Source of the DNA: the human T2T-CHM13v2.0 reference genome, Homo sapiens | DNA: 64,000 bases | Direction: 5' to 3' (one strand) | NCBI RefSeq assembly: GCF_009914755.1 | Contig: NC_060937.1 | In this document: piece after piece, positions 1 to 64,000 of the stretch | Layout of the letters: each line of letters begins with the position of its first letter | How positions within the stretch are numbered: position 1 is the first letter of the stretch | Program-made: the position numbers and the translations under genes | Notes under the pieces: generated by a model | Told to the model about the DNA's origin: nothing | What the model saw: only the letters and a program-made list of their open reading frames with translations | Database searches by the model: none

Positions 1-499
1 TTGTCAGGTCAATATCAACATTCTAGAAAAATGAGTTCATCTGACATTTTCTAAAGAAGTCTTCCTTTTCCACTTCCCTGCATCCCACAGTCCATACCTC
101 TACATGATAGAATTCCAGTTATTTTCCAGGTACAGCTCAAATGCCTTTCCTGATGTATCTTAAAAGCAATATCCCCATTTCCTGAATTCCACAGATCTGC
201 ATTTCCCTAAGAGGTGGCATTATAACTATAGCAAAGCTAGTTAGTGATTATCTAGCGCTTACTAGTTTCCATACATAGTTGTTTATTCATTGTTTTCAAT
301 CTCATGTAACCCTTACAAATTAAAAAAGAGAGAGAAAGATATAAAACTGAGGAAAGTGGGGCAGAGAGAGTATTCATGGGGAGTTGAATTTGGATTGGAA
401 CCCAAAAAGCTTGATCCACATCCTATGCTATCACATTATGCTGAACATAAAGATATAGTATTATGATTAATTCTCTCTATATAAAATTTATTTCTATGT

Positions 500-598
500 T
501 TTATATATATACATATATGTGTGTATGTGTGTGTGTATATATATATAGATATAGTGAGTATATATATATATAGATATAGTGAGTATATATATATATAC
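500..598. repeat. Compound (TA)n/(TG)n microsatellite with a duplicated TAGATATAGTGAG(TA)n unit
   Basis: Read directly from the sequence. Confidence 0.9.
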
Positions 599-1232
599 TC
601 ACAAAGGATCTTTAAATAGAATTGAACCACATGTATGATTTGAACTTAACCTGTGTGCTTCCTATGTATGGCCCGTCAATACTGTTCCAAACTAAGTAAC
701 TATCTCTTGGTTTTTCCAACATTTATCATGTTATTCCAGCCCAAAATACATCTAATTGTATGATGCCATTCGACCAATCTTGCTTCCTGTTTCTGAATAA
801 TTATCGTTTTCTTCCTGACCTTTAATCTTTCTGAAATGTATAACTCTTCTGTCTGCAACTAACTTTAGATAAGTACATTCATAAGAAGCTAATTTGTAGG
901 ATGAATGTGTTATAAACAAGTTGAAATAACAAATAGAAAGTTTAATTATATTACAACAGTATTTTTAAAATTATATTGCACATTTTATCTCACTATTTTC
1001 AAAACTCTATTTCAAGAAGCTAATACATATAGATAAACAGACAAATAGGCCTCTTACACTTGGAGAATTCCTGGTTTCCTCATCTAGGTTTCTATAGGTC
1101 ATATTTCAATCACCCAACTTACCAAATTTTATTATACTATTTTTCATTTCATGTGTATGTCTTTCTCCAGCCTGTGGGTTTCTTGAGGACAGCAGCTCTT
1201 TTAAATACAGATACTGACCTAGCATGGCATTT

Positions 1233-1594
1233 TCTTTTTTTAATTTTCTTTTTTTATTTTATTGGGTATATAACAGATGTATATATTTATGGAGCACATG
1301 AGAATTTTTATACAGGCATACAAAGTATAATAATCTTATCAGGGTAAATGGGGTTTCTATCACCTCTCTTACCATTTCTTTGTATTACAAAATTCCAATT
1401 ATACTCTTGGTTATTTTAAAATATACAATAAATTACTGTTGACTGTAGTCACCCTGTTGTGCTATCGGATACTAGATCTTACTTATTCTTACTATATTTT
1501 TGTACCCATTAACCATTCTCACTCCTTCCACCCACAGTACCTGCCCACATGCTTTCGCAGACTCTGGTAACCATCCTTCTACTCTCCATCTCCA
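1233..1594 (-). mobile_element. 5'-truncated L1MA-type LINE-1 3' end
   Basis: T-rich tail on the left, followed by typical antisense L1MA 3' UTR. Degenerate TSD tagcatggcattt (1220-1232) / tagcatgacgttt (1595-1607). Confidence 0.8.
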
Positions 1595-1699
1595 TAGCAT
1601 GACGTTTGCCAATGATCTAACCTAATAAAGCCTTCTCCCCTATATCACTTTTTTCCTGCAAATTACTCTGCTGTATTCTCTTAATAGACCAAAATTACC

Positions 1700-1866
1700 T
1701 TTTAATTTTTTTTGTCTCTTAAGATTTTCTATATCCAATCTATCACCTCCTCCTTCTAACCTCCCATAAGAGAAGGAACTTGTCTTTCTCCACATTGAAT
1801 TTCCTGGACAGAGAAGTGGACCTGGCCCTCAGCAGGTGCTCAATATATACTTGTTTAATGAATAAC
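1700..1866 (+). mobile_element. L2 3' end fragment
   Basis: cctggccctcagcaggtgctcaatatatacttgtttaatgaat resembles the L2 terminus. Boundaries approximate. Confidence 0.6.
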
Positions 1867-3339
1867 TACTGGATTCTCAATAATTCATTTTGGAATTTAT
1901 GAGTGACGATTATAAAACTACAATATTTGGTTATAATATCAAGTAAACTTTAAAATTGCATTCATGAAAGAAAAGTCAAATTGGGATTTGTTTTTTGCAT
2001 CTTACATTTATTTAACCAGATTTAGTTCTCTTCATATAGAAAGCTTCACAGAAATACTTGTTTAAATATTAAATGGATAAATAAGTTTTTAAAAATCGAA
2101 TTGTCCTTGGTATTCACTAATATGGGTAAATTTACATTTTCATCAATAAGAATTTGATTTGAAATATTCTTAATATTAATAACTTGGTATCTTATCTCAA
2201 TTGTTTTGTAATAAATGCTGTAGCTACTATATCACTTATTTCCTCATTTGAATGGCATTTTCTGTAATAGTGGGGTTTTGTTTGTTTTATTTTCATAATT
2301 TTAGATCACAGACCACTTTGAGAGTCTGATGAAAGGGATGACATTTCTCTTCAGAAAAAATAAATATGTAATCATATACAGAAAATTTTATGAACAATTT
2401 CAGGTAGTCTCTGAGCTGCAGTAATACCAGTGTTGCCAAACTGATAGCTTGTGTGGTTTTGATGGAAGATCAAGAAATAAAACATGCATATACCTGTAGC
2501 ACAGCAAGAAATAGTTCTATTGTAATATGATGGACCCTAGGGCAAAAACACACTCTAGAAAAAAATAAAATAAAATTAGACCTAGTCTCTGGGCTTCTCT
2601 AATCACCTACATCTCCTTCTGAGACCACTAAGACTACCAAGACCTCCAAACTTTAGGTGTGCCGTGAGGAGGAACAGGGGAAGTATAGGAAGGGGTAGGA
2701 TTTACCACCTGTATATTTTTTTTATTGCTTATTTCCTGGTTGGGTAGTCAAACTAAGTGAAAGTAACTGCAGCTGGATTCAAGAATTCCTTTTTGTCCTA
2801 AGCCTGAATCAACCCTGTGAGCCTGGTCTAACTCCTTTGGCATACTCCTAAGAATCTGTCTCATTGATTTTGTGATTTAATCTGAGAGTGACTGGAGACA
2901 GTGTTAGGGATAAAACCTTCTGGAACAGGAATTGCCTGTAAGAATTTTTGGCATTTGATGACCTGTAAGTGTTTAAGGAAATAAACATGAACGGTTAAAG
3001 TGTGGTTTGGGTTTTAGTTTCTTGTCACTCTTTATTACTCTGGAGGCTGAATGCTTCCATAGAAATGGTCTATAAAAGTGAATTTCATGTTTGAAGTAAA
3101 TACATTTTAATTTAAAAGGACTCTTGTGAGCAACAGCACCAGGGATAATTCTCTTAGGTCATTCCCAGCCCTTGCTTGGACTCTGCCTGCAGTAGTACTG
3201 ATGATAAGGAAGTGCAAACTAATAGGAGGACGTTCAAGAAGATGAGAGACATATAGGAAACCAATATTCCAGCCTAGTAAGGACAAGAGCCTCTGATGAA
3301 TAATCTTATAGGGAAATACTGAACTTGTACCAATTCCTG

Positions 3340-3590
3340 GACATTATCAATGGGAATTAAACAATGGTAGATTGTCAAGAAAAATCTTGTATGCAATGAG
3401 TTTTAGGGGTACTCATGATCTATTCTTGGCATTGGGGATGCATGTTTCCATTGCTGCTGATTAAGAAACTCATTTCACCACTATGAATGTTGAGAATGTG
3501 ACCTCATAACTGGAATTTCACTTCTTATCTTACCTTTAGGCAGAGGAAGTAATTGAGTGGTTGATGGACTTTTAAAAGAGAAATTACATA
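3340..3590 (+). pseudogene. Highly decayed ERV (class III / ERVL-like) integrase core relic
   Basis: Degenerate motifs in the expected order: TGG TAG ATT GTC (~WQID, 3365-3376), a DxxSG..AFP-like segment (~3417-3450), GCT GAT TAA GAA ACT CAT TTC ACC (~SDQGTHFT, 3456-3479), and GTA ATT GAG TGG TTG-AT GGA CTT TTA AAA GAG AAA TTA (~IERxNGLLKEKL, ~3549-3586). Confidence 0.55.
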
Positions 3591-4233
3591 AAGGCATTCT
3601 GATATTTACCCCTTGATATTCTTCACATTCAAAACAGTAGCTCAATTAACAATTGGCAAAAACTGAAAGAGAAGGACTCTAATTTTGCTGGGACTTAATG
3701 ACAGATACTAATATGAAGGAATGAAAATGAGGGGTTTTGAACAACATTCTTCTAACTGCCATTAATTCTAGCTTCTTATTCCAATGGTTGCTACTATGGA
3801 CATCATAAGGTTGTACCACTCTGCCCCACCTAAGAGAATGGTAGATTCAAGAGCAACAGCAAACAGTCTCCTTAACTGCAAAGCCATCTATTTCTACGAT
3901 GCCTCATGTAAAGCTTTTCCTTTCTGGCTTTAACAACAAGACATTGTACCAGCGAGAAATGCAGACAAATTAATGTAGACTAACAGGAGAAGGCAGTGGT
4001 ATAAAAAGAACAGAAACTTTCTAAGTGGTACAATAGCTCAATTGGTCTTTTTCTGTAGTGTCTAGATAAAAATAAATCTTGTGAGGTCCCAGGTTGCTAT
4101 TTCTGGCACGAGACCATATATCGTACCAGAAAGGTGGTCATAGGGGATTGCAAAAGTCAGGGGGAAGCATAGTTAACAAAAAGAGTGAGGACCACATCAG
4201 TTACATTCACAGACAAGCTTATCACAAGAGGTG

Positions 4234-5894
4234 TGCATTAGTTAGTTTTCACGCTGCTATAAAGATACTACCTGAGACTGGGTAATTTATAAAGGAAAGA
4301 AGTTTAATTGACCCACAGTCCCACATGGCTATGGAGGTCTCAGGAAGCTTAAAATCATGGCAGAAGGCGAGAGAGAAGCAAACACCTTCTTCGCAAGGTG
4401 GCTGGAGAAAGAGAGAGCACAGGGGAAACTGCCACTTTTAAAATCATCAGATCTCACGAGAACTCACTCACTATCACTAGAACAGCATGGGGGAAACCGC
4501 TTCCATGATCCAATCATCTCCCACCTGGTCCCTCTCTCAACACATAGAAATTGCAATTGAGATGAAATTTGGATGGGAACACAGAGCCAAACCATATCAT
4601 TCCACCCACGGCCCCTCCCAAATCTCATGTCCTTTTCACATTTCAAAACCAATCATGCCTTCCCAACAGTCTCTCAAAATTTTAACTCATTTCAGCATTA
4701 ACCCAAAAGTCCAAGTCTAAAGTCTCATCTGAGACAAGGTGAGTCCCTTCCACTTATGAGCCTGTAAATTCAAAAGCAGTTTAGTTACTTCCAAGATACA
4801 ATGCAGGTACAGGAATTGGGTAAATGTCCCCATTCCAAATGGGAGAAATTGGCCAAAACAAAGGGGCTATTGACCCCATGGAAGTCCAGAACTTAGCCAG
4901 GCAGTCATTAAATCTTAAAGCTCCAAAATCTCCTTTGGCTCCATATCTAACATTCAGGGCACATTGATGCAAGGGGTGGGTTCCCACAGCCATAGGCAGC
5001 TCCATCCCTGTGGCTCTGCAGGGTATAGCTCCTAAGGCTGTTTTCATGGGCTGTGTTGAGTGCCTGCAGTTTTTTCTAGGCACATGGTGCATGCTGTCAG
5101 CGGATCTACCTTTCCGGTGTCTGGGGGATGGTGACCCACATGTCACAGCTCCACTAGTCAGTGCCCTAGTGGGGATTCTGTGTGGGGGCTCCAACCCCAT
5201 ATTTCATCTCTGCCCTACCCTAGCTGAGGTTCTCCATGAGGGCTCCACCCCGAAGCAGACTCTTGCCTGGAAATCCAGGCATTTTTATACATCCTCTAAA
5301 ATCTAGGCAGAAGTTCCTAAAGGTCAACTCTTGTCTTCTGTACATCTGCAGGCCGAACAGTACATGGAATTTGCCAAGGCTTGGGGCTTGCACCCTCTGA
5401 AGCAATGGCCCAGTCTGTACCTTGGCCTGTTTTAGCCATGGCTGGAGCTGGAGAAACTGGGATGCAGGGCATCAAGTCCCGAGGCTGCACAGAGCAGCAG
5501 GGCCCTGGGCCTGACCCAGGAAACAATTTTTCCCCTCCTAGTCCTCTGGGCCTGTGCTAAAAAGATGCTACCTGAGACTGGGTAATTTATAAAGGAAAGG
5601 CATTTAATTGATCACAGTTCTGCATGGCTGAGGAGGCCTCAGGAAACTTACAATCATAATGGAAGGCAAAGGAAAAGCAAACACCTTTTTCACAAGGTGG
5701 CAGGAGAGAGAGTGCAGGGGAAAGTGACACTTTTAAAACCATCACATCTCATGAGAACTCCCTCACTATCACGAGAACAGCATGGGGGAATTTCCCCCGT
5801 GATCTAATCACCTTCCACCAGGTCCCTCCCTCGACATGGGAGGATTATAATTTGAGATGAGATTTGGGTGGGGACGCAGAGCCAAACTGTATCA
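4234..5894 (-). mobile_element. MaLR element (THE1D/MSTA-like): two LTRs with a partly deleted internal region
   Basis: 3' LTR 4234-4599, internal region 4600-5556 with a PPT-like purine tract next to the 3' LTR, 5' LTR 5557-5894 lacking its last ~22 bp. TSD aggtg (4229-4233) / atgtg (5895-5899). Confidence 0.9.
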
Positions 5895-6421
5895 ATGTGT
5901 GTAGTCCTACTAATATCTATCATATATTACACATATTGTAAGATACTGTCAGGATATGGATTAAGAGTTACACAGGTTAGATCAGCCTGGTTTTCATCAC
6001 CATCCCAAGATGCATGACAACTTTAAATGCATCTATGGTGTTGAACCCCAACAAGTGAATCTTGACAAAATTCTCAATAAATTGCTCGAAGAGATTAGGC
6101 CAAATAACCACAACCCCATACATTGAAGAATGTGGGAGGAATCCACTCATATTTCCTTTACTAGTTAAAAGTGGATTTCATTGTACCTAAGAGAAAAACA
6201 GAAATAACTACGAAATCATCTGGTAATTTAACAAGATAGAGGATTATTTCTCTAACATAAAATCCATAGCTTTTCTGGTCCAAGAATGATACAATGTCCA
6301 CTCTACAAAATCATCAGGAAACCTATGTCTCCTTCTAGCTCTCTGCTTTGCTATCCAAAAGGCTATAGCCCTCATCTTCATGGTCCAAGACCATGACCAG
6401 TAACAGCAACGGCTGGAGAAT

Positions 6422-6810
6422 TGTCTTAGTTTCCTTGGGCTACCATACAAAGTACCATAGACTGATGGGTTTAAATAACAGAAATTTATGTTTTCACTGT
6501 TATAGAGACCAAAATTCTCAGATCAGAGTGTCAGTATGGTCAGGTTCTGATGAGAGCTCTCTTCCTAACTTGTAGAAGGCTGCCTTCTAAATGCATGGTG
6601 AAGTCGGGGGATGAGAAGAGAGCAAGCTCTCTTGCATCTCCTCTTACAAGAGCCTAACAGCATCATGAGAGCCCTACACTTAGGAGCTCCTCTAGACCTA
6701 ATTACCTCTTAAAGGCCTCATGTCTAAATATCATAAAATTGAGGGTTAGGGCTTCAACATATTAATTTGTGGGGTTAGGAGTGGGTAAGGCACAATTCAG
6801 TCTCCAGTAA
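6422..6810 (-). mobile_element. MLT1A-like MaLR solo LTR
   Basis: tgtcttagtttcc...ttaaataacagaaattta...ggttagggcttcaacat...cacaattcagtc pattern. Confidence 0.75.
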
Positions 6811-7026
6811 GAATGCAATTTCTGATTTGGGTGAATGCACTCACAGTCAAAGAAAAAAATATACAGAATAAAATTTTAGGGGACATCCTACAATCTCAGC
6901 AGCTAAAAAATGAACTACACTGATTCTGGAAGTACTGGCTTCCACACACAAGATGGCTGAAATCCTAACAGTTAAAACTGTGCCCTTCCAACAAGTCTTC
7001 GATCTGATGTAAGTGGTCCCCAAACA

Positions 7027-7243
7027 CAATGATCAGGAAACTGTTGCCCATGACCAGATATGGCACGTTGTTTACTTTTGTAAGTGAAGTTTTAATGGAA
7101 CATAGTCATGCTCATTTGTTTTCTTTTTGCCTGTGGCTTTTTGTGTACTACAGCATCAGTGTTGAATAGTGCAACTGAGATGCTTTGGCCCATAAAGGCA
7201 AAATTTGTCCAGCCCTTTAAAGAAATATTTTTCTACTCCTACC
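7027..7243 (+). mobile_element. MER58A-like hAT-Charlie DNA transposon
   Basis: tttgtaagtgaagttttaatggaacatagtcatgctcatttgtt...gttgaatagtgcaactgaga...ggcccataaagg matches the remembered MER58 core. Confidence 0.7.
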
Positions 7244-10200
7244 CTAAAGTATACTTTACAGGTTTGTGAATCTCAGGAGATGGCACAGAATGAGATTTGT
7301 GTGTGTATTTATTGTACAGTGTGGTCAAAATTTTTATCAAGTTCTCAAATTATATGTGACCTGCTGATCACTGGAAAAAGTTTGTAAAACCCCTATAAAC
7401 CTTGAGGGAATACTGGATAAGAGATTCACTTACTTGTAAGAACATGCTGATATAGCTAGAAAAAGACAACTGGCGTGTGAACTAATCAAGGAACTGTTTT
7501 GGTGTCATGCAGATTAGTGCCATAAAAGTAATCTATTATCAAAAAAATTGAGTTAGAATGTCATGCGAGAACTGGGACTTCATAGAGCCATTTGACGCCT
7601 TTGAAAATTTGTCTGCAAATATTGACATTTTACATTATTAACTAAAGCTGCAAGAAAACTCACTAGCAACCCTACTTCTAAAAGTATTTTCAATTGCTTT
7701 TGGATCACTTTACCATTTCAAACATTCATGGAAAAAACATGATATAAAAATACTTTTTTGTAGCTACACTTATTTTAAATAATTTGCAACTAAGGCTGTT
7801 CTCTAGCCCCCATTCTTTTTCTTTTGTTTTTAGTGACATAAGGCTTTATTCACTGGACTTTCTGCCTGAATTTAAACAGCTTCATTTTTCTATAAAGGCA
7901 AGATTCATATGGCTGTTTCTTCTTTAACAAGTGGCTTAAACTATTGAAATGAGAGATGCCAATATTGCCATTTCTTAGAAAATATGATCTATGTCCTGAT
8001 TATTTCAAAAAAATTTCAATTGGCTGTGCTCTAGAAAGGCATGTAGTGTGATAACATTAAAGTTCAAGAAAGCAAGGTAAGGCAAGGTCAGGTGTACTTT
8101 TTTTTTAATTCATAAGCCTTCTTAAATTTATTTTAAGCTGGCATGAAGGGAGGTATTAATAGGTCAAAAAGATTAGGCCTTTGCCTGCTAAACATCTAAA
8201 GATCATTAACATAAAACTTACATTAAAATTTGTCATTTCTGTGGTATGGTAGGCCAATCTTTCACTTTTATACAACAATCTCTTAACACCTTGAATTTGC
8301 ATAACTTATAAAACTGTTTTTAAAAGTGATTTCCCATCTATTAATTCACAGCCACCCCATGAGCATGGCAATTATGCTTGCTTTTTATGGATTACATTTT
8401 TGATGTCCAGAGAAGTTTGGTCTGATAGAAACGTGACTTGATGAACCAAAACTTCTAGTACTGCACTTTTCTCCTAAACTACGCTCTTAGAAAATGCCTG
8501 TATGTATGTATATAGAGTAACAAAATAATGGTCACAAACTACATAAATATATGCATTTGCCATCCTTAGGAAACAGAAAATACATTTATTCATTATAGAT
8601 TCAGCCTTATAAACAAAGAAAAAGTTCAACTTACTGAGTTACTTACTGAATTCCAAGTTTCTTAACATTAACTTGTCCCAGTTATTAAACTAGCATAAGT
8701 AATTTATGATATCTGGGTCATTATGATTGAACAGATATATGAAGAGTTTAAGTTCAAATAGTTATTTCTTCTAGTTTCTATTTACTCTTAGTGAGCATCT
8801 GATTTTATTCTGTGTCTTCACTCTTCCAAGTATAACCATTGTTGATGGAAAGAATGAAAGTCACCAAAAATAAATGTGATCATGATAGAACCACTAGGAT
8901 GAATATGTAAATCAGATCTATGTAAACAGAGGCTTTCCTTTAAGTAGCTGAGCTATGGCGACCTTGTTTTCTTTTTAATTCCTCTTTCCAATTAAATTTA
9001 GTAAGTATATAAAATAGCATTTCTATGCATGTTAGGAGAATAAGGTCAATTATATAATTAACAACCACTGAGGATTACAGAACCTTGACATTGCTTTTAG
9101 TAACTTTAACAATTTGGAATCAGTCTGAATTCAAATCAACAATCTTATAAATAAGTCAGCTCTGTTCCATTTTCTCTTAGCATTTTTGTCATTATAATCA
9201 TTGTTTGTTCCTGCTAAGCCAATAACCAAAAATACTTCAGCTATTTGGTTTTCTGAGTAATTCAAAGATGTGTCAACTAATTAGGCTATTTGAAAATACA
9301 ATTGTAATTAAAACAATATGTACTGAGAGGGTAATGTCGTGATGTTTATGGGTTTTAGGACACCTGTGAAGTCACTGGAAATCTGTAGCACAATGGGATT
9401 CTGCATAATAAAAATGTTAGAATTTACAAAATGTCATCAAATGCTCGTGGCCCACTTCTATAAAAAACATGAATAATTCACAATGCTATATATGGAATTA
9501 CATTTTGCTGCCCCAATTCCATTTAAATAAATGTGTTTATGAGTCACCAATTTCATTTTCCTCTACTTCTAAGTGGTGACCTTTCACTTATGAGCTGAAA
9601 AGCAATCAACTCTGGGTATAGAATAAGAGAAAAGAAAATAAATTTAAATATTTATAGTAAACATTTATGGTGGTGTGTGCACTAATGATTCTAAACGCAT
9701 TTTTGTTTAGAGAAAAAAGATGTATAAAATCCATTCACTCCACAAATATTTATTGAGAAGTTACCACATGCCTATTCAAGCATGTTATGTGGTTTCAATG
9801 AAAATTAGACAATACAATATGGGACAAAATATAGAAAATAAAATAATATCCAAGGCACTTTATCTTCTCATATTTTTAAAGCATGAATTTACACAGAGAA
9901 TGATAACTGAAAATATGTAGTGATTCTTCCAAATTTCTACCTACCATTTATTTATGTATTCCACACAGTTATCAGCAAATATTTATTAGAATGATTTGAC
10001 AAGATATATACTCAAAACAGGGGTAATTGTAAAAACAATTTTAAAACTCAAAATATAGCTTATCACTGATTGTTATCTATTGTTTTTGTCCCCATATTTT
10101 ATTTTCTTTGAAAAACTATCTCAAATTCCCCCCAACTCCCTCTCTATCCCAATTTATTCTAGGGCTCATATCAAAAGCAACTCTATATAATGCTCTGCAA

Positions 10201-11009
10201 CTTTGCTGGTACATCCATCATAGAACTGATTTCTCTATACCATGCATATTTACATGGCTGTTATATGCTCTATAATATCAGAATAAGCTTTTATTCCCTT
10301 GATCCCTACATTGCTTGAGCAATATTTTGTACATGATGGATATTCAATTAATGTATGTGAAGTCCCATGTACAAAAATCTGTGATGACTATCCATTGTCT
10401 ACTGCATTTGACTTATCTAAGCAAACCAAGCCTTCAACAGCCTGGCCCCAGGCAATCTTTCAAGCTTCATCACAATCACTCCACTTCACACTTTCTAAAA
10501 TCCATGGACAGTATCAATTGTCTTACACTTGCTCATTTCACTTCTCTCAAGCTGTTTTAATCTGTCTTGAGTATCTGCTTTCCTATTTAATTGCCTGGCT
10601 AAATCCATTCATACCTCAAGGCCCAATCAGTTGTCACCTGTTTTCTAAAGCACTTATTGAAAGACACCCATGACCTAAAGTACCTCTCCTCTCAACATTT
10701 ACAAGATACTCTGTTGAATTGGTGTGAAGACACAGCCTCACATTGTTAGTTAGATCCTGTCCTTTTCTCACTAGTTGTGACTCTTGGATATATTTTATAA
10801 TATTGAAGAGATAGAGTTTCTTCATTTGCAAGTCAACTTTATAGGACAGGGTTATGGTGAAAGTTCAATAGTATTAAAATTATGAAGTGCCAATTTCAGT
10901 ATTGACAGCAAGTAATCAAGTATGCAATCAAATTTAGGTCCCATTTCACCAAAAGTGAGGCCTTTAGAGCTGATACAACAGTCACCTCTTCTTTTCATCG
11001 TGTAAACAT

Positions 11010-11200
11010 GGTTGAGAGCCAGTTTGGGGGTCAGAATACCTGGGGGCAGATCACAGCTCTGCCCTTGAAAACTCAGGCAATTTATTTAACTTCTCTATGC
11101 CTTGAACTTTTGATAAGTTTATTGTGAAGATTAAATTAACATTTATAAAACCTCTGGAAAAGCCCCTAATGTACAGCAATTGCGAAATACTAGCTATTAT
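11010..11200 (+). mobile_element. MIR SINE
   Basis: MIR core: cagctctgcc...ggcaatttatttaacttctctatgcct. Confidence 0.65.
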
Positions 11201-13927
11201 TGTTCTTATTAATTACTTAAACATAATATCACCTTATTAACTATTCTGTATTAATCAACACTTTTTATATGCAATTTTATAAAACAGTAACTCAAAATAA
11301 TTTAGTGGAATGGAAAAAAAGGGAAGAGGGATTCCTGGGCTTGGGAAAGACAGTGGGGGTGATCACAGGGTGGAAGGACCTCTGCTAATTCTACTTGGAT
11401 TCAATGCCACCATGATACAATGTGCACCATTTTCAGTATACTTGCTTCTTTTTTGTTCATTTTCTTTTTTCATCCAGTGTTACGTCTTGCCTTTATTTCA
11501 CCGATTGTGGACAAACCTCCAAGTGTCAGGAAAAGTATTTTAGGCAGCTATACTTTATTGCAGTCCAAGAGAAAAAATTAAAGTTCTTTCTCTCAGGGTC
11601 CATATGCCAACACCAAAGAAGAGCTCATATTTCCACTTTTCGGATCGATCTCCGTTTGCTGAGGAATGAAATAATCTGATTGTCCCGGTCCGATCATGGT
11701 GCTGAGTTCTGTTATTTTCAGTCCTTCCAGAACAATGTAATATTAGGGATGAGTACTTTTAACAAAAAAAGGAAAAAGGGATTCTGTTTAGGCAAAAACA
11801 GTAGATGTCTACTACATCTGCTTTCTAGAACAGAGAACAACTTGGAATGGAGAGAGCAAAGCCACCCTCATGATAAAGGTGGTAAGATACTTTTTATTCT
11901 CACTACCCTTCATGCAGGGCACTGTTTCTCCATGCTGAGCAAAAATGGTCATTGATCAACAGATATTGGTATAGGGTTCAAATAAAGAAATTTCTGAGAG
12001 CATACTGTGATGTGTGTTATGCCAAGGAGGAGACACTTGGCAACAGAATTGATGGTGGTATTATAACAGGAAAAGGAAACATGTAAGGAAACTCATTGAA
12101 GGCTTCCGAATTTGATCACTTGCCAGTTGTGTTTGCCTCATTCTGGTGAAACACAAGTATATACATGCAGCTCCTCATTGTTTTAATATTTCTGATAAAT
12201 TTGATCATAATCACATTTGTTCTGTCTAGAAGAAAATTCACACAGATAATATTCCCCCAAATTGGAGAATTTTGAAAGAGGAACATCCTAGCCAGTGTTA
12301 AAACATGTCACACAAAGAAGGAGGATATCCAACAGGTATTGCATCAATATAAAGGAAATAATGCCCAAAAAATGTTTTAACAGCACTGTGGGCTTTTTTT
12401 TAAATTATAGTAGATCACGTGTCATTATATTTCTTAAAACAGGCACTCAATAAATGTGTTTTGTAAGGAGAATTTATTTAATTTGGCTCTCAATATAGAC
12501 AGAGCAATTGAAAAATAGAATCTGATAATAAAATGGGTGGCAGGTATATCTGTAGAAATTCTGCTACATTTCCTAGTGTGAAATGTAATTTATTCTGCTG
12601 GAAGCATATCACATTAAACCAAAGGAAGTCTGGTATAACCTAGGTTGTAATTCCCTGTGAACATTGATTTGCTGCAGTAATTATCTCCAATTAGGAAAGC
12701 AACAATAAAAGTCCTCATGTTCTTATCAAGGATTCATGTTGACAGTTCTCCCATTGGGAATGGCCATGATGGTGTTCAAATTATAACTGTGACTATGGAC
12801 AGTGTAGGTATGTTTTATTTTAGAAAACACCAGACTTAAAAGACTATAATATACAGGAATTGTCCTAATTCTATCAACCTGTTCCCAGGGATCTCATAAC
12901 AAGGAACTATATAGGTGCCAAAGATTGTTGCTGGTTGAGTAGTGGTTTTGGCTGCTGAACCTGGGCAGTTGTAGCCATCTGTTCCTCAAAATTGTTTTTA
13001 GAAATATATATAAAACAATTAGCAAGTTGGATTTCTACAGACTAAGCCAAGAAAATGCAATTCTGTTGAATTGGGTGCAAAATAATTTTCATTTTAGATA
13101 AAAGAGAAAATAGAATGGAATTTGTCAGAAGCTATTGTAGGTCAAAATTTTTTGACCTACAATTATAGGCAGAAAAAATTTGAAAGAGAGAGGTAGTGTT
13201 CTTAAAACTATGTAGGTAGTGAAAATACTTTGATACCAGTACCAAAAAAAAAAAAAATACTTTGATACCTCTACCAAAAAAATAGAACACAGAACAATAA
13301 AAAAGAACAAGGCTGAAGATGTAAATAAGGCAGTTTCTGTAGTATTCACATTATGTTCCCCAGGACACATTGCAATGAAAAGTCTTTATAAGAAGATTCA
13401 GTAATGTCACTTGTGAGTCATACTTCATACTGAATAAGGAGACAAAATCATTGAAACAAGCTAATAAAATTCAGCCCATTTACAAACAAAGTATGACGTG
13501 TAATCCAATGTAAATCTGTGGGACAGAACGTACGTGGCGGCTGGTACTAACTTTTATGTCATACACCACTTCGGATAATGAACTACAAACTGAATGCTGA
13601 AGAAAAACCTTGAGGATATAATAATAAGCATCTTAAAATAAAAGAGAAAAAGAGAGTATGAGAGACAGACTAGCTACCCAACAGATACGTAGATAATACA
13701 GAAGGTACTATTAGGCAAAGGTGCATAAATCAAAGCCCAGTGGACAGTAAACCCTAATGTACCAAGAATCAGTGGCCTTGTACCTATATGGTGTGGATGG
13801 ACAGTTGGCTTATCAGGTTTCTCAGACACAATAGTGTATGTAAAAATGTCACCGCTGTAGCCTTTTTTGAAATCAGTTAACAAATTGTATTTAGGGTATT
13901 TCTTACTGTGAAAGATCTACTTCCTTA

Positions 13928-13963
13928 AAAGCAAAGCAAAGCAAAGCAAAGGAAAAGAAAAAA
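13928..13963. repeat. (GCAAA)n / A-rich simple repeat
   Basis: Read directly from the sequence. Confidence 0.85.
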
Positions 13964-15064
13964 AGTATGTAAAGTCAGTTTCTCTAATGCCCAAAGAGTT
14001 ATTTGGTTGGGCCCAATATTAGCAATAAACTGTAGAAGTATAGAAGTGGATTTCTTGTTATATGTTTATATGGTTAATTCTAATTAATATAATAGATATA
14101 GCTAAAATATTTTTTAAATAAATTGTATCATTGTTTTCTCTCATACTTCTCAGGAGCATTTCAAGATATTAACAAGTAGCTTCTTTTTTTCCTTTTTTTT
14201 TTTAACATTAAGATGACTGAATATGTTTTTCATTAACTGTGGCTGATGGACACAGTTTATCAAACCAACTCTTGCTATTTAAATAAAGGAACTATATAAA
14301 GGAACTTCCTATATAAAAAAACTAAAAATTTCTCAAGATCCTGGCACAACATTTATAAATATCTGCCTATTCTGTATCTATGCCCTCATATCATGTTTTA
14401 AAAGAATATGCCAAACTGAAAACAAATTGAATTGTATAGGTCCACATTATAATTAAATTTTGAAAATTATACTTAAATCCTAAATAGGTTATCAGTGTGT
14501 TAACAGATAAAATCTGTTGGATAGTATATAACAATGATGACCTTAAAACATTTATCTTACATGTTTCTGCCACTTAGGACCATGTTTAGAATAATTAATC
14601 CCTAAATTCATGCAATCATCTTGCTTCTGGATAAAGTCACCACTTATAGAGACTAAACCAAATTAGATAATGAAACAAATTTTTTTCACTTAAAAGTTTT
14701 TAGCTTTCTGTTTCTCTGGACACATATCTGTGTTTTCAAATCAAGATGAAGAAAAAAACATAAATTGTTACAGAATATATTCAACATTAAATATTTTAAG
14801 ACTATATTAATGAGAATCTAAGGTTTCCTTGTCAATTCCATATTTGGGGTAAATATATTTTTAGACAGCACCTTTATTTCTTCATTTCTACTAATCTTGT
14901 TCCCATATTTTAGCCTGAGCAACAATCTTAGAAAACAAGATTTATTTCCTCAGTTGAGAGCTGACTACCCAAGAAGATTTAAGAAATATTTAAAATTTCA
15001 TGGCTGTAGTGACATATATATTAAGAAGAATTGTTGCTTTGTCCTAAATGTATATGATAGTCAT

Positions 15065-15809
<745 letters not shown>

Positions 15810-16299
15810 GTCATTATATCATTTGTAAAACCAAATAAGAGCTACTAAACAGAAATTGCGAAGTTATTACACTTTCAATTTCCTTACTACTGTTAGAGAC
15901 TGTTAATCATTTAATTATATCAAAAATATTCTTTTCTTATCAAGACTATTCCATTATCTCTGGTTTCCTTCCTTATGTTGATGTACTTGAGATAATATGA
16001 GACAAATTACATTCTATAAAACAAAATAATCTTGATAAAATTAAACTTGAGTATATGAAGTAGCAGAGACACATAAAATCATTATATTCCCTCTAGTTTC
16101 AAAACTCTTAAAGTTGTCTACCCTCCTCCATTTTCAAACCCATTACCCTAGACTAAGCCAGCTCAAGGTGAAATGTATAAAATGTACTTAGAAAAGTTAT
16201 TTCCATAATACTTATAATAAAATCTAAACTATTTCCTATGGATTACAAAAGAACCCTACCTGTTTTTGGTTTTGTCTATTGCGGACTGCATTTCTGATC

Positions 16300-17375
16300 A
16301 TTTTTACCTCTCCTAGTATGTTCCAGCCACAGATGCCTTCCTTCTCCTCATCAAACACCCTACTTTTTCCAATCCAGAATCTTTGTACTAGCTCTTCTTT
16401 CCTCTTGAAATGTCCTTTACCCCTAATCTCTGCCACCCTCTTGTCCTCTTTCCAATCTCAGCTTCAAAATCATATTCTCAGAGGACATTTTGCCAATATC
16501 TCTCATCTAATGCTGCCATTTGCCAAATCATTCTCTATTATATAACTCTTTGTTATTTCTTACTATTATTTAACAGTCTCTAAAATTATAACAGTGTTGA
16601 TTTATTTCTTTGTTAAATTTTCCAGACCTCCCCACCCCCAAGATAAAAAAGGTTTCATCTGTCTTGTTCACTATTGTATTCCTCATTGCTAGTACAGTGC
16701 CTGGCATATATTTTTTAATTTTTAATTTTTGTGGGTACATTGTAGGTGTGTATATTTGTGGGGTACATGAGATGTTTTGGTACAGGCATGCAATGCATAA
16801 TAATCATACTGTGGAGAATGGGAGTATTCATCCCCAGAAGCATTTATCCTTTTTGTTACAAACAATCCAATTATACTTTCAGTTATTTTAAAATGTACAA
16901 AATATTGTTGACTAATAGTTACCATGTTGTGCTATCCAATACTAGGTATTATTAATTTTTTTCTAACTATATTTTTGTGCCCATTAATTATCCCACCTTC
17001 CCCCATGCCCTCAACACCTTTACCAGCCTCTGGTAACCAGCCTTCTACTCTCTAGCTCCATGACGTGCAACGGTTTTCATTTTTACATCCCATGAATAAG
17101 TGAGAATATGCAATGTTTGTCTTTCTGTGCCTGGCTTATTTCACTTAACATAATGACTTCCATTCCATCTATGTTGTTGCAAATGACAAGATCTCATTCA
17201 TTTGATCACTGAATCGTACTTTGTGTGTATATGTACAACATTTTTTTTATCCATTCATCTGCTGATAGACACATAGGTTGCTTCCAAATCTTGGCTATCA
17301 TGACCTGTGCTGCAACAAACATGGGAGTTCAGCTATCTCTTCAATATATACTCAGTAAATAGCTGTTGAATGAAT
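16300..17375 (+). mobile_element. L2 3' region split by an L1 insertion
   Basis: ...agtacagtgcctggcatata [L1] ctcagtaaatagctgttgaatgaat reconstitutes an L2 terminus. Left boundary approximate. Confidence 0.6.
16711..17347 (-). mobile_element. 5'-truncated L1MA/L1PB-type LINE-1 3' end
   Basis: ttttttaatttttaatttttgtgggtacat...gtctttctgtgcctggcttatttcacttaacataatg...ttccaaatcttggctat. Confidence 0.9.
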
Positions 17376-17562
17376 CATTTAACATAGTAAATAAAACTGG
17401 AATTCAGGTGAGGTTCAATAGAAACTGTACAAATAGTATATGAATTTTGAAAAATCAGATAAAGAACACTGAAAAGAAGGGAAATGAGGATTTCAGGTGC
17501 AGGATTGCAGTCTCTCAACTTTTTATGACAACGCATAAAGAGAATAATATAAAAGATCAATA

Positions 17563-18060
17563 TGTTGGGAGACAATTCTTTATAGGCTGTTTGCATTTTT
17601 GCAGTTCTTGTGGCAGCTTGTTTCTCCTAGACTATCTTTTCTAAGATATTTGCATAGGCATTGTCTTGAAAGATAAAGTGTCTCTATTTGGAACCAAGAG
17701 CAGATTTGTTTGCTCTTTAGGATAATACAGATAATGTTTCCCTCCAGGGAAAGGGCTGGGCAGGTTTGCTAGAAGTTCCCTTTATAAGAATGGACACCTC
17801 CTAACCTTGGAATTCCTCATCTGTGGCACAAATTTGTATATGCAACATCCACCTGGGCCTCACATTGACCCCATAGGCTTGCAGGGGAAGGAGAATGATG
17901 CAAACCTGAGCTCATGCTGCCTTCAGGGCCATAAGTAATAAAGTTCAGTATCTCTGACACAGGAATCTTGTATCTCCTGCCAGTATATATAAAACTGTGG
18001 CAGTCTAACCTGTTCAATTGCAAACAGAGTAAGTTTTCAGAATTTTCACAGTTCTTAACA
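17563..18060 (+). mobile_element. Old ERVL solo LTR (LTR40-like)
   Basis: Starts TGTTGGGAGACAATT, ends CAGTTCTTAACA, ~500 bp long, AATAAA at ~17937. Confidence 0.7.
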
Positions 18061-18139
18061 CAAGGATGCACTAAGCTGATGTCCCAAAAAAAAAAAAAAT
18101 TAAAAGTGACCATATAGTTATAAATCTAATGGAAGTTAC

Positions 18140-18569
18140 TGTCAGGCCTCTGAGCCCAAGCCAAGCCATCACATTCCCTGTGACTTGCACGTATACACCC
18201 AGATGGCCTGAAGTAACTGAAGAATCACAAAAGAAGTGAAAAGGCCCTGCCCCGCCTTAACTGATGACATTCCACCATTGTGATTTGTTCCTGCCCCACC
18301 TTAACTGAGTGATTAACCCTGTGAATTTCCTTCTCCTGGCTCAGAAGCTCCCACACTGAGCACCTTGTGACCCCCGCCCCTGCCCACCAGAGAACAACCC
18401 CCTTTGTAATTTTCCATTACCTTCCCAAATCCTATAAAACGACCCCACCCCTATCTCCCTTCACTGACTCTCTTTTTGGACTCAGCCCGCCTGCACCCAA
18501 GTGAAATAAACAGCCATGTTGCTCACACAAAGCCTGTTTGGTGGTCTCTTCACAAGGACACGCGTGAAA
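18140..18569 (+). promoter_or_regulatory. LTR7-family 5' LTR of provirus A
   Basis: TATAAAA at 18433-18439, AATAAA in R. U3 carries a ccaccattgtgatttgttcctgcccc block that provirus B lacks. Confidence 0.95.
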
Positions 18570-18571
18570 TT

Positions 18572-18589
18572 TGGTGACGTGACTTGGAT
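18572..18589 (+). other. Primer-binding site for tRNA-His (2 mismatches)
   Basis: tggtgacgtgacttggat vs TGGTGCCGTGACTCGGAT. Confidence 0.9.
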
Positions 18590-19288
18590 CGGGGGACCTC
18601 CCTTGGGAGATCAATCTCATGTCCTCCTGTTCTTTGCTCCATGAGAAATATCCACCTACGACCTCAGGTCTTCAGACTGACCAGCCCAAGAACCATCTCA
18701 CCAATTTCAAATCCGGTAGGCAGCCTCTTTTTACTCTTTTCTCCAACCTCCCTCCCTATTCCTCAACCTCTTTCTCCTTTCATTCTTGGTGCCACACTTC
18801 AATCTCTTCCTTCTCTTAATTTCAATTCCCTTCATTTTCTGGTAGAGACAAAGGAGACACATTTTATCCGTGGACCCAAAACTCCAGCACCGGTCACGGA
18901 CTGGGAAGGCAGCCTTCCCTTGGTGTTTAATCATTTCAGGGACGCCTCTCTGATTATTCACCCACGTTTCAAAGGTGTCAGACCACACAAGGAGGCCTGC
19001 CTTGGTCCTTCAGCCTTAGCGGCAAGTCCCGCTTTTCTGGGGGAGGGACAAGTACTCCAACCCCTTCTCTCTGTGTCTCTACCCCTTCTCTGATCTTCTG
19101 GGGCAGGGGCAAGAACCCCTCAACCCCTTCTCCTTCACCGTTAGCGGCAAGTCCCGCTTTTCTAGGGGGCAAGAACCCCCAATCCCTTATTTCCGTGCCC
19201 CAACCCTTTCTCTGCTTTTCTGGAGGGCAAGAAATCCCCACCCCTTCTCCGTGTCTCTACTCTTTTCTCTGGGCTTGCCTCCTTCACT

Positions 19289-20500
19289 ATGGGAAACCTT
19301 CCACCCTCCATTCCTCCTCCTTCTCCCTTAGCCTGTATTCTTAAGAACTTAAAACCTCTTCAACTCACACCTGACCTAAAATCTAAGCATCTTATTTTCT
19401 TCTGCAATGCTGCTTGACCCCAATACAAACTCGACAGTAGTTCCAAATAGCCAAAAAACGGCACTTTCAATGTTTCCATCCTACAAGATCTAAATAATTC
19501 TTGTCGTAAAATAGGCAAATGATCTGAGGTGCCTGACGTCCAGGCATTCTTTTACACATCAGTACCTTCCTAGTCTCTGTGCCCAGTGCAACTCGTCCCA
19601 AGTCTTCCTTCTTTCCCTCCCACCTGTCCCCTCAGTCCCAATCCCAAGCGTCGCTGAGTCTTTCTAATCTTCCTTTTCTACAGACCCATCTGACCTCTCG
19701 CCTCCTCGCCAGGCCAAGCTAGTTCCCAATTCTTCCTCAGCCTCCGCTCCTCCACCCTATAATCTTTTTATCGCCTCCCCTCCTCACACCTGGTCTGGCT
19801 TACAGTTTCGTTCTGTGACTAGCCCTCCACCACCTGCCCAGCAATTTACTCTTAAAAAGGTTGCTGGAGCCAAAGGCATAGTCAAGATTAATGCTCCTTT
19901 TTCTTTATCCCAAATCAGAAGTGTTTAGGCTCTTTTTCATCAAATATAAAAACCCAGCCCAGTTCATGGCTTGTTCGGCAGCAACCCTGAGACACTTTAC
20001 AGCCCTAGACCATAAGAGGTCGAAAGGCCATCTTATTCTCAATATACATTTTATTACCCAATCTGCTCCCCACATTAAACTCCAAAAATTGGAATCTGGC
20101 CCTCAAACCCCACAACAGGACTTAATTAACCTCACCTTCAAGGTGTACAATAATAAAAAAAAAGTTGCAATTCCTTGCCTCCACTGAGAGACAAACCCCA
20201 GCCACATCTCCAGCACACAAGAACTTCCAAACGCCTGAACCGCAGCAGCCAGGCATTCCTCCAGAACCTCCTCCCCCAGGAGCTTGCTACACATGCCGGA
20301 AATCTGGCCACTGGGCCAAGGAATGCCCACAGCCCGGGATTCCTCCTAAGCCACGTCCCATCTGTGTGGGACCCCGTTGAAAATCGGATTGTTCAACTCA
20401 CCTGGCAGCCACTCCCAAAGCCCCTGGAACTCTGGCCCAAGGCTCTCTGACTGACTCCTTCCCAGATCTTCTCCACTGAATGGCTGAAGACTGATGCTGC
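19289..20500 (+). pseudogene. gag: HERV-H gag remnant (provirus A)
   Basis: ATG GGA AAC CTT CCA CCC (MGNLPP) start. CX2CX4HX4C zinc knuckle [14 protein letters not shown] at 20285-20326. Multiple stops and frameshifts. Confidence 0.85.
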
Positions 20501-20559
20501 CCGATCGCCTTGGAAGCCCCATAGACCATCACGGACGCTGAGCTTAGGTAACTCTCACA

Positions 20560-20860
20560 GTGGAGGGTAAGTCCGTTCTCTTCTTAATCAATATGGAGGC
20601 TACCCACTCCACATTACCTTATTTTCAAGGGCCTGTTTCCCTTGCCTCCATAACTGTTGTGGGTATTGACGGCCAGGCTTCTAAACCTCTTAAAACTCCC
20701 CAACTCTGGTGCCAACTTAGACAATACTCTTTTAAGCACTCTTTTTTAGTTATCCCCACCTGCCCAGTTCCCTTATTAGGCCAAGATATTTTAACCAAAT
20801 TATCTGCTTCCCTGACTATTCCTGGACTACAGCTGCATCTCATTGCTGCCTTCTTCCCAA
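20560..20860 (+). pseudogene. pro: HERV-H protease remnant (provirus A)
   Basis: FLINMEATHS at the DTGA position, VVGIDG flap, PLLGQDIL motif. Confidence 0.85.
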
Positions 20861-20899
20861 TCCAAAGCCTCCTTTGCATCCTCCCTTTGTATCTCCCCA

Positions 20900-22660
20900 C
20901 CTTAACCCACAAGTATAAGATACCTCTACTCCCTCCTTGGTGACCGATCATGCACCCCTTACCATCTCATTAAAACCTAATCACCCTTACCCCACTCAAT
21001 GTCAAGATCCCATCTAACAGCACGCTTTAAAAGGATTAAAGCCTGTTATCACTCACCTGCTACAGCATGGCCTTTTAAAGCCTATAAACTCTCCTTACAA
21101 TTCCCCCATTTTACCTGTCCTAAAACCAGACAAGCCTTATAAGTTAGTTCAGGATCTATGCCTTATCAACCAAATTGTTTTGCCTATCCACCCAGTGGTG
21201 CCAAACCCATATACTCTCCTATCCTCAATACCTCCCTCCACAACCTGTTATTCTGTTCTAGATCTCAAACATGGTTTCTTTACTATTCCTTTGCACCCCT
21301 CATCCCAGCCTCTCTTCGCTTTCACTTGGACTGACCCTGACACCCATTAGGCTCAGCAAATTACCTGGGCTGTACTGCTGCAAAGCTTCACAGACAGCCC
21401 CCATTACTTCAGTCAAGCCCAAATTTCATCCTCATCTGTTACCTATCTCAGCATAATTCTCATAAAAACACACGTGCTCTCCCTGCTGATCGTGTCTGAT
21501 TAATCTCCCAAACCTCAATCCCTTACAAAACAACTCCTTTCCTTCCTAGGCATAGTTAGTGTGGTCAGAATTCTTACACAAGAGCCAGGACCACACCCTG
21601 TAGCCTTTCTTTCCAAACAACTTGACCTTACTGTTTTAGCCTAGCCCTCACGTCTGCGTGCAGTGGCTGCCACTGCTTTAATACTTTTAGAAGCCCTCAA
21701 AATCACAAACTATGCTCAACTCACTCTGTACAGTTCTCATAACTTCCAAAATCTATTTTCTTCCTCATACCTGACGCATATACTTTCTGCTGTACTCACT
21801 CTTTGTTAAGTCCCACAATTACCATTGTTCCTGGCCTGGACTTCAATCCAGCCTCCCACATTATTCCTGATACCACACCTGACACCCATGACTGTATCTC
21901 TCTGATCCACCTGATATTCACCCCATTTCCCCATATTTCCTTCTTTCCTGTTCCTCACCCTGATCACGCTTGATTTATTGATGGCATTTCCACCAGGCCT
22001 AATCGCCACACAACAGCAAAGGCAGGTTATGCTATAGTACGAGCCACTAGCCCACCTCTTAGAACCTTTCGTTTCCTTTCCATCGTAGAAATCTATCCTC
22101 AAGGAAATAACTTCTCAGTGTTCCATCTGCTATTCTACTACTCCTCATGGATTATTCTGGCCCCCTCCCTTCCCTACACATCAAGCTCGAGGATTTGCCC
22201 CCACCCAGGACTGGCAAATTAGCTTTACTCAACATGCCCCGAGTCAGGAAACTAAAATACCTCTTAGTCTAAATAGACACTTTCATTGAATAAGTAAAGG
22301 CCTTTCCTACAGGGTCTGAGAAGGCCACCTCAGTCATTTCTTCCCTTCTGTCAGACATAATTCCTCAGTTTAGCCTTCCCACCTCTATACAGTCTGATAA
22401 CAGACCAGCCTTTATTAGTCAAATCAGCCAAGCAGTTTTTCAGGCTGTTAGTATTCAGTGAAGCCTTTATATCCCTTATGGTCCTCCATCTTCAGGAAAA
22501 GTAGAATGGACTAAAGGTCTTTCAAAAACACACCTCACCAAGCTCAGCCACCAACTTAAAAAGGACTGGACAATACTTTTACCACTTTCCCTTCTCAGAA
22601 GTCAGACCTGTCCTCAGAATGCTACAGGGTACAGCCTATTTGAGCTCCTTTTTATTAGGC
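20900..22660 (+). pseudogene. pol: HERV-H pol remnant (RT/RNaseH/IN) with deletions (provirus A)
   Basis: SPYNSPILPV and LDLKHGFF RT motifs, QSDN integrase motif. I did not find YxDD. Many stops. Confidence 0.85.
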
Positions 22661-22899
22661 CCCAGTCTCATTCCAGACACCAGACCAACTTAGACTATGC
22701 CCCCCAAAAAAACTTGTCATCCCTACTATTTTCTGTCTATTCATACTCCTATTCTCCATTCTCAACTACTCATACATGCCCTGCTCTTGTTTACACTGCC
22801 GGTTTACACTGTTTCTCCAAGCCATCACAGCTGATATCTCCTGGTGCTATCCCCAAACTGCCACTCTTAACTCTTGAAGTAAATACATAATCTTTGCTG

Positions 22900-23125
22900 G
22901 CAGGACTATGCTGAATCTCCTTAGGCACTCTCTAATCAGATGTTCTAGGTCCTCCCAATTCTTAGACCTTTTATACCTGTTTTTCTCCTTCTCTTATTCC
23001 ATTTAGTTTTTCAATTCATACAAAACCATATCCAGGCCATCACCAATAATTCTAAATGACAAATGTTTCTTCTAACAACCCCACAATATCGCCCCTTACC
23101 ACAAAATCTTCCTTCAGCTTAATCT
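22900..23125 (+). pseudogene. env: HERV-H env TM C-terminal remnant (provirus A)
   Basis: Encodes an FIQNHIQAITNNS..QMFLLTTPQY-like tail. Most of env is deleted. Confidence 0.7.
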
Positions 23126-23284
23126 CTCCCACTCTAGGTTCCCACGCTGCCCCTAATCCCGCTTGAAGCAGCCCTGAGAAACATCGTCCATTCTCTCTCC
23201 ATACCATCCCCCAGAAATTTTCGGCGCCCCACCACTTCAACACTATTTTGTTTTATTTTTCTTATTAATATAAGAAGGCAGGAA

Positions 23285-23720
23285 TGTCAGGCCTCTGAGC
23301 CCAAGCCAAGCCATTGCATCCCCTGTGACTTGCACGTATATATGCCCAGATGGCCTGAAGTAACTGAAGAATCACAAAAGAAATGAAAAGGCCCTGCCCC
23401 GCCTTAACTGATGACATTCCACCATTGTGATTTGTTCCTGCCCCACCTTAACTGAGTGATTAACCCTGTGAATTTCCTTCTCCTGGCTCAGAAGCTCCCA
23501 CACTGAGCACCTTGTGACCCCCGCCCCTGCCCACCAGAGAACAACCCCCTTTGACTGTAGTTTTCCATTACCTTCCCAAATCCTATAAAATGGCCTCACC
23601 CCTATCTCCCTTCACTGACTCTCTTTTTGGACTCAGCCCGCCTGCACCCAGGTGAAATAAACAGCCATGTTGCTCACACAAAGCCTGTTTGGTGGTCTCT
23701 TCACACGGACGTGCATGAAA
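23285..23720 (+). promoter_or_regulatory. LTR7-family 3' LTR of provirus A (poly(A) signal AATAAA 23656-23661)
   Basis: Preceded by PPT aagaaggcaggaa (23272-23284). About 15 substitutions and 2 indels vs the 5' LTR, counted by eye. Confidence 0.95.
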
Positions 23721-24683
23721 ATTACCATTAGTAATGCCACTGATTGAATGGTTTTTAAAACATAACCCTGGGTTACACATTCCCTGTGTACTAAATCCAG
23801 TCAGCGACAATGACCCCTGCTTCTCCTATGGTCTGCTCTAATCTGAGTTTCAAAGCTCTATTGATCTTCACATTCATACTAGAATTCTTTCTTAGCAGGC
23901 CAGAGCTCGAACTAGGATCCTTTCTTCCCCAGATTCTCCCACCAACTCTACCTTTTACAATTTTCTTTTAAAAATCCAAAAAAGAATTGATATGAGTTAA
24001 ATGTGTCAAATTTAGTAAAACTTTAAGCACTATGTCCAGAGCATTGCACACACACACACATATATATATGGCTTGTTAAATTTAAAATGAAGCATGTAAA
24101 GTTTTTTAAAGTAAAAACAGAATTTGGAAAGAATGAAAATTCTGCAATTATTAAGTTTTCTGAAGAAAATATTTGAAATCTGCTGGTGTTTGCTCAAGAA
24201 ACATTTGTTAAATATCTACAAATTATATACCTATGTCACACCATGCATTTGCTCTGCATAGAAATCTGCAGATTACCTAATTCTTAAACTGTTCTTGCTG
24301 TCATGTAAATAGTTATTTACAGCCTTTCTAAGCTGAGTAGTGTTCTAGGTACTGGCCACTGGGCAATGCACAAAACAAATGCAAATGTCTGCTCTCCAGC
24401 AGTTTAAATTCTAGTGAAGTGATGGAATATAGAGCAGGGGAAAGGACAGTAAGGGTCCCAGATAATAAACAAATACATGAAAAACATGTAGTTTGCAAGA
24501 GGATGATAAGTGGTAGGGAACATTGGAAAGATAGATGCAATTTTATAATGAATAGTCAGGAAAGTGTCAATGAGTTTCACTGTCTAATGAATGAAACAGA
24601 ATTTTTTTTTTTTTTCGAAACAGACTTCTAAAAGAATAAGTGCAATAAGTTTTCAAAAGTGCAGGATGACATCCCAGTTACCT

Positions 24684-25509
24684 TGTATTAGCTTGCTAGG
24701 GCTGTGATGTAGTTTGGGTATTTGTCCCTGCCCAAATCTCATGTTGAATTGTAATCTCCCGTGCTGGAGATGGAGCTTAGTGGGAAGTGTTTGGATCATG
24801 GAGGCGGATCCCTCATGGCTTGGTGCTGTCTTCCTTATAGTGAGTTCTCATGAGATGTGGTAATTTAAGAGTGTGTGGCACCTTTCCCTTCACTCTCTCC
24901 CCTTCTTCTGCTTTCCACATGTGATGTGCCTGTTCCCCCTTTGCCTTCTGCCATGAATGAAAGCTCTCTGAGGCTTCGTCAGAAGCTGAGCAGATGCTAG
25001 CACCATGCTTCCTGTAAAGCCTGCAGAACGTGAGCCAATTAAACCTCTTTTCTTCATAAATTATGCACTCCCAGGTATTTCTTTACAGCAATGCAAAAGC
25101 GACCTAACACAGGCTTCCATAACAAAATATCACAGATGGGATGACTTAAACATCAGGAGTTTCTTTTCTTACAATTTTGGAAGCTGGAAGTCCAAGATCA
25201 AGGTACTGGCAGGGTTGATTTCTTCTAAGGCCACTGTCTTTGGCTTGCCTATGGCTGCCTTCTCTTCGTGTGCTCACATGGTCTTTCCTTTGCGCTAATG
25301 CATCTCTGGTATCTTTCTGTGTATTTAACTTTATTAATCTGATAAGGGCTGGTCAGATTACACTAGGCCCATACTAAAGGCCTCCTTTTCACTTAACTGT
25401 CTCTTTAAAGGCCCTGTTTCCAAATATAGTCACAGTCCAAGGTACTAGAGGTAAGAACTTCAACATGCGACTTATGGGCCGGGTTGTGGGGAGAGCACAG
25501 TCCATAACA
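24684..25509 (-). mobile_element. MLT1A/B-like solo LTR split by an MST LTR
   Basis: tgtattagcttgctagggctg [MST] ...ccataacaaaatatcacagatggg...cacagtccataaca. Confidence 0.8.
24705..25111 (+). mobile_element. MSTA/MSTB solo LTR
   Basis: TGATGTAGTTTGG...cccaaatctcatgttgaattgtaat...CTAACACA. TSD ggctg (24700-24704) / ggctt (25112-25116). Confidence 0.9.
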
Positions 25510-26629
25510 TCTCTCTTAAAATTTGAGAGAGATAGCTGGGAATTAAAACCCTGATTTTATCTTCTTGCAGCCCTATTCTCTGAAGCATAGTGAATTATGT
25601 ATCATAATTCCATGCTGTATGCTAAATTGCAGATAATATCTGGTTTTCAGAACTGTTTATTGTGAAGCCCTGAAGTTGCAGCTGCCCCAGGAGGAATGTG
25701 GCTTGACATATATTCCCAGAGAGGTTTGCTAACAAACATAATTCATGCTTGGTTAAGGGAAGGAGAGGTAGTTTCCCTCCCAGTCCCTGACCAACAGAGC
25801 ACACCCAGTGCATGGAGTGGTCTGACAGCTGGCCTGATAGTCCAAGACCTCTCAATAGGACTGTTTGGCTATGAATGACAGTGCTGCCCGCTTTCAGCCT
25901 TTCAAATCAAATTATGATGACTGATGGGACCCCATTAAGTCTTGTGGGTCTTTTTGTTGACTCTGATTTCCAAAACAATTAATATTAAATTAGAGGCCAG
26001 GTAGAATGTGAAGCGGGAAGAGCAAGTCGTAACAAAGAGTTTCAACAAACTCTTTTTGCATGCATTTCATATATGTTCAGCAGGCACAAAACTATCGTCT
26101 TTTCAAAGATGACAGAGGCAGTGACATTAACGAAGCGTGAAAGTTTTAAACTACAACGAGCAGATTGGGAACTGCAAGGGTTTTAGTGTAGATAAAACAT
26201 AGTCAGGGGCACAAATCAAGAGATTAAGGAGGAAAATAGGTGTTGAGACCATTGAAGGTTCTTTCAGGCTTACTAAGAATTTGTTTCCTATTTGGTAGTC
26301 ATAGAATGTCAATTTAACTGAAATGCTTTACACTAAAGAATTTGATGATTAAATGCGTGTTTTTAAAAATGAATTCCATTGGCCAAATGACAGATGACTT
26401 TAAGTGCTTACTTCTTTACTGCCCAGAGATCTTTCAAGATCCCATTAAACCAAAGTACTAAAACTCAAAATATTTGTTTCATTGTGCCCTTTAGAAATGT
26501 GAACTTACAAAAGATTCAGTGCAGAAAACAAGAAAATAAACATGAAACATTAGTTCAAATGAGGTGTGCTTATCACATCAGGGCACTGGGTCTTAAACCT
26601 TGGTGTGCCTCCAATCTAGGGTAAATGAA

Positions 26630-27120
26630 GAGAGAGATTTTTCCATGGGTGTATCTGGAGATGTACGCATGTTAAAGCATAACAAAATTTGGGATTAATC
26701 AATTGTTCATCAGTGGGAGAATGGATAAATATTTGTGAAATGTTCATACACTTGAATCAGAGGTATAGAAATGTACAGAGAAGAGCTAAAAACACAGCGT
26801 GGAATAAAAAATTAAGTTGCAAGAATAAGTTGCTCTGTATTGACTGACAGCATTTATATAACTTTGTAAAAACATAATGAAACACATTACTTATAGAAAC
26901 AGAATTTCAGTACAAACATGGTCTAATGGAACACTCATCAAATTCATCACATTGGTTCACTCAGAGTGGGAAGGTAGGGAAATGAACTTTAAGATAGGAA
27001 AAAAAGGGATTCTATTTTATTTCTAAACTATTGCAAAAATGACAAATATAAATATAGTTAATCCTAGGTCATGAGTATGCACTTCTGTAAATCTCTGTAC
27101 TTTTCTAAAATTGTTTTCAC
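26630..27120 (+). mobile_element. Old L1 (L1ME-like) 3' fragment
   Basis: tgttcatcagtgggagaatggataaat...tgttcatacac resembles old L1 3' region. Boundaries approximate. Confidence 0.5.
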
Positions 27121-27146
27121 TTTTTCAAATCATCTTTTAAAGAGAC

Positions 27147-27599
27147 TTTCATGCTCGTGCATGTGAAGAGACCACCAAACAGGCTTTGTGTGAGCAACAT
27201 GGCTGTTTATTTCACCTGGGTGCAGGCAGGCTGAGTCCAAAAAGAGAGTCAGCGAAGGGAGATAGGGGTGGGGCTGTTTTATAGGATTTGGGTAGGTAAA
27301 GGAAAATTACAGTCAAAGGGGGTTTGTTCTTTGGCGGGCAGGAGTGGGGGTCCCAAGGTGCTCAGTGGGGGTGTTTTTTGAGCCAGGATGAGCCAGGAAA
27401 AGGACTTTCACAAGGTAATGTCATCACTTAAGGCAAGGACCGGCCATTTACACTTCTTTTGTGGTGGAATGTCATCAGTTAAGGTGGGGCAGGGCATATT
27501 CACTTCTTTTGTGATTCTTCAGTTACTTCAGGCCATCTGGGCTTATATGTGCAAGTCACAGGGGATGCAATGGCTTGGCTTGGGCTCAGAGGCCTGACA
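27147..27599 (-). promoter_or_regulatory. LTR7 3' LTR of provirus B (poly(A) signal 27206-27211)
   Basis: PPT immediately upstream on the minus strand. Two ACAAAAGAAGTG copies in U3. Confidence 0.95.
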
Positions 27600-28219
27600 T
27601 TCCTGCCTTCTTATATTAATAAGAAAAATAAAACAAAATAGTGTTGAAGTGTTGGGGCAGTGAAAATTTTTGGGGGGTGATATGGAGAGAGAATGGGTGA
27701 TGTTTCTCAGGGCTGCTTCAAGCGGGATTAGGGGCAGCGTGGGAACCTAGAGTGGGAGAGATTAAGCTGAAGGGAGGTCTTGTGGTAAGGGGTGATATTG
27801 TGGGGTTGTTAGAAGAAACATTTGTTGTGTAGAATTATTGGTTATGGCCTGGATATGGTTTTGGATGAATTGAGAAACTAAATGGAATAACAGAAGGAGA
27901 AAAACAGGTATAAAAGTTCTAAGAATTGGGACAACTCAGGATATCTGATTAGAGAGTGCCTAAGGAGATTCAGCATAGTCCTGCCAGCAAAGATTATGTA
28001 TTTACTTCAAGAGTTAAGAGTGGCAGTTTGGGGATAGCACGAGGAGATATCAGCTGTGATGGCTTGGAGAAACTGTAAACCGGCAGTGTAAACAAGAGCA
28101 GGGCATGTATGAGTAGTTGAGAACGGTGAATAGGAGTATGACTAGACAGAAGATAATAGGGATGACAAGTTTTTTGGGGCACAGTCTAAGTTGGTCTGGT
28201 GTCTGGAATGAGACTGGGG

Positions 28220-30010
28220 CCTAATAAAAAGGAGCGTCTATACAGGAGCTCAAATGGGCAGTACCCTGTAGCATTCCGAGGACAGGCCTGAATTCTGAGA
28301 AGGGAAAGTGGTTAAAGTATTGTCCAGTCCTTTTTAAGTTGGTGGCTGAGCTTGGTGAGGTGTGTTTTTAAAAGATCTTTAGTCCATTCTACTTTTCTTG
28401 AAGATGGAGGACCGTAAGGGATATAAAGGTTTCACTGAATACTAACAGCCTGAAAAACTGCTTGGCTGATTTGACTAATAAAGGCTGGTCTGTTATAAGA
28501 GTGTGTTGAGGTGGGAAGGCTAAACTGAGGAATTATGTCTGACAGAAAGGAAGAAATGACTGAGGTGGCCTTCTCAGACCCTGTGGGAAAGGCCTCTACC
28601 TATCCAGTGAAATTATCTACCTAGACTAAGAGGTATTTTAGTTATCTGACTCAGGACATGTTGAGTAAAGCTAATTTGCCAGTCCTGGGTGGGGGCAAAT
28701 CCTCGAGCTTGATGTGTAGGGAAGGGAGGGGGCCTGAATAATCCTTGAGTAGTAGTAGAATAGCAGATGGAACACTGAGAAGTTATTTCCTTGAGGATAG
28801 ATTTCCACGATGGAAAGGAAATGAGAGGTTCTAAGAGGTGGGCTAGTGGCTTGTACTATAGCATAACCTGCCTTTGCTGGTGTGTGGCGATTAGGCCTGG
28901 TGGAACCGCCATCAATAAATCAAGTGTGATCAGAGTGAGGAACACGAAAGAAGGAAATTTGGGGAAATGGGGTGAATGTCAGGTGGATCGGAGAGATACA
29001 GTCCTGGGTGTCAGGTGTGGTATCAGGAATAATGTGGGAGGCTGGATTGAAGTCTGGGCCAGGAACAATGGAATTGAGGGAGACTCAACAAAGAGTGAGT
29101 ACAGCTGAAGGAGCCGGGGAGCAGAAAGTATATGCATCAGGTATGAGGAAGAAAATAGATTTTGGAAGTTATGAGAACTGTAGAGAGTGAGTTGAGCATA
29201 GTTTGTGATTTTGAGGGCCTCTAAAAGTATTAATGCAGCGGCAGCCACTGCACGCAGACATGAGGGCTAGGCTAAAACAGTAGGTCAAGTTGTTTGGACA
29301 GAAAGGCTACAGGGTGTGGTCCTGGCTCTTGTGTAAGAATTCTGACCGCACTAACCATGCCTAGGAAGGAAAGGAGTTGTTGTTTTGTAGAAGGTGCTGG
29401 GGTTTGAGAGATTAGTCGGACACGATCAGCAGGGAGAGCACGTGTGTTTTTATGAGAATTATGCCGAGATAGGTAACAGATGAGGAAGAAATTTGGGCTT
29501 GATTGAAGTAATGGGGGCTGTCTGTGAAGCTTTGCAGCAGTACAGCCTAGGTATTTTGCTGAGCTTGATGGGTGTCAGGGTCAGTCTAAGTGAAAGTGAA
29601 GAGAGGCTGGGATTAAGGGTGCAAAGGAATAGTAAAGAAAGCATGTTTGAGATCCAGAACAGAATAATGGGTTATAGAGGCAGGTATTGAGGATAGGAGA
29701 ATATATGGGTTTGGCACCACTGGGTGGATAGGCAAAACAATTTGGTTAATAAGGCGCAGATCCTCAACTAACTTGTAAGGCTTGTCTGGTTTTAGGACAG
29801 GTAAAATGGGGGAATTGTAAGGAGAGTTTATAGGCTTTAAAAGGCCGTGCTGTAGCAGGCGAGTGATAACAGGCTTTAATCTTTTTAAAGCGTGCTGCGG
29901 GATGGGATATTGGGGTTGAGTGGCGTAAGGGTGATTAGGTTTTAATGAGATGATAAGGGGTGCATGATCAGTCACCAAGGAGGGAGTAGAGGTATTTTAT
30001 ACTTGCGGGT
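28220..30010 (-). pseudogene. pol: HERV-H pol remnant (provirus B)
   Basis: ORF 29613-29978: QYPI...NSPYNSPILPVLKPDKPYKLVEDLRLINQ...VLDLKHAFFTIPL. Disrupted downstream. Confidence 0.9.
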
Positions 30011-30079
30011 TAAGTTTGGGGGATACAAGAGGAGGATGCAAAGGAGGCTTTGGATTGGGAAGAAGGGCAGCAATGAGAT

Positions 30080-30356
30080 GCAGCTGTAGTCCAGGAATAG
30101 TCAGGGAAGCAGACAATTTAGTTAAAGTGTCTCAGCCTAATAAGGGAACTGGGCAGGTGGGGATAACTAAAAAGGAGTGCTTAAAAGAGTATTGTCTAAG
30201 TTGGCCCCAGAGTTGGGGAGTTTTAAGAGGTTTAGAAGCCTGGCCATCAATACCGACAACAGCTGTGGAGGCAAGGGAAAAAGGCCCTTGAAAAGAAGGT
30301 AATGTGGAGTGGGTAGCCTCCGTATTGATTAAGAAGGGGACGGGCTTACCTTCCAC
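30080..30356 (-). pseudogene. pro: HERV-H protease remnant (provirus B)
   Basis: FLINTEATHS at the DTGA position. Stop codon after PLLG. Confidence 0.85.
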
Positions 30357-30399
30357 TGTGAGAGTTACCTGAAGCTGGGCATCCGTGATGGTCTAGGGG

Positions 30400-31625
30400 G
30401 CTTCCGAGGCAATCAGGCAGCGTCAGTCTTCAGCCGCTAAGCCAAGAAGATCTGGGAAGCAGTCAGAGAGCCTTGGGCCAGAGTTCCAGGGGCTCTGGGA
30501 GTGGCTGCCAGGTGAGTTGGACAGTCCGATTTCCAGTGGGGTCCGGCACAGATGGGACGTGGCTTAGGAGGAATCCTGGGCTGCAGGCATTCCTTGGCCT
30601 GGTGGCCACGTTTCTGGCACTTGTAGCAAGCTCCTGGGGGAGGAGGTTCTGGAGGAACACCTGGCCGCTGCGGTTCAGGCGTTTGGAAGTTCTTGTGTGC
30701 TGGAGATGCGGCTGGGGTTTGTCTCACAGTGGGGACAAGGAATTGCAACTTTTTTCTATTATTGTACACCTTGAAGGCGAGGTTAGTTAAATCCTGTTGT
30801 GGGGTTTGAGGGCCGGAATTTAATTTTTGGAGTTTTATTTAATGTGGGGAGCAGATTGGATAATAAAATGTATATTGAGAATAAGACAGCCTTTTGACCT
30901 TTTAGGGTCTAGGGCTGTAAAGTGTCTCAGGGTTGCTGCCAAACGATCCATGAACTGGGCTGGATTTTTATATTTGATGAAAAAGAGCCTAAACGGTTCT
31001 GATTTGGGATAAAGAAAAAGGAGCATTAACCTTGACTATGCCTTTGGCTCCAGCCACCTTTTTAAGAGTAAATTGCTGGGCAGGTGGGGGAGGGCTAGTC
31101 ACAGAACGAAACTGTAAGCCCGACCAGGTGTGAGGAGGGGAGGCGATAAAAAGATTATAGGGTGGAGGAGCGGAGGCTGAGGAAGAATTGGGACCTAGCT
31201 CGGGCTGGCGAGGAGGGGAGAGGTCAGATAGGTCTGTAGAAAAGGAAGATTAGAAAGACTCAGCGACGCTTGGGATTGGGACTGAGGGGACAGGTGGGAG
31301 GGAAAGAAGATTTGGGATGAGTTGCACTGGGCACAGAGACTAGGAAGGGACTGATGTGTAAAAGAATGCCTGGACGTCAGGCACCTCAGATCATTTGCCT
31401 ATTTTATGACAAGAATTATTTAGATCTTGCAGGATGGAGAAATTCAAAGTTCCATTTTCTGGCTATTTGGAACTACTGTTGAGTTTGTATTGGGGTCAAG
31501 CGGCATTGCAGAAGAAAATAAGGCATTTAGGTTTTAGGTCAGGTGTGAGTTGAAGAGGTTTTAAGTTTTTGAGAACACAGGCCAAGGGAGTAGAAGGAGG
31601 AATGGAGGGTGGAAGTTTGCCTATA
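30400..31625 (-). pseudogene. gag: HERV-H gag remnant (provirus B)
   Basis: Zinc knuckle CYKCQKRGHQAKEC at 30587-30628. The start codon position reads ATA where provirus A has ATG. Confidence 0.85.
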
Positions 31626-31719
31626 GTGGAGGAAGCAAGCCTCGAGAAAAGAGAGAGTAGAGAAACGGAGGGAAGGGGTTCAGGGATTCTTACCTTTCAG
31701 AAAAGTGAGAAAAGGGGTT

Positions 31720-31865
31720 GGGGTGCAGATATAAGAGTTCGGGGCACGGAAATAAGGGATGGGGTGCAGAAATAAGGGGTCGGGGCACGGAAATAAGGGG
31801 TCGGGGCATGGAAATAAAGGATTGGGGCATGGAGATACTAGGTTGGGGTGCGGAAATAAGGTATT
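31720..31865. repeat. Minisatellite of 7 x ~21 bp (GGGGYRYRGAAATAAGGGRTY-like) in the HERV-H leader
   Basis: Units start at 31720, 31741, 31761, 31782, 31803, 31824 and 31845. Confidence 0.9.
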
Positions 31866-32252
31866 GGACATTCTTGCCCCCTAGAAAAGCGGGACTTGCC
31901 GCTAAGGGTGAAAGAGAAGGGGTTGAGGGGTACTTGCCCCTCCCTCAGAAAAGCGGGACTTGCCGCTAAAGGTGAAGGACCAAGGCAGGCGTCCCTGCGT
32001 GGTCTGACACCCGTGAAACGTGGGTGTATAATCAGAGAGGTGTCCCTGCAATGATTAAACACCAAGGGAAGGCTGCCTTCCCAGTCCGTGACCGGCACCG
32101 GAGTTTTGGGTCCACGGATAAAACGTGTCTCCTTTGTCTCTCCCAGAAAATGAAAGGAATTGAAATTAAGAGAAGGGAGAGATTGAAGAGTGGAAAGGAG
32201 AAAGTGGTTGAGGGACAGTGAGAGAGGCTGGAGAAGAGAGTAAGAAGAGGCC

Positions 32253-32261
32253 GCTTACCTG
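32253..32261 (-). promoter_or_regulatory. HERV-H major splice donor CAG|GTAAGC (provirus B)
   Basis: Plus strand reads gcttacctg, ~130 nt downstream of the PBS. The equivalent site in provirus A is CCG|GTAGGC (~18714-18722). Confidence 0.75.
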
Positions 32262-32384
32262 ATTTAAAATTGATGAGATGTTCCTTGGGCTGGTCAGTCT
32301 GAGGACCTGAGGCCATAGGTGGATCTTTCTCACGGAGCAAAGAACAGGAGTACAGGGGATTGATCTCCCAAGGGAGGTCCCCAG

Positions 32385-32402
32385 ATCCAAGTCACGGCAT
32401 CA
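32385..32402 (-). other. Primer-binding site for tRNA-His (2 mismatches)
   Basis: Minus strand tgatgccgtgacttggat. Confidence 0.9.
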
Positions 32403-32404
32403 AA

Positions 32405-32854
32405 TTTCATGTGCGTCGGCGTGAAGAGACCACCAAACAGGCTTTGTGTGAGCAACATGGCTGTTTATTTCACCTGGGTGCAGGCGGGCTGAGTCCAAAG
32501 AGAGAGTCAGCGAAGGGAGATAAGGGTGGCACTGTTTTATAGGTTTTGGGAAGGTAAAGGAAAATTACAGTCAAAGGGGTTTTGTTCTCTGGCGGGCAGG
32601 AGTGGGGGTCGCAAGGTGCTCAGTGGGGGTGCTTTCTGAGCCAGGATGAGCCAGGAAAAGGACTTTCACAAGGTAATGTCGTCACTTAAGGCAAGGACCG
32701 GCTATTTACACTTTTGTGGTGGAATGTCATCAGTTAAGGTGGGGCAGGGCATATTCACTTCTTTTGTGATTCTTCAGTTACTTCAGGCCATCTGGGCGTA
32801 TACGTGCAAGTCACAGGGGATGTGATGGCTTGGCTTGGGCTCAGAGGCCTGACA
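32405..32854 (-). promoter_or_regulatory. LTR7 5' LTR of provirus B (candidate pluripotency promoter/enhancer)
   Basis: TATAAAA on the minus strand at ~32535-32541. U3 has the duplicated CACAAAAG block. 11 CpGs. Confidence 0.95.
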
Positions 32855-33269
32855 GAGACTTTTTTCCTCACCTGTAATCCCTTATAATTATATTATACTT
32901 TATACTTTGCCTGCACTTAATATATTTATTGCCTCATAACCTGCTTATGATTTAGATGGGAAAAAGTAAAGGTCTTTATTCTTAACTGAGTCTCAAAAAG
33001 GTGAAGTGCCTTACCCCAACATTTCCTTATAATTATTAAAAAATGAGATGGAAGTTCAGTCCCAGCATTTCTGACACTCAGGCAAGTGGTTCTCATTCTC
33101 CTGCAAGGGCTCTGTCTGCACTGTGAGAACTTCTACGGAACTCACCAGAATTGGCAAAAAACACTTAAATTTCAATGTGGCCCTTCTCTTTTCCCATCTC
33201 TACAATTTATTTTGTTCTAAATATAGTTGAGGGCCTGGGGCTCATGAATTTAGGTGATGTTTTATGATG

Positions 33270-33470
33270 CAGTAGATGAGGGTGAAAGCTGTGATTGGTA
33301 ATGCCAGCTCTGCCACATTCTAGCATCCTGGACATTGACAAGCTACTTATATATGCTCTGCCTCAGTTTTCTTGTAGATAAGATTACAAAATAATAGTAC
33401 TTTGGCATAAGATTATTGAGAATGAACTAGGTAATCCATAAAGTGCTTAGCATAGGTCCTATTAGAACTA
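33270..33470 (+). mobile_element. MIR SINE
   Basis: ccagctctgccac...ctctgcctcagttttctt...ataatagtac. Confidence 0.65.
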
Positions 33471-36400
33471 TCAGTGTTACAATTGTGGGATAATAGATGA
33501 GCATTCTAGTGTATAAATACACCAGGATAATAAGGAGAAAGTCTTGAGCTTAATCTCTGGGTAAGCTAGTTTATGCTGTCTGTTAAAAGCTACCCACATA
33601 AGATGGAGCAAAACACACATTCAGTAGATAGATTAGCAGAAACCCATATGCTGGTGCAATACAAAGCATACATGTAAGTGAATGTGAACTTCATTTTGTA
33701 TACCTTTAAGAAAAAAATGACACTATGAAAAGAGGGAAGAAGAGGAGAGACAAAGGAAGTCACTCCACCTCTAAACAAAAGACAAAAGAAAATAAATCTC
33801 ATTAAGTATATTGGCCAGTTGATTTTTATAAATGTTGCAAATCTGTCCTGTAGCATATATCATAGAATGTATCCTAAAGACGCATAAAGTCATATAAGAT
33901 GCAAACTCACCTTCATGCATAAATGTGGTACCTGAAAAATCTGTGGCCATTGAAAAGAATACAGGTTTTGAACCTTTTTAAATGTTTTAGGGAATAGTAT
34001 GTAAAAGGAAATAAGTATAAATAGCTCATTGCACAACTCATCTCAAATTCCCTCATTAGAATTAGCAATGAAAATCCAAACTTGAAAAAAAAAAATCAAT
34101 GACATATTTTCACAGACAAAATCAATAGTATTTTTTTTTAAAGAGGCTTTACACATTATTTTTTAGTACCACTGTAGAAACAGTGTCACTTTTATCTCAC
34201 TCTGATCTTCAAAAGCAGGTGACCTTGTTTGGGTTTCAATAGAAAAATCTCTCATGAATTTACATGGCCATGTTAGCTGCATAGTGTTGATTGCAAAGAT
34301 ATAAAACCAAATAATGCCATAAAACAGCCCTTCAGGCACATTGCCTTTTTAGACTATTTGCATAAAGATGGATTGCACATTGTTACGTACATGTAGTTAA
34401 ACTCTCAAATTCAAAGAAAAGAATAAAGTCCTACTTAGGTTTCCAAGGCCCCCAAAATCATAACCTGTATAATAATCTCACAAAGCAAATTCAGGGGAGG
34501 AAGCAAAAATAAAGCATATCAAACTTGCTGAAAATTAGCATTTTGTTTGTTGTGTATGTATGCAACATTAAAACAAACACTTATCACCTAAAATATCCCT
34601 TTTATGTAAGAAATATAGCAATAAATGTTTATTGACACACTGTGTTTGGGAAGAGTAAGCAAAAGTACTATGATTTCTTAACTAGTTTTCTTCTAAGTCA
34701 TGAAAATAAAAGGTTAGTAATCAGGTAATAATAAATGTTCTTAGCTTCCTTAGGAAAAGAAAAATATTGCCATTCATGTGACTTTGAGATTTCTTCTGAT
34801 ACCTAATTGTCATTTTTTTATTCTTGTCATGTAAGTTCATATAATTGATACTTCTTTGAAAGATTTGTGTGTTTTAAATATGAATCATTGATGAGCTGAT
34901 ATTTTAATTACATTTATGCAATTAGAGTTTAATATGTAATTCTAGTCAAAATTTTAGGATGGCTGAAATAAAGATGTGTCTGGATAATTCACATGCATTT
35001 CACCATCAGTATTACAAAACAATGACCACACAAATTATTTTGGTTTTCTTCCTTCCAAAATTTTTTGAAATAAGGGCTGTTTTCCTCCATACTCCTGGAG
35101 AATACACCGAATTGATTTTCTTTTACTCTGTAGCAACTGCAAAGAAAAGACATAAGAGATATGCTGCTTCTTACAACTTCTTGTATAACCAAGGGCTAAT
35201 TTGCCTCTCTGGGTTGGTTGTGTCTTTTTAAAAAAATAAGGGACTTGGTCTGTGGTAACAGTGTTCAGTCTTTGATGTTCAATGGCACCAAAGTCCCTTC
35301 AGAGATGCTTTGAAGATGGGTCACTCTGGGAACAAAGGAAAAGCCAAGTCAAGTTGGTGGTACCCTGGAACCCCTGCCCACTTGAGCCGGAAGGGTTATA
35401 CTTGTAGTTCTTTTTTAAAAATGCATTTTATATCATTAGAATAAGTGATCCACCAGTAAAAATTTCTATTACCACTTTTCTTCGTAATTGCTAAGCTCTT
35501 TTTAGCTGTAAGCATCCGTGAATTATTTTTTATAGTTGATGAATTTGTAAGTGAAGTACTAACAGCAATAAAAAGCTAACACATATAATACTTCTAAATG
35601 CAAGGAACTCTTCCAGGGGTTATAAAGAAGTTATTTCATTTAAGACTGACAGAAACCCTTTCAAAGACAGTTATGTGAAGATATCCCTATTTAATATATC
35701 TGAAACCTTTCGTGATATTCATTATCCATTAATATACAAAAGCTCATACAAATCTATTGTAAACCTACCAAGACCATTTGAAAAACTAACAAACTCACTC
35801 AAACGACATGAGCTTATTAATATGCAAATATAAATTTAAACATATTAATTTACCAAATTAGCAAATATCAGAATGAGATAGTGTCCCATTTCAATGACAA
35901 GAGGATAAAAATAGTTTCCAGTTTCCGGTGAGAGTAGAAAGCAGTAAGTTTCTAGAAAGTAATTTGTCAATAAACATCAAGAACTTAAAAAATGTTATGT
36001 ATTGTAATACTTCCAGGAATTTCTGAAAAGGAGATCATCAGATTTATAACTATGTAAATGCATGGTTGTTTATTACAATGTGAAATGTAAACCCAAACTA
36101 ATTTGAAAACAAATCCAAATAGGGAAATTGAAAGATAAAACATCCCTCATTCATTTTATAAAATAGTAAATTAAAATTAAGTTTGCTTCTATGTTTTTAG
36201 GTTTTTTAGAATAAAATATAAGTGTCATGAAAATGAGATATTTTGTATTTAGTAAGAAGGCCTCAGCTACATATAAGTGTACATCCATACACATACATTT
36301 GAAACAAAAATAAGTATGTGACTCCAAATTTACTGTTAACCACCTGTCAGCTGAGAGCCCACTGGAGATAAGATTAAATTTGGATTGAACACCCAATGTC

Positions 36401-37438
36401 GTGTCCTACTCGAACTCACTATCCATCTCCACACAGCTTCTTTTTCAAATTTTGTACACTTCCTTCTCTCACCCTTTTTGTGTACTTCTGCTCCAAATAT
36501 GCTGACACAATTTCACCTGCATCAAGTTAAAAATGAAGCTTAACACTTTCCTTCCCTCAAAAAACTTTCTTATAATATTCTGTGAGTGTATTATCTTCAC
36601 TAACATTTTGAAAGACCAGGGTGGAGTCATTTCATATTGTGCATAGATTTTACCCTTTCCCCTTCTATATTCCTTTCCTCTTCGAAAACCCCTTCCAAAA
36701 CCCCCTTTCTGAAATAACCCTTCACATATATGTTGCTTCTGTTGGCTTGAGACCTCTGGAGGTTTCCATTTGACCTTAAGGGAGTTTGTTAAGAAATTTT
36801 GGGGGAGAATTATAATAGTTTAGGGTAGGAAACTTGACAGGTTTCCCAAAGAATATGCATTTCTTCACCTAGTTTATTATTAATAGTAATAAACATTTTT
36901 TTAAATAGTAAATACAGCCTATTTTAAAGGAAAAATGTAATATTGCTTCCTCCTATTGAAACTACTTCTGATTTCGATACTGCAAGCCATCTCTCCCATT
37001 TGTCTAGATTTATGTTACCTAAAAATGACATCTCTATCCTGCGGCTGCATGAACAGTTCTGTATCTCTGGGTATATGAGAGAGTGAATTCTTACCCTCTA
37101 TCCCCTAACTTTGCAATTCGAGTTCATATTACTGAGCTCTCTTTGCTATACCCCACATCCAGTCACTGTCTCTTTCTCTCTCTCTCTTTAATTAAGATCC
37201 AGATTGAATGACAGCATTTGTGTAGCTATAATGATAAGTTTAAACTAGCAGAAAAGAAGAGCACCTTCATCCTTCTATCATTTGTCTTCCTCACTTCAAT
37301 ATTTAGATCCCTTTAGCACTCAGCTATGATGACCTCACAATGGAATCTGCTGCTCCCTGTTCTCTCTGCCATTGTCTTCTATCCCTCTGTTTTTCTCTCT
37401 CTTCCTGTAAGAGCACAACACCTACCTAAAATGCTATA

Positions 37439-37492
37439 ATGTGTGCACATGCATGCACACACACGCGCATGCGTGTGCACACACACACACAC
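37439..37492. repeat. Alternating purine-pyrimidine (CA/CG/TG) tract
   Basis: gtgtgcacatgcatgcacacacacgcgcatgcgtgtgcacacacacacacac. Confidence 0.9.
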
Positions 37493-40400
37493 CCCTACAT
37501 ACAAACACTGCCTCTGGCATTTTGCAGGCTTCGGGTGGCCTAGCCATGTAGCACATTATTCTAGGGTGTTAGTCTCTGTAGCCAGGTGAACATAGCTGGT
37601 TCTACATCCAAAGAGCTATTGCACCAAGATGTCAACATTTGATAAATAACAGAGATGGATTATTTTCCTTAACACTTTTATTCTTGGATTCATACTTCAC
37701 TCTTGGAATCTAATCACCTATGTCTACTTGGGTTGCCAGATAATGGGCCCATGACAATAGTCCAGTCAGGATCCTCCCTTTCTGTTTTCTGAAGTGAACT
37801 TAATTTTTAATCTCATCACTTTTCCTAGCCTAATCAATTTGAGAAACATTTTTTTTTAAACACACGTGGACTAAATCATATACTATGTGCATGGGTTACT
37901 AGTCCTAAACTATAAAAGATTAAATAAAGGAGTAGGGATAGAGAACCTCTGGTCCAGGTATAAAAGCCCTGCATACAATCTCACCATAAGAGTGCCAGCT
38001 TCTTCTCTCCATATTTAGGCTGCAATTTGCAGAAGAGACACCAGACCACCAGAGATAGCACATTAATGACTAGAAGAAAGGGTCTGAATCTCATTTTATT
38101 TAAAAGGAGAGGTAGTTGGAATGTTCTAGTTGACTTTCAGCAAAACTAGAAGGAAAAGGTAAGACCTAAATGATATTTTGGGAAGGAAAGTATCCGTACA
38201 CTATGAACTAGAACTATTCTTACAAGAGTCATATTCGGTCAAATCAACCTCAACAAGGATATGACTGAAAAGGAGAGAAAGATCCCCCGTTCTGTCACTT
38301 ATCCCTTCCCCTTTCTATTCTTAGTAAGGGCGAAGAGAAATGTTAGGAAAATTTAAAAAGCAACTATATTCATATGGTGGTGAACCGTGTCTCGTGTTCT
38401 GATACTTATAGCTTTCATTCCCTTTTCACATCTCCAGATTCTCACTACGAATCCCTACCCTAAGCCCCTCTGAAAAGTCTCACTCTCTACTCACTCTCTA
38501 GTACTCCTCATTTTAGAACCTGGTTTTCTTTCTAAGGAATTAATGCCTCAAGGTTGTCTCCATTCCCATTATCTAATAGGTAGGAGGAAAGGAAACTCTA
38601 CCTAGTTCCCTGTGGAACACGAATGTTGAGTGTTTAAAGTTAACGTTTTGAGGCAGTATCATCCTACATCTGATGCTGAGGTCATCCAATGTTTTTAGTG
38701 TAGTACATCCACCAGGTGTCATCTATGTAAAGTAAGCATGACACAGATAGAAAGATAACATGACCATTAGGAGACATGCTTATTTCCCTGAGTTTGAAAT
38801 AATAGATTTATAAATAAACACAAGCATTTGGATGATGGATTGTCTGATTTTTAAAATGGATGAATATGAAGAAAAAAATGCTTGATAGTGCAGGGTTTCT
38901 GGCAAATTTTATCACAATAGATGATAGTGTTTAGATTAGACTATTTCTGTTTAGAGTAATTCTGTCAATACAAACCTGAACACCTCTAATCGTTAGTCTT
39001 TCTACAATTGCAAATAATGTTTTCTCATTTGACTTTACAAATACAGTTGATGCCAACTGCCAGTGTTTCTGAGGATTTATTTATCCAGAAAGGAAGTACT
39101 TTGATTCATAAAACCAATTTATATTTTAATTACTAACTTGGCAGGACACTTGGTTAAATTGCCAGCACTATAGCAAATAATATCAATAATTTAAATTACT
39201 GAAAAAAATGGGAAGTCAGGAATTTCTCAAATCACCAATTATTTACTGGTTGTTTGTTTCAATTAAAATCATTAATAAAAAGTTCAAGTGCCATCAGAGC
39301 AGGCACAAAAAACATTATTTTCTTAAATAGTCTGGCATCCATCAGTGCCAACATTGTAGAGTAGAATTCAGTCTAAAAATAAAACAACTCCAGAGCATTT
39401 ATGCTTGCTCTAGAGTAAGCAATGGAATAAGCAAGTGGAATTGGTGCAGGTAACAGGTTTGGGTTTTGACATAACCATTAACTAATTCACACATTGTCTG
39501 ATCTTCCATTAGGTATCAGGCACTATGTGATGCAAAGAGAGTACACAAATATATTCATGACATAGTCATTTCTCTTGAGAAGCAAATGGCCAGTTTCAGG
39601 AGAAATATTCAATATAAGGTAATTATAATACTACGTGACAAGTTCAATAAAGGAAATGTGACAAAAGGATTGTGAGGCCATCAAGGAGTCTTGAGACCTC
39701 AATCTTGAGACCATGCCTGAATTGTGAGAATCTAGGAATGGTCAGAAAGGAAAACACTAGCCTTGAAGAATTAGTAGGAATAAGAGAAAGAGGAGCACAT
39801 CACAAAAATAAATGAAAGCATAATCAAAGGAAAAAGGGTAAGGCATGGCATGAGTTATTGCTAAGCCCTCACACCATGGGCACTCTTCAACAATAGAGGG
39901 ATATTAGGAATCCTAGGAAGATGTCAAAAGTTCTCTGTGGACCTATTATCAATCCACCAACTTTGTTTTTCTTTTGAGATTATTAAATGGCTGTCAAGTA
40001 TCTCTGAATAACAAAAGAGGAGGAAATAGTTTCAAAAGAGTAGATTCATAGCCCATGGCCTTAATACAACTCTTAGGATGTTTTCTCCAGTTACTTGGAA
40101 GAGGACATGAAGCTGACTAATTTGCTAGAAGGATATCCAAATTATCTCTAACACGCAAACTTTGCATTAGTATCTTCAGCAAGAAAAGTTTTGAAGGATA
40201 AATTAAGTGCTTTTAAACAAGATCCATTCAAGATAAATATCTGGTAAGTAGAAAAATTACTTTTAGCCACGTCACCATCATAATCAAAATGAGAAAAGAA
40301 TAGGAAGAGGAAGAGGAGAGGAGGAAAAGGAATAAGAAATATTAAAGTTTTACAATTTATAGTGTATACTTTTATATCTCATTTTATTATAGAAAATTCA

Positions 40401-40819
40401 GTAGGTGGACTTTTCAAATATAATCCCAAGATAGAATTGATGAGGAAATATAAGTTCAGAGACATTAAATAATTTGTCCAAGGTCATACAGATTTTTTAA
40501 AATGTCAGAAATAAGGCATCTATGAAAATCTCAACTGAATTATCTTCGATTTTCAAAGCCGCTTCTTCACAAACATTTGTTCCTTCAGCTGCAGCAAAGA
40601 TGAGACAAATGGTGTCAAATGTTTACGTCACAGAGAAATGGCTCCACACACAAATCTTTCCATTTTTGTTTTCTCTAATGTAAATAATGTACACAAACCC
40701 TAAGAACACAAAAACAAAATCTTGAGTTAAATAAACCTGTATGGTTAGAAATGGACTCTCCAGTCCCCACCATCCTATATGTGTCCCGCTGCAATGCAGC
40801 CGGGTCCTGGCAACAGGGT

Positions 40820-41030
40820 AGGGTTAAGAGATAGAATATAGGCCCAGCAGGCCTGGGTTTGAACTTAAGCAAGTAAATTAAACACTCCACTTTCTCATCT
40901 GCAAGTGGGAATATGTATAAGACTATTCTTGTAGGTTTTCTGTGAAATATAAGTGTGTTACCTTATTTCAAGCTCTTAAAAAGAGTCCTTGCATTTGGTA
41001 AGTACTATGTGGACTGGTTTTTTATTATTG
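40820..41030 (+). mobile_element. MIR SINE
   Basis: ggcctgggtttgaac...tttctcatctgcaagtgggaat. Confidence 0.6.
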
Positions 41031-41420
41031 TTTTACTTTATTTCTAAATTCATCAATATAGGAAATAATTAATGCATTCATACAGCTAAACAGACTACAG
41101 AGACTATGGAAAAAGTGACTATAGAAGGTTTTACTAGTGAATTGCTTATTCCAATTATATCTTTTATAGATGCCAATATGAAAAATAACTACAAGTAGAA
41201 TCGCTCTGGCTCAAGCAGACCAGATGTATTTTCCCCCAGAATGGCTCATCTTCAAGACACTTCTGAAGAACTTTCAGGGGCCTTGAATGTCAAAGATTGA
41301 AAACCATTACTCAAGACAAGACCAAGCCCTTTATTAAAATAAGAAAAGAAAAATAATTGATCGTCTCATAGAAATTAGTAAACTTGCCAAGCGTCACAGA
41401 ACAAGTTAGAAGAACCTGTA

Positions 41421-41512
41421 CCGTAGTTCCCCACTTATCCACGGGTTTTGCTTTCCATGGTTTCAGTTACCTTTGGTCATCCACAGTCCAAAAATAGGTG
41501 AATACAGTACTA
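41421..41512 (+). mobile_element. MER44/Tigger7-like DNA transposon terminal fragment
   Basis: ccgtagttccccacttatccacgggttttgctttccatggtttcagttacc...aaaataggtgaatacagtac, preceded by TA. Confidence 0.65.
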
Positions 41513-41991
41513 GAATTCAGGTTTCCTTGTGCTCAGTCTAACATCCCCTTTCCCACAGCATCCTATAGGTGTCTACACAAACTCTGGTATAATAAGGTAG
41601 CCGTTATATATAGCAGAGGACTGATGAATGTAGACGTGTTACCACCTAAAGATGGATCCTGAGCCTGTATGTTTCCCTTCACTTCTATTAAATGTGGGAA
41701 TTTAGTTATTATTACTAAAGCGACATTGTAAAAATAGGTGGAAAGGTTCACCCTTTTGGGGAAAAAAGCCATTACATAAATAATATTCTTCCTGTGAATA
41801 ATATTACAAAATCAGTAAGTTAGAGATCATTCAGATGTTCCTCTAGCATATTGAAACTGCTCCATATAGACCATCTTTCAGTCACCTTTCTGATTTCTGA
41901 AGATAACTTTTTAAGAATTGGTCATGGTTTTGCAAACCCACTCTTCTGATTACCTTTATAAATTTTACCTTTATAAAAATTACCTTCATAA

Positions 41992-42020
41992 ATTACAGGT
42001 ATGAGCCACCTTGCCCAGCC
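41992..42020 (-). mobile_element. Isolated Alu 5'-end remnant (~29 bp)
   Basis: attacaggtatgagccaccttgcccagcc is the reverse complement of the Alu start. Confidence 0.7.
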
Positions 42021-42083
42021 TCCCAAAATCCACTTTAAAAGGAGGTTATGGAGAACAAAGAATTAATAAATGTTTTAGGTAAA

Positions 42084-42200
42084 GAATATGTTAATTACCC
42101 TGATTTAATCATTATACCATCTACAGATGTATGGAAATATCACATTCACCCTATAGGTATGTAAAATTATTATGTATAGATTTAAAAACAAGTAAATACA
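42084..42200 (+). mobile_element. L1MA-type extreme 3' end
   Basis: taattaccctgatttaatcattatac...aaatatcacatt...ccctataggtatgtaaaattattatgt followed by an A-rich tail. Confidence 0.7.
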
Positions 42201-43546
42201 TGAAGTGAAGTGATGGAGGCTTGCTTTGCAAGGCTGAACTCTACTGGGCCTCAGAAGAGGGAAAGTAGGACACATGCCTTTCTCTGCTTTTATGTGCAAT
42301 TGCTTTCAGAACCACACACATTATGTCTATCGATAGTATGGAGCTAAAAAAGTTTTAGTGAGGAATTCATTTTTTCACAATGTTAATTCTCTTTCAAGTA
42401 GCAAATCACTATGATTTTTCAGCAGAACTATAAAAGAAGAAAAGAAACTCTCCATTATAATAGAAGAGAGAGTATAATGTAAAGATAATTTTTTGTTATT
42501 TTTCTTACTAACAAAGGTATAAACCAAGTCAAGATCTGATAGAAATTTGCTTCACTGCATAATCTATAGGCTCATAACTCTTTTATCATTACCTATTTGT
42601 TTAATATTCAATATGTGGGATCACAGTTATTTTCTTCCCTCGTTGCTACAGTTCCATATTTTCTAGTTATTTACCTGTTCTTAAAAAAAATGACTTTGTC
42701 TAGTGACAATGAATGTCAGCATAGTTTTTCCTCAATTATAAGTAGAGACAATGTGCTCTTTTTCTGTTTCAGCACTTTGCAGGGAAATCTAACTGTTAAA
42801 AGTAAGATAACCTATCAAATTTTCAACTCATAGAGGAGAGGTTAGAGATACTTAAAAAAAAGAAGTACTTCAAAAATTATCAAAATTCCTGAATTATATT
42901 CTCTGTACACAACAGAGCTGAATGGCTTTTCCTGAACAATAGGTTGACCTATGTGTTCTAGTCCCCATTTGTAATGCTATCAGAAACATATACATGTGTT
43001 TTGTTTTCTATTGATTTGTTCCTCTTATCAAGAAAAGATTTATGCCTTGTTTTCTAAACAGCCTTGAAATACAAAGAGTTTTTTCGTTCCAGATATTTCA
43101 ATAGCACCTTATTTCAACCAAATGTCTTGGTTTCTTTAAGCTCATCACTAATGTCAGTGCTTTTCAATGTCTTTCTGTTTATTTAATTTGTTTAATTTCC
43201 ATTAAATAAATGAAACAAATCAGCATATATCCACAAGCCAGAGACTTAAAAAAAATCAGTCTAAACCTTAAGAAATAGGGCAACAAGCTAAAAAGAATGA
43301 GGAAGATCGTGATGTATAAACTGCTTCTGTATGGTCTCCCAAGGGTTGTTAGCGAATTGTGTGGAAGGTTGAATGTTCTTCTATTTTGAAAATGTTTTTA
43401 TAATGTTTATTTTCTATAAAAACATGAAAATGTTAAATAAACATATTTATAATTTGGCTTTATCAGAGTATACTAGGAAAACATTGATGTTCCAATTTAG
43501 GATACCAACCACATTTTCCTCTCTATGGGAGTAGCACGTTCCTTTC

Positions 43547-43582
<36 letters not shown>

Positions 43583-43650
43583 GCACACACACACGTGTAT
43601 ATATATACGTATTATATATATATTATATATATTTAACATATCTATATTTA
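43547..43650. repeat. (TA)n(CA)n compound microsatellite
   Basis: Read directly from the sequence. Confidence 0.9.
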
Positions 43651-43659
43651 AAGAGAGAT

Positions 43660-44055
43660 GATGTGTCAGGGTTGTTCAGAGAAACAATAAGATGTAGAAA
43701 GAAATTTATTATAAGGAATTGACTCATATGATTATGCAGGCTGGCAAGTCCCAAGATCTGCTGGGTGAGTTAGAAAGCTGGAAACCCACAAGTGCCTATG
43801 GCTTAGTTTCAGTCCAAAGCAGGAAATAAGCTGATATCGCACTTTGAAGGCCTTCAGGTGTTACTAGGTAGAACTTATGCCATGTTGTTCTATTTAGGCC
43901 TTCAGCTGATTGAATGAGGTCCACCCACATTAGAAAGGGCAATCTCCTCTACTTAGTCTGCTGATTCAAATATTAAACACTCAGAATTATATTCGAATAA
44001 ATACCTGGACATCCCATGGCTCAGACAAGTTGACACAGAAAACTTAACTGATACA
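43660..44055 (-). mobile_element. MLT2B-like (ERVL) solo LTR
   Basis: cagggttgttcagagaaaca...tttattataaggaattgactcat...gattgaatgaggtccacccacatt...caagttgacacagaaaacttaac. Confidence 0.85.
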
Positions 44056-44787
44056 ATGTAAAAAACATTAATAAATTAGAAGCAGAGGATCTTAGTGCAT
44101 CCTTGTTCTCTTTTCGAGGGTATCTCTCTCTGTGGAGGGTTGTTGTTGTGGTCGTTGCACCTTCACCAACACTTACTGCAGTGACATGCAGGGGTTGAAG
44201 GTGTGGATGCAGTGGCTGAGAGAATGTGGAATCACAAAAGCAGGGTTTGCCACTGAACTTTAAAGAACTAAAGTTTAGTTCTTTAAGAAGTACAGTAAAA
44301 CTTACGTATCCTGAGGCTCATAGTCTTTCTTGCTGAATTAAATAGAGCAAAGTTTTGAGGCAGATTTTTTTATTGTATGTTTTTTTCTAAGTGATTCTGG
44401 TAATGAAAATATTACAGTTATAGGGCAAATAAACATTTAAACTGAAAACAAGCAGATGGGAAAGACCTCTACTTATTCTACCCCACGAGAGATTACTACT
44501 TATTCCCAAAGCTATGATCAACATGAAATATGGGATTGGAGAGACTCTTCCAATATAATTAGTGGTGCTCACAAAAGAATCACAACCTCCAAAAGAGAGA
44601 AATATAGATAATAATCATGAATTCATCATTTCTATTGATCTCTCATATAAGCAAAAAGGTTCTAATGTAATTTTCAAGGCATGATTCCACACGGCCATAG
44701 TATCTCTTTTTCACAAGCTTGAAGTATCAATTTCTAAAATGTTGAACACCCAAGGAACTGCATTAGCAGGAGTAGAAGAGTCCAGAC

Positions 44788-44990
44788 CAGGGTTTGGCAA
44801 GCCACTGCTAGTAGGCTAGCCAGCTGTTTTTGTAAAAGAAGTTTTACTGGAACAGAACGATGCATTTTCTTATATTGGCTATGCTAGTTTCTCATGAAGA
44901 CTGCAGTTGGATAGCTGCTATACAATCTGTATGGCCAACAAACTCAAAAATATTCACTCTCTGAGTCTTAAAAGGAAATGTGTTAGGGAT
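44788..44990 (+). mobile_element. MER58A-like hAT DNA transposon
   Basis: cagggtttggcaag...ctgtttttgtaaaagaagttttactggaaca...gtatggcc. Confidence 0.7.
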
Positions 44991-45155
44991 GCAAATTATT
45001 AAACAAGTAATTTTTGAATGTTTACTATAAACTAGGTGCTAGAGATACAAAAATGGGGAAAGAAAAAGACAAAGATCCTTGACGTTTTAGAGCTTACCTT
45101 CCATGGTCAGCTCATATCTATCATTCCAAAAGTTCAATATCCCCCAACACCCCTC

Positions 45156-45512
45156 TTTTTGTTCAGCTTTACTGAGGTATAATTGACAAGTAGTAATTGT
45201 GTATATCTAAGATCTACAACTTGACCTTTTGATAAACATATACATTGTGAAATGATCCCACAATCGAGCAAATTAACATATCTGTCACTTGCACGGTTAC
45301 TGTGTGTGTGTGTGTGTGTGGTGAGAACACTTCAGATCTAAGCATATGTCAAGTACACAATACTGTATTGTTAGCTACAGTCACCACTCTGTGTACATTA
45401 GATCTCCAGAGCTGATTCATCTTGCACAACTGAAACTTTGTACTCTTCGACAAACAGCTCCCCACTTCCCTTTCCGCCAGTCTTAGCAACCATTCTTCTA
45501 CCCTGTTTCTAT
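45156..45512 (-). mobile_element. L1MA8/9-like 3' end containing a (TG)n tract
   Basis: cagctttactgaggtataattgacaa...atacattgtgaaatgat...aactgaaactttgtac...caaccattcttctac. Confidence 0.8.
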
Positions 45513-45580
45513 CCTTCCCCCCTTTTAAAAACATTTCAGTGATTTTAGTGTTGCTCTTGGTAACACAAAACTTCCCATCA

Positions 45581-45871
45581 GGCTGGACGCGGTGGCTCAC
45601 GCCTGTAATCCCAGGACTTTGGGAGGCCGAGGCAGGTGGATCACCTGAGGTCAGTTTGAGACCACCCTGGCCAACATGGCGAAACCACACCTCTACTAAA
45701 AATACAAAAATTAGCTGGGCATGGTGGCCGGCCCCTGTAATCCCAGCTACTCGGGAGACAGGAGAATTGCTTGAACAGGGACTGGGAGGCGGAGGTTGCA
45801 GTGAGCCAAGACGGTGCCACTGCACTCCAACCTGGGTGACAGGGCTAGACTCCATCCTAAAACAAAAACAA
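45581..45871 (+). mobile_element. AluS
   Basis: Full dimer. TSD aaa(a/c)cttcccatca (45567-45580 / 45872-45885). Confidence 0.95.
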
Positions 45872-47160
45872 AAACCTTCCCATCATGTGTTTTATTCCTC
45901 CTGTGAATTGGTTGCTACTCATGGAATCTTGTGAGACTTGAAAGCCTATAGCAGTGTTTTCTGAGAAATTTCTTTGTTAAGAAAAGAGAGACTAATCAGA
46001 GGTGTGATGTCAGCTTTACAACAAAAAAGACTTGTGCACCACCTAGAGGCCGAACTGGGCGTCGGGATTAATCAGTCCTCCATTGTTGACAGGGGAAATA
46101 ATGGTGCTCAAAGGCCTGAAATGGAAGCTAATGGTCACACCCACTGCACGGTATGAGGAAGGATGATATAAGAGGATGTGCAAATATTATGAAGCACATC
46201 AACTGGTACAAGGCAAAAGAAGCAACAAGTATTTGCCTTAAAAAAGGTCAAATAATGCATTATATTCAGATATATTTAAACCTGAGGTAAATTCAGTCTT
46301 CTTTTCTGGCTTATCAAGATGCAAAACCCCCTGTATTATTCAGCACCTCCATCATTTTGCTGTATGATTGTTTCTGTTTCACTCTCCACTTGGAAACTGT
46401 GAGCTGCTTGGGATATCAGAGAAGTTTAAAAACTTCTCTGGTTTTCAAAGCAGTATTTGCGATGAAACCAGCACTCAAATATTTTTCTGAACCAAACAGA
46501 ATAAACAGTGGCATTCCTGAAAAAGTAACTAACAGATGCTTAGTTGACTAGATATTTTCAAATGCTTTCAAATCTTATTTTATTGAAGGAATAAATAGGA
46601 TTATTTTTCTTTTTTAAAAAAGATGTTATAAAAATGTTTTTATAAACCAAAAGTCTAGTTTTGTGTGCTATGTGGCTGCCCATTTGAAATAGCATTTGTC
46701 ATTTGGAAATCCTGAAGGTCTTACAGATCTTAACCATTGTAATTATGTTATTTGTCTTGCAGTGTTTAGGCAATCAGTGATATAGTTGGTTTTGCACAAC
46801 TTAGAGAAGCACAACTTTGTCATACTTGACTACCAAGATAACATTCAGTGAAGAAAGTTTTTCACTAAGGAAAATGACATGCCCCAGAGAGTGTGGAGGC
46901 TGTACTTCTTTCTTTCAGGTTAATGTGACCCATTAATATATTTCAGAGTTTCTGGTGCATTTAAAATTGGTTTATTAAATTCTTTTGCAAAGATAAAAAA
47001 TCTTCCAAAGTGTCATAATCCATTTTAAGGGAAAATTCTGAAAATTAGAGCAAGGGAGCCCCCTTGTGGACTGACTCTGATGCCATGTACAATGAATTAT
47101 CAGTTAAATCAATGATTTCATCAATATTTATGAGATAATTTTAATAGTAAAATAGCAATA

Positions 47161-47519
47161 CAGTTGACCATTGAACAATGCAGGGATTGGGGTGCCACTC
47201 TTATGCAGTAAAAAATCTGTATATATCTTCTGAGTTCCCCAAAACTTAGAACTAATAGCCCACTGTTGACCAGAAGATTTACTGGTCAATTTAACAAATA
47301 CATAGTCAATTTAACAAATAAACTAGTATCTACGTATATTTTATGCATTAATGACATACCTAACTTTCTCTTAATTTTCTGACTTTTTAGGTTATGCAGT
47401 TCATCTGCGTGTTTTCTCAAATTGTCACAAATCTCCAAAAAATTTCCAATATATTTATTGAAAAAACTGCATATAAGTGGACCCATGCTGATCAAACCCA
47501 TGTTGTTCAAGGGTAATTT
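47161..47519. mobile_element. Tigger2a/MER8/MER28-type TcMar MITE
   Basis: TIRs CAGTTGACCATTGAACAA ... TTGTTCAAGGGTAATT, with TA on the left flank. Confidence 0.85.
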
Positions 47520-48230
47520 ATCTTCAGATGAACTTTATCAGAAATGAATTACAAATTATATTTTATTTGCAATATATTTATATGAGTATACTCAATATAA
47601 TACGAAGTAATTCCTAAAACCTGCCTGGATGAATCCTGAACTTGGAAAAAACAAACTGTCCTAGCCTTAAGTGATTACTCCAATAAAGCAGCCCAAAGGA
47701 TTGATTCTAGAATCAATGGCTGCTCATTCAAGAACTCAAAAATATAGTTGGCATTGGAAACCAAATATGTTTCTTTGCACGATGCTGAGTTTAAGCAAAG
47801 GTAGGTGAATTTATTGATGACTATAGTTTGTTTAACAAAACCAGTTATTTAAAAATGCAACTGCTTATATTTCTATCCAGAAAGCTGCTCTAAAGGATAC
47901 ATAAAAAATATATTCCCTTATCTTAGTAAAACTTTTCTCATCTGGAAAGTTGAGAATGAAAGAAAAGAAATGTATAACTAGATTTATGAGCAGTGACACA
48001 GAAACAAATGCATTTCCTTTAGGCTAAGCTCCTCTATCTCACATCTCAGCTGCAGATCTTAAAAACAAACTTCTTTTAAAAGTCTGGTTTTATATTTCTT
48101 CATCTATCTATTTTCCCCATGTGCTATATTTGGACTGGAGAATAAAAATCAGTAAAAGTAAATAGTTACAAAAATTGTAGTTATTAAGTTATTAATTTTT
48201 TACATTTTAAGTACCAGTAAAAAATCGTTT

Positions 48231-48533
48231 TTTAACTTTTTTTGTTTTTTTATGACAGGGTTTGCTCTGTCACCCAGGCTGGAGTTCAGTGGCACAATCT
48301 TGGCTCACTGCATCCCCGACCTCCTGAAGCTCAAGCAGTCCTCCCACCTCAGCCTCTTGAGTAGCTGAGACCACAGGTGTCTGCCACTATGCTCAGCTAG
48401 TTTTTGCATTTTTTGTAGAGACCAGGTTTCACCATGTTACCCAGGCTGATCTTGAACTCCTGGGCTCAAGCAATCTGCCCACCTCACCCTTCCAAAATAC
48501 TAGGATTACAGGCATGAGTTACCTCTTCCAGCT
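48231..48533 (-). mobile_element. AluJ
   Basis: Diverged dimer with AluJ-type ctcctgggctcaag. Degenerate TSD agtaaaaaatc / agtaaacaatc. Confidence 0.9.
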
Positions 48534-48754
48534 AGTAAACAATCTTTATACACACTTAAAAACAAGAGGCCTGCATGCTCTAGTAATAGTTTATAAATTT
48601 ATTGAATTCTTATTGCATTGGAAAATTGCCCAGATGTTAGTGGGCAGAAATAGAATATATGATTTATTCCATTTGAATGCAACTCCCGATCTCTATTACA
48701 AACCTCCTTTGATATTTTATTTCCTCAGGAAACTGCACTAGCTTTCTGTGGGGT

Positions 48755-50490
48755 TTTATTTGAAACTTGTGATTGACATATAATAATTGTACGTATTTAT
48801 GGGGTACAACATGATGTTTTGATACATATAAATTATATAATTATCAAATCAGTGTAACTAGCATATCAATTCCCTTAAACATTTATAATGTATTTGTGAT
48901 GAGAACATTCAGTAACCTCTCTTCTAGCTATTTTGAAATGTACAATATATTGTTGTTAATGCCAGTTATTTTACTATGCAGTAGAACACCAGAATTTATT
49001 TTTCTTAACTAACTGTAACTTTGTACCCATTTACCAATCTTTCACCATCCCACCTTCCCTTGTCCTTCCCCTTCTTCTGTTAACCACGATTCTACTCTCT
49101 ACTTCTATGAGAACAACTTTTTAGATTCCGTATGTGAATGAGATCATGCAGTATTTGTCCTCTGTGCCTGGCTTATTTCACTTAACATGACGTCTCCCAA
49201 GTTTTTGCATGTTGCTGCGAATAACAAGATTTCATTTTTTTGTATGGATGAATAGTACTCCATTATGTATATATACCATATTTTCTGTATCCATTTATTC
49301 ATTGATGGACATTTAGGTTGATTTCATATCATGGCTATTATGAATAATGCTGTAATAAACATGAATATAGATATCTCATTGACAAACTGATTTTATTTAA
49401 TTTAGATGAGTAGCCAGTAGTGGAGTTGCTGGATCATATAGTAGTTCTGTTTTTTTTCTGAGTTTTTGATAATGGCTGTACTAATTTACATTCCTACCAG
49501 CAGTGTGTAAGGGTTCCCTTTTCTCCAGATCCTTGCTAGCGCTTGTTTGTGTACCTTTTGATTTTTTGATAGTAGCCATTCTGACTGTAGTGAGGAGATA
49601 TCTCGTGGTAGTTTTGATTTGCATTTTGCTAATAATTAGTGTTGAGAACTTTTTCATATGCCTCTTGGCCATTTGTATGTCTTCTTTTTTTTGGAAGAAG
49701 TAATATTGTTTAAAATATTCATAATATACAAAGCAAGCTACAGATTCAATGCAATTCCTATCTAAATACCAATGGCATTCTTGATAGACATAAAAAAAAA
49801 TCCTAAAACTCATATGGAACCACAAAGCCCATGAATAGACAAAGAAATCCTGAGCAAAAGAAAAAAGGTGGTGGCATCATACTTCTGACTTCAAAACATA
49901 CTACAAAGTTTTAGTAACCAAAACAGCATGCTACTGGCATAAAAAGTAGACATATAGGCCAGTGGAACAAAATAGGAAATCCAGAAATAAACCAATACAT
50001 CTACAACCAGTGGATATTTGACAAGTGTGCCAAGTACACACGATGCAGAAAGGGCAATCTCTTCAATAAATGGTGCTGAGAAAACTGGATATACACAGGC
50101 AGAACAAGAAAACTAGACCCTATCCTATCTCCTACTGTATGCAAAAAGTAACTCATAATGGATTGAAGACTTAAATGTGAGACCCAAAACTATGAAATCA
50201 CTAGAAGAAAACATAGCGAAAAGCTTCATGACATTGGTCTACATAAGGATTTTTTTTTTAGATAAAACCTTAAAAGCACAGGCAACCAAAGTAAATATAG
50301 ATAAATGACATTACGTCAAACAAAAAAGCTTTTAAATGGTAAAGGAAACAACAGAGCAAAGAGACAACCTGCAGAATAGGAGAATATTTTTTGTAAACTG
50401 CATCTGATAAGGGTTTAATATCCAAAACATATAAGGAACTCAAACAACATAACAACAGAAGAACTAAGAACCCTGTTTTAAAATGGGCAA
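48755..50490 (-). mobile_element. L1MA-type LINE-1 with 5' inversion (3' part on -, 48755-49692; inverted ORF2 segment on +, 49691-50490)
   Basis: Orientation switch at ~49691. The two segments are nearly contiguous in L1 coordinates. Degenerate TSD tagctttctgtgg / tagttgcctgtgg. Confidence 0.85.
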
Positions 50491-51649
50491 TAGTTGCCTG
50501 TGGTTTTTTACAGGTACAAAAATGTGCTGTTTAAAGCCACACAAATCCTCTGTGCACTACAATATTGTTATAATTTATTTCTGTTGTGAATTGATTTCTT
50601 TTTTCAGAAAAATATTTCCATGAGGGGAAGGAGATAATATAGTAGTGACAGAGTGACAGCTAAACTGTTCCGCATATGGAATTAATCTAAATTCAGAAGT
50701 TTGAAAGCATTTGAGGAGCTGGGAGATACAAGCAGAGTACTGAGGCTAGGAAGTAGATGCAATCAATCTGTAGCAGATAGGGGAAATGCCTCTTAATATA
50801 AAATTCCTGGCTGTGGGGATGGATGGCCCAATACTCTTACACACAATGGTGTCTAATTTTAATTAGTTATTTTTATTGTGTGATGGGCCACTTTTCCTAC
50901 CATTAAACAAACCCCTGCAAAAGTTACCAAATCAAAAACGTTTTGTGGGAAAGTTGTATTGAAGAAAGCATGGAAAATGAGCTGTTATACATGTAGTTCA
51001 GGGCAGAAAAGGACTCAGCAATGGGAAATCCAATGCGACAGACCAAAAATCCAAAAGCAGTGAGAAATCCAATCCAAATATGACTATCAGAACATAAGCA
51101 TTCAAAGAAATTGTGGAGGATATACTGACTTCCTATAAGACATGGATACTTGGACAGGATAATCCGAGATGATAGTTGCACTCCACAGTTATTGCAAATT
51201 CCTGTAAGCTAGACTTGCCACAGCCTTATAATTTCTTTACCTACACTTCTCTCTCGTTACCAAGCAAACATTACTTTAACCCACTAACTTAAAATGTGTC
51301 AGTGGCTTAAAATCACTCTTGAGATAGAGCCTCTGAATACACCTCTAGCTCCTTCACAACTGTGTCTCTGTAGTCTAGTCACTTTAACCTCTCAAGTTCT
51401 CTGTTGTGCAAATTCCTTCACACCTCAGAACCATGGTCTGTGCTATTATTCGAATACCATCAGCTTTTGTTATCTGATGCTTTTAAGCCTTTTCCTTACG
51501 CATCTCAGCTTTCTTTCCAGATGACAGGAAACTTACTAAGAGCAAGGCATGTATTTCATAATTGGGCAAGTTTTCAGTAATAGATCCATTTATTCCTTGT
51601 GTCTCTGGCCTGTTAAAGGATAAATTCATTTCATGTATGCTCTCTCTCA

Positions 51650-51650
<1 letters not shown>

Positions 51651-51680
<30 letters not shown>

Positions 51681-51916
51681 GACAGAATCTCGCTCTGTCA
51701 CCAAGACTGGAATACAGTGGTATGATCATGGCTCACTGCAGCCTTGAACTCATGGGCTCAAGTGATCACACCATCTATTTTTTTTTCCAACTTTTTGTAG
51801 ACACTGGAGTCTCTCTATTTGACACAAGCTAGTCTTCAACTTCTGGGCTCAAGTAATCCTCCCACCTCAGCCTCCCAAAGCGCTGGTATTACAGATGTGA
51901 GCCACGATGTCCAGCT
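51651..51916 (-). mobile_element. AluJ with an internal deletion and (TTTTC)n tail
   Basis: Alu arms with roughly 40 bp missing near 51767. TSD-like tctctctcatttt / tctctctaatttt. Confidence 0.85.
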
Positions 51917-53438
51917 GTCTCTCTAATTTTAACAACATGAACAGAAGAGAAAAAAATAAATCTTCTGAAGGACTATCACTTAGCATGTTTCTCTGGTGCT
52001 GCCACAACTTCTATATCTGCCTAGGAAAACAATATCACAGATGTCTTTACCTTACCAAGTGTTCCTTGTGAGATTGTTTTTCTTCCTCTCCATCCATGAT
52101 TCAGGGTCCCAGGAGGCAGTAGTTTGTTCAGAAGCCCCATTTCATGAAGCCAATTCAATCTACCGTGAATTGATAGATTGCCTCCTTTTAAACAATTTTT
52201 GAGACTAATTCCATCATGCCTTTTTGCTATGCATATCTGACTTCCAGAAGCCCAAAATTCCCAGAGCATCTGTTGTATTTTACCACTTTACTCTTCTGTG
52301 TATTTCTAACCTGAGCTCTGTAAAACTTTTCCACTGTTCTCTCTGAAACTCCTGTGGAACCACCACCAAGTCCCTATAATTTTCCTTCAAATACGTTTTA
52401 GTTTTTCTACCACCTTTTTACCTTAACTGAAACCTAGCTCCCATGAGAATACCTTTTCCCTGCAGCCCTCTTGGGTGGAGCTGTGTTCATGCTTATACCC
52501 AAAATTGAGTTATGGCTTTAAGGATATATTTAGTAAACATTACAATGAAATGGAGGATATTGATTAGTATGGCCTCCAGGTGTCTTAAATATTTTCAGCA
52601 TCTCTGATTTTTTAATGCCCCAAACACCAAATAAAATCAATGTGGACCCATAGTTGTTGTTGTTGGTTTTTTTTTCCCTCAGCTTCCTATGGTATGAAAA
52701 GGGAAGAAGATGTTAAATGCCTCCCAATCAATAATGCAATCTCTTAATTTCTCTTCTACTCCACAATTCTTTCTAAATTGAGTAGTGTTTTTGATGAGGT
52801 CTGGCATCTAGAAGATGATGAATTTTTAGAGTAATATGTTTTTCTCCTCAAGTGGATAAAATTCAAGCAATAACCTCAATAATTCCCCTTTTGGCGTCCC
52901 AATACAGACTAGGGAAGAATAGCTTCCTTCACATTGGCACTGACTATACAAAATAAGCAGTGGTTTCCACTTCAGATATAAAAAGGACACACTTACATGG
53001 CGCACCAAACACAACCATAGCAAAAGGTCAGAGGAGTTAACACCTGAAAAACTTAAGCAGCTAGCCATTATTCAGAAGAAGATTGAAATGTACATGAAAA
53101 CCAAAGAGGGATTATTAAAGAAATGAAATAATTAAGAAACACACCTATAGCAGCTGTCAGCACCGAGAATGACAGGTTAGCATGAAAGGTAGTTTGAAAA
53201 CTGTAAGTTTGAGTAGGTAGTTAGGTAATATTAAATACCTGCAACCTTCAAATTTGTTTAATTTTGCATCACCAGTTCTTAATTGAAAACTGGTTTCTGA
53301 GAGAATACTGTTTCCTTGCAGCCCCCTTAGGTGGAAGCTAGACTTTCTTCTTACCTCTGTATGTCGGAACTTGAGGGTGGGAATATTGTCGTGCTTGGTC
53401 CTACTATGACTTCCAATCTTTTTTTTTGTCCTTTATAT

Positions 53439-53757
53439 CAGTGGACCCCAACCTTTTAGGCACCAGGGACCAATTTCATGGAAGACAATTTTCCACAGAC
53501 CAGTGGAGATTTGGTGGGGAATGGTTTTGGGATGAAACTATTCCACCTCAGATCATCATTAGTAAAATTCGTATTGGGACCACTCAACCTGCATCCCTCA
53601 CATGCGCAGTTCATAATAGGGTTCGAGCCCCTATGAGAATCTAATGGCACCGCTGATCTGACAGTAGGCCAAGCTCAGTTGGTAATGCTGTCTGTCAGGC
53701 TGCTTACTTTCTGCTGTGTGGCCCTGTTCCTAACAGGCCCAGTGATGGGGACCCATG
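53439..53757 (+). mobile_element. MER1B hAT-Charlie DNA transposon
   Basis: CAGTGGACCCCAACC...GGGGACCCATG termini. 8-bp TSD ctttatat / ctttaaat. Confidence 0.9.
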
Positions 53758-53939
53758 CTTTAAATTACAAATTGTCTTAAAGGACTTACTTTGGCTATAG
53801 CTCCCTGAAGCAATAATTAACAGACCTCCCATTAATTCTTCTCTATTTGTTGAAAACATTAACTCCTCTTCATTCCTTTCTTTCTACCCATACTCATATC
53901 ATCATTCTTGATAATATCAACAGGTGGGAAAAATTCAAC

Positions 53940-54178
53940 AAATAATAATATCCAACACTTTTATAGTGCTTATAGACACAGTTCTAAGAAGTTTATATAG
54001 TTAAACTCATTTGATTGATACAAAAACCCTGTACAGTAGGATCTATTATCTCCATTATACAAACAAAAGAACTGGGACACAGAGACATTCAGCAACTCAC
54101 TGGGTTCCTTCAATAACAGGAAAAGGCAGGATTTGAACCCAAGGATCTGGCCCCAGAGTTTGTGCACTTAGACATTAA
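53940..54178 (-). mobile_element. MIR SINE, near full length
   Basis: ctattatctccattatac...aactgggacacagagacattcagcaact...ggcaggatttgaacccaagg. Confidence 0.8.
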
Positions 54179-55204
54179 CAACCAGTTGATGGTCACAGCT
54201 ATTACTATTTGAATATAGTTGTCATACTTGCACACTTAGTCCCTCCAGGCAAAATAACATTTCCTTTTCCTGTATCCTGCAAATTTAAGAATCCTCATAT
54301 TTTGATTATTTCCATTTTAGATACTCAGTGCTTTCAATCTCCAAAAAATAAACTGTGCTATTTCCAGTGTGATAGAATCAAAGCAAACTAGAATAAGGCA
54401 AATTTATCTGCCAATATGGACACTAATAATTACATTTACATAGCCTTAGCTTACATGAAATTTTAACATCCATAGTGAAATAGATGTAGGAATGCAAAGT
54501 ACAGATTGCATTGAAGATAATATACCAAATTTGAGATATAACTCCCTAAATATTTGTTTAAGCTATGTCATAAATTTGCCTGTGTGATTTTTACTAGCCA
54601 GAATAAAGGGGTAATCAAAATATGCTACATCATTCACAGGTTCATAAGATTAAAGCAACTCATTTTCTCAGGGGAGGCACAACCTTCAGTGAAAATGAGA
54701 TGAGAAAGATGTTTCCCCAATGGTTCCAATTAAGAAAACACTCTGGAATATCATAAACAACCACCTTAACAGCAAAAATGCACAAGCAAAGCACAGAGAC
54801 TCATGGAGATCGTTTCTTAAAATATCCCCCCAAATATAGGGCAATGGGCTTGCACCAATGTGCAAATGAATAAAGTTCTCTAAGGGACTAATACAGTGTA
54901 GTTTTTTAAAATCCTTTTGTTAATTAAATTGGTTTTATTAATTAAATGTATTTACAATTCTCAGGTCATAGTAAAACTCATGTTCATTTTTTTGAATTCA
55001 ATATACCCTAGATATATTTCTCTCTCCATATATTCATTTCTGAAATCTAGATTTTTGTGTGTTACATGAAAGACTAAAAAAGATTACTTCCAATTTTCAG
55101 AAGACAAATAATTTTTGCGAGTCAGATAATGATTCTATTTCATTAAATAGTGGATAAAATAAGAGAGTTAAAGTCATAGTACTATGTTTAAATAACAATG
55201 CACT

Positions 55205-55450
55205 ACATTATAATTAAGACACTGGTCAGAGACCAAACTGGCTACGCTTAAACCCAAACTCTGACTGTTAATAGCTGAGTGAGTTTGGGCAGGTTTTCTT
55301 CTGTCTGTCCCAATTTCCCCATTTACAAAACTGGGATAATATTAGTACATAATTTTATAGGAGTCATAAAAATTAAATGAGTTATGATATGTAAGGCACT
55401 TGGTATAGTAGCTAGCAGAAGGAAAACTCAGTCAATATTAGTTTGCAATG
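55205..55450 (+). mobile_element. MIR SINE
   Basis: tagctgagtgagtttgggcagg...caatttccccatttacaaaactgggataat...tgtaaggcactt. Confidence 0.75.
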
Positions 55451-58400
55451 ATAATGATGATAATTTTCATGAACAAGTTACCTCGTTTTCCTAAATTTTT
55501 CCATTTTCTCATTAGTATAATGGAGATAATACTACTCACATATAGACTTTTTTAAAAAATAAAAATTATAATAAATTACAATATAGAAGATGGCATATTA
55601 ACAGTGTGTATGTAGTTCACTCCCTGGTACATAAGAAGCTATTATTACTGTTATTGTTATTCATTTTCAACAAATTTTATAGCCTAATATTAACAAAGCA
55701 CTTCGCTAGTTCTAGAGCAAAGCAGGACATGAATCTTGGAGGATATTTTTTCCAACTGATCTGTGGAGGAGGGCAGATAAGCAGGACTAGCAGAATTCTA
55801 GCAGCATGTAAAATATTGGATGCTGGAAATAAACATCTGGGCTTTGCTTCTTATCTGGTCCTCAGGTGATTGCAGCTCAGAGTAAGGAAACATAACATGG
55901 TCCTTCCCTAGGGTGTAGAGGCAGCTTTACTCTACAAGTCCAGTCAACTGGCTGTCTTGAGCATGCACGGGATGGTGTGGTCGGTCCACTACCTGTTCTG
56001 GTGCGATCAAGGCTCGGGTTCTAATGCAGGGAAGGGAGGGGTAGGTGGGGCAGAGTTCTTTTCTACCAGGACAAGCCATTTGAACAAAGCAGAGTCCTCT
56101 TGGACTTGCCTCTGACTGAGTGGCTGGATGATCCAGAACTTCTGTTGACCACATTTACCCAGATTTTAAATCTCATCTGAGGCTCATTTGTGAAACATGA
56201 AGGAGTTTAAAAGCAACTGAATGTAGGATGTTGGCACATGCATGCATGCATTTGTGTGTGCCTGTGTGTGTTCATGTACTTTTGAAAATGAAGTGCAGTT
56301 GGGAAGAGAATCTGGAGACAAGAGAGGTGGACTCTGGTGTCAGCATCCTACTTACATGCCACGCAGAAGAAATCAGTTTGAGGATGTAGCCTCTTGTTCC
56401 CAAGAATAACTGTATTTGGATCATCAGGGGATTCTAATTTTAAAATGACTATGGCCAGGCTCTAACAGTAAAGATTAGGAAGCAGCTTGGTCGTCAAGAG
56501 TTTTTTTTTTTTAATTTGTTTTGTTTTCCATGTCTAATATGTAGGCAGTGTTGAAAATCAATGCTTCAGGCAACGAGATGCTGCATAAAGATAATAATTA
56601 GGAAGTAACATGATGTAATTTGCCTTTTTAGAAATATCTGTCAGCAGTGTAGATTAGAAGGGGCACAACTGAACACAGCAGAATACAATTTATTAGAAAC
56701 ATCAAGTTGTTAGAAAACAATCTAAAACCAACAACCAGAAAACAGTTAATTGAGAGGAAATATACCTCCCACTCCATTTCTGTGTTATTCTTCATTGACT
56801 GGATAAATTGAATTGCTCACATGTCAAAGAAGACAGTTTATTTGTGTTTTGAATTATGTGACTCCTAAGGTCTCAACACACTATGATACACAGTGAATTT
56901 TAGTTCCTAGATATAGATATATGTGTGTTTCCTGTTGAACATTAGATGCTACATGTGCATTAAGTTTTATGTACTTAGATTTCCACACAATATATAAAAT
57001 TATATTTTCATTCTTTTGAAACTGTTTATATGTTTATTAACTAACCACAGGAAACACATTTTTTAAATCACAAGTAGCAAGAAGGATATCTATTTAGATG
57101 GAACTTGAACATGATATTGTTGAATTATGGTATATTGAAAGGGTTTGGGAATTATATGGAGAGAAAGTTCCAGCACTAGCTTAATTATGGGAGGGTATTA
57201 TTTAAAATACCCATTATCTAAAGCCATACCTACTTTGCTACATAAATTAAGTATATACTTATTAACGTTTGGAAAGGGTATCTTTTCTTAATTTTTATTC
57301 TTTCCTGACCTAGCATTGAGAACTGAAAATTTACCATTCATTCATTTGGATGAAAGACCTGTTCCAAATTCAATTGAATAAAATGTCAAAAAAGGAAGTG
57401 TGTTAGATACTAAAACCCTATTATTAACTGATTATGTATAAAATTACAACTAAAAGCAAGTAGGTCACTTTATGGGTTACACATTCAAGAGCTAAGTTTA
57501 AATGCACAAAGGGAAAGGTTAGAGAGGGCTATTAAAATAAACAATAAATAATTGCAGGGAACACCTTGAGAGCAAAGAGAAAGGTGAGGCTAAAAGAGAA
57601 AAGGAAATTAAAACCGAATTAAGAGGGTTCTAAAACCAAATGAGAGTTGTGAAGTTTTAGAAGTAGAAAAAACATTAGGGATTTTCTACACAGTTAGTAC
57701 AATTAGTCGGAATCAGCCGTGGGACTCGGACTTACAGCCTTCTCCATCCAAATTCAAAGGTATTTTCTACTCCTTGTTGCCGCCTTTCCTGTATATAAAA
57801 TACTTTTTCTTGAAATATATGAACTCTCTCTCCCCTGACCCCCTGGGCTTGTTTCAGGTCAATATTGGTTATAAAGCTTTGAATTTTAGCAGAAAAAAAT
57901 TTCAGGGCTTCTCTGTCAAATAGATTCATGCCCAAACAACAAAAATGTGATGATCCAGTCTGTATAATAGGAAAAACTATTCTACCTCAAGATTTCCATC
58001 TTTGCCTATAAAGTAGGCATTCCCTCCCTTCAGAATTACAGGGTGCTGGTGAGAAGGAGCTTCTCTTTTCAGAGCATCTCACCTCTGTCTGCACATAACT
58101 GCTACCATTTAAGAAGTGCTTAAAAATACCAAAGTTGGTTATGCTCCCAAATATTCTGATTTAAGTGTTGAACCACGGTTGAAAACCATTACATGGGTGC
58201 ACTTGAGAGAACAGATAGATAAGTCCCTCTGTCTATTCACCTGCACACAATCTTCTCTTCCCATCTTGGGCTGAATGATCAAAATCAGCCCTTGTCTATC
58301 CTAAGAGCCTCTTATCCTAAGAGAAAAATATTTTGTATAATTGCTAAATAAGAAGTCATTGTGTTTAACAATAGTTCATGTTCTTTAAGTTTTTATATCT

Positions 58401-58554
58401 AAGTCAAATATAAATGGGATTTCAGTCAGAAATAAGAATATAATCTTTATCTTATATCAAATTTATATATTATTTATACTAACAGAACTTAAAGCCATCT
58501 CTTTAAAAAAAAGTGAAAATATATAAATGTAGGACTACAGTAGTATCTATATCT

Positions 58555-58588
58555 TCTCTCTCTATATATATATATATATAGAGAGAGA
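58555..58588. repeat. (TC)4(TA)9(GA)4 perfect 34-bp palindromic microsatellite
   Basis: tctctctctatatatatatatatatagagagaga. Confidence 0.9.
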
Positions 58589-58971
58589 GGAAATGTCTTA
58601 TTTCTCAATTAATAGCATATAAATGCATATTAGTATATTTAAGTTGTGCCTTCCAAAAACACTTGTTTGCCAAATAATCAAAATGAGCAAGGATATTATA
58701 ACTAGCAAGAAATTATATAGAGAGCATTCAGAAATGGAAATTTGAATAAACCTATGTGTTGGTTTCCTTAAATAAATCAACAATTCATTTTTAATCATTG
58801 TTTGAGTAAGGTAGCCATTAAATTTTCTTAAACTTGACTATATTTATTCAGATTAATTTTACTTTTTCACTTATGTTTCAGTTAAACCCATAAACCATAC
58901 CCAGAATATTTTATCAACAAGGCATCCTGAATAATTCATACTGGATAATAAAAGGGTAAGTTTATATCTTC

Positions 58972-59022
58972 ATACACACATACACACACACACACAACAC
59001 AACACAACACACATGCGCGCAT
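58972..59022. repeat. (CA)n-type microsatellite
   Basis: Read directly from the sequence. Confidence 0.85.
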
Positions 59023-59407
59023 AACATACATAGTCTATTCAGTAAATACAGTTTGTAGATTTACGATCAATTTGAATGTGCTTGCATTTCCATGGATACA
59101 TAGCCATCTATTGTTCTAGAAAAATGGCAAATGATGCATATATGGTACATATAAATGTGTGTGTGCTTATTGCATACATCCAAGCTGTGACTAGCAATGG
59201 TTTTAAATGGAGAATAAAGCATGCAAGACTTTAGTTCAGGAATTCTTCTTTATTTTGGAAATAACATTAATAAAAGAAAAGTGTCCTGGTTGTTGTCTTT
59301 TTCACTTTTGTAGTCACTGCACACTGACAATTTCGAGTATATGTTTTATCATTCCTACAATATCAGGTCAATCCATGTCTCAACAGTATCTCAACCTTCA
59401 ATGTCTT

Positions 59408-59522
59408 GCTGGAGTGCAGTGGCTATTCACAGGTCCAATCATCGCACAGCCTCAAACTCCTGGGCTCAATTTGTCCTCCTGCTTCAGTTCCCTGAGTAGT
59501 TGAGACTACAGGCACACGCCAT
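59408..59522 (-). mobile_element. FAM/FRAM-like 7SL-derived Alu monomer fragment
   Basis: gctggagtgcagtggctattcacagg retains the 7SL-type CCTGTGAATAGCC segment that typical dimeric Alus lack. Confidence 0.7.
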
Positions 59523-59737
59523 TTCTTGAAGTGGAATGGGTGTGCTCTAGCAAAACAGAGACTGCGATCTTCAACGTCTTCTGTCCTTCGGCTCCAGCAA
59601 AGTCTCCCCTCATGTGCTGCCTCCTTCTCTGCTCTTCTTGATTCAATCAAGGACCCAGATTGCTTTCTGCCTTGCCAGTCAAAAGTCCTCAACAAGTGGC
59701 CATATGAGCCTACCTTCCACAAATCCACAAATATTAT

Positions 59738-60356
59738 TGATATAGTTTGAATGTCCCCTCCAAATCTCATGTTGAGATGTAATCCCCAGTGTTGGATGTG
59801 GGGCCTGGTGGGACGTGTTTTGGTCATGGGGGCAGATTTCTTATAAATGGTTTTGAATCATACCCTTGGTGCTGTCCTTGTGATAGTGAGTAAGTGCTCA
59901 TGAGATCTGGTTGTTTAAAAGGGTGTGGCGGGAGGGGAACATCACACACTGGGGCCTGTCAGGGGGTGAGGGGGCTATGGGAGGGATAGCATTAGGAGAA
60001 ATACCTAATGTAGATGACGGGTTGATGGGTGCAGCAAACCACCACGGCACGTGTATACCTATGTAACAAACCTGCACTTTCTGCACATGTACCCCAGAAC
60101 TTAAAGTATAATTTTAAAAAAGTGTGTGGCATCTTCCCCGTCACTCTCTCTTGCTCCTGCTCTAGCCATGTGACTGCTCCTGCTTCACCATCCAGCACAA
60201 GTAAAAACTTCCCGAGGCCTCCCCAGAAACTGAGCAGATGCCAATGCCATGCTTCCTGTATATCCTGCAGAACCATGACCCAATTAAACCCCTTTTCTTC
60301 ATGAATCACCCAGGCTCAGCTATTTCTTCATAGCAATGCAAGAACGGCTTAATACA
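59738..60356 (+). mobile_element. MSTA-like solo LTR interrupted by L1PA
   Basis: TGATATAGTTTG...caaatctcatgttgagatgtaatcccc...CTTAATACA termini. Confidence 0.9.
59930..60117 (+). mobile_element. L1PA (PA6-PA8-like) ~190 bp 3' end nested in the MST LTR
   Basis: gggaggggaacatcacacactggggcctgt...cagaacttaaagtataa. TSD aaaag(g/t)gtgtggc (59917-59929 / 60118-60130). Confidence 0.92.
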
Positions 60357-60388
60357 ATCACCCCACTTTCATTTCATGTGTATATAAA

Positions 60389-60411
60389 CACACACACACA
60401 CACACACACAC
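60389..60411. repeat. (CA)n microsatellite
   Basis: Read directly from the sequence. Confidence 0.9.
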
Positions 60412-60809
60412 TGCATCTTATTTAACAATGAGGCTTTTTTCAACTATCTGTAACAATGTACAAAATATGAAAAATATGTTTCCTAAGGTGGCATTAATCC
60501 CAAAATGATAAACTATAGAATATTAATCCCAGTAAATTCCTTGGTGTGGAGGTGTGGAAACAGAGGGTGGGGATGAAGCAACTTTCTTTAAAAGTTTTGG
60601 AAGTGTACAATCACAATATATAATAGCATATATCAAGAGTCCTGTATGTTTCATAAATAAATATGTTTAAACTTGTAAATCTAATATATCCTAAAAGGAC
60701 TCATCCATAAATTTATTTTTGTCATCTAACACTACTAAGATCCTTATAAGAAAAAGTTACACGTGTACTCTTGCTTCAGTTATATAAAATTGTTGCCTTT
60801 GACTTCATG

Positions 60810-61440
60810 TGTTATACCATTTACTATATCCCGCAGCGCATCTGAACTAATTCACAGAGGACCTGGTTGGAGGCCTGGAGAAAATCGGCAGTCTCACATG
60901 TAAACTTCCAGTTTATTGGGATGAGCTAAAAGAGTGTATTCTCGACAAAGTCTAGCAGGCTCAGCAATGTGGGTTGCGTGTGGCTTCTCAGGACTCCTAG
61001 GTCCTCCTGGGCACACATGCTTTGCTGGTGGCAATGGCACTCCTCCTGTCCAAGGAGTTCTGCCACATCCCCCTCCCGAGAAGGAGCTTGCCTTGCTTCT
61101 TTCAACCATGTCACTTGGAACTCCAGCCTTTAGCAAGCCATAGCAACTGGGATCAAAGGATTTAGATATCAGGTACAACTTTTAACTTTACTTCCAGTTA
61201 TTTCATGCTTCATGGACCACAAATTATGTAACTATGACTAGGAGTCATGCGTGGCCAATCACAATGCAACTACCTTGTGTGTGGAGGACCAGCCTGTGGG
61301 CCCGTGCAGCCACACGAGCTATAGTGTGAAGGTCTAGAGAGAAGTGATCACAGCCAGTCTGGGCACGGCCTATGGCACTGTCCACATGAGAATATTCTCT
61401 GCAGCTTGAACCCAGTAAAAATATCGTCTCCCCTAATACC
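60810..61440 (-). mobile_element. Possible ancient solo LTR, family not identified
   Basis: ~630 bp GC-richer block with sharp edges. Ends ...TATAACA on the minus strand with AATAAA ~100 nt upstream (60912-60917). Confidence 0.35.
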
Positions 61441-62755
61441 CTAATATTATTTTGTTATTGAACACTTTATCACATTTTAGTATAATATTTCCTTCTTCTC
61501 TTAGTCCGACAAGGAGCTTAGAGATAGCTTTTATATTCAATTGAAACACTGTATTTTGGGTGCATGATTTTGGGGGAATTTTGTTTGTTTGTTTTTTAAC
61601 AAGCTACTCAAATCATGTTTATCCAAAATTAAAAGATATAGACTGCTAAGAAAACTGTGAGGTCTATTTTGAAACAGATAAATGAGAATGAAAGAAGTTA
61701 GAGTATAAATGTAATTTAAACATACAATATTCAGCAACTATCAGAAAATAAAAATTTATTGAAGAAATTTCCTATTCTTTCTGAATTTCTCATGCTGAGG
61801 AAGAATGATTTTTAAAAAAGCTATTTGACTTTTGGAATTTTATCCTCAGGGATAAAACTCAGAACACTACAAAATGATTTATGTATGAGAACATTCATTG
61901 TGGCATTTTAAAAATTGAAATAAAGAAGAAATATTAAATCTCTAATATACCTGTAAAATTATTTTTGAGGAATCTTTAGTAAAGTGAGAAAATGCTCACA
62001 ACCTAGACTTGGATAGGAAGGCAAATTGAAAATAACATGTATAATTAATATAAATACCAATATCTGATGTTTGTGGAGTGCTTACTACATGCCAGACATT
62101 GTACTGAGTATTTTTCACTGATTACCAGAAGAAATAATTTATTTTGGAAAATGTAAAATATATGCAAATAAGTGAATGGCACAATCCAAAGTACCCATAA
62201 TTGTCCACATCGAGAAAAAAAAAAAGACCTATCATGAGCATTGACAAATATACCAGGAACTGTGAGAGGAAATTTAGGTGCATTCACTCAGTTATTCCTC
62301 CCAGAAAACCAGTGATGTAGGTTATTTTTGTCATTCATGCTCATTCCACTAGATGACACTGCTATAATAATAATAATAATAGTAGTAGTAGTAGGAGGAG
62401 TTATAACATATCTCCCCTCCTTGAAAAATGATACTTTTAATGATAACCCTAAAGAGCATCAGTGAAAATTAAATTTATAATATCCACTTACATATTAAGT
62501 ATGTTTAAAATGTTGTAATTCTTTTGTAATTGATAATCTATTTGTAGTATCTATAGACCGATGTACCAAGGCAGTAAAACATCACAATTTAACTTTTATA
62601 CTTTTTTATTTTCTTGGAATACAATGTACATGTCCCCATAGAAATGTTTAAACAGTAGTTAGTGACTGATTTCAGACAAAAAAAAATGCTATTAATTCAT
62701 TTACTTAGGAGTTCAGAAGAGGTAAGGTATGCTGAGGAACTCTCTCACATTCAAG

Positions 62756-62793
62756 CACACACACACACACACACACACGCGCACACACACACA
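62756..62793. repeat. (CA)n(CG)(CA)n microsatellite
   Basis: Read directly from the sequence. Confidence 0.9.
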
Positions 62794-64000
62794 CCTGTGG
62801 AATAAGCATCTCTCACTCCCCTTTATGCTGAATGAACTTGCCAAGGGCTTCCGTTGGTAGTGGCCATTACAGATGTCCTCTTATGCTGGATTTGGAACAG
62901 GACATGAGAGGAGAGTCAGGCTTGGACTGGCACAGGAAATGAGGATTCTGCCAAAGTAAGAGGGGATCCGGGTGCCCTCTGAAGAGCTGAGACTCAGTGC
63001 CTTGTCAGAAGGGCTTCTCGTGGGCTCAAGGGAGAAAGGGAGAAGGGCTAAGATTTCCATGAGATGGATGAGAGAGGGCCTTCAGATCCCAGGACTCTTA
63101 ACATGGAGGATGTTCACTAAAGGGTAGGGAAACGGGGCTCTCAAAACACCGGAACCAACTTGTAGCAGCTGCTTGATCTAACATGGAAATAGCAGCTCAG
63201 ACATTTTCATTGCTAGACATTCTGAAGAAATATGAAATTTTCTGAATATTAAGAGACCCCATCATCACCTCTGTATTCAAAATGTCTTTTCATTTATGCT
63301 GTCAGAAGATGATTAGAAATAAAATTTGAAGTGAAACCGTACACAATTTTTACCTAGATTTATCATCCTTCTTTGAAAAATATTCTTGACTATATTCGTT
63401 ACTCTGAGCCTTTTCAACATTCTGTTTTGTACAATTCAATCATACTATTGAATAATAATGTGATAATATGTGAAATTTACTATTTTTTGGATTATCTATC
63501 TAACTTTTTCTACTCTAATGTAATACAATTCTGTTTGGTTATTTAATATCACCACTTGCTCACTCATTACCTGTTCATTGGGATTGTTTACAGGTAATAT
63601 TTAAGACGTAGAAGCAGAAGACAATGCTACAATGTAGGACAATAAAAATACTATTTCAAATGTGTCATCTCTATACTGGCCCCAAAAGAGGAATGGTACG
63701 TTTAACGGAAGAGAATTATATTACAAATCATGCTTAAATAATAAAAGCCATCATTTAAGAAAGAGTCTCCTCCAGAACTGTACTTAAAATAATTTATTTG
63801 GGATGCAAAAGTACTTTCAATTGTCTCTATTCATCTTTACGGTCCTACCTTCAAGAGCTAGTTACAAATCTCATTCTGCATTTTGTCAGCTACTTGAACC
63901 CAGCTCTCTCATTTATGAACTTGAACTTCAATTCTATATTGTCAGAATAGTGCATTATTACAGTGTTAGGAGTGTATGTCTATTTTAATGGAAACTATAT

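What the first reader, a model, noticed from the sequence alone, without database searches (positions are those of the whole stretch)
18140..32854. Two independent HERV-H proviruses in convergent orientation forming a ~14.7 kb inverted repeat
Seen: two complete LTR-int-LTR HERV-H copies (5581 and 5708 bp) point toward each other across a 3426-bp spacer and are colinear along almost their whole length. Different TSDs (gttac/attac vs gagac/gagac) and different U3 architectures show two separate integrations, not a local duplication. Known: HERV-H/LTR7 loci are strong promoters/enhancers in human pluripotent cells, and highly transcribed copies can create TAD boundaries. Inference: two full proviruses within 3.4 kb is an unusual density, suggesting an integration hotspot or retention. 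The pair could act as a convergent transcription unit, with polymerase collision or interference in the spacer and possibly a double boundary.
Basis: partly seen in the sequence, partly recalled or inferred. Interest (0 to 1): 0.8.

Follow-up and report, generated by a model that had tools for sequence, protein, structure and literature searches.

The report
Two neighbouring, catalogued HERV-H proviruses
These are two dead, separately inserted copies of the human endogenous retrovirus HERV-H lying tail to tail; both are already catalogued, and no joint function has been shown for the pair.

Summary
Provirus A (18140-23720, + strand, 5581 bp) and provirus B (27147-32854, - strand, 5708 bp) face each other across 3426 bp. 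Each has its own 5-bp target-site duplication.

They are independent insertions. Their LTRs are of different types. A is as similar to unlinked B-like copies (91.9-92.3%) as to B (92.0%). Both are the common env-less form and are full of stop codons.

Both are already in print: LTR7u2 and LTR7up1 'full' elements in Carter 2022, and HERVH_13q31.3a and b in a 2025 colorectal-cancer study.

Published H1 stem-cell calls for B show NANOG/KLF4 binding and active chromatin marks but no RNA or GRO-seq signal. The cancer study says its 17 chosen loci were not generally co-expressed. So convergent transcription and a double boundary are unsupported.

Among 454 catalogued HERV-H elements I counted 8 pairs less than 5 kb apart, against 0.36 expected at random. 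Five of the 8 are tail to tail, including a second LTR7u2/LTR7up1 pair at 1q41. That count is post hoc and covers 461 of 1,537 entries.

The parts
18135..18139 (+). Left target-site duplication of provirus A (gttac)
   Evidence: Read. It matches 23721-23725 (attac) at 4 of 5 positions.
18140..18569 (+). Provirus A 5' LTR, 430 bp. Published type is LTR7u2 (LTR7Y in the standard library). TATA-like box present; AATAAA at 18505.
   Evidence: Subfamily from Carter supplementary file 2 and Table 2 of PMC12145686.
18572..18589 (+). Primer-binding-site-like 18-mer directly after A's 5' LTR
   Evidence: Read. Its resemblance to the tRNA-His type that names the family is recalled, not tested.
18570..23284 (+). 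Provirus A interior (4715 bp): decayed gag, protease and pol remnants, no env match
   Evidence: Pfam hits in order: Gag_p30, zf-CCHC, RVP, RVT_1, rve. 53 stops in frame 1. 92-94% identical to 39 other scored genomic copies.
23285..23720 (+). Provirus A 3' LTR, 436 bp; AATAAA at 23656. RefSeq enhancer 23031-23600 overlaps it.
   Evidence: hub table. It differs from the 5' LTR at 14 of 430 aligned sites (K2P 0.034).
23721..27146 (.). 3426-bp spacer of host DNA. Its ends carry one TSD copy of each provirus (23721-23725 and 27142-27146).
   Evidence: Unique in the genome except for one dispersed repeat. It shares no similarity with the spacers of two other HERV-H pairs. GC 0.377.
24704..25112 (.). 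Old dispersed repeat of about 410 bp inside the spacer; family not identified
   Evidence: 80-84% identical to the scored copies; 13,133 first-look candidates.
27147..27599 (-). Provirus B 3' LTR, 453 bp, LTR7up1 type. Carries the complete 8-bp AAAAGAAG motif at 27453-27460 and AATAAA at 27206. RefSeq enhancers 26829-27579 and 27580-28329 overlap or abut it.
   Evidence: Motif definition. Hub table.
27600..32404 (-). Provirus B interior (4805 bp): decayed gag and protease remnants, no env match. Includes a 21-nt tandem array at 31712-31861 and a PBS-like 18-mer at 32385-32402.
   Evidence: Pfam Gag_p30, zf-CCHC, RVP. TRF. 93-96% identical to 39 other scored copies.
32405..32854 (-). Provirus B 5' LTR, 450 bp, LTR7up1 type. 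Only 5 of the 8 bp of the AAAAGAAG motif remain (32711-32715). AATAAA at 32464. RefSeq enhancer 32258-32998 overlaps it.
   Evidence: It differs from the 3' LTR at 24 of 450 aligned sites (K2P 0.056). Published H1 calls.
32855..32859 (+). Outer target-site duplication of provirus B (gagac on the + strand)
   Evidence: Read. Identical to 27142-27146.

Best explanation
Two separate germline insertions of the non-autonomous, env-less form of HERV-H (about 5.7 kb) lie tail to tail in a gene-poor stretch of 13q31.3. A carries LTR7u2 LTRs and B carries LTR7up1 LTRs. These are two subfamilies that the literature dates to the same recent wave in the ancestors of African great apes. Both copies are dead as viruses, and what remains active is their LTRs. 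In H1 stem cells, B binds pluripotency factors and carries active chromatin marks but is not scored as transcribed. Both loci are reported as re-expressed in colorectal tumours and absent from normal tissues. Shown: the identity, the independence of the two insertions, the decay, and the published chromatin and expression calls. Inferred: their closeness reflects a family-wide tendency of HERV-H copies to lie within a few kb of one another. That tendency could come from integration aimed at open or active chromatin around an existing copy, or from fine-scale retention. I see no evidence for a function peculiar to this pair.
For: Anatomy and TSDs.

Different LTR types. Published assignments are hg38 chr13:90839564-90845143 (+) LTR7u2 full and 90848574-90854277 (C) LTR7up1 full. 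Their order, strands, sizes and 3430-bp gap match the window at a constant offset of about 797.42 kb.

No local exchange: overall identity is A-B 91.98%, against 91.86% and 92.28% for A versus two unlinked B-like copies. In the 300-bp windows with enough aligned columns, A-B stayed within about 4 points of these and never exceeded 96.4%. Each provirus has closer relatives elsewhere, 94% for A and 96% for B, and neither is among the other's 40 scored hits.

Decay.

Published H1 calls for B: RNA 0, GRO 0, chimeric transcript 0, KAP1 0, NANOG 1, OCT4 0, MED1 0, KLF4 1, FOXA1 1, FOXP1 1, SMAD1 0, SOX2 0, TCF4 1, ZNF534 1, H3K4me3 1, H3K27ac 1, H3K9me3 0.

Subfamily ages and expression niches. Named tumour-associated loci 13q31.3a and b.

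Family-wide clustering: 8 pairs under 5 kb among 454 elements, against 0.36 (uniform) or 0.72-1.25 (jitter) expected. A second independent tail-to-tail LTR7u2/LTR7up1 pair at 1q41 has a 1443-bp gap and its own perfect TSDs.
Against: A's TSD has one mismatch.

No ape genomes were available, so presence, absence and order of the two insertions are untested. LTR divergences (14 of 430 against 24 of 450) do not order them (Fisher p = 0.14).

A is missing from the published H1 call table, so nothing locus-specific is known for A in stem cells. Naive and embryo data were not seen for either locus.

Both loci are transcribed in some tumours, and Carter reports both subfamilies transcribed in the epiblast. 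Simultaneous convergent transcription therefore cannot be excluded.

The clustering count is post hoc. It covers 461 of the 1,537 interior-containing catalogue entries (3 of 12 subfamilies, and only the 'full' class for 7u2).
Confidence: 0.85

Rival explanations
1. The pair works as a unit. The two 5' LTRs fire toward each other, polymerases collide or interfere in the spacer, and the locus forms a double chromatin-domain boundary in pluripotent cells.
For: The orientation is convergent. B has NANOG, KLF4, H3K4me3 and H3K27ac in H1. RefSeq enhancers overlap three of the four LTRs (hub table). Both subfamilies are reported as transcribed in the epiblast.
Against: B is RNA 0 and GRO 0 in H1. 7u2 LTRs show 0% NANOG binding and weak H1 expression. 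Boundary formation is reported for the 50 most transcribed loci and depends on high transcription. Each 3' LTR keeps its AATAAA, and the spacer holds three more on each strand. No CTCF-like consensus lies in or between the proviruses (the motif is recalled and this is a weak test). The tumour study reports no general co-expression among its 17 loci.
Confidence: 0.06
2. The closeness is pure coincidence: two insertions that happened to fall 3.4 kb apart under random placement, with no targeting and no retention effect.
For: For the whole family, uniform placement of 811-1241 copies predicts 0.7-2.5 pairs within 3.4-5 kb somewhere in the genome. One such pair alone would therefore not be remarkable.
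Against: In the catalogued subset, 8 pairs under 5 kb are seen where 0.36 are expected, and 0 of 2000 simulations reach 8 even when regional density is preserved. On those numbers only about 1 in 6 to 1 in 20 such pairs would be chance.
Confidence: 0.1
3. The two copies arose from one provirus by a local inverted duplication, forming a palindrome.
For: The arms are colinear over almost their whole length.
Against: The TSDs differ. The LTR subfamilies differ, with block-level U3 differences. The similarity does not extend into the flanks beyond 7 bp. A-B identity equals that between A and unlinked copies.
Confidence: 0.01
4. A read-through transcript spanning both copies folds into a very long RNA hairpin (arms of about 5.5 kb, about 92% complementary). 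This could feed RNA editing, innate double-stranded-RNA sensing or small-RNA production.
For: The inverted geometry and arm identity allow it. Both loci are transcribed in some tumours.
Against: No transcript spanning the spacer is annotated (hub table). Polyadenylation signals are intact in both 3' LTRs and present in the spacer. My literature searches found no report of it.
Confidence: 0.03

Closest known systems
HERVH_13q31.3a and HERVH_13q31.3b (Table 2 of PMC12145686); the same loci appear as LTR7u2 'full' and LTR7up1 'full' in Carter et al. 2022 supplementary file 2
   Same: They are the same two loci. The hg38 coordinates, strands, sizes and gap match the window at a constant offset.
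   Different: Nothing differs in the objects themselves. The passages and section I read list them separately and do not comment on their tail-to-tail arrangement.
The 1q41 pair (1q41f LTR7u2 and 1q41g LTR7up1)
   Same: Same two subfamilies and the same order and orientation (7u2 on +, then 7up1 on -). Each copy has its own perfect 5-bp TSD, and both are in the same tumour-associated list.
   Different: The gap is 1443 bp rather than 3426 bp. The spacer is unrelated and the TSDs differ, so it is an independent occurrence and not a duplicate of this locus.
Highly transcribed HERV-H loci that form stem-cell-specific chromatin-domain boundaries (preprint 10.1101/485961)
   Same: Same family. B has the LTR type and several of the marks (NANOG, H3K4me3, H3K27ac) that are enriched at such loci.
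   Different: Boundary loci are the 50 most transcribed, whereas B is scored RNA 0 and GRO 0 in H1. I saw no insulation data for this locus.
Common deleted HERV-H form (compared with the 9.0-kb full-length consensus cited in PMC3253121)
   Same: Length is about 5.6-5.7 kb. Gag, protease and partial pol remnants are present in order, and there is no env match.
   Different: I did not align to the full-length reference, which was not available to type or fetch. The exact deletion boundaries are therefore not mapped.

Membership tests
HERV-H (LTR7-HERVH) provirus | Two LTR7-type LTRs in direct orientation flanking an interior, bounded by a 5-bp target-site duplication | tested here: met
   The TSD matches 4 of 5 for A and 5 of 5 for B.
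HERV-H (LTR7-HERVH) provirus | Interior homologous to HERVH-int, with gag, protease and pol remnants in retroviral order | tested here: met
   Pfam order: zf-CCHC and RVP score above the curated cut-offs in both copies, while Gag_p30, RVT_1 and rve score below them. 92-96% identity to the other genomic copies scored, with 1241 first-look candidates.
HERV-H (LTR7-HERVH) provirus | Primer-binding site complementary to tRNA-His | not tested
   An 18-mer sits in the right place after each 5' LTR. I had no tRNA-His sequence from a tool, so the resemblance is recalled only.
LTR7up1 subfamily (Carter 2022) | Block 2b as a tandem duplicate of block 2a, carrying the 8-bp AAAAGAAG insertion | tested here: met
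   B's 3' LTR has the whole motif. B's 5' LTR has the block, but 3 of the 8 bp are deleted (motif). Published assignment is 7up1.
LTR7u2 subfamily (Carter 2022) | Published per-locus assignment; a block 2b of the 7b/7c/7y kind rather than the 7up kind | tested here: inconclusive
   The published assignment is LTR7u2. A's U3 clearly differs from B's in that block. I did not align A to the subfamily consensus.
Boundary-forming, highly transcribed HERV-H | Among the 50 most transcribed HERV-H loci in hESC | tested here: not met
   B is RNA 0 and GRO top-seventh 0 in published H1 calls. A has no row in that table.
Local inverted duplication (palindrome) | Arms derived from each other: shared insertion site, flanks included, and arm identity above the family background | tested here: not met

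The most novel reading that the evidence does not exclude
This pair may be one instance of an undescribed rule of HERV-H genome layout. Copies lie within a few kb of each other about ten to twenty times more often than random or regionally jittered placement predicts. Neighbours are tail to tail or head to tail but almost never head to head. That pattern would fit new insertions being drawn to the chromatin just downstream of an already active provirus, or orientation-dependent loss afterwards. Counts: under 5 kb, 5 tail to tail, 2 tandem and 1 head to head, where the head-to-head case has zero gap and joins two truncated pieces. Within 300 kb, 14, 36 and 3 of 53. Beyond 300 kb, 90, 186 and 101 of 377. 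Pairs involving LTR7d1, which I added after first seeing the pattern, go the same way: 4, 18 and 1 of 23.
Probability: 0.3. Interest if true: 0.55.

Novelty: already known. Interest (0 to 1): 0.28.

Why it matters
The locus itself is ordinary. Both copies are catalogued, named, and already studied as stem-cell regulatory elements and tumour-associated transcripts. The useful result is negative: the inverted repeat is not a duplication, shows no sequence exchange between its arms, and has no evidence of acting as a convergent unit. The wider pattern could matter for how this retrovirus family chose or kept its insertion sites, and for reading clusters of HERV-H enhancers. That pattern is the excess of very close HERV-H pairs and the near absence of head-to-head neighbours. 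It needs a full, duplication-filtered count before it can be believed.

Tried and rejected
- **Local duplication:** rejected.
- **Gene conversion or homogenisation between the arms:** looked for with 300-bp windows against two unlinked relatives of each copy. No tract stands out, and the highest A-B window is 96.4%.
- **Past inversion by recombination between the arms:** rejected for this haplotype, because each provirus has matched LTR types and matched TSDs. The longest perfect A-B match is 98 bp.
- **A shared element in the spacers that might have attracted both insertions:** the spacers of 13q31.3, 1q41 and the chr1:72.8 Mb pair share nothing.
- **Ordering the two insertions by LTR divergence:** not resolvable, either here or at 1q41.
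- **Rfam over the whole window:** no match.
- **CTCF-like consensus:** one match in the window, far from the pair, about what chance gives.
- **Whole-interior translation for Pfam:** turned down because of stop codons. I scanned the 57 sense-strand stop-to-stop frames of 50 aa or more instead.
- **Papers not held:** Jern 2005 and the journal version of Zhang 2019. I used passages of the preprint.
- **Complete genome-wide pair count:** not possible. The own-genome pattern search lists only the first 100 of 811 places, and the catalogue has 24 parts against my look-up cap. I read parts 1, 2, 3, 6, 7 and 8.
Full report
**Observation.** A repeat scan finds two pairs of direct LTR repeats and a chain of inverted arms linking 18133-23723 to 27147-32861. 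The 25 inverted arm pairs shown (of 27 found) all lie inside the two elements, apart from a 7-bp overhang.

- The LTR-start 22-mer occurs four times in the 64-kb window and nowhere else: 18140 and 23285 on the + strand, 27599 and 32854 on the - strand. None is expected by chance.
- Provirus A is 18140-23720 (5581 bp, + strand). Provirus B is 27147-32854 (5708 bp, - strand). The spacer is 3426 bp.
- A reads rightward and B leftward, so they are tail to tail (convergent).
- TSDs, read directly: A is flanked by gttac and attac (4 of 5), and B by a perfect 5-bp repeat, gagac on the + strand.

**Independent insertions, not a duplication.** Four lines of evidence agree.

1. The TSDs differ between the two proviruses.
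2. The LTRs differ in kind. The two LTRs of A differ at 14 of 430 aligned sites and those of B at 24 of 450. Any A LTR differs from any B LTR at 12-13% of sites, plus block-level differences in U3.
3. Over a six-sequence alignment, A is 91.98% identical to B. It is 91.86% and 92.28% identical to two unlinked B-like copies from chromosomes 6 and X. In the 300-bp windows with enough aligned columns, A-B stayed within about 4 points of the A-versus-unlinked values, and no window exceeded 96.4%. The arms have therefore not been homogenised.
4. Each copy has closer relatives elsewhere in the same genome, up to 94% for A and 96% for B. Neither appears among the other's 40 scored hits out of 1241 first-look candidates.

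Each provirus has matched LTR types and matched TSDs. So this haplotype shows no sign of an inversion by recombination between the arms, and the longest perfect A-B match is only 98 bp.

**What the copies are.**

- Both interiors are wrecks. Frame 1 of A's interior has 53 stops. The longest sense open frames are 171 aa in A and 138 aa in B.
- I scanned 57 sense-strand open frames of 50 aa or more against Pfam. A gave Gag_p30, a zinc knuckle, retroviral protease, the start of reverse transcriptase and a piece of integrase core, in that order. B gave Gag_p30, zinc knuckle and protease.
- Only the zinc knuckle and protease scored above Pfam's curated cut-offs. No envelope family matched in either copy.
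- The distance from the integrase fragment to A's 3' LTR is about 0.8 kb, which leaves no room for env. This matches the common deleted form described against the 9.0-kb consensus, with six commonly deleted fragments including nearly all of env (passages of PMC3253121).
- I did not map the deletions against a reference.
- All four LTRs keep a TATA-like box and AATAAA.
- An 18-mer in the primer-binding position follows each 5' LTR. Its tRNA-His character is recalled, not tested.

**Already in print.** Carter et al. 2022 (eLife, PMC8912925) list two matching entries in supplementary file 2:

| Entry (hg38) | Strand | Class | Subfamily |
|---|---|---|---|
| chr13:90839564-90845143 | + | full | LTR7u2 |
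| chr13:90848574-90854277 | C | full | LTR7up1 |

Order, strands, sizes and the 3430-bp gap match the window at a constant offset of about 797.42 kb from the T2T coordinates given by the hub.

Their supplementary file 1 has a row for B only: 7up1; RNA 0, top-seventh GRO-seq 0, chimeric transcript 0, KAP1 0, NANOG 1, OCT4 0, MED1 0, KLF4 1, FOXA1 1, FOXP1 1, SMAD1 0, SOX2 0, TCF4 1, ZNF534 1, ZNF90 0, H3K4me1 0, H3K4me3 1, H3K9me3 0, H3K27ac 1. A has no row there.

From passages of the main text:

- 7up1/2, 7u2 and 7y are the youngest subfamilies, with proliferation placed at roughly 4-14 million years ago.
- 7up is the type robustly transcribed in primed stem cells.
- 7u2 is epiblast- and naive-biased, weakly expressed in H1, and none of its loci bind NANOG there.
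- An 8-bp AAAAGAAG insertion in 7up is needed for promoter activity in iPSC.

B's 3' LTR has that motif whole, but B's 5' LTR, the promoter, has lost 3 of the 8 bp. That fits the SOX2 0 and RNA 0 calls, but it is only a lead. Only 32% of 7up loci bind SOX2, and the paper says motif strength does not track binding.

**Tumour data.** A 2025 study of colorectal liver metastases (PMC12145686; passages, section 30 read whole) names the loci. HERVH_13q31.3a is 90,839,564-90,845,144 (LTR7Y/LTR7u2) and HERVH_13q31.3b is 90,848,573-90,854,278 (LTR7/LTR7up1). They are among 17 tumour-associated loci. Both are listed as never expressed in GTEx and as having poor prognostic value, and 13q31.3a was validated by RT-PCR. 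The same section says the 17 loci were not generally co-expressed, apart from one other pair of loci.

**The functional reading.** The convergent-unit idea needs both promoters active together.

- The only stem-cell calls I could see say B is not transcribed in H1, and that A's type is not bound or active there.
- Boundary formation is reported for the 50 most transcribed loci and is lost when transcription is silenced (preprint 10.1101/485961, passages; a review repeats 'about 50 loci').
- Both 3' LTRs keep their polyadenylation signal, and the spacer adds three more on each strand.
- A recalled CTCF-like consensus has no match in or between the copies (a weak test).
- RefSeq lists no transcript from either provirus. 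It does list enhancers over A's 3' LTR and both of B's LTRs (hub table), in keeping with LTR enhancer activity.

I therefore rate pair-specific function as unsupported but not excluded. Carter reports both subfamilies transcribed in the epiblast.

**Is the density unusual?** My first estimate suggested it was not. Uniform placement of 811-1241 copies gives 0.7-2.5 pairs within 3.4-5 kb genome-wide (811 is the count of a 40-mer pol motif with up to 3 mismatches). Other close pairs then kept turning up:

- A tandem pair on chromosome 1 (T2T 72.81-72.83 Mb, gap 2308 bp, each copy with both LTRs).
- A published pair 2.8 kb apart at 1p32.3.
- A second tail-to-tail LTR7u2/LTR7up1 pair at 1q41, with a 1443-bp gap, perfect and distinct TSDs and an unrelated spacer.

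I therefore transcribed coordinates from Carter's supplementary file 2: all 175 LTR7up1 full, 86 LTR7up1 truncated, 62 LTR7u2 full, 72 LTR7d1 full and 66 LTR7d1 truncated rows. That is 461 of the 1,537 interior-containing entries (totals from sheet 1). Merging overlaps and same-strand pieces up to 600 bp apart leaves 454 elements and 430 adjacent pairs.

| Gap | Observed pairs | Uniform null | Jitter null (±100 to ±500 kb) | Simulations reaching the observed count |
|---|---|---|---|---|
| under 5 kb | 8 | 0.36 | 0.72-1.25 | 0 of 2000 in every null |
| under 30 kb | 13 | 2.1 | 4.5-7.3 | 0 of 2000 (uniform); 2-38 of 2000 (jitter) |

**Orientation**.

| Gap | n | Tail to tail | Tandem | Head to head |
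|---|---|---|---|---|
| under 5 kb | 8 | 5 | 2 | 1 |
| under 300 kb | 53 | 14 | 36 | 3 |
| 300 kb or more | 377 | 90 | 186 | 101 |
| under 300 kb, pairs with a 7d1 member | 23 | 4 | 18 | 1 |

- The single head-to-head pair under 5 kb has zero gap and joins two truncated pieces.
- Within 300 kb, the probability of 3 or fewer head-to-head pairs at an expected 25% is 0.00025.
- Beyond 300 kb the ratio is the expected 1:2:1.
- I added 7d1 after first seeing the pattern, so those 23 pairs are a partial replication.
- An earlier variant used only 7up1 and 7u2 but added their solo LTRs (113 of the 117 7up1 solos; 48 of the 78 7u2 solos, namely the near-full-length ones listed in part 6). It gave a weaker skew: 10, 19 and 3 within 120 kb.

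**Cautions on this count.**

- The pattern was noticed after looking at the data.
- The count covers 3 of 12 subfamilies.
- Some tandem pairs are segmental duplicates or could be one element split by another insertion.
- At least one of the three head-to-head pairs looks like a copy pair of an inverted duplication (my inference from its symmetric arrangement).
- The hg38 chromosome lengths were recalled from memory.

Tail-to-tail pairs cannot be produced by fragmentation, and five of them under 5 kb is far above any null used. Targeting of new insertions to active chromatin is an established trait of murine gammaretroviruses (recalled, not tested for HERV-H). It is my inferred explanation, and nothing here shows it.

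**Literature coverage.** I found no paper discussing the adjacency or orientation of these two loci, or an orientation rule for HERV-H neighbours. Searches: HERVH with LINC00410, 0 papers. HERVH with convergent, inverted repeat or dsRNA: nothing relevant among the 10 listings shown. The locus name: 1 paper. Provirus pair-orientation terms: nothing relevant among the 12 listings shown. Subscription papers and unopened supplements may hold more.

**Verdict.** This is a correctly observed, already catalogued pair of independent, decayed HERV-H proviruses. The mechanistic speculation is unsupported by the data I could reach. The arrangement is one of a recurrent class of close HERV-H pairs whose excess and orientation bias deserve a proper genome-wide test.

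Noticed in passing
hg38 coordinates from Carter 2022 supplementary file 2: Among 454 merged LTR7up1, LTR7u2 and LTR7d1 elements, adjacent copies within 300 kb are mostly in the same orientation (36 of 53) and rarely head to head (3 of 53). Beyond 300 kb the ratio is the expected 1:2:1 (90:186:101). No explanation was tested. Ideas: insertion downstream of active copies, selection within long transcription units, or co-orientation with replication direction.
   Followed up: partly
L007-L009 (T2T chr1:221,206,086-221,219,117): A second tail-to-tail LTR7u2 (+) and LTR7up1 (-) pair at 1q41, with a 1443-bp gap. TSDs are cttat/cttat and cctat/cctat, and the spacer is unrelated to the 13q31.3 spacer. 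Both copies are also in the 17-locus colorectal cancer list (1q41f and g).
   Followed up: yes
L005-L006 (T2T chr1:72,813,952-72,827,111): A tandem pair of LTR7-type proviruses on the - strand with a 2308-bp gap. Each copy has both LTRs, and one has an internal deletion of about 0.6 kb relative to A.
   Followed up: partly
window 32711-32715 versus 27453-27460: B's 5' LTR has lost 3 of the 8 bp of the AAAAGAAG motif that Carter 2022 found necessary for LTR7up promoter activity. The 3' LTR keeps it whole. The published calls for this locus are SOX2 0 and RNA 0.
   Followed up: partly
Carter 2022 supplementary file 2, for example chr1:187765510-187770901, chr14:50893163-50896881 and chr9:21487323-21491080: Some loci are listed twice under different subfamilies (LTR7up1 and LTR7u2) with overlapping coordinates. 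These are proviruses whose two LTRs were assigned to different subfamilies. They might be recombinants, or products of recombination between neighbouring direct copies.
   Followed up: no
window 24704-25112: A dispersed repeat of about 410 bp in the spacer, 80-84% identical to the scored copies genome-wide (13,133 first-look candidates). Family not identified with the tools at hand.
   Followed up: no
window 31712-31861: A 21-nt tandem array (7.2 copies) in the leader/pre-gag region of B. A and B do not align cleanly over this stretch, which is where B is longer.
   Followed up: no
window 18085-18098: A run of 14 A just upstream of provirus A, about 40 bp before its TSD. It may be the tail of an older retroposed element.
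   Followed up: no
LTR alignment columns 30-33: window 18169-18172, 23314-23317, 27567-27570, 32822-32825: The two 5' LTRs (A and B) share CACA and the two 3' LTRs share TGCA at the same site. This is most simply parallel decay of one ancestral CpG in both directions, not exchange between the copies.
   Followed up: partly

What the first reader, a model, noticed from the sequence alone, without database searches (positions are those of the whole stretch)
18140..32854. Potential multi-kilobase fold-back dsRNA from read-through of either 3' LTR
Seen: the only obvious terminator of each provirus is one AATAAA in its 3' LTR (23656-23661; 27206-27211). Both 3' LTRs also keep TATA boxes facing into the spacer. 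Inference: a transcript that reads through one 3' LTR, crosses the spacer and enters the opposite provirus antisense could fold into a hairpin with arms up to ~5.5 kb, far longer than inverted Alu pairs. It would be a candidate ADAR hyper-editing, MDA5/PKR or Dicer substrate and a source of HERV-H antisense RNA able to act in trans on the family. Normally terminated transcripts of A and B are the same viral sense and would not pair, so read-through is essential.
Basis: inference. Interest (0 to 1): 0.7.

Follow-up and report, generated by a model that had tools for sequence, protein, structure and literature searches.

The report
Tail-to-tail pair of HERV-H proviruses
Two separately inserted copies of the ancient human retrovirus HERV-H face each other 3.4 kb apart on chromosome 13, so they could form a long double-stranded RNA if transcription ran from one into the other, but nothing yet shows that it does.

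Summary
The structure is real. Provirus A (18140-23720, +) and provirus B (27147-32854, -) lie 3' end to 3' end across a 3,426-nt non-repeated spacer. Their arms are 92.1% identical over 5,489 aligned positions.

Each provirus has its own 5-bp target-site duplication, so they are two independent insertions, not an inverted duplication. Published tables name them HERVH_13q31.3a (LTR7u2) and 13q31.3b (LTR7up1).

Pairing of the arms is strongly favoured energetically. In a folded 4.3-kb read-through segment, 397 of 436 nt of A's 3' LTR pair with B's 3' LTR.

The essential step, read-through, is untested and faces obstacles:
- Both 3' LTR poly(A) sites are intact.
- Further poly(A) hexamers (AATAAA or ATTAAA) lie in the spacer and in each antisense arm, including one just inside each opposite provirus.

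Published evidence is mixed:
- B is not highly transcribed in H1 stem cells.
- Both loci are among 17 tumour-specific HERVs in colorectal cancer.
- A second, independent LTR7u2/LTR7up1 convergent pair at 1q41 is in the same list. This fits read-through, shared local activation or chance.

Verdict: a real, already catalogued locus with latent dsRNA potential. The likeliest product is a short LTR:LTR stem, not a 5.5-kb one.

The parts
18135..18139 (+). 5' target-site duplication of provirus A (GTTAC)
   Evidence: Read from the sequence. It matches ATTAC at 23721-23725 in 4 of 5 positions.
18140..18569 (+). Provirus A 5' LTR (430 nt, LTR7u2 type): TATAAAA at 18433, AATAAA at 18505
   Evidence: K2P distance to the 3' LTR is 0.034. 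The subfamily comes from Carter et al. 2022 supplementary file 2.
18572..18589 (+). Primer-binding site of A (TGGTGACGTGACTTGGAT)
   Evidence: Sequence read. That it matches the 3' end of tRNA-His is recalled, not tested.
18570..23284 (+). Provirus A internal region, with degraded gag-pro-pol and no long ORF
   Evidence: Pfam hits in gene order: Gag_p30 (19882-20184, E 0.0027, below cut-off), RVP (20548-20940, E 2e-8) and RVT_1 (21018-21347, E 7.3e-5, below cut-off). The longest stop-to-stop frame is 171 aa.
23285..23720 (+). Provirus A 3' LTR (436 nt): TATAAAA at 23584, AATAAA at 23656-23661, then a GU-rich downstream element
23721..23725 (+). 3' target-site duplication of A (ATTAC)
23721..27146 (.). 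Spacer, 3,426 nt, 38% GC, with no repeat shared with the proviruses. Poly(A) hexamers on +: AATAAA at 24464, 26535, 26803 and five ATTAAA. On -: AATAAA at 27021, 25661, 25335.
27142..27146 (-). 3' target-site duplication of provirus B (GTCTC)
   Evidence: It is identical to 32855-32859.
27147..27599 (-). Provirus B 3' LTR (453 nt, LTR7up1 type): TATAAAA at 27283, AATAAA at 27211-27206. It keeps the second AAAAGAAG copy (LTR position 140).
   Evidence: Carter et al. describe the 8-bp AAAAGAAG insertion as a SOX2/3 site needed for LTR7up promoter activity.
27600..32404 (-). Provirus B internal region, including the primer-binding site at 32402-32385. It is degraded.
   Evidence: zf-CCHC hit on the - strand at 30440-30838 (E 1.2e-6). 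Collinear with A.
32405..32854 (-). Provirus B 5' LTR (450 nt). It has a 3-nt deletion inside the second AAAAGAAG copy relative to the 3' LTR.
   Evidence: K2P distance between B's two LTRs is 0.056.
32855..32859 (-). 5' target-site duplication of B (GTCTC)
27627..27632 (+). AATAAA on the antisense strand of B, 28 nt inside the 3' LTR boundary, with a GU/U-rich downstream stretch. It is the predicted end point for + strand read-through.
   Evidence: U fraction 0.33, two TGT, two T4 runs in the 40-nt downstream stretch scanned.
23252..23257 (-). Homologous AATAAA on the antisense strand of A, 28 nt inside its 3' LTR boundary

Best explanation
Identity and origin: these are two independently integrated, evolutionarily young, deleted-form HERV-H proviruses. 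They are HERVH_13q31.3a (LTR7u2, + strand) and HERVH_13q31.3b (LTR7up1, - strand). They happen to lie 3' end to 3' end, 3.4 kb apart, in a gene desert. Each is an autonomous LTR-driven non-coding transcription unit with its own intact poly(A) site.

dsRNA potential: the pair is a genuine 5.5-kb, 92%-identical inverted repeat, so it has a latent capacity to form dsRNA. That capacity is used only if RNA polymerase passes a 3' LTR poly(A) site or starts at a 3' LTR.

Most likely behaviour (inferred, not shown):
- Such transcripts are a small fraction of output.
- Most would end at spacer poly(A) sites, or at the AATAAA just inside the opposite provirus.
- The realistic fold-back product is therefore an LTR:LTR stem of about 0.44 kb (88% identical) with a 3.4-kb loop.
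- It would arise mainly where the loci are derepressed, namely colorectal tumours and perhaps the pluripotent epiblast.
- A 5.5-kb hairpin would be rare at best.

Why the inverted arrangement exists (inferred): it is most simply a by-product of clustered integration, plus the fact that inverted neighbours cannot collapse into one copy by recombination.
For: Independent insertion:
- A is flanked by GTTAC/ATTAC and B by GTCTC/GTCTC.
- The LTR subtypes differ: A and B LTRs are 87-88% identical to each other, against 95-97% within each provirus.
- No inverted repeat extends into the spacer.
- In the genome search with A 21800-22700, 39 other copies elsewhere in the genome scored 93-96% identity. 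B, 94% identical there, was not among the 40 of 1,124 candidates that were scored.

Identity:
- Carter et al. 2022 supplementary file 2 lists hg38 chr13:90839564-90845143 (+, LTR7u2, full) and 90848574-90854277 (C, LTR7up1, full).
- Order, strands, lengths and gap (3,430 vs 3,426 nt) match the window, at a constant offset of about 797,425 bases.
- Retroviral Pfam domains occur in gag-pro-pol order.

Pairing capacity:
- 94.8% of ungapped columns pair once G:U is allowed, with 3 helices of 100 bp or more and 26-29 of 50 bp or more.
- All 7 of the 7 examined 400-column windows (every other window of the 14 full windows) gain -246 to -591 kcal/mol on duplex formation, against -31 to -73 with a shuffled partner.
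- In the MFE fold of + RNA 23285-27599, 397 of 436 nt of A's 3' LTR pair with B's 3' LTR.

Obstacles to read-through:
- Both 3' LTRs have an intact hexamer plus a GU-rich element.
- Further AATAAA/ATTAAA hexamers lie along both read-through paths.
- B is scored RNA 0, top-septile GRO-seq 0 and chimeric transcript 0 in H1 cells. The GRO-seq window reaches 8 kb from B's 5' LTR, about 2.3 kb into the spacer.
Against: - Both loci are among 17 tumour-associated HERV loci in metastatic colorectal cancer.
- The only two LTR7up1 loci among the 15 HERV-H entries in that table are 13q31.3b and 1q41g. Each is the convergent downstream neighbour of a listed LTR7u2 locus.
- If the counting was unstranded (my assumption; strandedness is not stated in the passages I read), this is what read-through from the LTR7u2 copy would produce. 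Read-through could therefore be more than a trace.
- B has active chromatin marks in H1 cells (NANOG, KLF4, H3K4me3, H3K27ac; no KAP1 or H3K9me3).
- Hexamer counts are not measured poly(A) site strengths.
- Poly(A) sites very close to a cap are generally poorly used (established knowledge for retroviral 5' LTRs). An RNA starting in a 3' LTR could therefore escape its own site.
Confidence: 0.72

Rival explanations
1. In cells where A or B is active, a substantial share of transcripts reads through the 3' LTR, crosses the spacer and copies the other provirus antisense. This gives a multi-kilobase intramolecular hairpin that is edited by ADAR or sensed by MDA5/PKR.
For: - Pairing is strongly favoured thermodynamically.
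- Both loci are detected together in colorectal cancer.
- Both 7up1 entries of that list are convergent partners of listed 7u2 loci, here and at 1q41.
- A peptide that the paper assigns to 13q31.3a (CFSGLLQAGLGAAWEPRVGEIK) is encoded only on the antisense strand of both A (from 23183, -) and B (from 27701, +).
Against: - The 3' LTR poly(A) sites are intact, and there are 3 AATAAA in the spacer on each strand (plus 5 ATTAAA on +) and 5-6 AATAAA in each antisense arm.
- The authors state that the 17 loci were 'not generally coexpressed', with only another pair reaching r = 0.51. That argues against B's signal being mainly A's read-through.
- B is not highly transcribed in H1 cells.
- The stem would be mismatched about every 13 bp. 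[quoted passage not shown]
- MDA5-bound RNA after 5-aza treatment was reported to be inverted Alus, not ERVs (review).
- The peptide evidence is from a six-frame search and is shared by several loci.
Confidence: 0.12
2. Intermolecular, perfectly matched dsRNA. Antisense RNA over one provirus, from partner read-through or from the partner's or its own 3' LTR promoter facing the spacer, pairs with that provirus's own sense transcript. This is the arrangement of a convergent natural antisense pair.
For: - Both 3' LTRs keep TATAAAA 72 nt upstream of the hexamer.
- B's 3' LTR keeps the complete second AAAAGAAG copy, while its 5' LTR has a 3-nt deletion in it. Carter et al. report that the 8-bp element is needed for LTR7up promoter activity.
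- RefSeq 'enhancer' features given by the hub cover A's 3' LTR, B's 3' LTR and B's 5' LTR, but not A's 5' LTR.
- Reviews describe bidirectional ERV transcription as the accepted route to ERV dsRNA.
Against: - There is no transcript evidence for either 3' LTR acting as a promoter.
- The source experiments of the RefSeq features are not given.
- The same poly(A) hexamers stand in the way.
- Both strands would have to be made in the same cell.
Confidence: 0.1
3. The pair is a palindromic (inverted) segmental duplication of one provirus, or has been homogenised by gene conversion between the arms.
For: Overall arm identity of 92% and near-equal lengths.
Against: - The target-site duplications differ and the LTR subfamilies differ.
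- Nothing in the spacer or flanks is inverted-repeated.
- The longest perfect run is only 103 bp.
- At least 39 unlinked copies are as similar to A as B is.
Confidence: 0.01

Closest known systems
LTR7-HERVH proviruses, specifically the catalogued loci HERVH_13q31.3a (LTR7Y/LTR7u2) and HERVH_13q31.3b (LTR7/LTR7up1)
   Same: Coordinates, strands, lengths and subfamilies match Carter et al. 2022 supplementary files 1-2 and Table 2 of the 2025 eBioMedicine colorectal cancer study.
   Different: In the passages and tables I read, neither source comments on the inverted arrangement, the spacer or the strand of the reads.
Inverted-repeat Alu pairs in one transcript, the main ADAR1 substrates and MDA5 ligands
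   Same: Two copies of one retroelement family in opposite orientation could form an imperfect intramolecular stem if co-transcribed.
   Different: - The arms are about 18 times longer (5.5 kb vs about 0.3 kb) and the loop is 3.4 kb.
- The pair is intergenic, with no annotated host transcript.
- Each arm ends in its own poly(A) site, so co-transcription needs read-through.
[quoted passage not shown] This 14.7-kb structure would be seen only in part.
Bidirectional ERV transcription in 'viral mimicry', and convergent natural antisense pairs
   Same: dsRNA arises from sense plus antisense transcription of an ERV. Here the antisense source would be the facing provirus.
   Different: No antisense RNA has been shown here. 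Later work attributes most MDA5-bound RNA after demethylation to inverted Alus rather than ERVs (review).
The 1q41 pair HERVH_1q41f (LTR7u2, +) and HERVH_1q41g (LTR7up1, -)
   Same: - Same subfamilies and same convergent order.
- Arms are 92.2% identical.
- Each provirus has its own perfect 5-bp duplication (CTTAT; ATAGG).
- Both members are in the same 17-locus tumour list.
   Different: - The spacer is 1,443 nt instead of 3,426 nt.
- Flanks and spacer share no homology with chr13, so it is an independent occurrence.

Membership tests
HERV-H provirus (LTR7 family LTRs plus HERVH internal region) | Two LTRs in direct orientation flanking an internal region, bounded by a short target-site duplication | tested here: met
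   - LTR pairs appear.
- The LTR pair is 96.7% identical in A and 94.7% in B.
- 5-bp duplications flank both: 4 of 5 match for A, 5 of 5 for B.
HERV-H provirus (LTR7 family LTRs plus HERVH internal region) | Retroviral gag-pro-pol remnants in the sense orientation | tested here: met
   - 4 of 19 ORF translations hit Pfam.
- RVP and zf-CCHC score above the curated cut-off; Gag_p30 and RVT_1 score below it.
- In A the three hits (Gag_p30, RVP, RVT_1) lie in gene order on the sense strand; B's single hit (zf-CCHC) lies on its sense strand.
HERV-H provirus (LTR7 family LTRs plus HERVH internal region) | Primer-binding site complementary to tRNA-His | not tested
   An 18-nt candidate sits 2 nt after each 5' LTR. 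Its match to tRNA-His is recalled, not computed.
HERV-H provirus (LTR7 family LTRs plus HERVH internal region) | Membership of the genomic family (many close copies) | tested here: met
   - A 24-nt motif from A occurs 917 times in the assembly with up to 2 mismatches, against 0 for the reversed control.
- 39 other copies are 93-96% identical over 901 nt.
- Published annotation agrees.
LTR7up (pluripotency-active subfamily), for provirus B | 8-bp AAAAGAAG insertion (SOX2/3 site) in block 2b | tested here: inconclusive
   - A second AAAAGAAG is present in the 3' LTR at position 140.
- It is interrupted by a 3-nt deletion in the 5' LTR.
- The subfamily call LTR7up1 is taken from Carter et al., not re-derived here.
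Intramolecular inverted-repeat dsRNA source (as for inverted Alu pairs) | Two inverted copies with enough complementarity to pair | tested here: met
Intramolecular inverted-repeat dsRNA source (as for inverted Alu pairs) | Both arms present in one RNA molecule | not testable with these tools
   - No RNA data are available.
- The hub table annotates no transcript across the spacer.
- Published calls for B in H1 cells are negative for high RNA, top GRO-seq and chimeric transcripts.
Intramolecular inverted-repeat dsRNA source (as for inverted Alu pairs) | A-to-I editing clusters or dsRNA-binding evidence on both arms | not testable with these tools
   No editing or J2/MDA5 data are held. No paper found reports any for this locus.
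Inverted segmental duplication (palindrome) | Shared flanks or target sites and symmetry extending beyond the elements | tested here: not met
   The target-site duplications and LTR subtypes differ, and the inverted repeats stop at the LTR edges.

The most novel reading that the evidence does not exclude
Convergent LTR7u2/LTR7up1 HERV-H pairs (13q31.3a/b here, 1q41f/g on chromosome 1) behave as read-through units in colorectal cancer.
- The tumour-active LTR7u2 provirus is transcribed past its 3' LTR into the facing LTR7up1 provirus.
- This produces antisense HERV-H RNA and a hairpin far longer than any inverted Alu pair.
- It would explain why the only two pluripotency-type (7up1) loci in the published tumour list are exactly these partners.
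- It would also explain why a reported tumour peptide maps to the HERV-H antisense strand.
Probability: 0.2. Interest if true: 0.65.

Novelty: new member of a known kind. Interest (0 to 1): 0.4.

Why it matters
How endogenous retroviruses would form the dsRNA invoked in 'viral mimicry' is still argued. MDA5-bound RNA has been traced mostly to inverted Alus.

A provirus pair that makes kilobase-scale dsRNA from a single tumour-specific locus would be a concrete ERV source that can be deleted experimentally. It would also be a source of antisense HERV-H RNA able to pair with hundreds of family members.

If read-through does not occur, the locus is simply two neighbouring proviruses. The tumour signal at the 7up1 copy would then reflect shared chromatin activation. 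That still matters for anyone using 13q31.3a/b as separate biomarkers.

Tried and rejected
The plain motif search lists only 100 of its 917 hits, so no census was possible.
  - In its place I did my own arithmetic under uniform placement, using counts (62 full LTR7u2, 175 full LTR7up1, about 735 full-length in all).
  - About 0.6 pairs of any full-length copies are expected within 3.5 kb, and about 0.15 convergent ones.
  - About 0.006 convergent 7u2/7up1 pairs are expected, against 2 seen. This contrast is post hoc and ignores regional clustering of ERVs.
- Inverted duplication and arm-to-arm gene conversion were rejected.
- The supplements of the eBioMedicine paper held here (one file, 13,085 characters) had no entry for the locus. 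I could not see the per-sample counts (their Tables S6/S7) that would give the a/b correlation.
- Searches for LINC00410 gave nothing on this locus.
- Searches for HERV-H with dsRNA, inverted repeats or ADAR1 returned reviews and general studies. None that I opened describes this pair as an inverted repeat. Most of them I saw only as listings and abstracts.
- The Dicer/siRNA idea I consider unlikely in somatic human cells. Two abstracts state that mammalian RNAi is constrained by Dicer's poor processing of long dsRNA (listing only).
- Folding the whole 14.7-kb RNA was not attempted because of run time. A 4.3-kb inner segment was folded instead.


Full report
**Observation.**
- The repeat search over 17000-34000 found four direct LTR families (18192-18572 with 23339-23723; 27147-27599 with 32405-32854). 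It also found 18 inverted pairs, 89-97% complementary, that run collinearly from 18133 to 32861.
- A global alignment of A (18140-23723) with the reverse complement of B (27147-32854) gave 5,056 matches, 433 mismatches (289 transitions, 144 transversions) and 29 gap runs.
  - Identity is 92.1% over ungapped columns and 87.1% counting gaps.
  - The largest indels are 126 nt and 61 nt.
  - The longest perfect run is 103 bp; 47 runs reach 30 bp and 16 reach 50 bp.
- The claim that these are the only terminators does not hold. Each provirus has three sense-strand AATAAA (5' LTR, one internal, 3' LTR) plus 3-4 ATTAAA.

**Anatomy and identity.**
- Both elements start TGTCAGG and end in GAAA.
- Two nucleotides after each 5' LTR lies an 18-nt primer-binding site. 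Its likeness to tRNA-His is recalled, not tested.
- A is flanked by GTTAC/ATTAC and B by GTCTC/GTCTC.
- Of 19 ORF translations scanned against Pfam, 4 had hits: Gag_p30, RVP and RVT_1 in that order on A's sense strand, and zf-CCHC on B's sense strand. RVP and zf-CCHC score above the curated cut-off; the other two are below it.
- No stop-to-stop frame in either provirus exceeds 171 aa.
- Carter et al. 2022 (PMC8912925; I read passages and supplementary files 1 and 2) list two matching entries:
  - hg38 chr13:90839564-90845143, +, full, LTR7u2.
  - hg38 chr13:90848574-90854277, complement, full, LTR7up1.
- Against the hub's CHM13 coordinates these sit at a constant offset of about 797,425 bases. 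Order, strands, lengths and gap (3,430 vs 3,426 nt) are the same. I take them to be A and B. This is inferred from geometry, not from an alignment to hg38.

**Origin.**
- The different target-site duplications show two separate integrations, not an inverted duplication. So do the different LTR subtypes: A and B LTRs are 87-88% identical to each other, against 96.7% and 94.7% within A and B. The inverted repeat also stops exactly at the LTR edges.
- A is no closer to B than to unlinked copies. Searching the assembly with A 21800-22700 gave 1,124 first-look candidates, of which 40 were scored. The 39 that were not the query itself were 93-96% identical and lie elsewhere. B, 94% identical there, was not among them.
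- LTR-LTR K2P distances are 0.034 for A and 0.056 for B, with standard errors of about 0.01. This fits the paper's statement that 7up1/2, 7u2 and 7y are the youngest wave. The difference between A and B is not significant.

**Pairing capacity.**
- Allowing G:U, 94.8% (+ strand RNA) or 94.7% (- strand RNA) of ungapped columns pair. There are 3 uninterrupted helices of 100 bp or more, 26-29 of 50 bp or more and 54-60 of 30 bp or more. The median helix is 11 bp.
- In all 7 of 7 examined 400-column windows (every other window of the 14 full windows), duplex formation gains -246 to -591 kcal/mol over self-folding, against -31 to -73 with a shuffled partner.
- In the minimum-free-energy fold of the + strand RNA 23285-27599, 397 of the 436 nt of A's 3' LTR pair with B's 3' LTR across the 3.4-kb loop, and none pairs elsewhere.
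- These are equilibrium calculations. They say nothing about co-transcriptional folding, bound proteins or whether the RNA exists.

**Obstacles to read-through.**
- Both 3' LTRs carry AATAAA followed by the same CA-rich and GU-rich stretch, which is the anatomy of an efficient poly(A) site.
- Beyond it, a + strand RNA meets 3 AATAAA and 5 ATTAAA in the spacer, then 6 AATAAA and 1 ATTAAA in B antisense.
- A - strand RNA meets 3 AATAAA in the spacer, then 5 AATAAA and 2 ATTAAA in A antisense.
- One of these lies at a homologous position 28 nt inside each opposite provirus (27627 + and 23257 -). The one at 27627 has a GU/U-rich downstream context.
- I therefore predict that most RNA getting that far would end there. 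That limits the fold-back to the LTR arms, about 0.44 kb at 88% identity. This is inference: hexamers are not measured sites.

**Published expression evidence.**
- In Carter's supplementary file 1, B is scored as follows in H1 hESC:
  - RNA 0, top-septile GRO-seq 0, chimeric transcript 0.
  - KAP1 0, H3K9me3 0.
  - NANOG 1, KLF4 1, FOXA1 1, FOXP1 1, TCF4 1, ZNF534 1, H3K4me3 1, H3K27ac 1.
- 'RNA' means fpkm above 2. The GRO-seq window ran from 10 bp upstream to 8 kb downstream of the 5' LTR, so about 2.3 kb into the spacer.
- A is not in that file.
- According to the text, 7up is expressed in epiblast and primed ESC, and 7u2 in the pluripotent epiblast with a preference for naive lines. The two promoter types could therefore be active together in the epiblast.
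- B's 5' LTR has a 3-nt deletion inside the second AAAAGAAG copy, while its 3' LTR keeps it. The paper reports that deleting this 8-bp SOX2/3 element reduces LTR7up promoter activity. This may relate to B's low expression in H1, but I did not test it.
- In the 2025 eBioMedicine study of colorectal liver metastases (PMC12145686; I read the summary, section 30 with Table 2, and methods passages), both loci are among 17 selected tumour-associated HERV loci:
  - 13q31.3a: 90,839,564-90,845,144, LTR7Y/LTR7u2, qRT-PCR validated, 'never expressed' in GTEx.
  - 13q31.3b: 90,848,573-90,854,278, LTR7/LTR7up1, 'never expressed' in GTEx.
- Libraries were poly(A) RNA-seq counted with Telescope. Strandedness is not mentioned in the main text ('stranded' occurs 0 times).
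- The authors state that the 17 loci were 'not generally coexpressed', with only another pair at r = 0.51.

**A second pair.**
- The same table lists 1q41f (LTR7Y/LTR7u2) and 1q41g (LTR7/LTR7up1).
- Carter's file gives chr1:221965924-221971632 (+, LTR7u2, full) and 221973079-221978956 (complement, LTR7up1, full).
- I fetched the matching CHM13 stretch and found:
  - two proviruses of 5,709 and 5,880 nt, convergent;
  - a spacer of 1,443 nt;
  - arms 92.2% identical;
  - each provirus with its own perfect duplication, CTTAT and ATAGG.
- BLAST against window 16000-35000 matched only proviral sequence, not flanks or spacer. This is an independent occurrence of the same architecture.
- Of the 15 HERV-H loci in Table 2, 2 are labelled 7up1, and both are the convergent neighbours of a listed 7u2 locus.
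- Three readings fit:
  - read-through from the 7u2 copy, counted as its neighbour's expression;
  - shared local activation;
  - chance.
- The rarity estimate is given under Tried and rejected. It is post hoc.

**Mechanism and rivals.**
- My best reading (confidence 0.72): this is an ordinary pair of autonomous proviral transcription units with a latent, conditional capacity for dsRNA. Any fold-back is probably limited to the LTRs.
- Full multi-kilobase hairpins (0.12) and perfect intermolecular duplexes from convergent or 3'-LTR-initiated transcription (0.10) remain open. An inverted duplication is excluded.
However, read-through is not the only route, and any antisense RNA would also match its partner's sense RNA perfectly.

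**Comparison with what is known.**
- Reviews describe two routes to retroelement dsRNA: bidirectional transcription for ERVs and intramolecular hairpins for inverted Alus. They also report that MDA5-bound RNA after 5-aza treatment was inverted Alus rather than ERVs (PMC7615088, passages).
[quoted passage not shown] This 14.7-kb structure would be captured only in part.
- The loci themselves are catalogued. In the papers I opened I found no description of their inverted arrangement.
- I therefore rate this as a new member of a known kind, of moderate interest. The interest rises if the two-pair pattern in tumours proves to be read-through.

**Limits.**
- No RNA, editing or chromatin data could be examined directly.
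- The eBioMedicine per-sample tables were not held, and bioRxiv supplements are closed.
- The source experiments behind the RefSeq 'enhancer' features at 23031-23600, 26829-27579, 27580-28329 and 32258-32998 are unknown to me. These features overlap A's 3' LTR, B's 3' LTR, B's 3' internal end and B's 5' LTR.

Noticed in passing
L011+L012 (CHM13 chr1:221203001-221223000), proviruses at local 3086-8794 (+) and 10239-16117 (-): A second, independent convergent LTR7u2(+)/LTR7up1(-) HERV-H pair at 1q41. Its spacer is 1,443 nt, its arms are 92.2% identical and each provirus has its own 5-bp duplication. Both members, like both chr13 members, are in the same published list of 17 colorectal-cancer HERV loci.
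   Followed up: partly
window 23183 (- strand) and 27701 (+ strand): The peptide CFSGLLQAGLGAAWEPRVGEIK, which the colorectal cancer study assigns to 13q31.3a and three other HERV-H loci, is encoded on the antisense strand of both proviruses, just inside their 3' LTRs. NTRALPADR is encoded on the sense strand of both (21467 +, 29448 -).
   Followed up: partly
window 32405-32854 versus 27147-27599: B's 5' LTR has a 3-nt deletion within the second AAAAGAAG copy, the reported SOX2/3 element of LTR7up, which its 3' LTR retains. The promoter facing the spacer may therefore be the more intact one.
   Followed up: partly
window 23031-23600, 26829-27579, 27580-28329, 32258-32998: The RefSeq 'enhancer' features listed by the hub fall on A's 3' LTR, B's 3' LTR and adjacent internal region, and B's 5' LTR. 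None falls on A's 5' LTR, although that LTR is 96.7% identical to A's 3' LTR.
   Followed up: no
window 18086-18099: A run of about 14 A's lies some 40 nt upstream of A's 5' end, and the window as a whole is rich in AATAAA (192 matches against 112 expected). This fits an AT-rich, gene-poor setting.
   Followed up: no
window 18140-32854: A 5.5-kb inverted repeat around a 3.4-kb spacer could in principle mediate inversion of the spacer by recombination. With 92% identity and a longest perfect run of 103 bp this seems unlikely, and it was not examined across assemblies.
   Followed up: no
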